Under the pieces are notes generated by a model that made no database searches, was not told where the DNA came from, and saw only the letters and a program-made list of their open reading frames with translations. From NCBI GenBank assembly GCA_964019425.1, contig OZ025792.1, positions 186,001 to 250,000 of the forward strand: 64,000 nt of DNA, written 5' to 3'. This document shows positions 1-64,000 of this stretch, piece by piece. The DNA comes from Flectonema sp. DT1601. Its lineage: Eukaryota. Positions within the stretch are counted from its first letter, which is position 1, and every line of letters begins with the position of its first letter. The position numbers and the translations under genes are program-made.

Positions 1-777
1 TTTTTTTTTTTTCTTTTTCCCCTTACTTTTCACTCAGCAGCGGATTGTTAGATAAAAAAAAAAAAAAATATTCGCGCAATTAAGCAGCTCAAAATTTGTT
101 TCTTCTTCTTTTTCTTCTTTGTGAAGGACTACATTGAACATTGTAACATCCAATGTTATATTGCAGCTGTTTAATCACCTTAGAGAAAAAGCTGTTACTA
201 ACAACAAGATACCTTGCGTGCTTTTGAGTATAAAAAAAAGCGGCTTCACAGAATATTGAGCTACAATAGAGTTTTTTTTTTGTTTTTTTTTTTTGTTTCC
301 CATAAACAAGCTTCACAAAAATTGAGCCACCGAATACTGTGGAATATAAGATTCAATGGCAATGGAAAATTCAAAAAAAAAAAAGAAAAAAAACGAGGGA
401 GAGTTGAAGATCATATTCCGGCTTCATTCTTCTGAGCCGTTTAACAACAAACGCTAAAGTGAACTAAAGTGGACAGACACAAAAACGCTGACCAGTAGAC
501 TAGTAATCATGAGTGACTGGACTGCAACACCACAAACTAATAACAGGAGCTAAGAGCTATCAAACTGCGAATCGGAGTATTCAAAAAGAATTAAAACATG
601 TAACACGTTCTGCCTACAAAGAGCTGGTACCCTTTATTCTAAGATGAAGTATTTCATACGGAAACCAAACAAGTTAAGTAAGTTAAACAGTCGAATCTAA
701 AAGTCATTCGTTCTGCAGATATACAATCTGTGTCGTGTTACCTGAAGGATAGTCTGACCTGATTAAGGTTGACTATA

Positions 778-1920
778 TCAGCAAATAATACAACACTGCT
801 CTGACTTGTGTTTTTTAACGATGCGAAACAGCTCTTCGGAACCTTCGGACGCGATGCTCGCAGCAGACTTTTTGCTGATGTCGAGATGGGCACCATGTTG
901 TAGAAGTAGTTCCACCACCTTAGGGTGGTTTTTATCAAATGCTGCCTTTACAGGTGTGGTCGGCTTTGATTTACCAAATCGACTACCTGATTTCGTATTT
1001 GGTTGCGCTCCTGCAGCGAGCAGCAGATTGACAACCTCTAAGTTACCATTTTGACTCGCTGCCAATAAAGGAGTAGTTGACTGGTGCACTGCATCAGCAG
1101 GAACACCCACTTCCAGCATTGCTGCTACGCTTGATGTGAGACCTTCTGCGCATAAGTTCACCATCGTGTGTGCAGATTCTTTGCAATCTGCCTTAACACC
1201 AACATCGACAAGTAATTTTACGATGTGAAATTGACCTGCTAAGGCAGCTCTGCGAAGTCCTTGTCTTGCAATCTTTCCCTTTGGTCGAATCCCATTAAAT
1301 AATAAAAGTTTTATAATAGCTTCGTGTCCATCACGGGCTGCTCTGATGAAAGATGGAGCGAGATATCTGCGGCAGTTCATGGCTCCGTTTTGGATGAGAA
1401 AAGTTACATTTGATACCGACCCAGCAATACAACCCTCAAGTAATGGATTGGACTTCTCTGTTGATTGAGAAGCTGATGCTCCGAATGCCAGTAGTAGTTC
1501 AATGACACTTCCACTTCCTCCTTTGACTGCTGCTATTAGTGGGGTTACACTATCAGATTCAGCACTAGGGTCAGCACCTGATAGTAGTAGTAGTTTTACT
1601 AATTCTTGGTTTCCAGCACTGGCAGCGTTTATTAACTCTGACGTATTAGTCTCATCAACGTTCAGGTTTTTTAGTCGTCTGACTGCTGCTTCTTTCTTTG
1701 ACATATCGACGTCAATCATGTCATCATTTCTAACTTCACTCTCACTTAACAACATTACGATGTCATTGAGTACTTCTTCACCTCCCATTCGCAGACAAAG
1801 ATCATCTGCCTTGATATCAACGGCTTCTGAGATTTCATCTCTCAGATGGCTGACCGTTGCGCTGTCTGAAACTTCCACCGCGTGGATTGTTCCGTCAATA
1901 CCTCGGCAGTAAATATACAT
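778..1920 (-). CDS. Ubiquitin-like domain + ankyrin repeat protein with C-terminal CaaX-like end
   Basis: Likely start MYIYCRGIDGTIHAVEV...ATVSHLRDEI (UBL-like fold). Multiple ankyrin motifs (TPLIAAVKGG, TPLLAASQNGNLEVVNLLLAAGA). Ends CCIIC-stop. Confidence 0.85.
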   Translation of the reverse strand: MYIYCRGIDGTIHAVEVSDSATVSHLRDEISEAVDIKADDLCLRMGGEEVLNDIVMLLSESEVRNDDMIDVDMSKKEAAVRRLKNLNVDETNTSELINAASAGNQELVKLLLLSGADPSAESDSVTPLIAAVKGGSGSVIELLLAFGASASQSTEKSNPLLEGCIAGSVSNVTFLIQNGAMNCRRYLAPSFIRAARDGHEAIIKLLLFNGIRPKGKIARQGLRRAALAGQFHIVKLLVDVGVKADCKESAHTMVNLCAEGLTSSVAAMLEVGVPADAVHQSTTPLLAASQNGNLEVVNLLLAAGAQPNTKSGSRFGKSKPTTPVKAAFDKNHPKVVELLLQHGAHLDISKKSAASIASEGSEELFRIVKKHKSEQCCIIC

Positions 1921-2627
1921 TGTATGTCCAGGCTGACTGTAGGAAGAATTATTGTAAGTTAATATTGTAAAGGATAATAAAATATTCTCGTCAACGCATC
2001 GGTTGTTGGTAACACTCTGTGGAAGGGATTGGGACTTCGGGGAATAGGCTGCGATTCTGAAGAACCAACGGGGAGGGATTCTCTTGGGCAACACTGCCAA
2101 TGCAAACTACGCCAACTTACTCGAAGCGGAATTGAGGGCAGGTAGCAATTCCGCTAAATGACACCAAATCAAAATTCAGCTCATAGGTCTGTCCCGTGTA
2201 GTTTCATACTACATAATCATCTCTGAGTCGCAAATTCTTTCTGCAACCGAACGGGCACACGCAGATCAAGCCACACAGGCGGAAGAAACATACAACTGAC
2301 AGGTACCTTTCAAAGTTACTAGAAGAACACAAACGTTATAAGATAGAATAGATGTGGTAAGATTACGTGGATAGCGTGTGTTGTTCAAGACGTTGAATTT
2401 TCTTTTCGCTTTAAAGTTCCCACATATAAGAAAAGAGAGTTTCTCAGGTATGCCGAAAACAAAATACGTTTTCAGCAGTCTTTGATGTCTAGTTAAGATC
2501 ATCCTTCCTTAAAACAACATCAGAATGATAGAATAGTAGAACTGTCAATCTATGAATTGTTATCTACACAACTATTCTATTCTAAGCGACTGATGTTATT
2601 TGTGATCTTTGCGTCAATGAAATCAAA

Positions 2628-4993
2628 CTATTTAGGGTCTGAGCTGACAGCAAGTATACGAAGCTTCTCCCAAAACGTCTGAAGGTTAGCATCGTCAGTG
2701 TGGATGACCTGTTTGTTGTTTTGTTGTTGTTGTTTTTGTATTTAAAGGAAAGGAAATTTTAATTTGTTAATTGGCATACTTGGACACCGTCCTCAACATT
2801 TTCAAGTTTTGTGTCACTCGGGTTTATCTTACTAAGAACATAACGTGCTTGGGAAGTGTACTGATCGCAAATAGTAATTTTAGGTGATGGGAACCTACTC
2901 TCAACAATCTCAGCCATGTGGACGTGTGGGGCCTCGAGTTGGGCCTTGAACGCTTCATAGCCAGGCTGGTCTTGGTACCCATTCTTGCGCCATTCAGCAA
3001 TAGTCTTTCCATGATGAATAGTAACGTCAAAGTAAGCATCACAAAGTAAGATGTTGTCTGGTCTGACTGATTCAGAATCCAGCTGAACTGGATGAGGGAC
3101 TGCCATACCATAATCATAAGCCTTCAGTGATGGTTGGATCATAGCAACAGCTTGCGGAACTGTTTCTCTCGATAAACAATTCCTAAAGAAAACAGTCTCA
3201 TCAGCACTACTATTAAATACCTGTAAGAACTCACTTCGTCTTAAGTGATACATAAACTGTGGCAGTAAACTGTACTGCTGTGGTAAGTGAAGAGACTTTG
3301 GATCTCCCGACTGATAAGTTGAAAATTTCTTAACAAAATTAATCAAAGATCTGTCAAGCCAACGGACAATAGGACGCATGTCATTACTATTCTCTTCCAT
3401 GTAGCGAGTTGTCATTCTGCCAAGGACTGAGGCAGCAGCCAACTGATCAAAGCAGTAAGTTGCGTTAATTACATCTCTATCTGCACTGCTTGCGATGGCA
3501 TGCATTTGTGTAGTAACACGTAATCTTCTACTTCCGTGACTATCAGTGAACGCTGTTAGAAATTGTGTGTATCTGTTAGGAGATCCACTTTGCTTCTCAG
3601 CATCGAATACAACACTAAAAGAAGTAGTTGTGTCAATAGAAGAAGTACTCCAGGCACAAGTCTTTCCGTCACCTACTTCTACAGACGCACTAGCTGATTG
3701 ACTCATTTCATCAATTCCTCTGCAAGGACCAATACATCCAGCGATTTTAGTCTCAGCACTGGTCTGTACTTCGATTGTTACATTAAAGAACATATTTAGA
3801 ACATTATTCCTCGATTCAATCTTCTTAAACAACTTCTCAAATGAAGTAATGAATACCGGTGCGTGGAATGTATCACTTGATATGATGTAACCCCCAGTGT
3901 AGACGATCGCTTCAGAAAGCTCTAACAGACCAACTTGGTCGAGTGAGATCATAAACATGTCGATGCAAAAGTTAATTTTACGAAGTCTTTTCGCTAATTT
4001 TTTACCAAATTCTGTGGCTTTGGAGAGATGGGGGGCGTTGCCGTCTTTTATGTCGCTGTGAGAGCGGAGGGTTTCCTCCAGTTTGTCTGTAACCATACTT
4101 CCAGGACCACGTGGACAAGGACCAGACAATAAGAGTATAATTCTTCCGTGGAATGGATCTTTTCCTGGTCCAATGAGAAGTTCTGCAATTGCTGTTGAGA
4201 TTTCCATCGCTGCTCCAGTTGATCGAAGAGCACGTCTTCCCTGTGGAACAGGCCACGGATCTTGTGTCAAATCATCAAACAAGTTAGTTACTATTTGTTC
4301 ACAATCAGCAGCTGGTATTAAGTACCTTCCGGCAACTCCTTCTGAAGGTCCTAATTTTGAACCCTTTTTAATTCCTAAAAAGTCTCTTACCGCTTCCTGC
4401 GAGTACTCACCTGACTTCGGGTCACCAGTAAATACAACTCCCTTAACAGCGTGTTTGAATCCGAGTTCCCAAACAGTAACATTTTTACCGACAGTTATGA
4501 CACCAATCAGAGAGTCTGGGGGAAGGGTAGGAATGACTCCGAGAATTGCGTCTTTCTCACCGTTGAGTTCAGTTAGTTTAGTAGCGATATCAACAACAAA
4601 GATGAAAACAGGTGAAGGCGCCTGAGGTTTATTCAAAATATATTCAACCGTACTGCTGGATGATCCAAATTCCAATTGTAGAGTTGCAGATGATCCTCCC
4701 TGGTCGTTTCTTGACCTACAAAAAGGACACGTCCATGACCTACTAGTAGGATCAACTTTACAAAACCTACTCGCTATGGCACTGCACTGTCTACACTTTG
4801 TTGGTACTCCTTGAATCACAGGAACTGTTGGTATATTTTTCAATGGAGTAATAACACAGGCCAGAGGTACTACCATCTCTGGTGAGAAACATCCACCAGA
4901 AGACTTCTCTTTCCCTGACGTCTTGTTTGGGAATGTGTGCCAAGTCCATCTCGTACCATCTGTATCTTCAAGGTTCTGAAAATATTCAGCCAT
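2628..4993 (-). CDS. SEC23: COPII coat protein Sec23; 2 exons (4993-2780, 2708-2628)
   Basis: Zn finger CxxC...WTCPFC, vWA-like trunk (FIFVVD), PQFMYHLRRSEFLQVFNSSADET, CDQYTSQARYVLSKINPS. A GT-AG intron at 2779-2709 restores the Sec23-type tail VIHTDDANLQTFWEKLRILAVSS. Confidence 0.95.
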
Positions 4994-5352
4994 GCTGAGT
5001 TATTCTTGAGAGGGGGGAGGAATATAATATATGACTAAGAGGTTATTATTATTTCAGAAACTGTTTGATTCATCCCACCAACAATTACAAATAAATTTAA
5101 ATACGGTTGGTTTTTTAAGGAGGGTAGCGATTTCGTTGGTTGTGTGTTTTTTTTTGATAAATTTAAAAAAAAAAAAAAAAACCCATATTACAACGTCTCG
5201 GAAGCAGCCAGTTGCACAGTAATGAAGTCATCTTCAAGACGACAACTCAAACGGAATTTTCACGCACCGATAGCTAAGAGAAATATTCTCCTCAGCTATC
5301 TTTATACAGGCCTGAAGTTTAACAGGTGGAAGTCACTATAGAAGTCTCACTA

Positions 5353-7079
5353 CTATTTAAATATCCATTTACTATGATCAATATAACTTAACATGTTAGC
5401 GTACGATGAGTATGTTTTACACCAACTATTTGGCCAACCATTCTCATGAAATGTTACATTACAAGATGGATCTGAGAACACTGTTGATTGGAAGTCATTC
5501 AACAACTCTTTATCATATTCAGTAGCTGCGATAGGTGTTGGGTGACAATATGAAAGTTGTTCTCGAGTAAGGTGATCAATTAGTGTTTTTATTAAACCAA
5601 CTTGCGATTCAATCGCTAGCCATATTGAATTAAAAGGATTCGTTGAAGGACCTGATAATACAAAGAAATTCGGAAAATCTGGAACCGCAACACCTAAGTA
5701 GCTGTAAGGCGATGTAGATCCAGTCTTGTCGTTGTATTTCCATAAATCAGATATATTTGTACCGTTTTGACCCGTAATTTTTATTGGAAAGAAGTATCTT
5801 TGATTATAAAAACCTGTCGCGTAAATCACAACGTCATGTTCACGTATTTTATCCGATGATTTCACACCTTTTTTCGTGAGTTTTTCAACACTTTGATTGA
5901 CGATTTCTGTTGTTGGAGAACACAGAGTCTCAGTCCATGAATTATCTACACAGATACGCCTACAACCTAAAGGATATTTTGGTATAATTAAATCTTTTTT
6001 AATGTTTTGTAGTTTACCATTCGTAATCAGTTGTGATATCTTAGTGTCCATCACCGAAGTGAACATCTTTTCAGTAATAAACTTTCTAAACGACTCTCTT
6101 CCCGCAAATACTAATCTCAAAACTAAATCCAAGACAAACTGTCTTAGTGACCTTCGCAACCATGATAAAAGATCACTATTTTCAGTTAGGTATTTCTTTA
6201 ATGACGATGTTTTAACATTATTCTTTGGTGCAACGTACGGCGGTGTCCTCATGTAAATTGTTAATTTGGATGCGTCTTTCAGGATCTCTGAAGCTGCCTG
6301 TATACCTGAAGAACCAGTACCAATTATTGCAACGTTTTTATTCTTTAGACAGACGTTAGATTTCCATTCTGCTGTATGCATTGCTATTCCTTCATAATCC
6401 TCTGTCGGAAACGACGGATGTTTTGGATCACGAAGCATTCCTGATGGGGTTTTGTTTTCTGGTGGACAAAAATCAGATCTGGTTTTTTTTTTTGAAAAAA
6501 AAAAAAAAAAAATTGCATACCCGTAGCTGCGATAAAGAAATTAGCACTGTGCTGAGAAGATTTACCAGTTGTTAAGTCAGTGACGGTGATGTTCCATAAG
6601 TTGGTTTCTTTATCCCAAATTGCTTCATCAACTCTGTGCATGAGGTTGATAGAGTCTTGGATATTAAACTTAGAAGTCATGTCTCTCAGATACGTCAACA
6701 ACTCATCGCGGTATGCCCACTTCTTAGAGAAGGTACGCGGGAAGAATGAAAACTGATATAAATATGATTCGACATCAGCACAGCAACCTGGGTATTGATT
6801 TACATTCCACACGCCACCAACACTGTCGTGTTTCTCAAATACGGAAACGTCAACGCCCATCTTCTTTAGTTGTACGGCAGCGCATAGTCCAGCTGCTCCT
6901 GCCCCGACTATAAATGCTTTCCCTTTTCCCTTTAATGAGGATGCTCTTCTTTCAGTCATTTTCTTTTTTAAATAAAAATAGACTGTCGCTGCAGCGATCA
7001 AACTCATCTTCCTCCCAGAAACTGTCTTTCGGAGGACAGTAAGTGTTAGGGCTAATGCGATGAAATCTAGTTTCTTCAT
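5353..7079 (-). CDS. Flavin-dependent monooxygenase, Baeyer-Villiger type; 2 exons (7079-6521, 6440-5353)
   Basis: GAGAAG FAD motif, GGVWNVNQYPG, fingerprint YEGIAMHTAEW (FxGxxxHxxxW-like), GTGSSG NADPH motif, VIYATGF. A phase-1 intron at 6520-6441 joins the two ORFs in frame. Confidence 0.9.
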
Positions 7080-7480
7080 CTTTTTCTACATGTGTACCTG
7101 TTTAGGAATAGGTTACTAATTAACAGTAATTTCTTAATGGCTAAGCCCCTACTTAATCTACCGTGTGGTAACTATGATTAGATTCAAATCCTGTTCTGAA
7201 GTACGGATAATAAAAAAAAAAAGGTAATATATACGACACGTTTTTTTTTTTTTTCTGAAGATAAATAAATTCTGAAGTTATTACAATAAATAAGAAGTAA
7301 TTCTTAATGAACAAAAAAACCACATCTATTAACGAGCAGGTCGGATACAAAACAATAAGAATAGTACGATACAAGGAAAAGGCATTCTAGTCACTGATGC
7401 ATGGGTAACTAATGGAAAATAGTACAATAAAAAAATAGAAAAACCCAGCAATTGTGTGACCAGACCATAAGAAAAGGGTG

Positions 7481-10400
7481 TTATTTTCTGGGAGGTGAAC
7501 CGGTCATCATAAAGGGACGACCTTCTCTCTTATGTTTACGAGAACTTTTAAGTGGAGAATCAAGAAGGGATGCGAGATTAATTTCTGACGCTACAGGAGT
7601 CGTAGTTGAATCCCACTCTGGATTCATAACACCGTGTCTTGGAGGTGGAGGACTTCCGTAACCCGCAAGTGAAAGTGAAGTACTTGGTAGATATTGTTTC
7701 AGGGTGTGGCGAGTCAACGAGCCTGCCCTTTCGGTTGCTTCCTGGTCTCTATCTGCTTCGTTAATAGAATCAAAATGAGAGTCTTTTTGTAATATAACAC
7801 CAGAAATAGTACCATGTTCAGTTGGGATATCAGTAATCCTTCCATCAGTTACCTCGTTGTCAGTGTCGCTGACTTCAATGAAGTCCATCTCCATCGCTGT
7901 CTTTGGTTTTAATCTGACCAATTGCGATACTTTAACTTGAGGCTGCTTGACTGGACCACTGCTGGCATTTATTCCTCTCGAAGGTGACTGACTAGCTGAC
8001 AGGATGACGTTTGCTAAATCGGATTCACCTTCACCATCAGGCATCGACATGTCTCCATACCTGTGTGTTAGGGATTGTTCACCCGGCTTGTTCGGTGTAG
8101 GAGTCAGCGGTTGAATGCGTCCTTGCTTGGTGATGGGTCCTCCCTGCGATACCTGTTTGTTGTTGTTGTTGTTGTTGTAGTTGTTACTAAGTTATAATAC
8201 CGACTTCACTAAACTACAAAAGTAAAAGACTCCACACCTTATCAAATCGACCCTGCGAAGTATTATGGTCAGCCATTCTTTGTGATTTACTAATCGCAGA
8301 TACTGACGCCGGTTTGATCTGCTTCTTACCCATTCGCAAGAGACGGACTTCACCGTCAGGAGCGACAAAGCATTCATTTACTGGTTCATGTTTAGGGGTG
8401 ACTCGTCTGTTATAAGGTGAAGGGCTTCTTTTTGCAATCGGTTGAGTGATGGATACTTCTGGTGGTGTTCGCAGAGGTGGTTGAGATGTTTGAGGGGTGC
8501 GTCTCTCACGAGTTCCAGTACTTCTGTAAGATTGAGTAGTTGTTGTAGGCGACCCCCTAACTGCTGAGTAACCGCCGCCTGGTTTCGACTTGACACTCGC
8601 AATTGGTTGCCGTGGAGACCCTCTTCTTGATGACCTATCGACACTTTGAACAACAGAAGATACTCGTTGAGGTGTTCTTGGAGTTTCAGACCTTCTAGGA
8701 CTGATTGAAGAGTTCCTATTAGGAGTGACACTTCTCCTTCCATCTTGAGGTTCTCTCGGAGGATTACTATAATTCTGATTACGTAATCCCCTACTAGAAC
8801 CTGGGGTGTTTAAATTAGTTGCGGATCTAATAAATGGTGATGCCTGCTGTGAATATACTAAAGGACCTTCTCCCCCAATTGATCTCATTGGAGTGACAGG
8901 AAGGTCACGGGAACCGTGTGGTGTGACCAAGTGACCCGGAACAGGATAGTTCTCCGCAGCGTGGCCGCCAGCAAGAGCTGCATTTAAATACTCTTGAGGT
9001 GTTGGTGAACGACGAGGATTTGGATACTGACATGGAGGAGCTGATCTCATACCACCTCCCGAAGTGCTCGTTCGCGAGGTCGATCTGATTGGAGAATTCG
9101 ATTCGAAGTAATCGGCATCGAAATCTTCTGGAGAACGACACACTTCTTCTCTAACACGTTGTTGTTTAACTACCTTCTTCTCTTTTATTTCTTTATTTGG
9201 AATATTTTCAAATTTTAACTTATCGTTGTTGTTGTCGTTGTTTTTGTTGATGATGATGTTACTGTTCCCATGCTGTTCTTCTAACTCATTCAATATCTTT
9301 GAAACAACTCGAGTAGCTTCCCTAGCTGGGGAGCTTTCTGTTCCCCATCCAGAGAGTTTATTGACCTGCTGAGGTGCGTCTTTCTCAAGATCTGTAAATT
9401 CGAACTTATTGGTGTCAGAAAGAATAGTGAGTGGGCTACATTGATCATCCAAATCACGAGGTGAAGTGTTCAATTCACTACCGTCACCGAGAATAGCATG
9501 CATTTCACGAAACGCGTCGTTGACATTCTCGCTTCGAACTGAATCACTCCTGTTACCAGAAATGATATCCTGCATCTCTGAGAATGTTATTATTGGCTCG
9601 GGATAGCTCTCTGTTATGCTATCACTTACTCCATTCATTTCATCAATCGATGTCGGATTAGCCCCTGCGAGTAGTAATTTCTGCGTCTCACTCAACATGA
9701 CAGCTCCTGGGGGGCTCTTCGGCTGAGGAGGTTGCTGAGGGGCAGATGTGTTGCTCAATAATAGGTTTTGCATTTCTTTAAAAGTAATTAAAGATTGAGG
9801 TGAATCAGTTGTACTATGAGGAGGATCAAGGTCAAACCAATCTCTACCAGGAGTGTGAAGATCACCAACATCTGAACTGTTTGGTGTTGTCACAGCGACA
9901 GGTTTAGCAGCAGCGAGAAGTTTCATTTGTGTTTCACTGAATGTGATCGTCGTAGGAGAGGGGAGTACTTGCGGCTGGTTTGACGGAGTTTTCAGTTCCT
10001 CGCGATATCCGTCGTCGGAAGCAACGGAACTGTCAGCGAGGATGAGCTGCTGTAAGTCTGCCAACGTCATTGTTGGCGCAGCGGAATCAAAGTGAGGAAC
10101 AGTTGGTGGGGTAGGTCTCGGCGATTGAGATCTACCACTTCCTCTATATGGTGTCAGTGATGGTCGGAATGGGTGATTTACTTCTTCGTCAACTGCCTTC
10201 ATCTTCGCAAGTCTCTTTTTCTCGTTCACGTGACCTTCCCAATTTTTATTTCGGTAAAATACGTCCATCGGAGTAGCAGTTGATTTCAGCTTCCCACTAC
10301 CTCTGTTACTGGCAGCTTTTATTTCGGCATCTGACTGTCTGACGAGAGACTCTTTGTGTAGTTTATTTCCTTCGTGGTCAGCATACAGCCTTTCATGAAC

Positions 10401-11637
10401 TGGTTTCATGGCGCGTTCTGAAAGGACTTCTCCGTTGCTCGGATCAGCAGGAGCGTCTCCGATGATTGGAATTCTCTTTAGAGGTGGCGGTTGGATAGGT
10501 GGTGGGTTTGGTCTTGAAAGTCTTTCCCAAAACACTTTATTCAAATCCTTCTTTTCTCGTCTTGTCTTAGCAAGTTGTGTGCTGTGCTTTCCGATGGCCG
10601 GAACTGCTCTGGACGGTGATGGTGAAGCAGCTAATATTTCAGCAGCACTTGGAGAGAATCCCTGTGTAAGTCTATCCCAATGAGATACACCTGTTATGTT
10701 ATTATTATAATTACTTTAGAATAAAGATAAACCACACAACACTACCTTAACAATAATGCAAACCTGTTCTCTGTACCAGTTTTTCAGATAGCTGACGAGA
10801 CTGCGATATGACGGAAGCTCCTTTCACACATTTCGTTGCATGTTCTTCTTCTTCTGGATTATCACCGACATACGCAGACAGCTGTTCATCTGTCCACTGT
10901 GGAGTTGGTGTGCCGTGTGGATACGAACGAGATTGCAATTTCTTCTGAACATCACCTCTGGATTCGTAAAGTCGGTTCGTTGTAATTCCGTCTCGACTGA
11001 GGGCTGCTGCCTTTGCGGTTATCTATTTAATTAATTGACGACAAGTTGTTTTATTTATTTTCGACACCTCACAATACAGAAATAAAGGAAAACACACCTG
11101 AGGAGCATATGAAGAAGTATCAGCAAGAACTTCATGCATTTCCTTCCATCGTTGAGTCTTCGCACGTTTTTCTTCCTTCACATTTTGATAAGTCATTAGC
11201 CGATCTACAAGTGGTGGCCAAGAACCATCTTCCTGCAGTCTTTTAATTGTGTCTTTCGATTTCTTTGAAATTGCTGGTTTTCCAGTGCAAGGTAGGCTCT
11301 CTTGTTCAATTGCTTGTGTCTGTTTTTTTTTTTTTTTTTTTTGGATTTAATGAAATAAAGACAAATTTAAGAAATAAGATAAATTAAAATAGAGTAATAC
11401 CTGCATGAAATGTATGCGAGCTGCTTTACTGGCACGCCATTGCATGCCACGTTGATATATCTCACTATGTTCTTCCTCTTCTGTTGATGTGAATAGTTCA
11501 GGGTGTTGCTCAATAATGTCAGCCAGTTGTTGAAGAGCATCACCATCAGGTCTCGTTTCTAATCCAACATCTGTTGCTTCCCTAGCTGCTTTAGTTTTCT
11601 TCCATAATGAGTTAACCAAAGCCTCAAAATCCTCCAT
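7481..11637 (-). CDS. Large low-complexity Ser/Pro/Arg-rich protein; 5 exons (11637-11401, 11319-11098, 11022-10764, 10690-8238, 8152-7481)
   Basis: Four short GT-AG introns join ORFs 11347-11637, 10747-10938, 8214-10544 and 7481-8050 with consistent phases. Motifs such as VHERLY and HPFRPSL resemble those of protist cytoskeletal proteins (inference). Confidence 0.7.
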
Positions 11638-11907
11638 TTCACTTGTGTACTAAAAACAGTAATAAAACATTATTAGAAACGTACAAGACAATAATGAAAT
11701 GGCGGAGGTAACTTGGTAGGAATTCTCATATCGTTACCAAGTTTACGATAACTATACCAACCAACAAATAAAGACAAGAGAGTGCAATAAAAACAACAAC
11801 AACACAACAAACAACAATATTAACGGCGGCGTTAGGCTCAGGAAAGAAGATACCTAATAAAAGACAAGTGAGATGGAAAGAAAAATAAAAAAACAAGGGG
11901 AATTAAT

Positions 11908-14070
11908 TTATTTGTCAAATCGTGGAGATCCAACCTTCTGGTGCTGGCAAGCAGTCTCGTACCAATCGCAAGTTTGCATAAGTTCATCGTGTGTTCCAGA
12001 TGCTGATACTTGTCCGTCGGTATTGAAAACAAAAACTATATCGCATTCACGAAGGAAGCTGAGTCGATGTGCGACGTTTATGATTGTTGACTTGCCGCGA
12101 AGAGTATTCAAATAAGTTCGAATAGCGTCTTCAGATGACGGGTCTAAATGGGCAGAAATCTCATCGAGGAGAAGTACTTTTGGTGAAGCCAGTAACGCTC
12201 TGGCGAATAACAATCGGGAAAACTGACCCGATGACAATTCAACACCTCCCCATCCCAACTTGGCTCCCAACCCGACTTCATTAACGTCTTTGAGTGCATT
12301 TACGATATCTAAAACCCTTCGTACCTCTTCCTTACTGCTGTCAGGTTTTGCCAACCTCACATTTTCTAAGATGGTGGTGTCTAAAATTTCAGATTCCTCA
12401 CAAACTACTGACATGAGTTCCTTCCTCAGCTGACTTAATTCAATGTTTTTTATGTCGATACCTTCGATAAAAATTGAACCGCTGTCAGTATCGTAAAGGC
12501 GAGTCAGCAACTTTAAGAAGGTACTCTTTCCACAACCAGAAGGACCAACGATTCCAACGTGACTTCCAAAGGGAATATCGAGAGAGATGTTGTTGAGAAT
12601 TTTTTTTTCATTAAACGAAAACGATATATTTTTGACACTCAGACTCGGAGTACAATTCTGCGGAAGTCGGACACGAGACGAATCACCATTGTCAATCGTC
12701 GGGACATACTGTCGTAATGTCTCTATGCAGGCAGCAGATGCCCAAAAAGATCTGTTTTTATAAAGTTCAGCAGATCTATATAGTTGCATGAATTCCGGGG
12801 CGGTGGTCATCACCTCTTTGAGCATTTGTTTGTTCCCAAATCGCTTGGCGATAGTAAAGAATAGGTCTTGGATAAATAGTTGAGAAGCTCCTTCAGTCAT
12901 AAAAGTGTGATAAAGAGAAGGGGTAGTGTCTATCCACTCTACGTTCTGTGCAGATTTCCCAACTTCTAAATCTCTACCATGAATTCTGTAAGTTAGTAAT
13001 TTTGAGTAAAACTCATGTAATGCCGGGATCTCTCCTGAACGTTGTTCGTAACTCACACTGTGTCTAGATATAATTTGTTTTCTAGTGATCACACCAGATG
13101 CGATTTCTAACATTAAAGCAACTGCTGTGGCAGCCACTGACGTTAGGACGTCATGTTCACCTCCGAAATGTGAAATAATTGTACCGACCCGAGTGACATT
13201 CAAGATTATAGATTGTAAATCACCAAACGAATCATGAATTATGTTGATGTTGTATGCGGTACTCGAAGCAGTATTTTGTATATCAATTCTCTGCAATAGT
13301 TTTAAATCAGCAATGATGAATGTTGTCATCAGCGATCGATTCTCTTCTGTGTGTTGTATCCGCAATCTCTCATTCATAACACCGTTGAGATACGAGATAG
13401 CAACAGCTGAAAGGGATAAACCAGTCACTTTAAGAAACGACATTATATCGTCTTTAATTAAATCAGGATGGGCATCGTGCAAGTCGAGCCTGCTGGAAGC
13501 TGCAGCTGATTTCACGTATCCACTGATAATCGATGATATCAAAGAAAGAGCACGCCCACCTGATTTACTTGTTATCTCTTTAAAGAATGCGGAGTACCCA
13601 AAACGACGTTGTTTTGACATCCAATTATTGAATTCTTTTAAGGATTCCGTAGTTAGGATTTCAGAAAGCAACTTTCCCTTAGTAGTATTGAGCATATCTG
13701 GCATGAGAGAGCATCCATGAATGACTCTACCTAATCTGACTACGGTATTCACAAACAGTTCATCCGTAGTGCCTATCTTGTCAGATTTCAATATTTCCGT
13801 TATTTCCTTTGCCAGGATATCCTTCGCAATACCAGCAACCATATCAATCTTGTCTTGTGGTAGTCTACCTTCTACTGCGGTTCCCAGAATTCTTGTTGCT
13901 CTGTATATTGATTTATTGTGTCTTAACAGATAGCTTTCGATTTCTCGAAGTGCATCATCGCTGGGTTCACCTTTCGATAATTTCAAATGTTTTTTCTTAG
14001 AAGAAAAACAACAGTAGGCGACAGTTGCAACAGCAGTAAGGGTAACAGCTGCTGGAGCTTGAGGATGCAT
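11908..14070 (-). CDS. ABC transporter-like protein (ABCB-type nucleotide-binding domain, divergent membrane region)
   Basis: Walker A GPSGCGKST, signature LSSGQ, Walker B LLLDE, H-loop AHRL; hydrophobic N-terminus. Confidence 0.85.
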   Translation of the reverse strand: MHPQAPAAVTLTAVATVAYCCFSSKKKHLKLSKGEPSDDALREIESYLLRHNKSIYRATRILGTAVEGRLPQDKIDMVAGIAKDILAKEITEILKSDKIGTTDELFVNTVVRLGRVIHGCSLMPDMLNTTKGKLLSEILTTESLKEFNNWMSKQRRFGYSAFFKEITSKSGGRALSLISSIISGYVKSAAASSRLDLHDAHPDLIKDDIMSFLKVTGLSLSAVAISYLNGVMNERLRIQHTEENRSLMTTFIIADLKLLQRIDIQNTASSTAYNINIIHDSFGDLQSIILNVTRVGTIISHFGGEHDVLTSVAATAVALMLEIASGVITRKQIISRHSVSYEQRSGEIPALHEFYSKLLTYRIHGRDLEVGKSAQNVEWIDTTPSLYHTFMTEGASQLFIQDLFFTIAKRFGNKQMLKEVMTTAPEFMQLYRSAELYKNRSFWASAACIETLRQYVPTIDNGDSSRVRLPQNCTPSLSVKNISFSFNEKKILNNISLDIPFGSHVGIVGPSGCGKSTFLKLLTRLYDTDSGSIFIEGIDIKNIELSQLRKELMSVVCEESEILDTTILENVRLAKPDSSKEEVRRVLDIVNALKDVNEVGLGAKLGWGGVELSSGQFSRLLFARALLASPKVLLLDEISAHLDPSSEDAIRTYLNTLRGKSTIINVAHRLSFLRECDIVFVFNTDGQVSASGTHDELMQTCDWYETACQHQKVGSPRFDK

Positions 14071-15957
14071 TTTTTTTTTTTTTTTTTTTCTCTTTGTGAT
14101 AATCTGAAAGAAACAATGAGAACATATTTTGATTCTTCAAAAAAAAAAAAAAAAAAAAAAAAAAATCGTAGATAAAAGTTGTCAAGTTTTTGTTTTTTTG
14201 TTTTCAGTAGTTGCTAATAAAACAAAAAATACTACAACAGCAACAGTAACAAATCAACTGATAAACACATCAGTGGTATCGTGATAAGTACAAAAAAAAT
14301 TCATTTATTTTAAAATGATGAAATCTCGAGTAGCATGTTTAGATAGAAACGTACCGGAAATCATGTTTCTGATTTGAGTAACCAACGAACTGTCTGAATG
14401 CAGATCGTGTGACTTTTTCCCATTCCTTTTTTTTTTTTTTTGCTTAAGTGAACGAAACGAATCGTCTGTACAAAATAAACGGAGAGATTTTTTTTTTTTT
14501 TTGTAACTAAATTGTTCAAAAAAAAAAAATAAATAAATAAGAAAAAAAGAGAAGAAAAAAAACGGAATCCATATAACCCGAGGCATTCTGCTATCGCGGC
14601 GCTATTTTTGCTTTTGAGGAAAAAAAAAAATGGGGAACGAGAGCGGCACAAAAAGGGTAAACTAATTCCACACACAAGAGTTTTTCGAAATCCCAGATTC
14701 CAACCTATCGATCTCAGTGGAACTTTTGCAATGGCCTCTTGACAAGGGGTAACCTTTTGGGAGGAACAGCGCTATTAATAATTCAAGGACTTAAAAAAGA
14801 GCTTGCATGACCCTGACACTCGGTCAGAAACGGGTGTGTCTCCTTCAATGTGTAGAATTCTGTTTGTACGACGCGTAGGTTCTGCACCTGACGGGATTTT
14901 GAAAAAAGATTGTGCGGAAGGCCAAACATACAAATATTACACATTTCACAAAAGTGTTTTATGCACAAACAAAAACAGCAACAACAACGAAAAAAAAAAA
15001 AAAAAGAAATGAAGAAAAACGTGAGTTTAGATACTAATGAGGTTGTACCCGAAAGCAATGTTTCGGGGGGTTCTCTTAGAAAAAAAAAAGAAGAAAAAAG
15101 TAGTAAATCGACAACATAGATTGCGTCTCATGGCTGACAGACACATCAGGTTAATGTTCACAACACGATTTCAACCACCGCTACCTCTTTCTATGTTTAC
15201 CGCACTTATAAAATAGAATAATTCCAAAATAAAACCAGTCAGAATAACCTTATATCATCAGAACACAGGCAGTATCCTGTCGCACGAGGGAAAATAAAAG
15301 CATAATAACTACTCTATGGCCATAAGAAAATAAACGGCTTTTCAAATCTGAATAATGTTTCTTCTCCGACCACATCGATACAAAAAAAAAAAAAAAGAAT
15401 TGGCTTTAACTTCAACTATACAGAAAATAATGATATAACAACTGTGATTTTTTGTTTGTGCACGAAACCGTGAACCGACTTAAACTGATAAAGCTAAAGG
15501 AGGTTTACGTGTGCTGCCAACATTCTTTTTCGTTCTTACAATACTTGTTAAATGCAAAAAAAAAAATACCAGAATGCAGATAGGGTTTAATAAACTAACA
15601 GCGCAGTTTACTGTACAACAAATAATTTATTTAAAAACGAAGCAAATTTTTCTTTTGATATTTATAAAAAGAACTTTTTTTTTTTTTTTTTTTTTTTTAT
15701 CGTTTTATTGTATGAAAATTTATTCTTCTTTCATCAACCCATAATAAGCAAGGGGAACAATCTGTTCATAGAATCACTACCGTGCTATCCAAACACAAAG
15801 TATTATCTGCAATCGTACCTTTATTATTATTATTTTTTTTTTTTCCCCCCTCAAGACAGTCTCATCCATTATTCAGATACATCACGGAAGAAGATTTCCA
15901 ACACCGTAACACGTCTCACAGTGAGATCAATTAGTGTCCAATACTTTAATAAAATAC

Positions 15958-16994
15958 TTACAACTCCATCTCCATCTCCTCATTAAATCCATTAGCACGA
16001 AAGAATTCCATTAATTCTGGATAACCATCAGGAGTGAACTTCCACTGATCACCAGAAACTGTTGTTGATTTGATTAGTGTTTATAGATAACATTTTTGAA
16101 AATAATAAATAATAATAAAACAACAAACAAACCATCATGATGTTCATCAGCGTTAACAATTGAGGTCGGAATGTGCATTTTTGACGCCCAGTCGCGGTAT
16201 TCCCGAGTTTTAAATTTCCGTAAGTAATCAGGAAAGATGGTTGGCGGTGATCCTCCTGGGGCTTTTCCAGGAGAAGCAATAAAAGAAATCCAAACATAGA
16301 TTCTAGCTTTTGGATTAGTGCTGGGTCCACCTCTGTGGATGATGGTTGAGTCTAACACTAAAGTCTCACCAATGTTTAAATTAGCATATGTTGGGTACAT
16401 ATTATCATCCTGTAGCAGTGCTTCTTCACAAACCTTTGGACAATATTTATTGTGAGCTTCCCGACTGTGAGTTCCATTCCAGATTTCAGTTGGTCCCATG
16501 TCAATTGACACATCCTGAAGTGCTACTAAGAATGAGACCATTTTCGATGATCCAGGAATCTCAAAGTCAAAGTCTGCATGAATTCTTTGTCTCGTAGCTC
16601 CATCATAGTTCACAAGCAGCGCTAATTCAAACAGTTTCGATTCGCTTCCAATCATTTTAGTTATGACGTTATGAAATTTATCCATAAAAGTGTGCATGAA
16701 TGGAACAACATGCCTCAGTAACGGAACTTGAACATTGTAATGGGTAGTAAGTTGTTTCGGTACACCAATACTTGCAAAGTTATACATATCATCCAGTAAC
16801 TTATCATCGAATATATTCTCAACTCTGACGATCCCATCTCTCCTTGTCTTTTCAATTATTTGACTATCAGTCAATTTCTCAACTTGTGGAAGACTCTTGT
16901 AATTTGATTCATCGAATTTTTGTTCAGCTGCAGCACCAACGCCAATCACGCTGAAGAGTAAGAGTCCCGAAATTGTTTTGAATAATTCGTTCAT
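15958..16994 (-). CDS. PhyH-like 2OG-Fe(II) dioxygenase with signal peptide; 2 exons (16994-16133, 16058-15958)
   Basis: IHADFD (HxD), ALQDV..DMGPT, IIHRGG (distal His), hydrophobic N-terminus. A phase-1 intron at 16132-16059 gives a C-terminus ending EMEL. Confidence 0.85.
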
Positions 16995-17594
16995 TATTAT
17001 TATTTGGTGAGAGAGAGGTCTAAAACAGTTGAAATGGTAATTCACGACATGAAATTAAACAAAAAAAAAAAAAGATTTACACACAAGTCTCTTTACTAAA
17101 ACGTGTAATGTGAAATCCTGTAGAGTGAGGAACATGTTAGTTTATTCAATTTCCCGCTCCTCTTTTTTTTTTTTCTCCTCAATCTGCAAATTGAACAAAA
17201 GAACAAAAAGAAAAAAAGAAAAAAGGAAACTAGCTAGCAAACATGAAAATGTTCGAAGTTAGTTTTCGAGTACAAAAGAAGATGTAAAGCAGACTCCTAT
17301 TTGAAGGGCTAAAAAACAGAAAATGGCAAAAAAAGTGCGCATATAAAGCACAGCGCATAGGGTAGGAAAATATTGTTATTCAAAAAAAATAGGCATATGG
17401 CTGTAGTTCGCACATATTAGACGACAAGTAACATTTAATGAAGGTACGTAATGAGACTCGCAAAGAGCAGATCGTAAACTTGATAGGACAGAGATAGTCA
17501 GATTCTGCCCAACAGGCTAAAATCTGACCAAAATAATCTACACAGATAAGATATGTTAAAGACACTTTCGACAGTCGAAGAATCACATAATTCC

Positions 17595-20236
17595 TCACGT
17601 GAGGGCTGCGGTTATGTGAACCGTCGCTCTCCTCTTCATATTCGTTGCACGTGAATTCCGATATCCATTCCTGTCAAAGCGGGGAGGGGTTTTAATGGTT
17701 CCTAACATAGTATTCAAATCTGATGCATCTTCTGGTTGAATTTTATTCTTCGGAGGAGACGGAAAATGTTCTACAGGTTTATCGAAAGGAACTGTCTGCC
17801 TTAAGACTATCCAACACTTCCTAGAACCTTGTGGTTCGTGGTAATTTGATATGCGACTTTCTCCAATTTGTCGCTTGTCATCAAAATGAAAAGGGGCATC
17901 GATGCCTTCTGGCAGTCCCGGAATCGGATGCAATGTTGGTGGAATGATCAGCTGTGTTTATGTATTGAGAATATACTTATTAAGACAATAATAAAAGAAC
18001 ATACCCCGTGTTTGTTAAACCTTCGTTGAAGAGTTAGTGAAAGAGGCAGATATTCATGTTCTGTAATTCTTTTTCTCGTCTGTGTGAACATTCTATCATA
18101 GTGTTGATGAGTATCGAGTAGTTGAATGAGGTTATCCTTTTCAATGTACCAGACATCACAACCAACAACAGCCTGAACTGGGAACAGCCAACGATGAAAA
18201 GCCAACAGAGTGATTCCAAATACGTCTCCGCTTTTTATTATCGGAGGCCGTTTTGTTAAATAATGTTGTACTTTAGCTCTACCACATTCCAACACAAATA
18301 ACTTATCACAGCTGTCAACTGCGGACAAGACTGGATTCTGAGGCAAAACCGCCAGAGGAATGAGCTGCTTTGATATTTCAGTTAACAACGCAGTGCTACA
18401 GCTTTCTGTAATGATTGTTCCTTTCAACGCATCTATGCATCTGTTTATTCTTATTGATGAGTTTGCGTACTTTCTTTGATAAGCCAATCTGCTCTTTGCT
18501 GATTCTCGATAAAGAGCCTTCTTTATGGAGTTGAATTTCAAAGCGTCTTCCAAGGAATTAAAAGGAAGCACCCACATATCACAATGATGAATTGCTCTTG
18601 TATGTATTCTTCCAATGCCACACCCAAATATGAAGGACATTTCTCCAAAAGTGCTGTTAGATGCTGGAGTATGAACAACTTTATCTCCGTGTTCGTTTAT
18701 AGACTCAGCTTGACCCCTACACAGGAAGAATATGCCGCGTGTTTTTGTCCCAGACACGCAAATAGAATTGCCTGCTCGAACACACAATGGTTGTAAGCTG
18801 GGCAACAACACTTCTCGTTCGTGATCATCCAGGGTATCAAGTAGTGGTGAAGATCGTAAGTCGTTTACTGTCCTGGGCATGAAACCAACTATATTGCATT
18901 GTCTTCGTTTGAACGCTCTGTTGTAAATCTGCTCTTGTTGCTTTGCTGACAACAATTCCAATTCTCGAATGAATATCGCTCTGGGAACAGTCCAGCAGGT
19001 AGTGTCTTCATCAAGAATGACACTTGCTGTTCGAGGTTCGTCAGTCAACAAGGCGAAGTCGCCCAATAATTTCGGTGCTTGTATTCTTGCCAGCACTTCA
19101 CTGTTCATCATGCCTTTGGCTCCAGACTTGGTCTTCTCCCCACAAACTATCTTTTTTGTGACCACCACTCTGCCAGTAAGAAGAAGCCAAATACCACTTC
19201 CGCCAACTTCACCTTCGTGAAGGATGACGTCACCAGCTTGTAAGGCAATTGGAATCGATTCTTGTGCGAGTACTTGTAACCTCTCGATAGGCCATGTTAC
19301 AAGTATTTCACTTGTCTTTAATAAATCAACAAGCATCGACAGCTTATCGTGTTGAATATCAGTTAGTTCTTTCCTCTTCTTTTGCTTACTATTGCACAGC
19401 ATCACTCTCGGAATCCACAGCAAGCTCAACTGCATGGCTGCGTACCTGCGCACTTCCTCCTGAACCTCATTTGGTATTCCTCTCATAAGCGCAGATCCAG
19501 TTTTGAACTGCTTGTTTTTCATAATATCGTAGGCACTCTGTTTTATATATTACTTACATTGGAAGAAAGAGCTATTCGTTTTTTCCCGTCCCCCTAAGTA
19601 AAATAATATGAAACACACAAAGATAAGGATTCAGTAGACGAGGATGGTTGTATTGAGATAGGACTTGTAATCGCATCATTTTAACTTCGTAATTCACATT
19701 ATCAGATTTAAAATGGTACGGACATCAAGAAATACGATTCAACAACGTCAAAGTTCGCAAGCAACGGTCAAGAAGCGAGTAAACTTAGTGAACCGATGTC
19801 AGAAATGACACACCAGTAGTAGTATCGATGCTAAACTAACATCATGTAGATATCGCAGAGCACATTTTATAAATCTCTTTGTTTGCTCGCATTTAAACAG
19901 AAGCTTCGTAAGGATCTACATCGCGCAGAATTACTTCAGAATACCCAAAACCACAAGTTGATATCTATTCTGTTTAACATGAACACACGAGAGAGTATGG
20001 TAGTCTTGGATCCGATTGGGAAAGCATGAGTTCCGCGTTACAATGCACACACAATATAATACTAGGACACGAGAGGGAATTAAGGGTTTACTTGTGCACA
20101 ATATAATATTAAAAATAGACATTCAACACACCTGTTCGTTTAGGATCATCGGTGTTCGAGATACTTTCTTTACTCGACTGAATTTTGATGATAAATGTTT
20201 ACCTCCCTTTTGATCACCTCCGAGGGTTTCGACCAT
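17595..20236 (-). CDS. Protein with about 3 cyclic-nucleotide-binding domains; exons 20236-20132 (tentative), 19507-18005, 17951-17595
   Basis: GDVILHEGE, LGDFALLTDEPRTASV, TFGEMSF, GDVFG motifs. 53-bp in-frame intron at 18004-17952. Exon 1 is phase-compatible but less certain. Confidence 0.8.
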
Positions 20237-20940
20237 CGTTACGGAATCGTATTCTAACCACCAGATTGATTATGTTATCATTTTATATAACTGATTTGAG
20301 AAATAATAGTTCATTAGATAGTAATTAGTTAGTATTAATAATTATCAGTCAATCAAAAAAAAGGCAAAAATTCGTAGGACAACAAACAAGTTGGTTTCGG
20401 GCTAAAATTAAAAACAATCTTTCTTCGGACCATTCCCCTTACCCAGCCCTCTTCAGCGAAGAAAGCACGGGGGACACTGCGGTGTCAGGCCTGTCCTACT
20501 TCGTTTATATAACTGATTTGAGAAATAATAGTTCACTAGATAATAAATAGTTCTTTTATTAATTAGATTAATTTAAAAAATAATCAAATCAAAAAATTCG
20601 TAGCCTCCTCAGCGAAGAAAGTAAAGGGAGACGCTGCCTCTATTTATTTTCGTGTTTAATAAAAACCTTTTAAATGAAAATACAACATAAGATAACTAAT
20701 AAGTGTTACACTAACACAGCGATACCAATACGTTACAAAGTAGCAGTTGAAAATAATCAGAGTCCCATGTGCATCCATCTCACTAAATCATTTTATGTAA
20801 TGAATATCTGTGTAAACAACACAAGAGGTGGTATATTTCCGACTCTACGAGGCACGAGATACACGGCGAGTGTAGTAACAGTGTAACTGAACAGAAAATA
20901 TTAAATTGCAACCTTGGCAGGAGCTGGGGGAGGTTTCAAG

Positions 20941-23900
20941 TTACAGGTGGGCTGCTGATGACTTTGTCTTTGGCCGTTTACCTGATTGTCCACATTGTGG
21001 ACATAATTTATAAGAACATTGAGTGCAGTAACTCATTCGCGTGCAGCACTTGACTCGCTCTCCACATGTGAAGCACGTTTCGAATTGTGTGTAAGCTTTT
21101 CGAGTTTTCAGGGGATGCCCTTTTGGGCACTGAGTCATTAGACTAAGTCCGAGTAAGGTATCCATATCCGATACCCATTTTGGTGTTGTTCCTCTGAGAG
21201 ACGTCAGTGTCTTGCGTGGAGGTTGAACCCAAAGAGAACTGTCTGAAAGACATCCTTCTTTATTAACTATTCGAACACTAACAGATCGATGAACATCTTC
21301 TAAGTGTTGACCAACAATACTCGCTCCACAACTACATCGTTCTCTTGGAGCTACTTGTTTAACATTGTGTTGAGGCTTTACGTCTGAATCAACTTGTTTT
21401 GGAAATGATCTGATGAAGTCGATATCACGGAGATCTTTGGTGGGTTCTGTCTTCTCAACTGGCCGCTTTCGGATTTGAGGTAGTCTTTGTTGCTTGATTC
21501 CAACTAGTTTCTCCTCGTTATCTTTTCTATAAAATGGTACTACGGGTTTGTATATAATTCCGGTCTTCTTCCACTCTGAGAAGAATGGTGAAATATCAAT
21601 TGATAATTGAACTGGTACTTTAATATCACCATCTTCATTCTGTTTAATTGACAAGTCTTCCATCTTCTTTCGCAAAGTCGTCCACGAGAATGTTTTTAGC
21701 AACGCTGTCGGCGTATGAGAAACCCAAGGCTCTTCATCTGGTTTATCCTTCTCCAAAGATTCTGTTTCTTTGTCTGGAGGTTGTTCTCTGACTAATGGAA
21801 AATGCCAATTAATATCCGTATCATCATAATCATTTGTTGGTAGTCTACCGTGATATTCAATTCTTAATGAGTATGCTCTGAGAGTAGCTTGGTGAGTGTA
21901 TGTATCAAAGTCAGCTATAATGATAGCTCCTGGATTCTCATTCAGAGAAACAAATGTAATTTGAGAACACGGAGTGAGGACCGTTCTGAAGAAAGTTCCT
22001 CCGCCTTCGTATGAACTTTCATTCATTTCAAGAATTGGTATTCCGATTGGAACAGTCTTTGGGAATGGTCGTAGTTCTTGCGGAGCTGTATTAGTATTTG
22101 TTAGGTATCCTTGATCAGTTAGGTATTCCACACACCACTTTGCAGTCTTTCTTTCAGAAGGTTCGACAACAAGTAAATTTGATACAATACTACCCAGAGC
22201 AACATCTAAAGTCATAGCATGAGCAATCTTACTACTTAAGTAGTTATCAATATCAGCCGTTGGTGAATTCAAGATCTCTACAATGTTATCACAAGTAGCA
22301 GTTTCTGGAAACACTCTACTCTGAGTAAGACACTCAAGTATAATTATACCAAAACACCACATATCATAGAAACTTGTCGCTGGGAGGCTTTCTCCTCTTG
22401 TTCTCTTTCTCGCCATTTCAGGAGGACAGTAGCCTGGGGTAAATCGAAGAGGAAGTAGATTTCCTAGTTTGCAAGATGTATCGAGGTCGATTATCTTCCA
22501 CGCCTCTCCAAACTCAACAACGTTCTTTGGTTTGATATCACAATGAGCGTAACCAACTGAATGGATTTCATGAAGTCCATTGTTGAGACCTTCAACCATT
22601 GACCGAAGGTTTTCTGCTGTGAGTTCTGAATGAAAAATTGCATCCCAGAGAGTTCGACCTCCGCATTCAAACACTAAATGAGCTGTGCCTAGTGGTAAGG
22701 GATCAGTCCAGAACTCGAATAGTCGGGTAACACTTTCAGATCCATACTTTAGCAAAGCTTGACATAATTCAACTTCTGTTTGGTATTCTTGGAGATCAGT
22801 CACAGTCTTCAGTGCAACTCGTTTATTGAGTCGAAGATCAACACCCAAATGGACTTCATTGCTGGACCCTCTGACAGTCTTTTCAATAATGTATCGCTTT
22901 CTGTAAAGTGTTTGGTTGTCAGGTACCGAGACGAGATTCCAATTAGCGTCCTTGTGTATCTCAAAAAAAGAACAGGCCAACCACGTAAAGCTAATCGTTT
23001 TTACTCTTTTATGATCAGTAGCAATAATTGCGAGTTCTGTTTCGTTAAACCCGAGAGACGTTGCAACAAATGGAACGAGTTCTGTGTGTTCGTCTGTTTG
23101 CTTTTCATCCACTTGCGATACCAAGTCTAGTGTTAGCTTTAACATTAGAGCTACATTGACACCGTTATAAATATATAATATCCCTTTTTTACAACAGCTT
23201 AGAAGGCAATTTCGATTATCTAAAGTACAGCATGCAGTTACTTTTGAGTTAAGCTTTCCATAGAAAAGAGGTTCTTCAAGGTGCTTCATATCCCAAGCCT
23301 CAAGACATAGTTGGGATGAGTCATCGTTGTGCTCACCAAAGAGATACACAATTCCATTTCCAATTGAGTAGCAGGAAAGGTAGACTTGCCAGTCTGGTTT
23401 TGAAGTACCTCCTGTTAAAGCTTGGTGTCGTAGGATGGGTCTTTCATTGGAGATTCTCAGGTGATTTATAACTGAAATCTGACCTTTTTGAGAAACAATC
23501 ATCAAGTGTTTTGACTCTGTACGTTGTGATGTTATTCGACGTCTGTCACTATCAGTCGCCTTCTTCAATCGATAAATGGCTCTCACTCCCGAACTAGATG
23601 ATGTTCGAAACGTTCCCAAGACTGCTCCAGTATCAGTACTTGTAATCTTTATCCTTCCATCTTCATTCCCAACGGCTACTCTTGCGCAGTCATTATCGCA
23701 CCAACAAAGTCCTGTTTTTTTTTTAATTGAATTGAAATAACCAAATGCGGTGACAACATTCAAAAAAAAAAAAAAAAAAACTAAAAATAGATTAGCGCAG
23801 ATATTCTCACTATTCTCGCACAAAATAACTCCCACTCAGTACACAAATTGAGAACTGGTGGGGTGCAGTTGCGCTGTGAAGGATGCTGGACAGTATCGCT

Positions 23901-26900
23901 TGAACAGCGGAGTTGATTTTCTAATTATTCTCGCACAAAATAACTCCCACTTAGTTCACCATTTAGGAACTAGTGAGGTGCAGTTGCGCTGACCAGGAAG
24001 GCAGAAAGCCGGTTGGCTAAAACCTGTCTGTCAGCTAACCAAAACAGAATTCTCGCACAAAATAACTCCCACTCAGTACACAAATTGAGAACTGATGGGG
24101 TGCAGTTGCGCTGACACATCGCTCTGTAGTAAGTCGGTTAGCGTCCACATCCGCGTCGTAAATAATTCATTTCCAGAACTCATTCAGTCCTCAATGATGA
24201 GAAGACCTCAAAAATATCATCCAAAACAAAAAAAACAGAATTCTTGCACAAAATAACTCCCACTCAGTACACAAGTTGAGAACTGGAGGGGTGCAGTTGC
24301 GCTGACCAGGAAGGCAGAAAGCCGGTTGGCTAAAACCTGTCAGGGACAAATATCCAAAACTAAATCAAAACAGAATTCTCGCACAGAATAACTCCCACTC
24401 AGTTCACTATTTAGGAACTAGTGAGGTGCAGTTGCGCTGCAAAACAGAATAGCAAAGCAACCCTTTCCTTGAGGAAATGACGATTTCATGGGCGACTTTA
24501 TGAACCAACAGTAAAACAATATTAATACGAAAGAACAATTAGATGAACACCACCAGTAGTGGTTGTTGAGATAATTGATCTTCACATCCATAAGAGGGTT
24601 TGATATTAATAACAAAAAGGATAAAAAACTTCGATTCTCGCACAAAATAACTCCCACTCAGTACACAAATTGAGAACTGGTGGGGTGCAGTTGCGCTGAC
24701 ACATCGCTCTGTAGTAAGTCGGTTAGCGTCCACATCCGCGCCGTAAATAATTCATTTCCAGAACTCATTCAGTCCTCAATGATGAGAAGACCTCAAAAAT
24801 ATCATCCAAAACAAAAAAAACAAAATTCTTGCACAAAATAACTCCCACTCAGTACACAAGTTGAGAACTAGTGAGGTGCAGTTGCGCTGCGAACGCCTCC
24901 GCCTATCAGGAAGTAATTTTTTTAATAATATCTGTGTACTGCCGAAACAAAAAATATTTTTCTTAACATACCAGTGACCTCAGATGATGACAGCCGTTCT
25001 TGTGCGAGTATAAGTCTTCCATCAAGTGATGAATACGTGTACAGTTTACTACCAGATGCTAATACGATTATTTGCTTTTTGTGCCCCAATAGGATATGTG
25101 AGATTGGTTGTTTCATTTTGTGGATGTGGATATTTGACTTCGCTTTATACCAAGAAATGACTTTACCTATCGATATGAGAACCCCGTCATTTGAGTCTAA
25201 GCAGTAACAGGCAACAGGTCCAGGGAGGTATTTTGAAAGAGGACCACCAAGAGTTTGAATTGGACTATACGAACGAACATCCCACGTGATGACTCTTCCA
25301 GTGACATCCATACTTAGACACGTTGGTGTATTTGGGAAATTACAAACACCTAAAACCTGTTTATCATGACCAGCCAGTGTTGCTAATGATCCACTAGCAG
25401 TAAACGGATTCCATACAAGAACCTCCTTACCATGTCCACTACTTAGTAAGACTCGATATTCTTCAACATAACAAAGAGAGAGTACACCCTTCGTGTGACC
25501 AATCTTTTTATAACGATGTTCTCCAGTAGACAAGTCCCACACTCTAACAGTCTTATCGAGTGATGCGGAAACTATTAATCGAAGGTCACTAATTACTAAC
25601 AATTCGGTTATCCAATCTTCATGACCCAAAGCAAAGCGTACACAAGGTGTTGGATACTTTCTTGGATCAGACCAACCCGCTGTTAGTAAATCTTCTCGAC
25701 GACGTGTTCGTTGTGATGTTCGAGCGTCCTTTTGTGGAGGTAACTTCTCATCATCACTTCCTGTGAGAGTCAGTCGAGTTTTGTATCTGCCAGTTGCACT
25801 CCCTGGAGTGCTGCATTCATCTTGTTTTTGATCAACTGTGATGACATCATCTTGATTTGTGTTGTCTGGCGAGTTATTAATTTCACAATCAGATTGACTC
25901 TCTCCTATCTGAGGGTCAGCTACTGCTGTTGAAGTGACATCATCAGAGTTCTCTAATACAGTCAGAGAGTCTTGTACTGGAGTATGATCATCTGTGATTA
26001 TTATCTTCTCTTCTATTGATATTTCTGGTGCAATACTACTGATGGTTTCATGTTCGCTGGTTGTCTCACTGATGTTAGCCTGCTGTTTAACTGCTGTATT
26101 TCTGTTTGTTTTACCAACTTTCTTAATTACTTGTTCTTCTTCTCCAACGACATGTCTATCGTCTTGAAGATGACGCTCTGTGGGTGTCCATGTCATCAAG
26201 TTATCAATATTGTAGCCTTTAATGTTTCTTTCTAATCCAGCAACGTATAAGAATGCACCGTTGTCTAATCTAACAGAAGTTAAACAGAATATTGGTTGAG
26301 GGAATGGTATTCTCTTTAAAATCGAACGTTGTTTTTCATCCCAAATTATAATAGTGCTATCACTACTAGTGGTTGCGAGTCTAGCTATTGCTGTTAGATA
26401 AGCTGCGTGCATTACGGAAGATTTATGTCCGTGGAGCTCTGCATACAGAACACCTGTAGTTGTATGAATATAAACAACTTTACTTTGGGTACATAGGACT
26501 AGTTTTCTCCAAGGCTCAACATATATTATTTTATCGACGTCTCGTCCTTCCCAGTCTCTTGCTTGGGGTTTTTCTTGAAATTGTTTTATTGTTTGTTTGA
26601 TTGCTGCGGATTCTACAATAAAGGTTGAGACATCCATCCAGTCAATGAGACTGTCAGAATCACAATCGAGTTGGGTAAATAGGTTTGTGAGTCTTCTGTT
26701 AGTAAAGTCTTTTGAGACAACTCCTACTTGCTTATCAATAAGAGTCTTTTCAGCTGATTCAATGCCATCGTTGTAGTGATTTCCTTCCTTTACACGATCT
26801 CTTCCCCATTCAGTAAACGTAAATTGAATTGCTTCTCGAAACCCTTCCAAGTCCAACCGCTTCTCTCCAACTTCTAAAAAACGATTCTTAAGTACTCGAA

Positions 26901-27060
26901 TGTATTTCTCTCCTAGAACTCGTACTAGTTTATTCATCACAAATACTGATTCTGTATGATGACCCATTTTCTCCTGAGTACCTGAACGAATAATGTGAAA
27001 GTTTGACGTACCAATACTCACTGTTAGATTACCAACCATCATGAAATTATTGCTGACCAT
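20941..27060 (-). CDS. EF-hand + WD40 + protein kinase fusion with Cys-rich C-terminus; 2 exons (27060-24972, 23711-20941)
   Basis: EF-hand DCDSDSLIDWMD; WD40 repeats (GHEDWIT...SASLDKTVRVWD); kinase VALK, HCDIKPKN, TPGYCPPE. A 1260-bp phase-1 GT-AG intron at 24971-23712 joins the ORFs in frame. Exact start uncertain. Confidence 0.85.
23812..24889 (-). repeat. Intronic array 1: seven copies of a 65-bp hairpin repeat with 50-194 bp spacers; candidate AGA-box guide RNA array
   Basis: Plus-strand consensus attctcgcacaaaataactcccactcagtacacaaattgagaactggtggggtgcagttgcgctg starting at 23812, 23927, 24049, 24240, 24375, 24634 and 24825. Confidence refers to the repeat, not the RNA function. Confidence 0.95.
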
Positions 27061-27385
27061 AAACTGGTCAAACGTTCGGTTATTATGAACTCAGAAAAAT
27101 GTCAATCTGACTACCTGAGAGTGTAGAATTCAACTATACAATACCTATACAGGTTGAGATCATTGAGTATGCGATGATTAGACTTGTCGTAATGCCTGTA
27201 TTGTTTAAACATAATTACTGTGAACAGAGTCAAGAACTAATAATTATACATACAGTGATGACGTAGTTCAGATATTTCGTCTATTCGCATGAGCTCGAGA
27301 GCGATGTAAAGAAACAATTTTGGTAACGGCTGTCGTATTGTTGGTTTCATTCAATTAATATTAAATAAATAACAATTAACAAAAA

Positions 27386-28303
27386 TCATACCATATTCGG
27401 AGAGATGTTACCACTGTCATCAAGGACGAGACTAGGAAGGTTTGTCCAGTCCCAATTGTAGACGAGATTAGACACCAGAAGGGCGATTATACAGCCAGGT
27501 GCAAGAGCCATCTGTTGGGCTTTTTTATCAAAGTGCATTGTGACAGCGGCAGCGACAAGGCCAAATATCATATAAGTAGCCCAAACAGTTGTATCTGAAA
27601 AATCTGTTTCATAACCAGCGTGCATGATTGCAGCGAGGCCCCCGAATGTAGCCTGTGAATCAGGCATGCAGAATAGCGATAGTGGAATGCTCCATACTCT
27701 CCTCCACCAAATCCTGTTCATCATAAAATGTTCTTTGGTGAGACTCTTTCCAACAAACGCGCTGAAAAATTGAACGACAAAAACTAACAAAGTCAGATAG
27801 CTGTGTGCTGTCAACATCGATGACTTTATTGGTAAACAAGATCCCCAGATTCCAATTATCGTCCATTGATCTTCGTATTGTTTTTTAACAGTCGCAACGC
27901 TAATAAAATATAAATCCTCATACGACCGTACAACACCATGTCTCCAACTTATCGGTGAGAAGAAAATATGATATAAAGGTATGAGTGGTTGTGTTGCATC
28001 TCTCTCTACACATTCTACTACCTGCTTCTCACTTGGGACACCAACAAGACATGAAATAGTTAATATACAGCACAACAGTAAACACATCCACTTATAACCA
28101 ACTCCTTCAGTACTTTTTTGTAGTTTAATTTGAAGCATCTCTCTCTCAATTGTCAGTTTTTGGGTCATTTCAAACAACTGCGCAGCGGATATTGGAGGCT
28201 GTGCATTTTTGCTTGGCTTTGCTTTTGGGGGCATTACCCCCAACAGCTTGCCTTTACCTGGTTTGGGGGGGCGATTAATACGAGTAGAGTTAGAAGCAGG
28301 CAT
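27386..28303 (-). CDS. Hypothetical multi-pass membrane protein
   Basis: 305-aa ORF with several hydrophobic segments. Its first ~105 bp lie inside the duplicated 1.64-kb unit. Confidence 0.65.
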   Translation of the reverse strand: MPASNSTRINRPPKPGKGKLLGVMPPKAKPSKNAQPPISAAQLFEMTQKLTIEREMLQIKLQKSTEGVGYKWMCLLLCCILTISCLVGVPSEKQVVECVERDATQPLIPLYHIFFSPISWRHGVVRSYEDLYFISVATVKKQYEDQWTIIGIWGSCLPIKSSMLTAHSYLTLLVFVVQFFSAFVGKSLTKEHFMMNRIWWRRVWSIPLSLFCMPDSQATFGGLAAIMHAGYETDFSDTTVWATYMIFGLVAAAVTMHFDKKAQQMALAPGCIIALLVSNLVYNWDWTNLPSLVLDDSGNISPNMV

Positions 28304-28828
28304 TTGTGAAACTGCAGAAAAGTTTACTCAAGGAAAGGAAGGAGAGAGAAAAGAATCTGGCGTTTGAGATACTGGGATCTCGAGACGGAAAAAGGCTAAG
28401 CCGAAATCAGCTTTTGTGACATTAAGCCTTTTATGACACCGCTTTGCCAAAACTCAAAATAATATATGATAAGGCTGAGGATTTTCATCACCCAAGAGTA
28501 AAGACACCATCTCGTGGCATTAATTCGTTATCGGAAACTTTTAATGCCAACAAGAGAGCAGCAATCCTTTTCTGGTGACAGCCTTTTTCATATATTTTAA
28601 CTTCTAAACGATAAGATCGGTAGTGTGTGAACGAGCTCACCTAAGGTGTACACGTCAAAAATAAAAAACAAAAATAACGTACGGATATTTGACAATTTCA
28701 CACTGAGAGACCACGAAAATAAGATTTTAATAGCATGCCATTGTTAGCTTTTGTTCTTTCATTCACGATGGCTATTTTGTACCTGTATAGTTCGGTAAGA
28801 AAAAGGCAAAGTGAAAAGAAGTGTTGCT

Positions 28829-29548
28829 TTAGTTGCTATCAAAGTAATCAGCCGGATTGCCAACTATTACTGAAGCAGCGTATGAACCAATTCCGCAAAG
28901 GTTAGATCCGTATTGGATGCGAATGTAACCAGATTCTCCCCATGACTTGCCCCAGCTGTTTTTAACAATCCAGTATGCCGATGTACTAGAACGACCGAGT
29001 CCAACAACAAGAGCAGAATGATCAACTTGAGAAGAAGGACAGCTTTCAAGAATTCCACCTTCATAAGTCTCCCATGAAGTGGCATCAAAGTCTGCGAATA
29101 CCGGACCATTTTTAAATAAGAAGGCAGCAAGTTGTTCTTCTCCAGGAATCGATGTGAAGTTTGAAACCTTTGCAGTAATCTTATTCTCGTGGAACTCACA
29201 TTTTCCTGTTGCTGTTGGATATTCAGCTTCCGATTCTAATCCCCCAACACTCGCAATGTATTCAATCTTATCAGAGATCTTTGACGTGCAGTCAGCTATT
29301 TGAGCAAACGACATCATCACAACTCCAGCTTTCTTGTTTCCCTTCAAATACCATTGCGAAGCAGTCTGATCTGCAGCAGTAAAATCATCTGCCTCTCCCA
29401 AAGCACCTTCATTCTGAACAGGTGTCGTTGAAGACCTCCAATCTTTTCCCGTTGAAACGGCGTGCTTGACTTCTCCTGATCTAAACTTTTTAAAAGGATA
29501 CCCGGCACTCAGCGCCATTCCAACCATTCCAACGCATACCAATGACAT
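28829..29548 (-). CDS. Papain-family (C1A) homologue lacking the catalytic Cys, copy 1
   Basis: DWR..TTPVQNEG, VDHSALVVG, YWIVKNSWGKSWGESGY. QGxCGSCWAF is replaced by EGALGEADDF. Confidence 0.9.
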   Translation of the reverse strand: MSLVCVGMVGMALSAGYPFKKFRSGEVKHAVSTGKDWRSSTTPVQNEGALGEADDFTAADQTASQWYLKGNKKAGVVMMSFAQIADCTSKISDKIEYIASVGGLESEAEYPTATGKCEFHENKITAKVSNFTSIPGEEQLAAFLFKNGPVFADFDATSWETYEGGILESCPSSQVDHSALVVGLGRSSTSAYWIVKNSWGKSWGESGYIRIQYGSNLCGIGSYAASVIVGNPADYFDSN

Positions 29549-30469
29549 TGTAATAATAAATTAAGCTGTTTTGAAATGGTGTTCTTATAAACAAAAAACA
29601 ATTAATTCGATTAAGAATGAAACGAATAATCTGACCCCTTGGTCACCTCCTCGATAATGATTAAACTACAGCGTCTCTAGTTCCAATATGAGTTTATTAT
29701 AAAGAAGTGCACTAAATTAAAATATAAAAAAAGAAAAATTATAAAAACACATTGTTCAGTCGTCTTTCTTGAGCTTTTCCTTAGTGTTGGTGAGGAGTAG
29801 AATTCCTTCATTCGAGGATGCCATGGTGCAGTCGTTACTGTTGCTGTGCATTTTTGCTTGGCTTTGCTTTTGGGGGCATTACCCCCAACAGCTTGCCTTT
29901 ACCTGGTTTGGGGGGGGGCGATTAATACGAGTAGAGTTAGAAGCAGGCATTTGTGAAAAGTTTACTCAAGGAAAGGAAAGGAGAGAGAAAAGAATCTGGC
30001 GTTTGAGATACTGGGGTCTCGGAGACGGAAAAAGGCTAAGCCGAAATCAGCTTTTGTGACATTAAGCCTTTTATGACACCGCTTTGCCAAAACTCAAAAT
30101 AATATATGATAAGGCTGAGGATTTTCATCACCCAAGAGTAAAGACACCATCTCGTGGCATTAATTCGTTATCGGAAACTTTTAATGCCAACAAGAGAGCA
30201 GCAATCCTTTTCTGGTGACAGCCTTTTTCATATTTTTTAACTTCTAAACGATAAGATCGGTAGTGTGTGAACGAGCTCACCTAAGGTGTACACGTCAAAA
30301 ATAAAAAACAAAAATAACGTACGGATATTTGACAATTTCACACTGAGAGACCACGAAAATAAGATTTTAATAGCATGCCATTGTTAGCTTTTGTTCTTTC
30401 ATTCACGATGGCTATTTTGTACCTGTATAGTTCGGTAAGAAAAAGGCGAAAGTGAAAAGAAGTGTTGCT

Positions 30470-31189
30470 TTAGTTGTTATCAAAGTAATCAGCCGGATTG
30501 CCAACTATTACTGAAGCAGCGTATGAACCAATTCCGCAAAGGCTAGATCCGTATTGGATGCGAATGTAACCAGATTCTCCCCATGACTTGCCCCAGCTGT
30601 TTTTAACAATCCAGTATGCCGATGTACTAGAACGACCGAGTCCAACAACAAGAGCAGAATGATCAACTTGAGAAGAAGGACAGCTTTCAAGAATTCCACC
30701 TTCATAAGTCTCCCATGAAGTGGCATCAAAGTCTGCGAATACCGGACCATTTTTAAATAAGAAGGCAGCAAGTTGTTCTTCTCCAGGAATCGATGTGAAG
30801 TTTGAAACCTTTGCAGTAATCTTATTCTCGTGGAACTCACATTTTCCTGTTGCTGTTGGATATTCAGCTTCCGATTCTAATCCCCCAACACTCGCAATGT
30901 ATTCAATCTTATCAGAGATCTTTGACGTGCAGTCAGCTATTTGAGCAAACGACATCATCACAACTCCAGCTTTCTTGTTTCCCTTCAAATACCATTGCGA
31001 AGCAGTCTGATCTGCAGCAGTAAAATCATCTGCCTCTCCCAAAGCACCTTCATTCTGAACAGGTGTCGTTGAAGACCTCCAATCTTTTCCCGTTGAAACG
31101 GCGTGCTTGACTTCTCCTGATCTAAACTTTTTAAAAGGATACCCGGCACTCAGCGCCATTCCAACCATTCCAACGCATACCAATGACAT
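30470..31189 (-). CDS. Inactive papain-family homologue, copy 2
   Basis: Near-identical to copy 1. Confidence 0.9.
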   Translation of the reverse strand: MSLVCVGMVGMALSAGYPFKKFRSGEVKHAVSTGKDWRSSTTPVQNEGALGEADDFTAADQTASQWYLKGNKKAGVVMMSFAQIADCTSKISDKIEYIASVGGLESEAEYPTATGKCEFHENKITAKVSNFTSIPGEEQLAAFLFKNGPVFADFDATSWETYEGGILESCPSSQVDHSALVVGLGRSSTSAYWIVKNSWGKSWGESGYIRIQYGSSLCGIGSYAASVIVGNPADYFDNN

Positions 31190-32105
31190 TGTAATAATAA
31201 ATTAAGCTGTTTTGAAATGGTGTTCTTATAAACAAAAAACAATTAATTTGATTAAGAATGAAACGAATAATCTGACCCCTTGGTCACCTCCTCGATAATG
31301 ATTAAACTACAGCGTCTCTAGTTCCAATATGAGTTTATTATAAAAAAGTGCACTAAATTAAAATATAAAAAAAGAAAAAATATAAAAACACATTGTTCAG
31401 TCGTCTTTCTTGAGCTTTTCCTTAGTGTTGGTGAGGAGTAGAATTCCTTCATTCGAGGATGCCATGGTGCGGTCGTTACTGTTGCTGTGCATTTTTGCTT
31501 GGCTTTGCTTTTGGGGGCATTACCCCCAACAGCTTGCCTTTACCTGGTTTGGGGGGGCGATTAATACGAGTAGAGGCATTTGTGAAACTGCAGCAAAGTT
31601 TACTCAAGGAAAGGAAGGAGAGAGAAAAGAATCTGGCGTTTGAGATACTGGGATCTCGGAGACGGAAAAAGGCTAAGCCGAAATCAGCTTTTGTGACATT
31701 AAGCCTTTTATGACACCGCTTTGCCAAAACTCAAAATAATATATGATAAGGCTGAGGACTTTCATCACCCAAGAGTAAAGACACCATCTCGTGGCATTAA
31801 TTCGTTATCGGAAACTTTTAATGCCAACAAGAGAGCAGCAATCCTTTTCTGGTGACAGCCTTTTTCATATTTTTTAACTTCTAAACGATAAGATCGGTAG
31901 TGTGTGAACGAGCTCACCTAAGGTGTACACGTCAAAAATAAAAAACAAAAATAACGTACGGATATTTGACAATTTCACACTGAGAGACCACGAAAATAAG
32001 ATTTTAATAGCATGCCATTGTTAGCTTTTGTTCTTTCATTCACGATGGCTATTTTGTACCTGTATAGTTCGGTAAGAAAAAGGCAAAGTGAAAAGAAGTG
32101 TTGCT

Positions 32106-32825
32106 TTAGTTGTTATCAAAGTAATCAGCCGGATTGCCAACTATTACTGAAGCAGCGTATGAACCAATTCCGCAAAGGTTAGATCCGTATTGGATGCGAA
32201 TGTAACCAGATTCTCCCCATGACTTGCCCCAGCTGTTTTTAACAATCCAGTATGCCGATGTACTAGAACGACCGAGTCCAACAACAAGAGCAGAATGATC
32301 AACTTGAGAAGAAGGACAGCTTTCAAGAATTCCACCTTCATAAGTCTCCCATGAAGTGGCATCAAAGTCTGCGAACACCGGACCGTTTTTAAATAAGAAG
32401 GCAGCAAGTTGTTCTTCTCCAGGAATCGATGTGAAGTTTGAAACCTTTGCAGTAATCTTATTCTCGTGGAACTCACATTTTCCTGTTGCTGTTGGATATT
32501 CAGCTTCCGATTCTAATCCCCCAACACTCGCAATGTATTCAATCTTATCAGAGATCTTTGACGTGCAGTCAGCTATTTGAGCAAACGACATCATCGCAAC
32601 TCCAGCTTTCTTGTTTCCCTTCAAATACCATTGCGAAGCAGTCTGATCTGCAGCAGTAAAATCATCTGCCTCTCCCAAAGCACCTTCATTCTGAACAGGT
32701 GTCGTTGAAGACCTCCAATCTTTTCCCGTTGAAACGGCGTGCTTGACTTCTCCTGATCTAAACTTTTTAAAAGGATACCCGGCACTCAGCGCCATTCCAA
32801 CCATTCCAACGCATACCAATGACAT
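32106..32825 (-). CDS. Inactive papain-family homologue, copy 3
   Basis: Near-identical to copy 1. Confidence 0.9.
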   Translation of the reverse strand: MSLVCVGMVGMALSAGYPFKKFRSGEVKHAVSTGKDWRSSTTPVQNEGALGEADDFTAADQTASQWYLKGNKKAGVAMMSFAQIADCTSKISDKIEYIASVGGLESEAEYPTATGKCEFHENKITAKVSNFTSIPGEEQLAAFLFKNGPVFADFDATSWETYEGGILESCPSSQVDHSALVVGLGRSSTSAYWIVKNSWGKSWGESGYIRIQYGSNLCGIGSYAASVIVGNPADYFDNN

Positions 32826-33747
32826 TGTAATAATAAATTAAGCTGTTTTGAAATGGTGTTCTTATAAACAAAAAACAATTAATTTGATTAAGAATGAAAC
32901 GAATAATCTGACCCCTTGGTCACCTCCTCGATAATGATTAAACTACAGCGTCTCTAGTTCCAATATGAGTTTATTATAAAGAAGTGCACTAAATTAAAAT
33001 ATAAAAAAAGAAAAATTATAAAAACACATTGTTCAGTCGTCTTTCTTGAGCTTTTCCTTAGTGTTGGTGAGGAGTAGAATTCCTTCATTCGAGGATGCCA
33101 TGGTGCAGTCGTTACTGTTGCTGTGCATTTTTGCTTGGCTTTGCTTTTGGGGGCATTACCCCCAACAGCTTGCCTTTACCTGGTTTGGGGGGGCGATTAA
33201 TACGAGTAGAGGCATTTGTGAAACTGCAGCAAAGTTTACTCAAGGAAAGGAAAGGAAGGAGAGAGAAAAGAATCTGGCGTTTGAGATACTGGGATCTCGG
33301 AGACGGAAAAAGGCTAAGCCGAAATCAGCTTTTGTGACATTAAGCCTTTTATGACACCGCTTTGCCAAAACTCAAAATAATATATGATAAGGCTGAGGAT
33401 TTTCATCACCCAAGAGTAAAGACACCATCTCGTGGCATTAATTCGTTATCGGAAACTTTTAATGCCAACAAGAGAGCAGCAATCCTTTTCTGGTGACAGC
33501 CTTTTTCATATTTTTTAACTTCTAAACGATAAGATCGGTAGTGTGTGAACGAGCTCACCTAAGGTGTACACGTCAAAAATAAAAAACAAAAATAACGTAC
33601 GGATATTTGACAATTTCACACTGAGAGACCACGAAAATAAGATTTTAATAGCATGCCATTGTTAGCTTTTGTTCTTTCATTCACGATGGCTATTTTGTAC
33701 CTGTATAGTTCGGTAAGAAAAAGGCGAAAGTGAAAAGAAGTGTTGCT

Positions 33748-34467
33748 TTAGTTGTTATCAAAGTAATCAGCCGGATTGCCAACTATTACTGAAGCAGCGT
33801 ATGAACCAATTCCGCAAAGGCTAGATCCGTATTGGATGCGAATGTAACCAGATTCTCCCCATGACTTGCCCCAGCTGTTTTTAACAATCCAGTATGCCGA
33901 TGTACTAGAACGACCGAGTCCAACAACAAGAGCAGAATGATCAACTTGAGAAGAAGGACAGCTTTCAAGAATTCCACCTTCATAAGTCTCCCATGAAGTG
34001 GCATCAAAGTCTGCGAACACCGGACCGTTTTTAAATAAGAAGGCAGCAAGTTGTTCTTCTCCAGGAATCGATGTGAAGTTTGAAACCTTTGCAGTAATCT
34101 TATTCTCGTGGAACTCACATTTTCCTGTTGCTGTTGGATATTCAGCTTCCGATTCTAATCCCCCAACACTCGCAATGTATTCAATCTTATCAGAGATCTT
34201 TGACGTGCAGTCAGCTATTTGAGCAAACGACATCATCGCAACTCCAGCTTTCTTGTTTCCCTTCAAATACCATTGCGAAGCAGTCTGATCTGCAGCAGTA
34301 AAATCATCTGCCTCTCCCAAAGCACCTTCATTCTGAACAGGTGTCGTTGAAGACCTCCAATCTTTTCCCGTTGAAACGGCGTGCTTGACTTCTCCTGATC
34401 TAAACTTTTTAAAAGGATACCCGGCACTCAGCGCCATTCCAACCATTCCAACGCATACCAATGACAT
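33748..34467 (-). CDS. Inactive papain-family homologue, copy 4
   Basis: Near-identical to copy 1. Confidence 0.9.
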   Translation of the reverse strand: MSLVCVGMVGMALSAGYPFKKFRSGEVKHAVSTGKDWRSSTTPVQNEGALGEADDFTAADQTASQWYLKGNKKAGVAMMSFAQIADCTSKISDKIEYIASVGGLESEAEYPTATGKCEFHENKITAKVSNFTSIPGEEQLAAFLFKNGPVFADFDATSWETYEGGILESCPSSQVDHSALVVGLGRSSTSAYWIVKNSWGKSWGESGYIRIQYGSSLCGIGSYAASVIVGNPADYFDNN

Positions 34468-35389
34468 TGTAATAATAAATTAAGCTGTTTTGAAATGGTG
34501 TTCTTATAAACAAAAAACAATTAATTTGATTAAGAATGAAACGAATAATCTGACCCCTTGGTCACCTCCTCGATAATGATTAAACTACAGCGTCTCTAGT
34601 TCCAATATGAGTTTATTATAAAGAAGTGCACTAAATTAAAATATAAAAAAAGAAAAATTATAAAAACACATTGTTCAGTCGTCTTTCTTGAGCTTTTCCT
34701 TAGTGTTGGTGAGGAGTAGAATTCCTTCATTCGAGGATGCCATGGTGCAGTCGTTACTGTTGCTGTGCATTTTTGCTTGGCTTTGCTTTTGGGGGCATTA
34801 CCCCCAACAGCTTGCCTTTACCTGGTTTGGGGGGGCGATTAATACGAGTAGAGGCATTTGTGAAACTGCAGCAAAGTTTACTCAAGGAAAGGAAAGGAAG
34901 GAGAGAGAAAAGAATCTGGCGTTTGAGATACTGGGATCTCGGAGACGGAAAAAGGCTAAGCCGAAATCAGCTTTTGTGACATTAAGCCTTTTATGACACC
35001 GCTTTGCCAAAACTCAAAATAATATATGATAAGGCTGAGGATTTTCATCACCCAAGAGTAAAGACACCATCTCGTGGCATTAATTCGTTATCGGAAACTT
35101 TTAATGCCAACAAGAGAGCAGCAATCCTTTTCTGGTGACAGCCTTTTTCATATTTTTTAACTTCTAAACGATAAGATCGGTAGTGTGTGAACGAGCTCAC
35201 CTAAGGTGTACACGTCAAAAATAAAAAACAAAAATAACGTACGGATATTTGACAATTTCACACTGAGAGACCACGAAAATAAGATTTTAATAGCATGCCA
35301 TTGTTAGCTTTTGTTCTTTCATTCACGATGGCTATTTTGTACCTGTATAGTTCGGTAAGAAAAAGGCGAAAGTGAAAAGAAGTGTTGCT

Positions 35390-36109
35390 TTAGTTGTTAT
35401 CAAAGTAATCAGCCGGATTGCCAACTATTACTGAAGCAGCGTATGAACCAATTCCGCAAAGGCTAGATCCGTATTGGATGCGAATGTAACCAGATTCTCC
35501 CCATGACTTGCCCCAGCTGTTTTTAACAATCCAGTATGCCGATGTACTAGAACGACCGAGTCCAACAACAAGAGCAGAATGATCAACTTGAGAAGAAGGA
35601 CAGCTTTCAAGAATTCCACCTTCATAAGTCTCCCATGAAGTGGCATCAAAGTCTGCGAACACCGGACCGTTTTTAAATAAGAAGGCAGCAAGTTGTTCTT
35701 CTCCAGGAATCGATGTGAAGTTTGAAACCTTTGCAGTAATCTTATTCTCGTGGAACTCACATTTTCCTGTTGCTGTTGGATATTCAGCTTCCGATTCTAA
35801 TCCCCCAACACTCGCAATGTATTCAATCTTATCAGAGATCTTTGACGTGCAGTCAGCTATTTGAGCAAACGACATCATCGCAACTCCAGCTTTCTTGTTT
35901 CCCTTCAAATACCATTGCGAAGCAGTCTGATCTGCAGCAGTAAAATCATCTGCCTCTCCCAAAGCACCTTCATTCTGAACAGGTGTCGTTGAAGACCTCC
36001 AATCTTTTCCCGTTGAAACGGCGTGCTTGACTTCTCCTGATCTAAACTTTTTAAAAGGATACCCGGCACTCAGCGCCATTCCAACCATTCCAACGCATAC
36101 CAATGACAT
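35390..36109 (-). CDS. Inactive papain-family homologue, copy 5
   Basis: Protein identical to copy 4. Confidence 0.9.
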   Translation of the reverse strand: MSLVCVGMVGMALSAGYPFKKFRSGEVKHAVSTGKDWRSSTTPVQNEGALGEADDFTAADQTASQWYLKGNKKAGVAMMSFAQIADCTSKISDKIEYIASVGGLESEAEYPTATGKCEFHENKITAKVSNFTSIPGEEQLAAFLFKNGPVFADFDATSWETYEGGILESCPSSQVDHSALVVGLGRSSTSAYWIVKNSWGKSWGESGYIRIQYGSSLCGIGSYAASVIVGNPADYFDNN

Positions 36110-37031
36110 TGTAATAATAAATTAAGCTGTTTTGAAATGGTGTTCTTATAAACAAAAAACAATTAATTTGATTAAGAATGAAACGAATAATCTGACCCCT
36201 TGGTCACCTCCTCGATAATGATTAAACTACAGCGTCTCTAGTTCCAATATGAGTTTATTATAAAGAAGTGCACTAAATTAAAATATAAAAAAAGAAAAAT
36301 TATAAAAACACATTGTTCAGTCGTCTTTCTTGAGCTTTTCCTTAGTGTTGGTGAGGAGTAGAATTCCTTCATTCGAGGATGCCATGGTGCAGTCGTTACT
36401 GTTGCTGTGCATTTTTGCTTGGCTTTGCTTTTGGGGGCATTACCCCCAACAGCTTGCCTTTACCTGGTTTGGGGGGGCGATTAATACGAGTAGAGGCATT
36501 TGTGAAACTGCAGCAAAGTTTACTCAAGGAAAGGAAAGGAAGGAGAGAGAAAAGAATCTGGCGTTTGAGATACTGGGATCTCGGAGACGGAAAAAGGCTA
36601 AGCCGAAATCAGCTTTTGTGACATTAAGCCTTTTATGACACCGCTTTGCCAAAACTCAAAATAATATATGATAAGGCTGAGGATTTTCATCACCCAAGAG
36701 TAAAGACACCATCTCGTGGCATTAATTCGTTATCGGAAACTTTTAATGCCAACAAGAGAGCAGCAATCCTTTTCTGGTGACAGCCTTTTTCATATTTTTT
36801 AACTTCTAAACGATAAGATCGGTAGTGTGTGAACGAGCTCACCTAAGGTGTACACGTCAAAAATAAAAAACAAAAATAACGTACGGATATTTGACAATTT
36901 CACACTGAGAGACCACGAAAATAAGATTTTAATAGCATGCCATTGTTAGCTTTTGTTCTTTCATTCACGATGGCTATTTTGTACCTGTATAGTTCGGTAA
37001 GAAAAAGGCGAAAGTGAAAAGAAGTGTTGCT

Positions 37032-37751
37032 TTAGTTGTTATCAAAGTAATCAGCCGGATTGCCAACTATTACTGAAGCAGCGTATGAACCAATTCCGCA
37101 AAGGCTAGATCCGTATTGGATGCGAATGTAACCAGATTCTCCCCATGACTTGCCCCAGCTGTTTTTAACAATCCAGTATGCCGATGTACTAGAACGACCG
37201 AGTCCAACAACAAGAGCAGAATGATCAACTTGAGAAGAAGGACAGCTTTCAAGAATTCCACCTTCATAAGTCTCCCATGAAGTGGCATCAAAGTCTGCGA
37301 ACACCGGACCGTTTTTAAATAAGAAGGCAGCAAGTTGTTCTTCTCCAGGAATCGATGTGAAGTTTGAAACCTTTGCAGTAATCTTATTCTCGTGGAACTC
37401 ACATTTTCCTGTTGCTGTTGGATATTCAGCTTCCGATTCTAATCCCCCAACACTCGCAATGTATTCAATCTTATCAGAGATCTTTGACGTGCAGTCAGCT
37501 ATTTGAGCAAACGACATCATCGCAACTCCAGCTTTCTTGTTTCCCTTCAAATACCATTGCGAAGCAGTCTGATCTGCAGCAGTAAAATCATCTGCCTCTC
37601 CCAAAGCACCTTCATTCTGAACAGGTGTCGTTGAAGACCTCCAATCTTTTCCCGTTGAAACGGCGTGCTTGACTTCTCCTGATCTAAACTTTTTAAAAGG
37701 ATACCCGGCACTCAGCGCCATTCCAACCATTCCAACGCATACCAATGACAT
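37032..37751 (-). CDS. Inactive papain-family homologue, copy 6
   Basis: Protein identical to copy 4. Confidence 0.9.
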   Translation of the reverse strand: MSLVCVGMVGMALSAGYPFKKFRSGEVKHAVSTGKDWRSSTTPVQNEGALGEADDFTAADQTASQWYLKGNKKAGVAMMSFAQIADCTSKISDKIEYIASVGGLESEAEYPTATGKCEFHENKITAKVSNFTSIPGEEQLAAFLFKNGPVFADFDATSWETYEGGILESCPSSQVDHSALVVGLGRSSTSAYWIVKNSWGKSWGESGYIRIQYGSSLCGIGSYAASVIVGNPADYFDNN

Positions 37752-37957
37752 TGTAATAATAAATTAAGCTGTTTTGAAATGGTGTTCTTATAAACAAAAA
37801 ACAATTAATTTGATTAAGAATGAAACGAATAATCTGACCCCTTGGTCACCTCCTCGATAATGATTAAACTACAGCGTCTCTAGTTCCTTACTAATATCTT
37901 AAAGTAATATTGTACGCTCCTAATGGTTACGGAAGGCCTAACTCAGTTGTAAGATAG

Positions 37958-38737
37958 TTACGTTTTCAGTCTCTTTATATCACCTGTAGGTGCTTTAGAA
38001 GTAATGATATTCAAAGGCGTGCAAGGCCAGAATGGAATTTTCGAACTAGTTTTTGTTTCATATGCTGCGTGTAAGCGGCTCTCCAAAACAGTCAACTTAT
38101 CAACAGTTTCTTCACTGTAGAGAACGATAGATGCCTTTCTTTTGGTTTCTTGCTGACTGACAACAGGTTGGCGATCGAGGAGTTTTTGCTCACGTTCGGC
38201 GTTCTTACGTTTTTCAGCTCGCCGTAGTTCTGATTGAACGAACATACTAATCCAAGCTTTATTAACAGCCTTGGCTGCATCATCATCATCATCATCATCA
38301 TCTGGTTTATTAGAAGGCTGAGATTTATTTTTATTATTTCTATCATACAACACGATGGGGCCCTTACTATCCTCCCTGTCGGAGGAGCAGCTTGACTCGC
38401 TGCCGTTGCTTTTCGGAACGACCTCGTAGCGGGGTGGTTTCGCGAGCTGTTCTGGAAAAGTCGGCTCAGCAGCCTGAAGAGCTTGAGCCTGAGCAGCTTG
38501 AGGAGGAGAACTTTCTACCAATGAGTCACTGCTGCTGATTGTAGATTCCGACTGTTGGTCTGTATCAACAGGCAGCTTCGTGTTTGTGGGCTCCTTCATC
38601 CCTGCAGATACAAACTGTTGTGCTTCGGGGTACGAAGTGCGTACTCCATACCCTCCACCTCTCTCTGTCTCCAAAGCTGTGAACAACGACCACGGGATCG
38701 GTGGCATCGGCGGTGTGGGTACCGAAAAGGCACTCAT
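37958..38737 (-). CDS. Hypothetical low-complexity protein
   Basis: Open frame from MSAFSVP just downstream of a CAG acceptor; poly-Asp and coiled-coil-like stretch. Confidence 0.6.
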   Translation of the reverse strand: MSAFSVPTPPMPPIPWSLFTALETERGGGYGVRTSYPEAQQFVSAGMKEPTNTKLPVDTDQQSESTISSSDSLVESSPPQAAQAQALQAAEPTFPEQLAKPPRYEVVPKSNGSESSCSSDREDSKGPIVLYDRNNKNKSQPSNKPDDDDDDDDAAKAVNKAWISMFVQSELRRAEKRKNAEREQKLLDRQPVVSQQETKRKASIVLYSEETVDKLTVLESRLHAAYETKTSSKIPFWPCTPLNIITSKAPTGDIKRLKT

Positions 38738-39142
38738 CTTGTACCCCAATACCTGACAGTACAAAAATAGTTACAAATAGCGAATTACATACAAAATTAA
38801 CACAAAAGATTATTTAAGAAAAAGATCAAGTTACCCCAGACATTGATTGTTCCAAAACTGTGGGGGTGAATATACACAAAAGGTATCTCGTAGTTAGTAA
38901 ATCATTCACAACAATCGTAAGACGTACACTATTCCTATTGATTAGGTAAATAATAAACGACACGACATCAATTCGTCGTATCCTCACGTAGTAAGTATTC
39001 CAACAGAACAAATAGTTCTGGTGAACTACTTACTATTTGTGCAAGACACACACGTGTCATGTTGGATACTAAAGTAAGTATCTCACAACTGCTAACATTC
39101 CATGTCAACAAGTAGAATATAACTACCGGTAGTTGAATTAGC

Positions 39143-40858
39143 TTATATCGAATTCAGAGGGAAGCTACCACAGTAATATTTAAGATGCCATTCATTACCA
39201 CGTAGACGTTTTAGTTCTTCTTTATCCCATCTCTGAACGTATTCTACTTCATCGTACATGTGTCCCTTCTTTGCTTGGTATTTAGTTCTTTCTTCAAGGA
39301 CTGATTTAAAGTCGAAGTCGTCACCCACTGTTTTGTTTGATAAAGCTGTTTCTAGTTGTGAAGTGATAAACGTATTTACTCATACCAATATTTCCTGCAT
39401 TCTTGTGGTTGACTGGTGGAGATCCGTGTGCCCTGCAACCTCCATCTGTTACAAGTTCTATTCTCATAGATCTCACATTTTTAAAGTTATTGTGAGGAAG
39501 AGGACCCCAACCAATGTGATTCCTGTCAGCTGACCTTGTCAAACTTTTTGATCTTCTTGCACGAGCACGGTTTCTCATTTTTTCTAAAATACGATTATCA
39601 AGTAGTCTCCCTCTGTTAAACTGTTTTTGTTGTGGTTTTGAATTCGACAATGAGACTGCACCCCTCGACATGAAAGGACGCAAGAACAATCACAATTTCT
39701 CAATATCTCGCACAGAATAACTCCCACTCAGTACACAAATTGAGAACTGGTGGGGTGCAGTTGCGCTGACACATCGCTCTGTAGTAAGTCGGTTAGCATC
39801 CACATCCGCGTCGTAAATAATTCATTTCCAGAACTCATTCAGTCCTCAATGATGAGAAGACCTCAAAAATATCATCCAAAACAAAAAAAACAGAATTCTC
39901 GCACAAAATAACTCCCACTCAGTACACAAGTTGAGAACTGGTGGGGTGCAGTTGCGCTGCAAAACAGAAGTAAAGCAACCCTTTCCTCGAGGAAATGACG
40001 ATTTCATGGGCGACTTGAAAACCCATTATCCCACACCACTTCGTCAAAATATTTCATTCTCTTGAGTTGTCGTTATAAATAAACCAACAAGACCTCGTGA
40101 GTTTGGATTTACTCATTTCTTAGTTTACATCAGAGTTGAGTTTTGATATCAACAAAAAGGATAAGAACTTCGATTCTCGCACAAAATAACTCCCACTCAG
40201 TACACAAGTTGAGAACTGGAGGGGTGCAGTTGCGCTGTGAAGGATGCTGGACAGTATCGCTTGAACAGCGGAGTTGATTTTCTAATTATTCTCGCACAAA
40301 ATAACTCCCACTCAGTTCACCATTTAGGAACTAGTGAGGTGCAGTTGCGCTGACCAGGAAGGCAGAAAGCCGGTTGGCTAAAACCTGTCTGTCAGTTAAC
40401 TAAAACAGAATTCTCGCACAAAATAACTCCCACTCAGTACACAAATTGAGAACTGGTGGGGTGCAGTTGCGCTGACACATCGCTCTGTAGTGTAAGTCGG
40501 TAAGCGTCCACATCCGCGCCTTAAATAATTTCTTTCACTGAGACGGCCATAAAGGGACAAATATCCAAAACTAAAATAAAAAACAGAATTCTCGCACAAA
40601 ATAACTCCCACTCAGTACACAAATTGAGAACTAGTGGGGTGCAGTCGCGCTGTAAAGCCTGCTGGACAGCTTGATATTCTCACAACACTTGTTAGTAAAA
40701 GAGAAAGAAAGAAAAAAACAAACCCATTCTCGTTCATCATATCTCATCTTCATCTGTGTTGACATAACTTGATGATAACCTTTGTGACGCACTTGTCGAG
40801 ATAAGCTTCCAGCACCCGCAATGCTACTCACAGCTATTCTATTAATGTTCATATTCAT
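39143..40858 (-). CDS. Basic protein with a mitochondrial-presequence-like N-terminus; 3 exons (40858-40724, 39620-39386, 39327-39143)
   Basis: A phase-0 intron at 40723-39621 (1103 bp, contains array 2) and a phase-1 intron at 39385-39328 join three short ORFs. Arg-rich N-terminus lacking acidic residues. A mitoribosomal role is only a guess. Confidence 0.7.
39704..40652 (-). repeat. Intronic array 2: six copies of the same 65-bp hairpin repeat with 50-213 bp spacers
   Basis: Copies start at 39704, 39895, 40173, 40288, 40410 and 40588. Spacers are shared with array 1 in a different order. Confidence 0.95.
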
Positions 40859-41175
40859 ATTGCCTAATCACAACTGTTAAACAAGAACGGTAAGAGACTA
40901 CTTTAAGAGGAGAGGGACCAATCTCTAATTTATGTTCGTTATAATTTCTGGAATACAAAAAGATGAATACATCCTCAGCTTGCGGTAAAGAGTAAACACA
41001 GAAGCTATAAAAGAATAGGCAATGCCTAAGTCATCTCTGAAAAGAGAGAACGGACCATTGCATTGTGAGTACAAAATAATTTGCAATCGTTGCAAATAAA
41101 AAAAGACTAAAGAGCGCATAAGAAGTAAAACAAAAAGGAATGCAAAACACCCACAGCATGTTAACGTTGCGAATG

Positions 41176-43425
41176 TTACAAAGCAGGAAGAACTGGAACT
41201 TTATTTTCTCCATCCTCGCTTGCGGTTCGGTCCTTGTCAAGAACGTCATCTTCGCGTTCTCTTTCTTCACCTCCCTCATCTCTTTTATTGTGATGATAAT
41301 CATCTTCGAGTGGATCAGCTTTGTCTTTCACTGGAGGAAGTACGACATTAAAGTTATATTCGTACAGTACTTTTGTTCTACTTCGTACCATCTCACAAAA
41401 TTGATCATCAGAGACTTGGAAGATGCGCTTAGCACACCAAAGTAAGCCGATGACATCAGAGAGTAGAAAGTGATGAGAGGGTAAGATATCGTAGCATAGA
41501 CTATAAAATGATTCCCTATTCAAACGAAGATCAGGAGCCTCAAAAACCCCTTCTAAGTACGCAAGTATAGCACGACAACCAGGGCCTTGGACCGGATACG
41601 GTGGCAACGCAGATCTAAAGTTCTCCAACCATCTTCTTAAAAGAGATCTTCTCTTTGCTTTAAACTCCTTTTCAATATCAGTAAATATTCTTCTTTGCAT
41701 ATTCTCATTTGCATGTCTCCATCTTGGGTTCACAGATTTCGTCTCAGAATCATTTTTTAATATGTCGCTTAATATTCTTCTCTTTTTCCTGAATAAGGCT
41801 TCTCGCTGATTGGCCATTCGTCTGATTTCTTTGATACATCGATGATGGAATTGAGCTTTCTCCTTTCCGTAAAGAGATGCGAATTTTCCGAAATCATACG
41901 GAATGGGTGTTAATGAGGATTCTTGATCAGTAAATCGATATGTGATCCCAAGAGCACGTTGGGCATCTTGTAGTTTCATGTGATTGGTGAACCCGAATAG
42001 GAGTCCCTCGACTATTCGGGTAAGTTCACGTTTTTCATCATCGAGGTCAGTTTCAACAGCATCCTCTTTCGCAGTAGCACGTCCTGATAAAATATCATTT
42101 ATAGTGAAATTGGGAAGTTGAACTGTTGGAACATGAGCAGAAAGCGTCGCATCTTCATCACCATCAGAATCTGAAGTTCCTTCATCACCATTTTGTGTCA
42201 CGAATATAGTTCTTCTAACTCTCCGTTGTCTTGGTGGTGGTATTTTATTTTTGTATATAATATTAACTTTACACGACTTCCATTTCTGATCCATCACCAT
42301 CCACATATCCCACTGCATTGCTGTAGACGGATGTTTAGTATTATAAGGGATTCTAGTTTCTGCATAAGTGTAGTCTTTCTCATTAACTATCCAATATCCA
42401 TCGTGAGAGCATAGGATACATGTTTGTGATTCCCAAACAGGAAGGTCAGCAATTAGGTATCTTGATTTAAAGTATTCTCCCTCATAGTGAGAAGTCTCAT
42501 TTGAAAATAATTGAAATGAATTATCAGATATTGGAACCAGTCTTAAAGTCGGATCATATTCCCACGCAGATGAAGCTGTATTCCAAAAATCCCATCGAAC
42601 ACAAGCAGAAGGAGGCTTTCCAAAATGTGGTGTTCCCGATTCTATCCATGAGTAGTCACTGTCTTCAATTCTCCATCTTCCATCGTGTTTTATTATTCTT
42701 TTACAACCATTAATCCAACTCGTATTACTACTTATAAATAAATAAGTCCCATTGTATTGTGGTAGCTTTGAGGATACAACTATTATTTCCTTCGGATAAG
42801 GGTCGGGTTTGAAAGGAGGTTCTTCCTTTCCCTTTAAAGTACCTCCACATCTATATATAACTATTTTTGACTCAGCATTGGAAATGTCTTTGCGAAGAAG
42901 TTGCTTGGGAGCTCCAGATGTTTGTCGTTCGCTGCTTTTGTGAAAATGAACATCCCCGAGTTCGCATTGCATCGGGACGATGGTGTTTTGTTGTTTTTGT
43001 GAATTTTCTTTTGACTTATGTTGATCAGTAGTGGTAGGCTCCTTCTCACCCATGTATTCTTGATGTCGTTTTCCTGCTCTTCCATGTGCTGTTAATTTTG
43101 AAAGCTGAGGTGGTGGTGGAGTCGGATGTCTATTTAAATTGTACTCCCTCTTCCTTCTGTGGTAATCTTTCAGTCCCTGATTTCGTATACTACTGATCAC
43201 GTGACACGCCTTTTGTTGAACCCTTGGATTGGGTGTTAAAGTGCAACCCTCATCTTTTTTATCCAATAAGGACAATACATGTTTAGGAGGCTTACTATTT
43301 GTCCATTGCTTTACGGTTACTCGAAGTCTTTCAACGTCGTTTTCGACTTGAATTCCTCCCATAATAATTGCATGCCTGCTGAGTAGTATAAATGTAAATA
43401 AATCACACAAATCATGACCTCTCAC
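41176..43425 (-). CDS. Hypothetical protein with two Trp-rich internal repeats and a helical C-terminus
   Basis: 749-aa ORF. Repeats YNGTY..W..HDGRWRI..P..W and YEGEY..W..HDGYWIV..P..W. Real start may be MGGIQ near 43362. Confidence 0.7.
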   Translation of the reverse strand: MRGHDLCDLFTFILLSRHAIIMGGIQVENDVERLRVTVKQWTNSKPPKHVLSLLDKKDEGCTLTPNPRVQQKACHVISSIRNQGLKDYHRRKREYNLNRHPTPPPPQLSKLTAHGRAGKRHQEYMGEKEPTTTDQHKSKENSQKQQNTIVPMQCELGDVHFHKSSERQTSGAPKQLLRKDISNAESKIVIYRCGGTLKGKEEPPFKPDPYPKEIIVVSSKLPQYNGTYLFISSNTSWINGCKRIIKHDGRWRIEDSDYSWIESGTPHFGKPPSACVRWDFWNTASSAWEYDPTLRLVPISDNSFQLFSNETSHYEGEYFKSRYLIADLPVWESQTCILCSHDGYWIVNEKDYTYAETRIPYNTKHPSTAMQWDMWMVMDQKWKSCKVNIIYKNKIPPPRQRRVRRTIFVTQNGDEGTSDSDGDEDATLSAHVPTVQLPNFTINDILSGRATAKEDAVETDLDDEKRELTRIVEGLLFGFTNHMKLQDAQRALGITYRFTDQESSLTPIPYDFGKFASLYGKEKAQFHHRCIKEIRRMANQREALFRKKRRILSDILKNDSETKSVNPRWRHANENMQRRIFTDIEKEFKAKRRSLLRRWLENFRSALPPYPVQGPGCRAILAYLEGVFEAPDLRLNRESFYSLCYDILPSHHFLLSDVIGLLWCAKRIFQVSDDQFCEMVRSRTKVLYEYNFNVVLPPVKDKADPLEDDYHHNKRDEGGEEREREDDVLDKDRTASEDGENKVPVLPAL

Positions 43426-46091
43426 GAGGTATATTTGACTGAAGAATGAGAAACATAATACTGCTGTTATTCTATAGCTTAGCTGTTCACGTGAGCGCGG
43501 GGTTCTTCTTTTTTTTTTTTTTGGCTCAAATGTGGCGTGAAAACATTAATAATAACTAATCCACAGAAGTGTTTTCCCTTTAAAAAAAAAAAAAAAGTTT
43601 TTTTTCTTCTTTTTTTTTACCGACGTAGTCGGAGAAGAAAACCATTCAGATTGAAAAGCCGATAAAAGGCTGAAATCTGAATGGTTGTTTTTCTTCTTTC
43701 TTTTTTTCTTTTTTCCATTATTTGTACAGTTCACAGACGACATCTTAACTTTCTTGCGCTACCAAGTTCAGATGCTCTAGTCGCATGTCAGACTCCCCCC
43801 AGTAGTGCCGATAAGCACACCAAATTAATGGCGAAAAGAGTTGTCTGAGAACATTCGTGCCTAAGTGGGAAAAAAAAAGTGAGCAGAACAAAAATTAGGA
43901 GAGAAGAAGGGACATAAACAACAAAATAAAAGTAACTGTTTTTTTTTTCTTTTTTTTTTTTTTCTTTCATTTTTTTTCTTTTCTTTTTTTTTTTTTTTTT
44001 TTTGAAGACTCGCAAATTAAACGCCGGGATGCCGACAATGGCACACAAGTGTTATTGATGTGGTACACGCAACCGCCTCATACAAAAAAAAAAAAAAAAA
44101 AAAAAAGGGCAATACAAAAACAATGTGTGTTGTAAGCAGTATTTCTGTTTTATTAGCTACAACAACATACGTACTGTGGGCAACGTAGTGTCACAAGATG
44201 GTATGCCGACATGTTTACAACTACAATTAGTTCACGATACATGACACCCATCATGTGGGGGAAAAAGAAATGCAGAAAAAGTTGGACATTCCTGCACAAC
44301 ACATCTTTACATACTGAAGTGAGTGAAAAAAAAAAAAAAAAAAAATGAATTGTGGTGCACATGCTTAAACCACTTTCGATAGTTTAAAGGCATATTAAAT
44401 TTTACTTGTAATACAGCGCATGAACTTTTTTTTTTTTAATTTTAAAAAAAAAGGAAAAATAATCATTGAATGCACTTTATATAAAAATAAAAAAACCCAC
44501 TGGGGGAAAGAATGCAAATTTCGAATCTCGAAGTGAACAACAAAGTGGATAGCGGTTCGACAAATTGATGAGTTATGCAGCCTATGACAGACCCCAAAGA
44601 GAACGCTAACAGAGTCAGACAGCAAAAAAAAAACAACAAAAGAAAAGAAAAACAAAAAAAAGGAAGATAGTGTTTTGTTCGCACGCAGAACGTTGTAACA
44701 GAAATCAGCTCCCTTTTTTAAGAATTTTTTTTAAAAAAAAAATCGAATCCTTTGAAATCACCTCGATGGGCCAGAAATCCGAAAAAACCAAACGACCTCT
44801 ACTATAAGAAGTTAGAGAGCGAAATATCGCACTCTAAGAAACAGCAAATTTAAAAAAAAAAAAAAAAAAAAAAACGTATCAACCTTATTTCTGTCTCTAC
44901 CTCGATTTCTCCACTTTTTTTTTTTTTTTAATCTACCGTCCGAGGCTGATGTCACTCAATCATCATCTCAGCCAGATAACACGCACAGTTTAAATTTGAT
45001 TATTTGTTTCGGGTGGTTACGAAAAACGTTGAATCACTTATGAATGATGCACCTTAGTAGGCTTACACACAAAAAAAAAAGAAAAGGCACTCGTTTAAAC
45101 TGCTGTTCATGTTTCCTGATCAAAGCATACCTCATGCGGCGCAAACCTTGGCAAATGTAAAAAAAAAAAAAACGTGAGACAAAGTCTTTTAACTATTTAC
45201 TGTAGTAAGAAAACGATAAGAAGACGTAAGCTGCAACAATTTACTGCATTAGTACTATTATTTTTCCTTTCTAAGCTAAACACATAATAATACAGAGAAA
45301 AAATCAACACAACAATCTTTATTTTTTTTATGTTTTTTTTTTAATCTTTTTTATTCTTTATCTTGTTCTTTTATTTTTATCTTCTTGAAATTTTTCAGAA
45401 GTAATTAAAAAGAGATTCGAAATATTTTCTCACATGCGGAACGGAACACCAATTTCTATTTATACCACAAAAAAAGATTATTTTCTCCCTTTCTTTTTCT
45501 TCTTCTTGCTGAAGGTCAAGAAATCACTTCCCACTTAAAATACAAAAAAAAAAAAAAAAAAAAAGGAGTTGGGAATTTTTTTTTTTTTTTTTTTTTTTGT
45601 TAAAGGAACTTTATTTTCCCCCCGCACTTCATTAAATTGGGAAATAAATGAGAAATAATTAAAAAGCCCTTTATTTCTGCTTTATTTTGGAATTCCCCTT
45701 TAAAGGGGGTACAAGTATTAAGTTACCCCATTCGTCATATTGGGAATCCATCGCTTTGTGCGCGATTCCATTAATAATAGTAGTTTTTAATTATACCATG
45801 ACGGTATGAACAAGCTCATAGCATCTTATTATCAACGCTAAATGATTATTTCTCAATTTCATATATTGTTTTGTTTCGCGCACATGGATTGTTTTTCCAA
45901 TTTAAAAAAAAAAGAAAGAAAAAAAAAAAAAATTTAAAGAAAAAAAAATAATTAAAAAAAAGAAGAGAAAACAAAACAACACGTAATTCACCTACTAAGA
46001 TGAGTGTTGTAAGGTTTTTCTTTATTGCGGCACACAGGCAGTATCAAGATTTATACCTGACTTAGTAAATGACACCAAACAGATAAGAAGT

Positions 46092-47868
46092 TTAGCCATA
46101 ATACATTACTCTAATAACTTGAATTACAGGGACTGAAATATCACCACCTGCAACATCACGTAACGACGCATCATAAACACACTTATCAAGAGAATTAACA
46201 AATAAGGGATCTTCACAAGAGGTACTTCCAATCATAGGCACAGTGTTTATTGATAACACATTAACACCGTTGGTCTCAATCCAATTTTGAGCTTCTGTAA
46301 GTATATCTTGAAGAACACCAGAGTCAGCATAGAAGTCTTTATAACTCAATGAACCAGTGGTAGTCTTAATATGAAGTGGGGTATGTACCGGTGTCAGTAA
46401 CTGTGGAACAGGTGACGGAACGCTCAGTCTATCTGGTGACAAACTTCCTTGAGGCTGCTTTTATTATATTTTTAACAAGTCCGATGAAAATCATCATTCA
46501 GTAAAAGAAAAGGTTACATACAGCATCAAATGATTTTCCATTCGGTTGAATCATTGTTGTCGGGTCAACATCGAACGTACGTTGACTCTTCGCATGACCA
46601 GCTAATATCTGCATGTTCTGCATCTTAATAACAAAAACTTTTCCATTTGTTTTATCGTTGCAGTAAACAGCAGCTCCTTCAGGGCTCTCAGGGGAACCAT
46701 CAGCGAATGTTGCACAGACTACACCTTTGTGCTTAAACCTTTAGGTTGAGTAATAGGTGAATTGATATAGTTCATTGATAAAGAAATAATAATAAACATA
46801 AAGACATACTTCATGAGGATTCCACATTCCGCAGAACACTCTTTTCCATTCCACATTGTCACCAGATTGTCGTTGGCAGATGCAATGAGAAACTCTCCGA
46901 ACATACTTAAGCATCTGATTGGTGTTGTGTGGGGATCCTCGCATTGGAATTTACACGGAACTACACCGCTCTTAACATCTAACATTTCTAAGTGTTCTTC
47001 GGCCACATCGTAAATGTGAACAGATCCCGCATCACCACCTGTGTTTTAGTTTTAGGAAAGTGGTTTAAACAAAAAAAAAAAAAAAAAAGATTTTCAACAT
47101 ACCCAAAAAAACACGTAAATTACTGGCACCTTTGTAACCAGCAATTGCTTTGACGTGTTTATCAGGGAGGTTATTGAATTCAATTTGATTATCAGCCATG
47201 GTGGCGTGATTCTCATTTCTGATTATAGTAATGATGGATGCTTGATCAGCAGTACACACGACGGCGACGTGACTGTCAGGGAAGAATTTAGACACCACTC
47301 CCTTCGGTACCTTCTTAGGCTTATTCATCGGATACTCACATCTCTGAATGCTTCCATCCCAGGCAGCTAGAGTACCATCAGATGCTGCACTGTATATAAA
47401 CGGAGCTGAGTTTGAGTCAGTTTCTAAGTCTACGATACTTGCAGCGTGACAACGACCTTTATTCTCTTCAGATAGAAGGACAGGCTTTTCTGAAGCATCG
47501 TCATCCTGTGAACCCAAATAGGTTATCTTCATTATAGTTCCATTATCAAGTCCTATAAAGAGCTTTTCTACACCACTTCGTTGGACGAATCTTCTGTTTT
47601 TTTATATTTTACGTTTAAAATAACTGAATGAAGTTACTTTATTTTTAATATGAAAGTAAACATACAGTGCACTGACTGGGTGTGGTGTCTCATGAGCCTC
47701 TACGTGTTTCCAAGTTGATTTTGAATAAATGTGAAGTTTCTTACCACCAATTATAACAAAGTTATCGGTCGCACAGAGAACATTACAACTGTGAGTTTGC
47801 TTGAAGGACTCAACTCCGGCAAAGGCATCCTTTCCCTTGTCTTTGTCTTTTCCTATTCCCATAACCAT
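46092..47868 (-). CDS. WD40-like beta-propeller protein; 5 exons (47868-47666, 47593-47103, 47038-46810, 46738-46522, 46454-46092)
   Basis: SAASDGTLAAWD, GGDAGSVHIYD and ASANDNLVTMWN blades; four phase-consistent GT-AG introns. Confidence 0.75.
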
Positions 47869-48811
47869 ATAATATAAAGATGCCTGTGAAGAACTGGCTT
47901 GAAGCTTTAATAATCGTAATCGTAATCGTAATCGTAATCGTTTTTTTTTTTTTTTTTCTTTCTTTTCCTTTTGTATACCCATAAAGTTTACCCAAAAAAA
48001 TAAACGCTTATTTATCTGATCAACGTCGTAAAAATAAAATAAAATATAAATTAAATATAAATAAATAATAATTATTTATTTTATTTACTTATCGAAGTCA
48101 GGGGAAGCCAAAAAATGCAACCATGAGACTCTCACATGCGAGACGTGGAGCGATCAGAAGAACATGACTACCCAAACCCGCGGCACGAAATAAAGGTCCG
48201 AGACAAAGAGAGAGGAAACAAAAATAACTCCATCAGTAAAACAGGTAAGCAGTCAACTGAAGGAGTCAATGTAAATGGAATACGTGGTTGAGTAAGCATG
48301 ATAGGGGTTGGAAGGGAAAAAGAGAAAGAAAAAAAAATATATATACAACGAAAAAATTCGAAAATTGCTAATCTCGTCGTTCGGACATTACCCGCCTACA
48401 AACGTAATAATACCAATATGACTGTGAACGGAGTACGAGAGAGAGTTGATGCTACAAGAAATGGTACGGTTTATACCGTCTCAAAAAATACAATACTATT
48501 TCAAAGAGACGTTAGTACATTCTTTTCAAGTCCTCTATATTTGCTTGATTAATACTCGATTCTTCGGATAGGACTCTTCGAGATTTAAAGAAAGAACAAA
48601 ATAAATGAAAATTAGATCTTCGTACCTGCTGTAGTCAGCTGTTGTTGACAAGCGGGTTTAAAGGAAAACAAATATCGAAAAAGGAGCGTTATGATTTAGT
48701 GAGAGGGAGAGTAAGTGGATCGTGTTTTCTTTTTTTTTCAAGCTAATCGTCCTTCTCGTGGAAACAGAGATGGATAAATATGAGAGCGGTTTGGCATTAC
48801 CAATTATTTGA

Positions 48812-51328
48812 TTATTCCTCTGCAGGTGGTTCTTCCTCCGCTGGTTTCTCTTCGGCGTTCTCTTCTGTTGGTGCTTCAGCGGCGTCTTCAGTTGGGGGGG
48901 TTCCCTCTGCTGGGCTGTCGCCTTCTTCGGCTGGTTTTTCTTCGTCAGCCTTTTCACCACCTTCTTCTTCCTTTGGTGTTTCTCCTTCTGCTGTTTCCTC
49001 TTGTTTTACTTCTTCTGGCTTCGTCTCTTCAGCTTTCTGAATCCAAACAACTCCAAACTTTCCTTGAATGTCACATATCTTTGTATCTGATTCGGCTTCA
49101 CTGTTTTATTAGTTTTTGTGAGAAATCGTTACGGACATCCTGAGATCAAAACAAAACACGACAAGTAAACCATACGATGTAATAGCAGTCCTGTCAGCTT
49201 TACAGATAATAAATTCTGACGGTAACTTATACTCTTGATTAGACTCTGTTTGATTGCTTATTTTGTTGGTGTTCTGTGAAAGAAGATAATAACAATAATA
49301 AAACGTACCTTTATGAGCATCTGGAATAGCAACTTCACCTTCAGAAATAGCAGTGCGGATGTCAGCTGCGGTTGCCTCAGGTTCAAGGCGTACTATCTGT
49401 ACACGAATCGGGCATCCCACAATACAGATTGCAGCAGCGATCTTCCCGTCTTCTTGGGCAGCATTGAGAGCGCTGTTATGATCAGCTAATCCTGCTAGTG
49501 AGGTGTCTTGAACAACAGTTGCTGCTTCCCATTCTTCTTCAGTGTGTTCAGCTTCTAGCCACTGCGACTTTGTTAGTTGTGATTCTTCAAAAAGACGCTT
49601 CTCTTCAATTTTTAAAACTTCACCTTCGTTAGCAGTTCCACAAGCAGAGCAGAAGTCCTGCTGTTCATTGGAGATAGCTTTCGCAGACCCTGCGATGTCA
49701 TCCGTCATTTTAACAACAGCAGCATCGTAGTCAGCTGTGAAATCTTTTCTTTCAATTGCTTTGATGATGAATAAAGATAATTCTGAAAGGTATTTGCGAC
49801 TTTCTTCTTCAGAAGTTTCGATAACACTTCTGGAAGTACACTTTAGTTCGATCGTAGAGTCACCCCAAGTGATGGACGATATTATTTTCTTTACTGTTTT
49901 GTCTTCACCTTCAATTGACTCATCCATCTTTGGTTCACAATATTCACTATCAAGTTGAGTAACTTCAATTACTTCTTCTTCTTGAATAATCCAATCTTTA
50001 ACAGTAGTTGTAAAGGCAAAGTCACCATAAGACTGTTCACCACTTCTTTGTAAGATTATTCCTTCAGTACCTTCTGTGCTCCAGTCTTCAGTAATATTTA
50101 AAGAACTATTTTGGTATGAGATTTCTTCCTTTACATCTTCTCCTTCTTTCCATACAACAGAGTTTCCTACTGCTGCTGGTAACTGTTTTATGGCTGCTTC
50201 CGCTACATCTTTATCGATTGTTTCTTCCTCTTTTCCTTTCTGTTCTTCAGTACAGAGTTGTTGAATGTCATTACCGAGTTGCTTTTGATAAGCCCATCTT
50301 GTTGATGTTTCTTTTAGAGTGTAGACAGTTGGAAATTGGTCTGAATCTGGTTTCAGTGACTCGAGTAGAGAGTGTGAGAATCCTGACTTTTCTTTGACTG
50401 TGAACCCAGGGATACCTTCCCAACGACCGGTTGCTGAGGAAATGAAATTATTACCGTCCTTCACGATGTCTGAAAATCTTCCTTCAAACTGTTGTTTCAG
50501 TGCTGGCAGGTCACTGAATTCAACTTTTCCTTGTGAACTGTCAGAAGTACTTCTTTTAATGTCGAGTTCTAGCTTATTTAGAACTGCAACACCGCTGACT
50601 AATTCTCTGCGAGCATCTTTGAAAGCCTTCAGTTGTGATTGTTTATGCTTTCTTGCTAGATCAAGTTGCTCTTGTCTTTGGGTGTTCACGGCTCCAATAG
50701 TTTCAGTGGTTGCAGTGGCGATGGTTTCCTTCTTTGTTTTGACAGTTTCTCGTGTGGCGGTGACGCAGTTGTCAATATTTTTAATCGACCCTTTGATCTT
50801 CTCGACACTTGTCTTCGCTGATTCTTCCCATTTCTTAAACTCGTCAGGTACAGTTGATAAGAATGTTGCTGCTGTGTGATCTTTTGTTTTACCTCTGTGA
50901 GTCTTTATATTACAAGACGTACATAGCCTGTTACACTTCTCATCACACTGGACACAAACGATAACTGACTCGTTCTGACGGCATCGTTCGCAGTACTCGA
51001 ATGGTCGCTTTTCTTGACCTTTCAAAACAGAAATAACGCTGTTGGTCTTGTAATCTGCTACTAAGTTTCCTGCTACTGGCTTCCCTTCTTCGAAGTGTAA
51101 GATTGAATTCATGTCAATCTTAAAGTCACATTCAAAACATTCAAAAGTTTTTTTGTCTCCGAGACAGTCGCTGGTGTCTTTTATCATTCCTTCTGCACAC
51201 CCTCTGCAGAACTGATGTGCGCATGGTGTTCGTACCGGATCATTCATCACATCTAAACACTTGTGGCAGGTAATCAGGTCAGCTACGTATCGGCTCTCGT
51301 CAGCTGGTGCCAGAGCGACTTCAGTCAT
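48812..51328 (-). CDS. RING + B-box + coiled-coil (TRIM/RBCC-like) protein with acidic tail; 3 exons (51328-49309, 49245-49176, 49100-48812)
   Basis: CHKC..PVRTPCAHQFCRGC..CFEC RING; CERC..CVQC..LCTSC..H..H B-box; heptad region. The spliced last exon encodes a Glu/Pro-rich tail. Confidence 0.8.
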
Positions 51329-51715
51329 TTTGTGTTCTTGTGTCGTAGAAGTATTGGTCTGTAAACTTACTAAAGGTAATATTTATAATCCCACAACCAC
51401 ACACTCTAAACTACACAAGAGCAGGTACACAACATGTATTTCACAAGATAGTACCTGAGAGATGAAATAATGTTTTCCCTCTCAGACTATCGTAGTCAAC
51501 ACAGTCGGGTATTTCCCGCAACAGTTAACTTGATTGTCATCTATTGATGATCTGCTCAACAATCTGGTGGGGTTCTTGACGGGTTTATAACCTCGTAGAC
51601 TACATAAAGATACAGGTGAACAGACTGCGCTCATGATCACCTACCGAAGCATTGTAAGAAAACTCTTTTTCAACTCAACTCACGAAATTGTTTCTGCGCA
51701 TCTTCATTGGTAGCT

Positions 51716-53389
51716 CTATACGTCGTACCAACCCGGCCCGAAGTAGGTATCACGTGGCTTTCCTTTATAATTCTCAGGGTGAGGTGCGATACTTAGTTGA
51801 GGAGGTTGCGTGTTTTCAGGCCAGGTGCGAATTCCATCGGGAAAGATTACCCTCTGTGTGTGTGTTTTGAACGTTGCTACATTTCTGAAGAAAGGCTAAC
51901 CAATTGCACCTAATACATACCCTCCGACGATAGTCGTGCGCTAACTCAACGTAGTCATAGTAACCGAATTTACGAATTCGGGCCTCTCTTCGGCTGTTTG
52001 GATTTATCATAAATATTAATAAGTTATTAAACAATAGCATATTGTATTCATGTGTTGTGTAAAGAGAATAACTTCATACGTGTCATACTCTGCCCACTCT
52101 TTGTCTTTTTGAATTCGAGTCTCAGGACTTTCCACATGAACATTAGTTGTCCAGTCTGTGTTATATTTAAAAACTTCTATAAAAGCATCGAGCTCTGCGT
52201 CATTGACTGCGGGAGGTTCGGAACGAGTCATCTGGTAGTTTGCTTCGTACACTCCAGCTTCGTCAACTGCTGCATCGTGTACGGCCGCATCTTCGTAGCC
52301 ATGGTGACTTGTAGATGCTTTAGAGTACTCGACTCTTGTTTGGTATGCAAATGCCCGAATCCTTTCTCGTAAGTCAGGAGTCATGTTTTCAAAGTCTTCG
52401 GGGCTTTGAAGTTCCGGAAAAACATTTCCGGTGTCATAACGTCTTTCAACATCTTGATTTGTTACAACGTATTCTGGTTTCAGAACGTCTAATCGTTCCC
52501 AACCGTATGATCTTTCTGCGGCGTATATTGATTCCCAGTCATTACGTGGAGCACAAGGTGAGTCTGGAGTCCAGTAATCCCACGCTCTGATCCAACCCTT
52601 AGCTGCAAGCATGTCTTCTTGAAAACGACCTGCATGCTCGGTTACCTGCAGTGCTGTCTTTCTTTCAAGCATCTTCCAATCACGTCTGTCAGGGTGAGCT
52701 ATGTCTACTATAATTTTACCACAAGGCATAATAATACGCCATTCAATTGGGTCTTTGTATTCGTCTACTTCAAGTCCTGATTTTGCCCATTCTGAAGGTA
52801 TTAAACCCTTCTTTCCTTTATCAGCTACACTATGAGCTATCGTAGCCAAATGACGAGCAGTCTTACCAGAGCAGTAGATAATCATATCTACCTTTCGTTG
52901 ACGTGGTCCTGGAGGTGCCCAAACGTATTCGACCAAATCCGGGAAGTACGTGTACTTCTGAGAGCAATCAACTACTACTATGTCTGTAGCTTTAGCCTCT
53001 TCCAATGCATCTACTATAATTTGAACAAATAAATTGGTGTTCGGATCCGGCAAATTCGCATCTAGTATGAAAGACTTCCTACCAAACTCATCAGAAGGAG
53101 AAGCTTGACCTTTTTGAATTACTTTTTCCCAGGCATTTGGGAGATTCTCAACAGGATAGTCGTCGGGATCATATTCGTGAGGTTTTAATTTAATGTGGAC
53201 TTCGTCATTTGTTCGATCTTCTCTGATCTGTAGTGGTTCCACTGATGAAAGCCCAGTTGTTTTTACTTTCTTGATTTTAGTCTCCTCTGAATTGATTGTA
53301 TCCCACTTCGGGTGTTTAAGAAAGAACGACAACTTATTAGGTATAGCATATCTCTTCTGGACCGCTGTGACGCGACCAAAAACCCCCAT
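51716..53389 (-). CDS. MALSU1: Mitochondrial ribosome silencing/assembly factor RsfS/Iojap (MALSU1-like) with long extensions; 3 exons (53389-52080, 51993-51921, 51853-51716)
   Basis: ALEEAKATDIVVVD..MIIYCSGKTARHLATIA..EW....CGKIIVDI..DRRDWKMLERK matches the RsfS pattern. Presequence-like N-terminus. Both donors are GTATG. Confidence 0.75.
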
Positions 53390-53667
53390 TTTTTGGTTCT
53401 TGTGATCTGAAATGGAAAAACTAATTTGTTAAATACGATTAAAAATACAAAAATAGAAATGATCGTAGATAAAACAAGAAAAGAAAAAAAAATGAAATAA
53501 ACTAATATGGCAAGATTATAACTATATAAAAGCAAAGAATAATAAATTGAAAACACTAGGGGTGGGGGTGTCTTGACACTGTAAGGGATAGAGTTTTATA
53601 TATTCTCTTCTGTTGTTGTTTTTTTATATTTTATTATTCATTCTTTTTTTTTCTTTTCTAAAATAAC

Positions 53668-54230
53668 TTAAGGACAATTATCGAACCTGTCCACTACACC
53701 ATGCCGCATCGATACAAAACATGGAGCCTTTTTCACGCTTGTGGCGTCGTTAAGAACGTTAGGGAAGCAGTGCATCCATACCCAATCAAGATTGGTATGT
53801 ATTTCCTCTATGTCAGTGAGAGTGTAGGCTTCTTCTATGTGCGCAACGACTGCTTCTCGTGTTGCTGTGTTTAAGGTCAAGGTGTCGTTGATGTAGTTGA
53901 TGTAGTTGAGGTATTGCCTGCCATAATGGGAGTTCATGTAATTTCATTATCAGCTTCATAAGTTCCGGTTGGCGTTCTGTCGAGAAGAACTTGTGGAGGT
54001 TTTCAACCATCTCTCCTTCTTCAAGAGTTGCTGTTGGGTTGCACAATTGGGTACTACGAGACTGTTGAATAGGTGAAAACGGCTCGCTACAGAAATTGCA
54101 ATTCGTGAGACCCTGAGAGGGAATCTTGATCAGATGGTGGTGACCCGTTCGGAGGCGCAATTAAAAGGTGCACTTCATCAGACCGCTTCAGGTGTGATGG
54201 AAGCGTCGAATTCTACCCTCCGAGGGTTGA
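53668..54230 (-). pseudogene. Possible decayed reverse-transcriptase fragment
   Basis: Two overlapping frames: IPSQGLTN (like xPQGLxNS) followed by YINDTL (like YIDD) and EEIHTNLDWV...LN. Weak resemblance only. Confidence 0.25.
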
Positions 54231-54306
54231 CCAAATACTCTGAAATAAAACAAAGGGAACAACGCACACACTAAAAACAACACTTATGTAATTTATGTGA
54301 TTTATG

Positions 54307-56154
54307 TCATTTCAAATTCCTTAAGCTCGTATGCAGTTCGCCTCTGTTAATGGATGAACAACCTTCTAGGAAATTACTTCCAACGGATTCCACATTCATG
54401 AGGGTTAAATCCAAGGAAGTTAGTGATGAACAATTTCTTAGAAAATTGTTTCCAACAACTGAAACATTACTGAGACTTGATAAGTCAAGAGATGTGAGGG
54501 ATGAACAAAAACACAGAAAATAGTCTCCTACAGCTGAAACACTGCTGAGGCCTGATAAGTCAACAGATTTGAGGGATGAACAAGAACACAGAAAATAGTC
54601 TCCAACAACTGAAACATTGCTGAGACTTGATAAGTCAAGAGATGTGAGGGATGAACAATAATATAGAAACTTGTCTCCAACAGCTGAAACATTGCTGAGA
54701 CATGATAAGTCAAGGGATTTGAGGGATGAACCAGAACACAGAAAATAGTCTCTAACAGCTGAAAACTTGCTGAGACATGATAAGTCAACAAAGGTGAGGG
54801 ATGAACAATAATATAGAAACTTGACTCCAACAGCTGAAACATTGCTGAGACTTGATAAATCAAGAGATGTGAGGGATGAACAAGAACACAGAAAATAGTC
54901 TCCAACAGCCATGACACTGCTGAGACTTGATAAGTCAAGAGATGTGAGGGATGAACAAGAACACAGAAAATAGTCTCCAACAGCCGTGACACTGCTGAGA
55001 CTTGATAAGTCAAAAGATGTGAGGGATGAACAATCACTTAGAAAATACTCTCCCACGGCTGAAATATTGCTGAGACTCGGTAAGTCAACAAAGGTGAGGG
55101 ATGAACAATTACGCAGAAAAGACTCTCCAACAGCTGAAATATTGCTGAGACTTGACAAGTCAAGAGATATGAGGGATGAACAATTACGCAGAAAATTGTC
55201 TCCAACAGCTGAAACACTGCTGAGACTTGATAAGTCAAAAGATGTGAGGGATGAACAATCATTTAGAAAATAGTCTCCAACAGCTGAAACACTGCTGAGA
55301 CTTGGTAAGTCAAAAGATGTGAGGGATGAACAATCACTTAGAAAATACTCTCCCACGGCTGAAATATTGCTGAGACTTGATAAGTCAACAAAGGCGAGGG
55401 ATGAACAATTACGCAGAAAAGACTCTCCTACAGCTGAAATATTGCTGAGACTTGATAAGTCAACAAAGGTGAGGGATGAACAATTACGCAGAAAAGACTC
55501 TCCTACAGCTGAAATATTGCTGAGACCTGATAAGTCAAGAGATGTGAGGGATGAACAATCACTTAGAAAATAGTCTCCAACAACTGAAACATTGCTGAGA
55601 CTTGATAAGTCTACAAATGACAGTGAATAGCAAGCTTGGAAGAAATTATTACCAACAGACGTGACGTATTGAAGACCAGGCAGACTGACCTTTATAACCT
55701 GACGAGACGAGTATAAGAAATCATCCAAAACGGTCGTGACTGAGGGTTCAGGGTTGCTGAATGAGATGTTCGTAACATCATCCTCGAACCACTCACTGTT
55801 AAACTGAAGACAGCCATCCGCAGCGAATGTGGGAGTATCAAGGCACAAAAACCCGTCCTGATCCCGTTCTCCTCGTAGGAATGCCTTCGCTCTCTTTGCA
55901 TCATCTGTGAACCATTCCAATCCAAACAAGCGCACCACCGATGCATCCAACAGCGAGCCGTCCTCCACTCCGTACGACACCAGTCGACTACCTGCTCGAA
56001 GCCGCGATCCTGCGAGAGAAAGCTCAAGAAAGTCAGTATCGGTACCCCACTCATTAGCTGCAACCTGCAATGCATCCTTCACGAGCGACTCTCCAGAAGC
56101 TGTGAAAATAACGTCAGGAAATCCTGTGTCTGGGAACGTAACCGAGAGTTGCAT
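54307..56154 (-). CDS. Ubiquitin-like N-domain + BspA-like leucine-rich repeat protein (about 18 repeats of 25 aa)
   Basis: Start MQLSVTF. UBL-like segment LELSLAGSRL..LVSYGVEDGSLL. Repeat CSSLTSLDLSSLSNVSAVGDYFLxx with 75-bp DNA periodicity. Confidence 0.88.
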   Translation of the reverse strand: MQLSVTFPDTGFPDVIFTASGESLVKDALQVAANEWGTDTDFLELSLAGSRLRAGSRLVSYGVEDGSLLDASVVRLFGLEWFTDDAKRAKAFLRGERDQDGFLCLDTPTFAADGCLQFNSEWFEDDVTNISFSNPEPSVTTVLDDFLYSSRQVIKVSLPGLQYVTSVGNNFFQACYSLSFVDLSSLSNVSVVGDYFLSDCSSLTSLDLSGLSNISAVGESFLRNCSSLTFVDLSSLSNISAVGESFLRNCSSLAFVDLSSLSNISAVGEYFLSDCSSLTSFDLPSLSSVSAVGDYFLNDCSSLTSFDLSSLSSVSAVGDNFLRNCSSLISLDLSSLSNISAVGESFLRNCSSLTFVDLPSLSNISAVGEYFLSDCSSLTSFDLSSLSSVTAVGDYFLCSCSSLTSLDLSSLSSVMAVGDYFLCSCSSLTSLDLSSLSNVSAVGVKFLYYCSSLTFVDLSCLSKFSAVRDYFLCSGSSLKSLDLSCLSNVSAVGDKFLYYCSSLTSLDLSSLSNVSVVGDYFLCSCSSLKSVDLSGLSSVSAVGDYFLCFCSSLTSLDLSSLSNVSVVGNNFLRNCSSLTSLDLTLMNVESVGSNFLEGCSSINRGELHTSLRNLK

Positions 56155-56511
56155 TTTAACTCGCCCGAGTAACCTACAAAATGTGATGATGAATGGCTTG
56201 GAGTATGATGAGATTATAACGAACGTGCAAAACATGTTTCTTCAAACAGACTTCCCATTTTTTTGGTGCACAACGTAGTCCCAACCTATTGAAAATAACG
56301 CCACTATGGGCTTCTGATAATGTCATCTTCGCTGTTAAGTAAAATTGATAATTAGGCTTCGCTCTAAAAGAGGAAACAGATAAATCAAAAACAAACAGTG
56401 GCTAACTGTAGCCCTGAAAGCAAACGAACGAACAACATCAATCTGATGCAATGTTTAACTGTATCACATATCACTTTTGATTATTAACGTTCAAATACGA
56501 CCAATCATTTC

Positions 56512-57127
56512 TTACGAAGAGCTGATCTTCCCAACCCACTCGATAAACTTTCCAAATTCTTGTGGATGTAGTTCGTGACCCATGTTGCTGTATTGATGAT
56601 ATTCAACTTCGTTTCCAAGTTTCTTGATAACTTCTCGTGACTCTACAGCCCATTCCAGACGGACTACCTGATCATCAAGTCCGTGGCATTGAAGAATAGG
56701 AAGATCCTTATCTGTTTCCTTCTTCTGAGGGATAGCTGATGGTTTCGGAAGGTATGATGACAAAGCAGCTACAGCAGTAACCAGCTCTCTGTTGCGAAGT
56801 CCTGTGTACAAAGACAATGCACCTCCTTGTGAAAACCCACAAAGGAGAATCTTATCAACGGATTCTCTTTCTTTTTTAATTAATTCAATTATGTGATCGC
56901 TGCTCTCATCAATTCCAACACACTCTTCATTAGCTCTTGAGTTTAATCCGACTATGTCGTACCAAGCATTCATTTTATATCCTGCGTTTAAAGTCACGGG
57001 CATGATAGGAGCAGTTGGTAGGACTACTTTCACACCAGGAAGTCTTCCATCTAATAATTCGCTCCAACCAGCGCCAGTGTCTCCCAAGCCGTGCATAAAT
57101 ATCATAGTCGCGTTATGCTGACCTCCT
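56512..57127 (-). CDS. Acyl-protein thioesterase / lysophospholipase-carboxylesterase; 5' end uncertain
   Basis: HGLGD, PTAP..PVTLNAG..MNAWYD, nucleophile GFSQGG, HGLDD, MGHE. Confidence 0.92.
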
Positions 57128-57879
57128 CTGTGGTTTTTTTGTGTGAGCTTTTATTAAGGGCCTTCTTAGTTGCCTACATTAAAAAGGTTTTTTCGCCGTT
57201 GCTTGTCACCCAACTTTTTATTTCTGTTGCCTGCTCCCCCCAAAAAAGATTTTCTTGTCTTGTGGGGTTGTGGGGACAATAACAACAAAACAGCAAACGT
57301 TGAGTTAGTGGCTACGCATGCTTGTGTTAGGGGCAGACTGGCTTAGCATTCCTAACAACTAGTAGTTCTGCACAAGTCAGCTGCAAAGAAGTCTGCAGAG
57401 AATTTTACAAGCTTCTATACAAAATGTCTGGTACAGAACACTTACGACGATATGTTACCACTATGGCAAGAAATGATACTCTGCTACCACAAAGCAGAAG
57501 ATTCTGAAGCATAGACATGAACAGCCTTAACTGTTGTTTATTATAGCATAGACGAGAAGTGCGTTGGGAATGCTTAAATACATTCGAGAAGTGACACTAA
57601 AAAAGGAATTGCAGCGGATTCAGAAGTAATTCGGAGTATTTAGGCAGGCTGCTGTTGCTGCGGCAGTGTTTACTGTTGAACTAGTGACACACGAAATAGA
57701 CAGATGTTCAAGGAAAATATGAGAAAAAAGAAACGGAACAAAAAAAAAAAAAAAAAAAAAAAAAACCGACACATACGGAGGGGATAATACTATGTCTTTT
57801 ACATTTGATACGTAGCTACGGCTCTGAACTTCTGTTTTTATTATTTTTTTTATTTGTTATGAATACCATGCCACGTCAT

Positions 57880-58208
57880 TGACTGTTCTCATAGAAAACA
57901 ACACAAGACATGCCTTTATCACTACACTCTTGTGAACAAACAGTGACTGTTCTCATAGAAAACAACACAAGACATGCCTTTATCACTACACTCTTGTGAA
58001 CAAACAGTGACTGTTCTCATAGAAAACAACACAAGACATGCCTTTATCACTACACTCTTGTGAACAAACAGTGACTGTTCTCATAGAAAACAACACAAGA
58101 CATGCCTTTATCACTACACTCTTGTGAACAAACAGTGACTGTTCTCATAGAAAACAACACAAGACATGCCTTTATCACTACACTCTTGTGAACAAACAGT
58201 GACTGTTC
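57880..58208. repeat. Perfect tandem repeat, 64-bp unit, five copies plus 9 bp
   Basis: tgactgttctcatagaaaacaacacaagacatgcctttatcactacactcttgtgaacaaacag repeated with no differences that I could see. Confidence 0.97.
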
Positions 58209-58696
58209 CCAATGTTAAAAATACGCTGCACGAAAGTACTGTGTTTTACGTGAAGTGTTTTTAAAACTTTTTAAAAAACAGGCATGGTAACAAGAACATT
58301 AGAAAACATACTTTTAGTACCTGACATAGCATTACGCAACATTTTTATTATTTTTGATAAGTGTTTTTTCTATATAAAAAAAAACATAAAAAAATGAAAA
58401 TAACGAAAATTGAAACACAGAACCTTTTTTATCTTTTTTTTTTTTTTTTTTTAAGATAAAAATCACTCAGCCATAAGTGTTGGTATTCATCTGATTCTTA
58501 ATTTTTAGAAAAAAGAAGAAAAAAAAAAAAGGCTTTTAAAAATACGGCACTACTTAACTACCTTCGAAAGGTAATCTTCCAATACGCACCATAACTTTCC
58601 GCATATCGTTATCGGACGTACTCGCCCCAAGGCGACACTACTACCAAGGATTTGATTAGAGTAGTCTCTTTATTTTTATTTTTCAGGTTTGATGAG

Positions 58697-59827
58697 TCAT
58701 TCTCCCCGCGGAGGTAGCCTCGCCAGAATTTCATAATTCTTCCGAAACACTCGAATTAGTGTTTCTGAATATTTCATAAATGGTATATATGTCAAGTTTA
58801 TGATATTCTTAAGAGTAAAGCTGTATTTAAAGACATAAGAAGCTGTGAAAGCGGTCATTAAAAATATAATTAAAACTCTTCCGTCAGCATGTGGATCTTC
58901 CTGAGTAGCCATTGGTCTCAATCCCGTAAACGTAGGAACCGATTTTGAGGATTGTTTTTCGTAGTTTTTAATGAATTCTTTTAGTCGTGGTCGTCTGTCC
59001 ATTTCCACTTTGAGTTTTGCGTGTGACATGTGACTGACTAACAGAGACCAGATTTCTACACCGAGGATGCCAGTGTGCCATGAATCACCACTAGCTAATA
59101 AAATGTCTATCATTGAGTAAGCCTCCTGTTTATGGTTTTATTTACGTAATAATAACATTTATTGGAAGAGATCCAATCAAACCATACCTTGGCAAGAGTA
59201 ATTGCTTGAGCCTCACCAGCAACAACTCCTTTCAGCTTCTTCCGCGCGATTGCCTCTGCACCACTGAAGGAGCAATCACTCTTAAAGGTTCGCTGCGTTT
59301 ATTATATTAATGAACTACTAACTTCCCAAAGGAAAAGGAAAAGAGAAAAGGGAACGTTTCTGGCAACACAGTGCTTTCTGACAAGTAATAAAGATGCATA
59401 CCTGCCACAGTCCGATTGTTTTTGACATTTCTGCTCTGTGTGCTTTTCGACTTGGAGACACGTATCTCACATAGTTGAGGGAAGGAATTAACAATTTTCT
59501 AAGTTGAAGCGAATATGCCTGAGCCTCAGCCCTGCATTTTGGTGTTAGCCTATGCTGGATTGCGAGAGGACCTTCGCTGACACCACAGCTGATAACGTAA
59601 GAACAAATTTCTCTAAATCCAGTAATCTCAATGGCATCAACACCCTTCACAACTTCCTCATCGTAAATGAAAAGTGACGGCAACACTGCACTGTTATGAC
59701 AATTTACTATGATATCACACTTTATACCTGACTTCTCCAACACTTCCATTGCCGCAACACAGTCAGGTGATGATGCAGTTTGACCATAACAAGGTGGATT
59801 CACATGTAATTCCACTACTGCAGACAT
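58697..59827 (-). CDS. Metaxin/GST-like mitochondrial outer membrane protein; 3 exons (59827-59402, 59292-59188, 59125-58697)
   Basis: SPDCVAA..L, LPSL, LTPKCRAEAQAY...LIPSLNY..Y, AKEAYSMIDILL and a C-terminal hydrophobic segment. Both introns are phase 0. Confidence 0.7.
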
Positions 59828-60056
59828 TATTATTTAATATCTGTTAAAGAATTTGAGAAATTGTCAAAAATGCAATGCACCGATTAGTAAGATCAATAAT
59901 CAATACGTTTGATATAGTTAATTTTTTAATTCTTAAGAGATCAAGTGTGGTAACTTATATTTTAACTATGAAGATATCAGTACATTCACTCTGCAGCGGC
60001 TTTCACCGGAAGTCACTGAATTTAAGTATCAAAGGCAACGGCGAAATCTTCTTTTC

Positions 60057-60344
60057 TTAGTGTACAACTGGACGAATGGGTTCTGCCCTAACATCAGCAA
60101 GATTAATCGTTGAATCAATCGCCTCATCCATTAGTCCTACTGTAACAATATTATCTCCTCTAATAATATAAAGTCCGTAAGGTATTTGCTGTACTGCGTC
60201 ATCCAAACTGTACTCTCTCTCATATGCTTCTTCTAGTATTACATTTAATGTTTGATCGTAGCCTTTTAAGACGCCTACTAAATGTCTTCCCTCACAAGTA
60301 ATGACTGATACAACTTGATCAATGAATTCTTCGATAGCGCTCAT
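60057..60344 (-). CDS. LSM8: U6 snRNA-associated Sm-like protein LSm8
   Basis: VSVITCEGRHLVGVLKGYDQTLNVIL, GLYIIRGDNI, C-terminal VRAEPIRPVVH. Confidence 0.92.
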   Translation of the reverse strand: MSAIEEFIDQVVSVITCEGRHLVGVLKGYDQTLNVILEEAYEREYSLDDAVQQIPYGLYIIRGDNIVTVGLMDEAIDSTINLADVRAEPIRPVVH

Positions 60345-60739
60345 TCTTATATTATTTTTTTTGTTTTGTTTTGTTTTTTTTTCCCCCTCTGTTTTCAAAG
60401 TATGTGGAATTTTGCGTAGGTTTTTCAAACAGTTAAAGTAAACTACCACAAGTTTGATTTACCGTCTCGCGTGGCTGTAATAAAAAAAAAGAAGATAAAT
60501 TTCTCCATAAATAGGAATCCGTCAACACCCTATTCAGTGTACGATAAATACTAAATCTGCAATACCAATACGCAGAACAGGACCAACCAGGAGGTCACTG
60601 CTGATAAATTGCAAAGGGATTGCCGATAACTTCAAACAGACATGTTGAGTACTAACACGTCAGTAATTAATAATGTCTACGAACAGTAGAGCACGAGTCA
60701 ATCTTACTTAGGTTACTACCTGTTATCTAAATCTTATGT

Positions 60740-61822
60740 CTACACATCTGAGGCTGGCGGTGGTGATGGAGACGTAGCGGGTATTGGTGAGGCTGATTCT
60801 TTGAGTGGTCCCTGAATGACCTTTTCATCTGCTGCCTGTGTTTATTATTTTATTTATTATTCATAATTTCTTTTCTTTTTTTTTGACTGTAGTGTGGCTG
60901 CACTACCTTAGTATCAATGCCTTCAAAGACACGTAAATACTTCAAACATAAAAGTTTATTATCGTAAAAACAACTTATGATGAAGTTGTTGCATTATAAC
61001 ATCAAGTGAGCAAAATGACACCCCACCATGACTACATCAACACCTTCGGGATTCGAGTAGGAGACAAGAAATGAAGAAATAACAAACCTGTAGCAGTTCT
61101 GATGTGATACCGTAGCGCTCAAGGAGTTGCCTTTTACGCTGTTCAAGAATTCGGTTTTCAACTTCCTTCTGTGAAGGAATGTGTTTTGCAGTGTTGTCAT
61201 CTTCTAAGACGTAATCGTAAGTATCTTCACCGTCAGCACCACGTAGCTTATGAGCTTCTCTAACTTCAGTAATCTTACGACTACGAGCCTTGTTTTCAGC
61301 ACGAGATTCTATGCGGAGAAGCTTGTCGTCCTCGTCTTCCTTAAAACCATAGTAATCAGGTGTTATTGATTTATACATGTCTGTACGAGTTCGCTTTACA
61401 GGACCTTGCGGCTCAACTTCAAACAATTCTCTTACTCCAGGGAGGTCTTTTGCTGCTCCAAAATAAGCGTAGCCACCACTTCCAGCTGGTCGATTTCCAG
61501 CAGCAATGTCGTCTTCTAAGATGGTGTGGTTGGGTCCTCCGAGAGAGCGAATTTGCCTTTCCCAATGCCGTTTTTCTCTGATTCTTTTATTTATTTCATC
61601 GTTGATTTCTCGTATTCTAAATTCTCCAAGAGAAACGTCTTGTATTGAAGTAATATTCTTTCTAATTTCTGATAATATCTGTTTACGGAATCCTTCACAA
61701 GCCCCCAAATCCCCGCAGTCAGATGCCCGAAATGGTCTTCTACCATCCTTCTTGTCAGATCCAGTTTGCAGTTTTAAATACTCACCCTGAATGTTTCCAC
61801 TATAGGCTTTCTCTTTAGGCAT
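60740..61822 (-). CDS. ISY1: Pre-mRNA splicing factor Isy1; 2 exons (61822-61088, 60835-60740)
   Basis: RRPFRASDC, LGEFRIREINDEINK..REKRHWE.QI..LGG, YFGAAKDLPGVRELF, PDYYG. Confidence 0.93.
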
Positions 61823-62471
61823 GTTATTATTCTGTTATATTTGATCTGTGAAATATTTTCATAAAAAAACAAATGAGAACGCCATCCGAAAAAAAAAGTT
61901 CTCTCCACACATATTATCGATTATGTTTCTATCCGAGGGGATAACCTAATACAATGATTAAATATAAAGCAACTTGAAACTGGCTAAAAGGAATATAGGG
62001 GTTAGGCCTGGTTGCAATGAAAAGAGACCAACAATTGGTTTTGATAAAATCCCATATGTGCTGTCGAATAGGGGATTCGGGGGGGGCACGTACTACTAAC
62101 TGAGGGGAGGTAAACTATTTTTGACCATATTATTAATAAAAGGAAGTTTTTTTGATCGACTTTTTTGTCGCAGCGTATCTTCAATCAGAAACTAACAATA
62201 AATATTTAATTCCTATTTAAAATTGTAGAACACTATAATTTGGTTACCGAGACCTAAAGCACACTTCCTTCAAACTGATATGAGCTACCTGATGCACGGT
62301 AAACACGAAGGGTGATACCCCAAGCAAGTGAAACTTACTTTTTTTTGATTTACAACTGCGGTACCGATCTCAAGTAACATTTATGTGTTTCAGTCATTTC
62401 TTTTTTTTTTTTTTTTTTTTTTTTTCCAGGTTGGTGTTGAATTTTTAATTCTCTGACAGCGACGATAACAT

Positions 62472-64000
62472 TCAGTCTATCGACTCAATCCACCTCAGAT
62501 CACCAGCAACAAATAAAGTTGAGATCAATTCAACACCAGGAACAGGTATTAATAATACCATAGAACAAGCTTCTTCATTAACTGACAGTACTTTAGCAAA
62601 ACCATAAACAGGACTTGACGCGGCAGTATCTTGATCAGGTGCTTGCGACAATGCTAAAATACTATGTTCTAACTGCTTCGAAGGTGTGATTTGGGTCACG
62701 TCAGTTGCAGTCAACGTTGAGGCTTCACCGATTGGTAACAATCCTTGCTGTGGGTGATGTTATTTTGTAACCTGCTTGTTGAACACAACAACAACAACAA
62801 CAACATGAAAAAAAATCCATACAATTTTATTAGAAAGGGAACCTCCAACCCTCACTATTGTTATTTTATCAAAATTAGGAACTTCAAAACGATGTGGGTG
62901 GAGACGCATATGCGGCCAACCTGTTTATTTGTTGTAAAGAAGAGAGAGAAAAAAGTTTATTACAAAAATAGATCAACAGACTAACACACCATTGAAATAA
63001 GTAGAGAAGCGGGACCCACGTGTTCGCTCGCGATCTTTAGCTACGCAACCACCGCTGCGAGGGAGAAGATATACTTCTCCTTTACGGCCTTCACGACCTG
63101 CTGGAGAGGAGAGGAATGCGTGGCTCTTATCGTCACCAACAACAAGGACTGTGTTTATGTCGAATTGTTTTATCGCGTGGTTGATTTGCTTGGTTGTTAG
63201 ACCAGAACCAGATTTAACTATAACTCCACCACACTGAGCAAGTGGGTTAGCTTTCTGACGAGCATCTACTCGTTCTGCGAGAGTTGTAACAATATGACTG
63301 TAGAGATCTTCATTCTTTTCATCAACGGCAACACTTCCTAAAAATGAAACAGTTGGTGGGAATATTGAAAAGCCTTCATCAATAGGTACAGGCATATCAA
63401 TAGGAACGGCACCTATACTACCAGGTATACTTACAGTGTTATCATTCGGATCTATGTCTACGTATGTGAGTTGCCAGTCAAGTCTCGCAGCATAATTTAC
63501 AAGTATTTTAGCAATCGTGGCCTTACCGGAGTCAGGAGCTCCGCATATCAAGACACGAGGACCGTCCGGATCTTCTCCTTTTTCACTCCGTTCTTTCGCA
63601 GCCCGTCTTTGCACTTCAAGTTGGCTATGCAGTTTGGCGTAATTTTGCATCGATGATGACTGTGAAATGTACACGTTATCACCCTCCATTTTCTGAACTT
63701 CTACAACACATCCATGCCAAGTATATACCGCAGCGCTGGTACCTGGTAGGACATCATAGAAATTTCTGTTTTGTGTTTTTTCTTTTTTTTGAATTTTACA
63801 AATGAATTCTACACATTACTGAGACAATAATCATACCCAGGAGCCATTTCTGAACCTAATATTTCTGCAAACCTACCCGGCTCGGCGAGTAGTCGAATCT
63901 TAGCGGGGCTGGCTTTGTATGGCTGTTTTATTAAGATATCTTCTTTTTTTTTGCAAACAGTTTTTTTTTTACAACAACACAGAACCACTACATACCACTT
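62472..64000 (-). CDS. CLP1: Polynucleotide kinase / mRNA cleavage factor Clp1, multi-exon, 5' end outside the window
   Basis: AVYTWHGC, GPRVLICGAPDSGKAT, YVDIDP..SIPGSIGA, LPRSGGCV, LLPIG, SSPVYGF. Last exons 62920-62823 and 62747-62472. Confidence 0.9.

Follow-up and report, generated by a model that had tools for sequence, protein, structure and literature searches.

Two genes on the minus strand of the window (the whole 64-kb stretch of DNA that was analysed) each carry an array of a 65-nt repeat unit, R, within a long intron. Host gene 1 was identified from Pfam and diplonemid homologs as a WD40 and protein kinase gene; diplonemids are marine flagellates related to trypanosomes. All five of its five diplonemid homologs bridge intron 1 without a break. 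Host gene 2 corresponds to a 182-aa diplonemid protein without a Pfam family. Its homologs were recovered by a full HMMER search, word-indexed protein searches having given none. In Flectonema neradi, the homolog has EREW and FNRG joined at precisely the sites of intron 2, and two further homologs match all three exons, the match to exon 1 being weak. The original prediction had placed the arrays wholly within GT-AG introns of unrelated genes, and the diplonemid homologs, which read across both introns, bear this out. One short intron of approximately 58 nt is also backed by homologs in the 64-kb window, and an intron heuristic limited to 200 nt returned 12 candidates of 40-151 nt. No tRNA genes were found by a tRNA search.

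The features of the two loci are as follows; positions are those of the window.

20941..23711, minus strand: host gene 1, downstream exon (kinase domain)
23712..24971, minus strand: intron 1, 1260 nt, GT..AG, array 1 inside; homologs continuous across
23812..23876, minus strand: R1, predicted AGA-box guide RNA with A and stem I (6 bp), stem II; pocket strands 23868-23863 and 23830-23824, AGA 23816-23814 (minus strand)
23877..23926: spacer A (50 nt), identical to 40238-40287
23927..23991, minus strand: R2, loop of the second type; stem II carries one compensatory change
23992..24048: spacer B (57 nt)
24049..24113, minus strand: R3
24114..24239: spacer C (126 nt)
24240..24304, minus strand: R4
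24305..24374: spacer B' (70 nt); its head is that of B, its tail common with C'
24375..24439, minus strand: R5; 11-nt direct repeat on either side (24366-24376 and 24440-24450)
24440..24633: spacer D (194 nt), with a unique middle between ends common with D'
24634..24698, minus strand: R6
24699..24824: spacer C, second copy (126 nt)
24825..24889, minus strand: R7, mosaic of two R types
24972..26967, minus strand: host gene 1, upstream exon (WD40 repeats), from Pfam and homologs in five diplonemids
39387..39620, minus strand: host gene 2, exon 2
39621..40723, minus strand: intron 2, 1103 nt, GT..AG, array 2 inside
39704..39768, minus strand: R8
39769..39894: spacer C, third copy (126 nt)
39895..39959, minus strand: R9; 9-nt direct repeat on either side (39887-39895 and 39961-39969)
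39960..40172: spacer D' (213 nt)
40173..40237, minus strand: R10
40238..40287: spacer A, second copy
40288..40352, minus strand: R11, second loop type
40353..40409: spacer B, second copy
40410..40474, minus strand: R12
40475..40587: spacer C' (113 nt); its head is that of C, its tail common with B'
40588..40652, minus strand: R13
40724..40858, minus strand: host gene 2, exon 1 (45 codons)

The 13 copies, in two arrays of uniform orientation, had been described before and were all found again, with every start located; the spacer lengths likewise agreed (50, 57, 126, 70, 194 and 126 nt in array 1; 126, 213, 50, 57 and 113 nt in array 2). Copies of R are identical to one another at 54-65 of 65 positions, and the next-best ungapped match in the window is 34/65. 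A covariance model of R, run over the 64 kb with filters off, gave 13 matches with E<=1e-26 and no 14th copy; the remainder consisted of nine opposite-strand echoes of the hairpins and eight matches with E>=0.8. None of the 13 copies is broken or truncated. In viral contigs, 100 loci matched a 15-nt piece of R, but the best of these was identical at 32/65 positions and the matches were attributed to chance.

The spacers, too, are mosaic: B and B' have 37 nt in common, B' and C' have 23 nt in common, and D and D' have a common 45-nt head and 14-nt tail around unrelated middles. Spacer copies are 96-100% alike, which is as alike as the R units are, so much of the identity among units reflects recent copying. 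Recombination through the repeat, as originally proposed, is supported by the four-combination test, in which 8 of 78 pairs of variable sites show all four combinations. Apart from poly(A) runs, the spacers have no matches elsewhere in the window. Six spacers or spacer heads tested on the host strand did not fold beyond shuffles (z -1.3 to +1.6). Examined for C and D boxes accompanied by a 10-21-nt element antisense to rRNA, the spacers yielded a single case, in spacer C, where an imperfect C box accompanies a D box, and the longest complementarity to rRNA from four operons was 10-12 nt, scattered and no better than in sense. No other guide RNA was found in the spacers, in contrast to the mixed clusters of trypanosomes.

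The unit itself resembles a known class of RNA. According to Myslyuk 2008, the consensus for trypanosome AGA-box (H/ACA-like) guides is a single hairpin of 57-91 nt with an A or C before a stem I of 5-8 bp, a pocket, and a perfect stem II of 3-7 bp. The AGA box follows stem I by 1-3 nt and lies about 3 nt from the 3' end, the target position is 13-16 nt from the box, and the uridine targeted, in rRNA or snRNA, is flanked by 3-9 bp on either side. All 13 copies of R fall within the limits on hairpin size and stems. Each has an A before stem I, a stem I of 5-6 bp, one unpaired base and AGA, together with a 5' pocket of 6 nt, a perfect stem II of 3-6 bp and 14 nt between stem II and AGA; the spacing of the target position to the box is 14 nt in every copy, inside the 13-16 nt limit. 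The AGA and the A preceding the stem are invariant. Conservation of the unit begins 2 nt before stem I and stops 2 nt after AGA, despite differing flanks.

This fit is specific to one strand. The original prediction read the plus strand, whereas the end-anchored consensus is found on the minus (host-gene) strand in 13/13 copies and on the other strand in 0/13. In the background, counting both strands, 83 of 20,445 windows fitted, as did 2 of 667 65-mers of equal stability. All 13 copies also fold better on the host strand, with z of -1.8 to -3.3 versus -1.0 to -1.8 on the other strand for the four copies tested. None of the 15 variable columns lies within the 16 columns of the pocket and AGA (nominal P 0.008, the pocket edges having been drawn with the variants in view). 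Covariation was not above shuffles (187/500 as high), with one double change and four pairs showing one-sided standard changes, and the stems have exceptions: the top pair of stem I is broken in two copies, and stem II contains a U-U in two. A strict filter requiring >=6 for stem I and >=5 for stem II passes 9/13 copies and 74 of 2,698 AGA sites. The crude AGA-box consensus alone is permissive, and 'AGA-like' RNAs without guide function have been described in the published accounts consulted. R had no Rfam match at gathering score. The best H/ACA match, to a trypanosomatid family, aligns end to end on the host strand with the same ends; it is weak (14.4 bits, the threshold being 40; E 1.1), ranks below a microRNA family (E 0.22), and the pocket of the trypanosomatid family is different. 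Judged by sequence and predicted fold, R on the host strand likely belongs to the AGA-box pseudouridylation guides.

The guide pocket was written down before any rRNA was seen. When compared with rRNA of other diplonemids, assigned by probe only, it forms 5+6 pairs flanking a single uridine of LSU rRNA in 7/7 operons covering the site, and the best site in the diplonemid rDNA is in exactly the preset register of the pocket. This uridine occupies the site equivalent to U696 of T. brucei LSU-beta, and the predicted site is absent from the modified positions of T. brucei. In the preset register, 10 of 2,000 shuffled pockets scored as well. With four registers allowed, the score was reached by 6/300 shuffled guides and 15/300 simulated rRNAs, and 12 base pairs were reached by 50/300 and 67/300, respectively. 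On the 5' side, the LSU match differs from the written prediction at three of seven positions (one wobble, two unpaired).

Other assignments were set aside. An initial target, the uridine before an LSU motif seen in one locus, was dropped because the bases upstream differ among 10 diplonemid loci and the fit is poor. TB6Cs1H1 of T. brucei was rejected as an ortholog, as the common hexamer sits in its 3' half and none of nine places of the hexamer in the table resembles the 5' pocket of an ortholog. TB11Cs4H3 was likewise rejected as an ortholog: it guides LSU-beta 628 and 643 rather than 696, and its pocket differs from that of R. The pocket also differs from that of T. brucei SLA1, and a guide of the SLA1 spliced-leader type was rejected.

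We favour, as the probable explanation, that each of the 13 intronic units is a gene for the same AGA-box (H/ACA-like) guide RNA, a single hairpin that would be released from the spliced introns and is predicted to pseudouridylate one LSU uridine. The host intron would be spliced out and then cut within the unstructured linkers, and the pieces would be trimmed back to hairpins shielded by Cbf5 core proteins, giving RNAs of approximately 66 nt; the spacers would be linkers and not cargo. The earlier idea of a polycistronic small-RNA cassette in host introns, rearranged through the repeat, is upheld in outline, but the RNA would be the minus-strand repeat and not the spacers. R had also not been recognised originally as a described element; the RNA fits a known class, and its amplified intronic arrangement is undescribed. 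A known RNA class in a new, amplified setting is the likely description of these arrays.

The nearest known system comprises the trypanosomatid single-hairpin AGA-box snoRNAs (e.g. TB11Cs4H3, Rfam RF01541) and similar RNAs of Euglena. The trypanosomatid RNAs resemble R in size, single hairpin, the A before stem I, length of stem I, AGA box and 14-nt spacing, and in the two-sided pairing to rRNA that is predicted for R. As published, snoRNA genes of T. brucei and Euglena are clustered, polycistronic and repeated, and trypanosomatids have almost no introns. In T. brucei most clusters combine C/D with H/ACA genes, whereas the R arrays repeat a single predicted guide alone, with shuffled linkers, in cis-spliced introns of unrelated protein genes.

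The junctions of R bear on how the arrays arose. Direct repeats at exact junctions occur only at R5 (11 nt) and R9 (9 nt) and are A-rich, compared with 0-5 nt for unrelated flank pairs, which suggests past insertion. No copy has an A-rich tail after AGA, where the host strand is U-rich in most copies. If the units are guide-RNA genes, at least one may have been inserted where it lies as a copy made from the mature RNA, leaving the 9-11-nt junction repeat and no poly(A) tail. Unequal recombination and gene conversion via identical units would then have multiplied and shuffled blocks of unit plus linker within and between the two introns.

The junction repeats also favour a reading in which R descends from an AGA-box guide RNA and is now a selfish repeat, a snoRNA retroposon multiplying in introns, with most copies dispensable and the rRNA match a relic or incidental. 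One guide present 13 times in 17 kb, in two unrelated genes, and unit boundaries that coincide with the predicted mature ends point the same way. Mammalian snoRNA retroposons, as described in Weber 2006 (PMC1687206), start at the mature 5' end and enter introns of new host genes in sense with a target-site duplication. Those elements, however, have an A-rich tail and duplications of about 14 bp and are mostly single, while R has no tail, repeats of 9-11 nt at one flank type (D) only, and tandem arrays. As no copy is broken or truncated, none has lost its pocket or AGA, and the 64 kb hold no copies elsewhere, we regard this reading as unlikely. A wider proposal is that an AGA-box snoRNA multiplies itself, by tail-less copying into introns across the diplonemid genome, with recombination forming tandem single-guide arrays, a lineage-specific LSU pseudouridine, and dosage set by a mobile element; this we put forward with considerable doubt.

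Alternatively, the arrays may be a mosaic that came to lie in introns and whose source is a non-autonomous element, a satellite or the constant-region DNA of mitochondria; the resemblance to a guide RNA would then be due to chance. D. papillatum offers precedents in the sections consulted of Valach 2023 (PMC10161547): about 10,000 dispersed repeat motifs, and more than 1,400 mitochondrial insertions, some 20% of them in introns and UTRs, one consisting of 164 copies of a 68-bp stretch. These resemble R as short units arrayed in nuclear DNA, some intronic, but they are head-to-tail copies, and those sections report no guide-RNA anatomy. Recurring flanking motifs are also common to diplonemid mitochondrial chromosomes, although the published cassette-flanking motifs are longer than 100 bp and surround pieces of genes. 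A 64-nt tandem repeat, unrelated to R and in another apparent intron of the window, adds to this case, but lacks a comparable fold. Under this explanation the end-anchored fit (0.3-0.4% background), the host-strand bias, the protected pocket and the rRNA match would all be coincidental, and we consider it improbable.

That each R is a self-cleaving ribozyme or processing signal freeing the spacers as RNAs, in a retrozyme-like or CRISPR-like cassette, is very improbable: the layout and a possible pseudoknot seen by eye (host-strand 7-10/47-50 and 11-14/56-59, tolerated by all variants) favour it, but no Rfam ribozyme family scored at threshold or E<=10, HDV-like, twister, pistol, hatchet and hammerhead models had no match in R, the would-be HDV J4/2 strand lacks the catalytic C that an HDV-type ribozyme needs, and the spacers are mosaic and, in the six spacers or spacer heads tested, fold no better than shuffles. 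CRISPR arrays and REP/BIME mosaics resemble the R arrays only in their repeat-spacer or mosaic layout. Those analogies, drawn originally, add nothing, given a eukaryotic host, spacers that occur more than once and a unit that forms a hairpin with an internal loop on one strand only. A CRISPR locus is marked by cas genes and by spacers that are each unique and of even length; here chimeric spacers of 50-213 nt recur in introns in one orientation, the flanking genes are eukaryotic, and no cas or transposase gene was present among the ORFs read. Since the hairpin likely encodes a guide RNA, the CRISPR-like look is probably that of a multiplied guide-RNA gene and not of an immune array.

No diplonemid snoRNA was found in the portions of the literature consulted, parts of the D. 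papillatum genome paper among them. If the guide-RNA interpretation is correct, R would be the first candidate snoRNA for diplonemids and would extend the single-hairpin AGA design to the third euglenozoan lineage, and to introns, a place closed to the intron-poor trypanosomes. The prediction of one RNA of approximately 66 nt and one uridine would allow a cheap test in a group that includes a genetically tractable model, and the arrays would offer a natural case for the cutting of several guides from one intron and for the multiplication of guide genes.

The 65-nt unit occurs in 13 copies, all in the same orientation. Copy count, shared orientation, spacer lengths and spacer order of the original prediction were all reproduced when the 13 copies were located. 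These arrays and other features of the window are:

23812-24889: array 1, seven unit copies (R1-R7)
39704-40652: array 2, six unit copies (R8-R13)
24971-23712, minus strand: intron 1, enclosing array 1
40723-39621, minus strand: intron 2, enclosing array 2
39146-40858, minus strand: host gene 2, encoding a conserved 182-aa protein without a Pfam family, with relatives solely in three other diplonemids
23801-23811 and 40673-40683: recurring 11-nt piece at each array's outer edge, resembling the unit 3' end; possibly remnants of lost or partial copies
28328-37763, between the arrays: six tandem papain-family cysteine protease genes, ~1.64 kb apart and 98-100% alike, marking a region prone to recent duplication
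57880-58208: 5.1 copies of a 64-nt unit, 100% identical and without a guide-like fold, within a putative long GT..AG intron (58320-57832, minus strand)
54307-56241, plus strand: 644-codon open frame in which a 25-residue repeat of leucine-rich appearance is present ~16 times; all other long genes of the window are on the opposite strand

Pairwise identity among the copies was 54-65 of 65 bases. The best match elsewhere in the window reached 34 of 65 bases, and a covariance model found no additional copy in these 64 kb. Array 1 lies in a minus-strand WD40-plus-kinase gene whose best relatives (Diplonema japonicum, D. ambulator, Sulcionema specki, Namystynia karyoxenos and Artemidia motanka) are uninterrupted across 24971/23712 in 5/5 cases. 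The host of array 2, also on the minus strand, has relatives in Flectonema neradi, Rhynchopus euleeides and D. papillatum (n=3), and the F. neradi homolog places the exon 1-exon 2 junction precisely at 40723/39621. Homologs continuous or joined across both sites thus support the earlier claim that the arrays lie inside long GT-AG introns of unrelated genes. These relatives also place the window in a diplonemid, most probably a member of the Diplonemidae and distinct from the species named here. The 3' splice sites of the window are A-rich, like those described for D. japonicum (PMC12621601).

On the host strand (minus, sense to both genes), the unit folds as a single hairpin: an A, a 6-bp stem, a 6+7-nt internal loop (the pocket, expected to pair around a target uridine), an upper stem, one unpaired base and AGA (the box). 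The fold was more stable on this strand than on the other in 13/13 copies. The trypanosomatid H/ACA-like guide consensus comprises 57-91 nt, an A before stem I, a stem I of 5-8 bp, AGA 1-3 nt beyond that stem, a target-to-AGA distance of 13-16 nt and a perfect stem II of 3-7 bp (PMC2613932); all 13 units fall within these limits, with a distance to the box of 14 nt. As the same paper warns that a crude model alone matches more than 1 million places per genome, the model was anchored to the repeat's own ends. With allowed end ranges of our own choosing, the anchored consensus fitted 13/13 copies on the host strand and 0/13 on the opposite strand. As background, it fitted 83 of 20,445 other windows, counting either strand, and 2 of 667 65-mers of equal stability. 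When a stricter filter was applied without anchoring, 9/13 copies passed, as did 74 of 2,698 AGA sites.

Across unrelated flanks, conservation extends from 2 nt before stem I to 2 nt after AGA. None of the 15 variable columns falls within the 16 pocket and box columns (nominal P 0.008, with non-independent columns and pocket edges set with the variants in view). Four stem pairs carry one-sided standard changes, one of them also a double change; a pair is broken in stem I in two copies and in stem II in two copies. Covariation in the stems was no higher than in shuffles (187 of 500 as high).

The expected target and register were written down before any rRNA was examined. A scan with the Diplonemea probe DiploR1792 (PMC7970053) gave 83 loci, of which 60 were rDNA, assigned to diplonemids solely by the probe; the other 23 were discarded as chance matches. 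The LSU region in question is covered by seven of these rDNA loci. In 7/7 the best pocket site was the same uridine, bracketed in CUGACU[U]UGUGCAG, which the preset register flanks with 5 pairs to one side and 6 to the other. It falls within a conserved portion of the eukaryotic LSU model. In L031, a diplonemid rDNA contig, 10 of 2,000 shuffled pockets equalled the score. The odds weakened under looser testing: with four registers allowed, 6/300 shuffled guides and 15/300 simulated rRNAs reached it, and 12 pairs were reached by 50/300 and 67/300, respectively. The actual pairing scored 28, compared with 22 for antisense rRNA and 17 when the unit's plus strand was used. Numbered from pseudouridines 628, 643, 679 and 721 of T. 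brucei (PMC10662448), the predicted site is LSU-beta 696, which is absent from the T. brucei list of modified positions. This uridine is therefore a reasonable candidate target, about as likely right as wrong.

A first target guess, the uridine before an LSU motif seen in L001 (a contig of the viral collection), failed against the diplonemid loci. L001 terminates in a eukaryotic LSU rRNA fragment (3904-4292), probably an assembly chimera. In L031 (6700-7374), diplonemid LSU is followed by subtelomeric and then TTAGGG-type telomeric repeats, the rDNA adjoining the telomere.

The spacers (A, B, B', C, C', D and D') are mosaics with common heads and tails. They folded no better than shuffles and contained no AGA hairpins and, against four rDNA operons, no antisense elements beyond chance; we read them as linkers. 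Copies of a spacer are 96-100% identical, so copying of the arrays was recent. Both introns contain the block A-unit-B-unit-C head. All four combinations occur at 8 of 78 pairs of variable unit sites and R7 combines sequence of two types, pointing to recombination or conversion within the unit itself, as the predicted rearrangement through the repeat would have it, with repeat mutation as the alternative.

Direct repeats stand at the exact junctions of R5 (11 nt) and R9 (9 nt), versus 0-5 nt for unrelated flank pairs. The left flank of R5/R9 is common to six copies, and the junctions resemble the trace of a single old insertion that duplicated its target site. Mammalian snoRNA retroposons also insert with such duplications (PMC1687206) but, unlike them, these junctions have no A tail. 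Beside this apparent insertion stands the invariant pocket, and we consider a guide-derived selfish repeat unlikely. Arrays of repeats or mitochondrial insertions are widespread in D. papillatum (PMC10161547, PMC5658414); an element of that kind resembling a guide by chance is equally unlikely against the anchored backgrounds. Rfam gave no match at threshold; intron 1 had seven weak, unrelated matches, and one unit copy weakly matched mir-246 (E 0.22) and TB11Cs4H3, a trypanosomatid H/ACA family that aligned from end to end with the host strand (E 1.1, 14.4 bits vs threshold 40). A ribozyme cassette is very improbable.

Given the directly observed position, strand and anatomy of the units, their rRNA complementarity in relatives and their mosaic copies, we think it probable that they are AGA-box guide RNAs released from spliced introns and directing pseudouridine formation. 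Repeated snoRNA genes are known from trypanosomes and Euglena (PMC2784804, PMC3273796), and intronic and retroposed snoRNAs from mammals (PMC1687206). The portions of the literature compared, which included PMC4855143, PMC11613528 and PMC3511168, yielded neither a diplonemid snoRNA nor single-guide arrays common to introns of unrelated genes; supplements of the D. papillatum genome paper and PMC12621601 may bear on both points.

Several units per intron would require internal cuts, which we liken to the processing of T. brucei snoRNA clusters from polycistronic precursors (PMC3273796). By the known pathway, the host transcript would be spliced first, after which cleavage of the intron within the linkers and trimming would leave hairpins bound by the Cbf5 core proteins. 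Each released RNA would then guide pseudouridine formation, and by its anatomy the unit would function as the AGA-box guides of trypanosomes or Euglena do.

Follow-up and report, generated by a model that had tools for sequence, protein, structure and literature searches.

A candidate AGA-box guide RNA gene repeated within two introns of a diplonemid

Introduction

The closest described counterparts of the repeat unit considered here are the H/ACA-like RNAs of trypanosomatids, for which the accessible portion of PMC2613932 gives a single hairpin of 57-91 nt with a stem I of 5-8 bp, a bilateral pocket, a stem II and a loop at the apex. In that portion, an A (or C) precedes stem I, the AGA box follows stem I at a distance of 1-3 nt, with 13-16 nt separating it from the base of stem II, and the mature RNA begins 1-3 nt ahead of stem I and runs for 3 nt beyond AGA. 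According to the same portion, 6 of 11 expressed trypanosome candidates of this geometry were CBF5-independent, which counts against reading such geometry as evidence of a guide. Additionally, pseudouridylation guides of Euglena gracilis are single hairpins, many of them encoded by multi-copy, linked genes (PMC2613932 and PMC2784804, both in part). A non-ribosomal case is SLA1, the multicopy trypanosome AGA-box guide for spliced-leader RNA, whose target is abundant (PMC9283944, in part).

The host organism of the DNA analyzed here is a diplonemid. Diplonemids are the sister group of kinetoplastids, which use AGA guides. No published diplonemid snoRNA was found in the literature searched, the scope of which did not extend to the supplementary material on diplonemid snRNAs of PMC12621601 or to the structural RNAs in Additional file 1 of PMC10161547. 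In the 64-kb window, that is, the whole stretch of DNA analyzed, a 65-nt unit was recognized which, judging from its sequence and layout, probably encodes one AGA-box (H/ACA-like) guide RNA of the single-hairpin type, in multiple intronic copies. It shares with the trypanosomatid AGA-box snoRNAs the one hairpin, the AGA box, the A before stem I and clustered, repeated genes. However, the trypanosome clusters contain both C/D and H/ACA-like genes, transcribed polycistronically, whereas here one guide would be repeated six to seven times in cis-spliced introns; as far as the accessible portion of PMC2613932 reports, no cluster consisting of H/ACA-like genes only had turned up as of 2008. The single hairpin and the multi-copy, linked genes are also shared with Euglena. 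The unit likely belongs to a known RNA class and is unusual in its layout, a single guide recurring amid unrelated flanks.

The repeated unit and its host introns

Thirteen copies of the unit occur in the window, all on the minus strand, seven in array 1 (23812-24889) and six in array 2 (39704-40652) (Table 1). Each consists of a CA lead, stem I (unit positions 3-7/55-59), the pocket (8-14/47-54), stem II (15-23/37-46) and the loop (24-36). When a covariance model was run over the window with filters off, the 13 units scored 94-104 bits and everything else 9.5 bits or less, apart from weak plus-strand self-matches arising from the upper stems of the units, and no dispersed or decayed copies were found elsewhere in the 64 kb. 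The span 23812-23991, singled out in the preliminary description, was confirmed and comprises the first two unit copies of Table 1.

Both arrays lie in sense orientation inside GT-AG introns of two unrelated genes, and homologs span the splice junctions of both, which bears out the earlier placement in introns on the host-gene strand. In the case of intron 1, five transcriptome-derived homologs align with both exons and cross the junction, while homolog P0242 reads EREW-FNRG across the junction of intron 2. The second host gene encodes a protein of about 184 aa of unknown function, for which a first search returned no homologs and a profile-library search did; codon usage in its exon 1 (40724-40858) is that of coding sequence. 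The arrays swell both introns to more than 1.1 kb, against median intron lengths of 37-107 nt per species (PMC12621601). The window is devoid of tRNA genes.

Table 1. Coordinates of the unit copies, host introns and direct repeats in the window
Feature	Position	Strand	Remarks
Host intron 1	23712..24971	-	1260 nt; G/GTATG ... A-tract CAG; WD40-repeat/protein-kinase gene; carries array 1
Unit copy	23812..23876	-	last of array 1; AGA at 23816-23814
Unit copy	23927..23991	-	sole compensatory pair (C20-G40 to U-A)
Unit copy	24049..24113	-	C19U giving U-G pair
Unit copy	24240..24304	-	A18U mismatch; G60A
11-nt direct repeat, downstream copy	24366..24376	-	begins directly after AGA box, overlapping last 2 nt of unit
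Unit copy	24375..24439	-	U54C; flanked on both sides by exact 11-nt direct repeat
11-nt direct repeat, upstream copy	24440..24450	-	target-site-duplication-like
Unit copy	24634..24698	-	
Unit copy	24825..24889	-	first of array 1; G60A
Host intron 2	39621..40723	-	1103 nt; GTTTGT ... A-tract CAG; first intron of its gene; carries array 2
Unit copy	39704..39768	-	last of array 2; U54C; UA after AGA
Unit copy	39895..39959	-	flanks share 9-nt version of direct repeat
Unit copy	40173..40237	-	A18U mismatch
Unit copy	40288..40352	-	
Unit copy	40410..40474	-	
Unit copy	40588..40652	-	first of array 2; A7G giving G-U pair

Fit to the AGA-box guide geometry

The AGA is invariant in the 13 copies and is, in every one, separated from stem I by 1 nt and from the base of stem II by 14 nt, in agreement with what had been noted before. 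An A stands directly 5' of stem I in all copies, stem I has 5-6 bp, the 5' pocket 6-7 nt, the pocket is topped by a perfect stem of 3 bp or more, and the unit measures 65-66 nt. All of these elements of the trypanosomatid consensus, given in the accessible portion of PMC2613932, are displayed by 13/13 copies as a single hairpin with a bilateral pocket. A strict geometry filter, whose cut-offs were chosen after the units had been seen, passed all 13 units versus 3 of the 2682 other AGA sites in the window (0.1%); a loose descriptor was unspecific, with 456 of 2698 AGA sites passing. The RNA length of about 68 nt proposed at the outset was not borne out, since the prediction is now 65-66 nt, and the U-rich tract described as usual after AGA follows directly in seven copies and after 5 nt in one or two more, but is absent in four.

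The copies cease to resemble one another 2 nt upstream of stem I and 2 nt past AGA. At the upstream edge, the mean pairwise identity falls from 1.0 over the first positions of the unit to 0.21-0.62 in the preceding 10 nt, and at the downstream edge from 0.85-1.0 between AGA and +2 to 0.26-0.59 over the next 10 nt. These homology limits would coincide with the predicted ends of a mature guide RNA. The minus-strand fold is more stable than the plus-strand fold in all 13 copies, with folding z-scores of -3.3 and -3.0 for the copies at 23812 and 23927 and of only -0.9 to -1.6 in three variant copies. On the other hand, the free-energy fold closes A13-U49 and C14-G48 within the pocket, which counts against the guide reading. 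No Rfam family reached its gathering score in the window, and intron 1 gave chance-level matches only.

Variation among the copies

The lead, stem I, pocket and box vary in 2 of 30 columns, against 13 of 35 in the remainder (Fisher p 0.003), and variation is lowest in the pocket strands (1/15 columns), as expected if they pair with a target. It had been proposed that variation clusters in the apical loop; the loop does vary (5/13 columns), but variation is not confined there, since the 5' strand of stem II varies in 4/9 columns (diversity 0.174 versus 0.157 in the loop and stem II strand, respectively).

All variants named in the preliminary description are real, namely C16U (four copies), C19U (one), the C20-G40 to U-A change at 23927 and A7G at 40588, as is the U-U mismatch at 24240 and 40173; U54C (24375, 39704) and G60A (24240, 24825) had been missing from it, and C20-G40 is replaced by U-G in four further copies. 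Overall, 98.9% of the 182 stem cells are paired, and 5 of 6 distinct stem changes retain the pair on the minus strand (p ~0.02 on the assumption that a third of changes are tolerated), in agreement with the earlier statement that most stem changes preserve pairing on this strand. These changes give G-U pairs on the minus strand and A-C mismatches on the other, a difference relevant to RNA and irrelevant to DNA. The covariation is not significant, consisting of one compensatory cell and four wobble changes, a score equalled in 180 of 500 shuffles, and its backing for the stems is suggestive only. The AGA-box reading on the host-gene strand is supported by the geometry, the sharp homology ends, the variation pattern and the two confirmed introns.

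Target and homolog searches

The pocket strands predict a target of the form RRURRYU-U-N-GUGYRGU. Among genome contigs, 38 loci with the eukaryotic LSU motif were available; unbroken pairing was scanned on 40 loci, mismatches were allowed on 9 long loci, and 6 of those were compared with 8 shuffled pockets each. None of 61 loci carries the T. brucei 5.8S motif, and thus none was taken as kinetoplastid. In the six non-euglenozoan rDNA loci, which are not the host's own rRNA, no conserved target rose above the shuffled-pocket control: the best scores were 24-26 of a possible 35 and those of shuffled pockets 21-32; five loci have a best score inside the shuffle range, and the remaining one exceeds each of its 8 shuffles, at a site not common to the others. 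Likewise, no convincing target was found inside the window (best 24 of 35), the viral contigs yielded rRNA fragments only, and nothing usable on pocket or target motifs was present in the supplements of PMC4855143, PMC9082867 and PMC11613528 or in those of PMC10662448 (11 of 18 files, cells up to 400 characters). The spliced-leader target context of SLA1 presumably does not fit the pocket of the present unit.

A 9-nt match between the 3' pocket strand and a conserved LSU key motif was rejected because it would leave a gap of 5 nt instead of 2; by a hand estimate, about two such wobble matches are expected per 5 kb. Separately, an LSU half-site U-A-GUGCAG was observed just before the LR7 primer motif in 4 of 9 loci, with the other arm variable, and a weak U-U-GUG(A/C)AGU site was seen by eye in the T. 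brucei 5S rRNA. Regarding homologs of the unit itself, a metagenome scan returned 19 loci, in none of which an intact hairpin shows similarity beyond the pattern, with the closest locus (L006) located at the beginning of a bacterial ORF, and none was found in viral contigs or, with intron 1 as the sequence compared, in phage records. Taken as a whole, the initial interpretation is partly supported: hairpin class, strand and intronic location are supported, whereas no target in the rRNAs covered exceeds the control and covariation lacks significance.

Growth of the arrays and alternative explanations

The unit sits, with exact ends, among at least five unrelated upstream and three downstream flank types, and one of the 13 copies lies between exact 11-nt direct repeats, inside the 7-19 bp range given for mammalian snoRNA retroposons in the accessible part of PMC1687206; a second copy has 9 nt of such a repeat. 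Together with the failure to find a target in the rDNA loci scanned and the existence of CBF5-independent AGA-like RNAs (PMC2613932, in part), this would suit an AGA-box RNA, or a short mobile element derived from a snoRNA, that undergoes processing and perhaps protection by H/ACA proteins, guides no modification and spreads through mature-RNA reinsertion and segmental duplication. Such an element can be likened to the trypanosome AGA-like class, defined by stability after CBF5 silencing and having, as here, the same geometry without an assigned target (PMC2613932, in part), or to mammalian type 1 snoRNA retroposons, which are likewise mature-length, intronic and sense (PMC1687206, in part). 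Unlike the latter, as far as the available part of PMC1687206 describes them, the present copies are tandem rather than dispersed, 12 of 13 are without the full direct repeat, and none (0/13) has an A-rich tail past the mature 3' end on the AGA strand. Later exchange between copies would have scrambled other direct repeats. This explanation is nevertheless unlikely, although it deserves some weight, given that the pocket strands are conserved as target pairing predicts, that dispersed or decayed copies are absent from the rest of the window and that the target search covered RNAs of other organisms, not those of the host. A mobile unit had also been offered as an alternative in the preliminary description; the copy between direct repeats agrees with it, but amplification was mostly segmental, with units copied together with spacers. 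In recently duplicated segments, common spacers are about as similar as the units (96.9-98% over ~255 nt), so that recent duplication alone accounts for much of the identity, which tells against the guide reading.

It is improbable that the unit is a DNA-level repeat, MITE-like or minisatellite, forming a hairpin by chance of imperfect inverted ends, with a coincidental AGA and spacing and no small RNA. The ends are weakly self-complementary, the arrays are recombination mosaics (in 9 of 45 informative column pairs, all four combinations occur), covariation is not significant, and Diplonema papillatum has gene-adjacent tandem arrays outside mRNA (PMC10161547). However, all copies share one orientation, that of both host genes, the stem changes pair only on this strand, the ends fit the predicted mature RNA, and few other AGA sites pass the strict filter. 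Additionally, the inverted ends amount to only 5-6 bp including G-U pairs, which, with the single orientation and the absence of dispersed copies in 64 kb, falls short of a MITE, an element with terminal inverted repeats, a short target-site duplication of fixed length and copies dispersed in either orientation.

The spacers, 50-213 nt long, alternate with the units and recur in both arrays, as they would if function resided in them and the hairpin served as a signal for processing or protection (as in a repeat-spacer array, or in a mixed cluster whose spacers hold C/D snoRNAs), but this is very hard to believe, since they are mosaics of common 5' and 3' flank pieces without significant matches in the remainder of the window, in the rDNA loci or in 50,697 phage records (compared with intron 1), and the Rfam C/D matches in intron 1 are at chance level, with the top two (E 1.2 and 2.3) falling on the opposite strand. 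One spacer type has a perfect C box on its plus strand, which was discarded because only 1 of its 3 copies has a terminal D box after it.

Proposed mechanism and implications

Under the guide RNA reading, each array would be carried by the host pre-mRNA, and the guide would be trimmed from the spliced introns and bind Cbf5 core proteins, an assembly that may protect about 2 nt before stem I through 3 nt past AGA. The pocket strands would then pair with the predicted target, most plausibly located in rRNA or a spliceosomal snRNA of the diplonemid, and the expected outcome would be the conversion of one uridine of a stable RNA into pseudouridine. The arrays may have expanded as DNA, by duplication and by unequal exchange inside the units, with rare reinsertion of mature RNA possibly providing the seed, while selection on the RNA would hold stem I, pocket and box fixed.

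A more speculative version, somewhat less probable than the non-guiding element though not as improbable as a DNA-level repeat, is a self-amplifying AGA-box RNA that is bound by Cbf5, has no rRNA target, spreads in diplonemid introns by mature-RNA reinsertion and tandem expansion, and pseudouridylates at high dose a non-ribosomal target such as an snRNA, another small RNA or mRNAs. If true, it would tie a mobile element to RNA modification.

For the guide RNA reading, the layout, unlike that of the trypanosome clusters, raises the questions of how a single intron can give rise to several excised guides and what would make such a dose necessary. If confirmed, the finding would add diplonemids, as the third main group of euglenozoans, to the organisms with single-hairpin AGA-box guides, and the single hairpin and the ACA-to-AGA change would therefore be a trait common to the phylum.

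Structure and constraint of the hairpin unit

The 65-nt unit was found in 13 copies in the window, all in one orientation and comprising 11 distinct haplotypes, and a covariance model built from these copies recovered no further or decayed copy in the 64 kb. Taken together, the 13 units probably encode a pseudouridylation guide of the AGA-box type from a diplonemid, multiplied within two introns as arrays of this one guide. The minus-strand hairpin proposed in the preliminary description proved correct with the pocket held open; the unconstrained fold forms two extra pairs within the pocket. In all 13 copies the minus strand folded more stably than the plus strand, with z-scores of -3.3, -3.0, -1.3, -0.9 and -1.6 for the five copies tested (plus strand, -2.2 to +0.5).

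The defining AGA-box features, as set out in the available part of PMC2613932, were found in 13/13 copies, the distance between stem II and AGA being 14 nt. By itself, the loose descriptor discriminates poorly, since 456 of the 2698 AGA sites of the window pass it. Under a strict filter (constrained energy <= -14.5 kcal/mol and <= 2.5 from the free fold), whose cut-offs were set once the units were known, all 13 units passed versus three of 2682 other AGA sites. Across copies, identity was 1.0 at unit positions 1-5 versus 0.21-0.62 over the ten preceding nucleotides; on the 3' side it dropped to 0.26-0.59 starting 3 nt past AGA. These homology limits coincide with the mature RNA ends predicted from the consensus and represent a separate sign for the AGA-box reading. 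A second AGA occurs 5-6 nt past the box in diverged flank after four copies, and array 2 has a stretch resembling this flank directly upstream of its first copy.

Fifteen of the 65 columns were variable. As anticipated for pocket and AGA relative to the loop, variation among the 13 window copies was lower in lead, stem I, pocket and box (2/30 columns) than elsewhere (13/35; Fisher p 0.003, with a column grouping derived from the hypothesis itself). The earlier claim that most stem changes preserve pairing held, with a pair kept on the minus strand in five of six distinct changes and a U-U mismatch in the sixth. Four of the five are wobble changes, which would give A-C mismatches in a plus-strand fold, and the fifth finishes the path C-G to U-G to U-A; the covariation signal was not significant (180/500 shuffles).

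Features of the arrays and their host genes
Feature	Position	Strand	Description
Array 1	23812-24889	-	7 unit copies
Host intron 1	24971-23712	-	1260 nt, GT-AG; WD40-repeat/protein-kinase gene
Array 2	39704-40652	-	6 unit copies
Host intron 2	40723-39621	-	1103 nt, first intron; gene for roughly 184-aa protein
Array 2 host gene	39146-40858	-	three exons; roughly 184-aa protein, function not known
Diverged flanks with second AGA	23798-23811, 23913-23926, 39690-39703, 40274-40287	-	

Host introns and genomic setting

Array 1 takes up most of its intron, and 5/5 homologs tested match both exons continuously across the junction, as in P0121 (residues 1-577 and 575-1481 on the two exons). The array 2 host gene is unrelated to that of array 1; the sequence EREW-FNRG of its homolog P0242 spans the splice site, and its exon 1 is coding-like in codon usage (score 0.18; coding windows 0.25, non-coding -0.39). 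Three homologs of its protein measure 182-183 aa; neither exon 1 nor the final exon is included in the 116-aa database model P0241. At its N-terminus, the protein gives the impression of a mitochondrial targeting sequence. Both host genes lie on the AGA strand.

The window is eukaryotic, gene-dense and about 40% GC, with most long genes on the minus strand. Among the 120 matches listed, the Isy1 protein had its top identity with Diplonema papillatum (64% identity at 53% query coverage), and the array 1 host gene has transcriptome-derived homologs, one labelled Sspe. The intron 1 donor G/GTATG and the A-rich tracts ahead of CAG are consistent with Diplonemidae patterns in the available part of PMC12621601. 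The source organism is taken to be a diplonemid.

Other repeats were also observed. Between both host genes, a 1.64-kb unit is repeated six times in tandem (28300-37800; identity 98-100%), each copy with a minus-strand ORF that, judged by its motifs, is probably papain/cathepsin-like and whose usual catalytic cysteine region appears altered. In a minus-strand gene (54307-56241), an N-terminus that looks ubiquitin-like by eye is followed by a leucine-rich-like repeat of 75 nt (25 aa) in about 16 copies. Between two ORFs, a 64-nt tandem repeat (57880-58208; 5.1 identical copies) has in every unit a perfect 7-bp inverted pair flanking a 19-nt loop, and lies outside strong AGA-descriptor matches.

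Target search

The pocket predicts the target RRURRYU-U-N-GUGYRGU, for which eukaryotic rDNA loci present as contamination in prokaryotic assemblies served as substitute search material. Best scores in six such loci were 24-26 of 35, and the shuffled-pocket range covered five of them; locus L040 scored 26 versus 21-23 for shuffled pockets, at a site not common to the other loci. Therefore, no universally conserved rRNA site fits the pocket, and the pattern put forward earlier found no rRNA support in this material. A half-site, U-A-GUGCAG, occurs in LSU rRNA ahead of the LR7 motif in 4/9 loci. A targetless AGA-like RNA or a snoRNA-derived mobile unit is a possible but rather unlikely reading, to be weighed between this search and the low variability of the pocket. 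Under the guide reading, the target may be an rRNA site specific to the lineage, an snRNA or some other small RNA. In T. brucei, the RNAs modified by guides include snRNAs, 7SL, U3 and vault RNA, and the guide pockets are often imperfect (PMC6698659 and PMC9283944, available parts).

A eukaryotic LSU rRNA motif was seen in contigs of many prokaryotic species-representative assemblies (L024-L061; 38 shown, about 380 estimated), which is eukaryotic contamination. Eukaryotic LSU rRNA fragments lie at one end of two viral-collection contigs (L020, 4115-4503; L021, 1-419).

Origin of the arrays

Unit flanks comprise at least five unrelated upstream and three downstream types in mixed combinations. 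All four combinations occurred in 9/45 informative column pairs, a sign that copies have exchanged sequence or that changes have recurred. Segments common to both arrays are 96.9-98% identical, spacers included, so the copies are either young or homogenised. The two introns share blocks in which two to four units come together with their spacers, so most array growth was probably DNA-level duplication. A DNA repeat of coincidental geometry is an improbable reading given how few other AGA sites passed the strict filter and where homology ends. That the shared spacers are the functional part is very improbable, considering their mixed types.

The copy at 24375 is the only one of 13 with a full flanking direct repeat, an exact 11 nt on both sides. 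These repeats are similar to the target-site duplications that flank snoRNA retroposons in mammals (PMC1687206, available part), but unit copies have no A-rich tail, and a tandem-duplication junction would give an identical appearance.

Relation to known guide RNAs

Literature searches found no paper on diplonemid snoRNAs, and neither 'snoRNA' nor 'small nucleolar' occurs in the main text of the article describing the D. papillatum genome (PMC10161547), whose supplement treats structural RNAs. In Euglena, guide genes are frequently linked and present in multiple copies, according to the available part of PMC2784804. The unit is alike to trypanosome H/ACA-like RNA in every structural feature tested and is a candidate member. 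The AGA-box class is already known, and it is the lineage and the layout that appear to be new.
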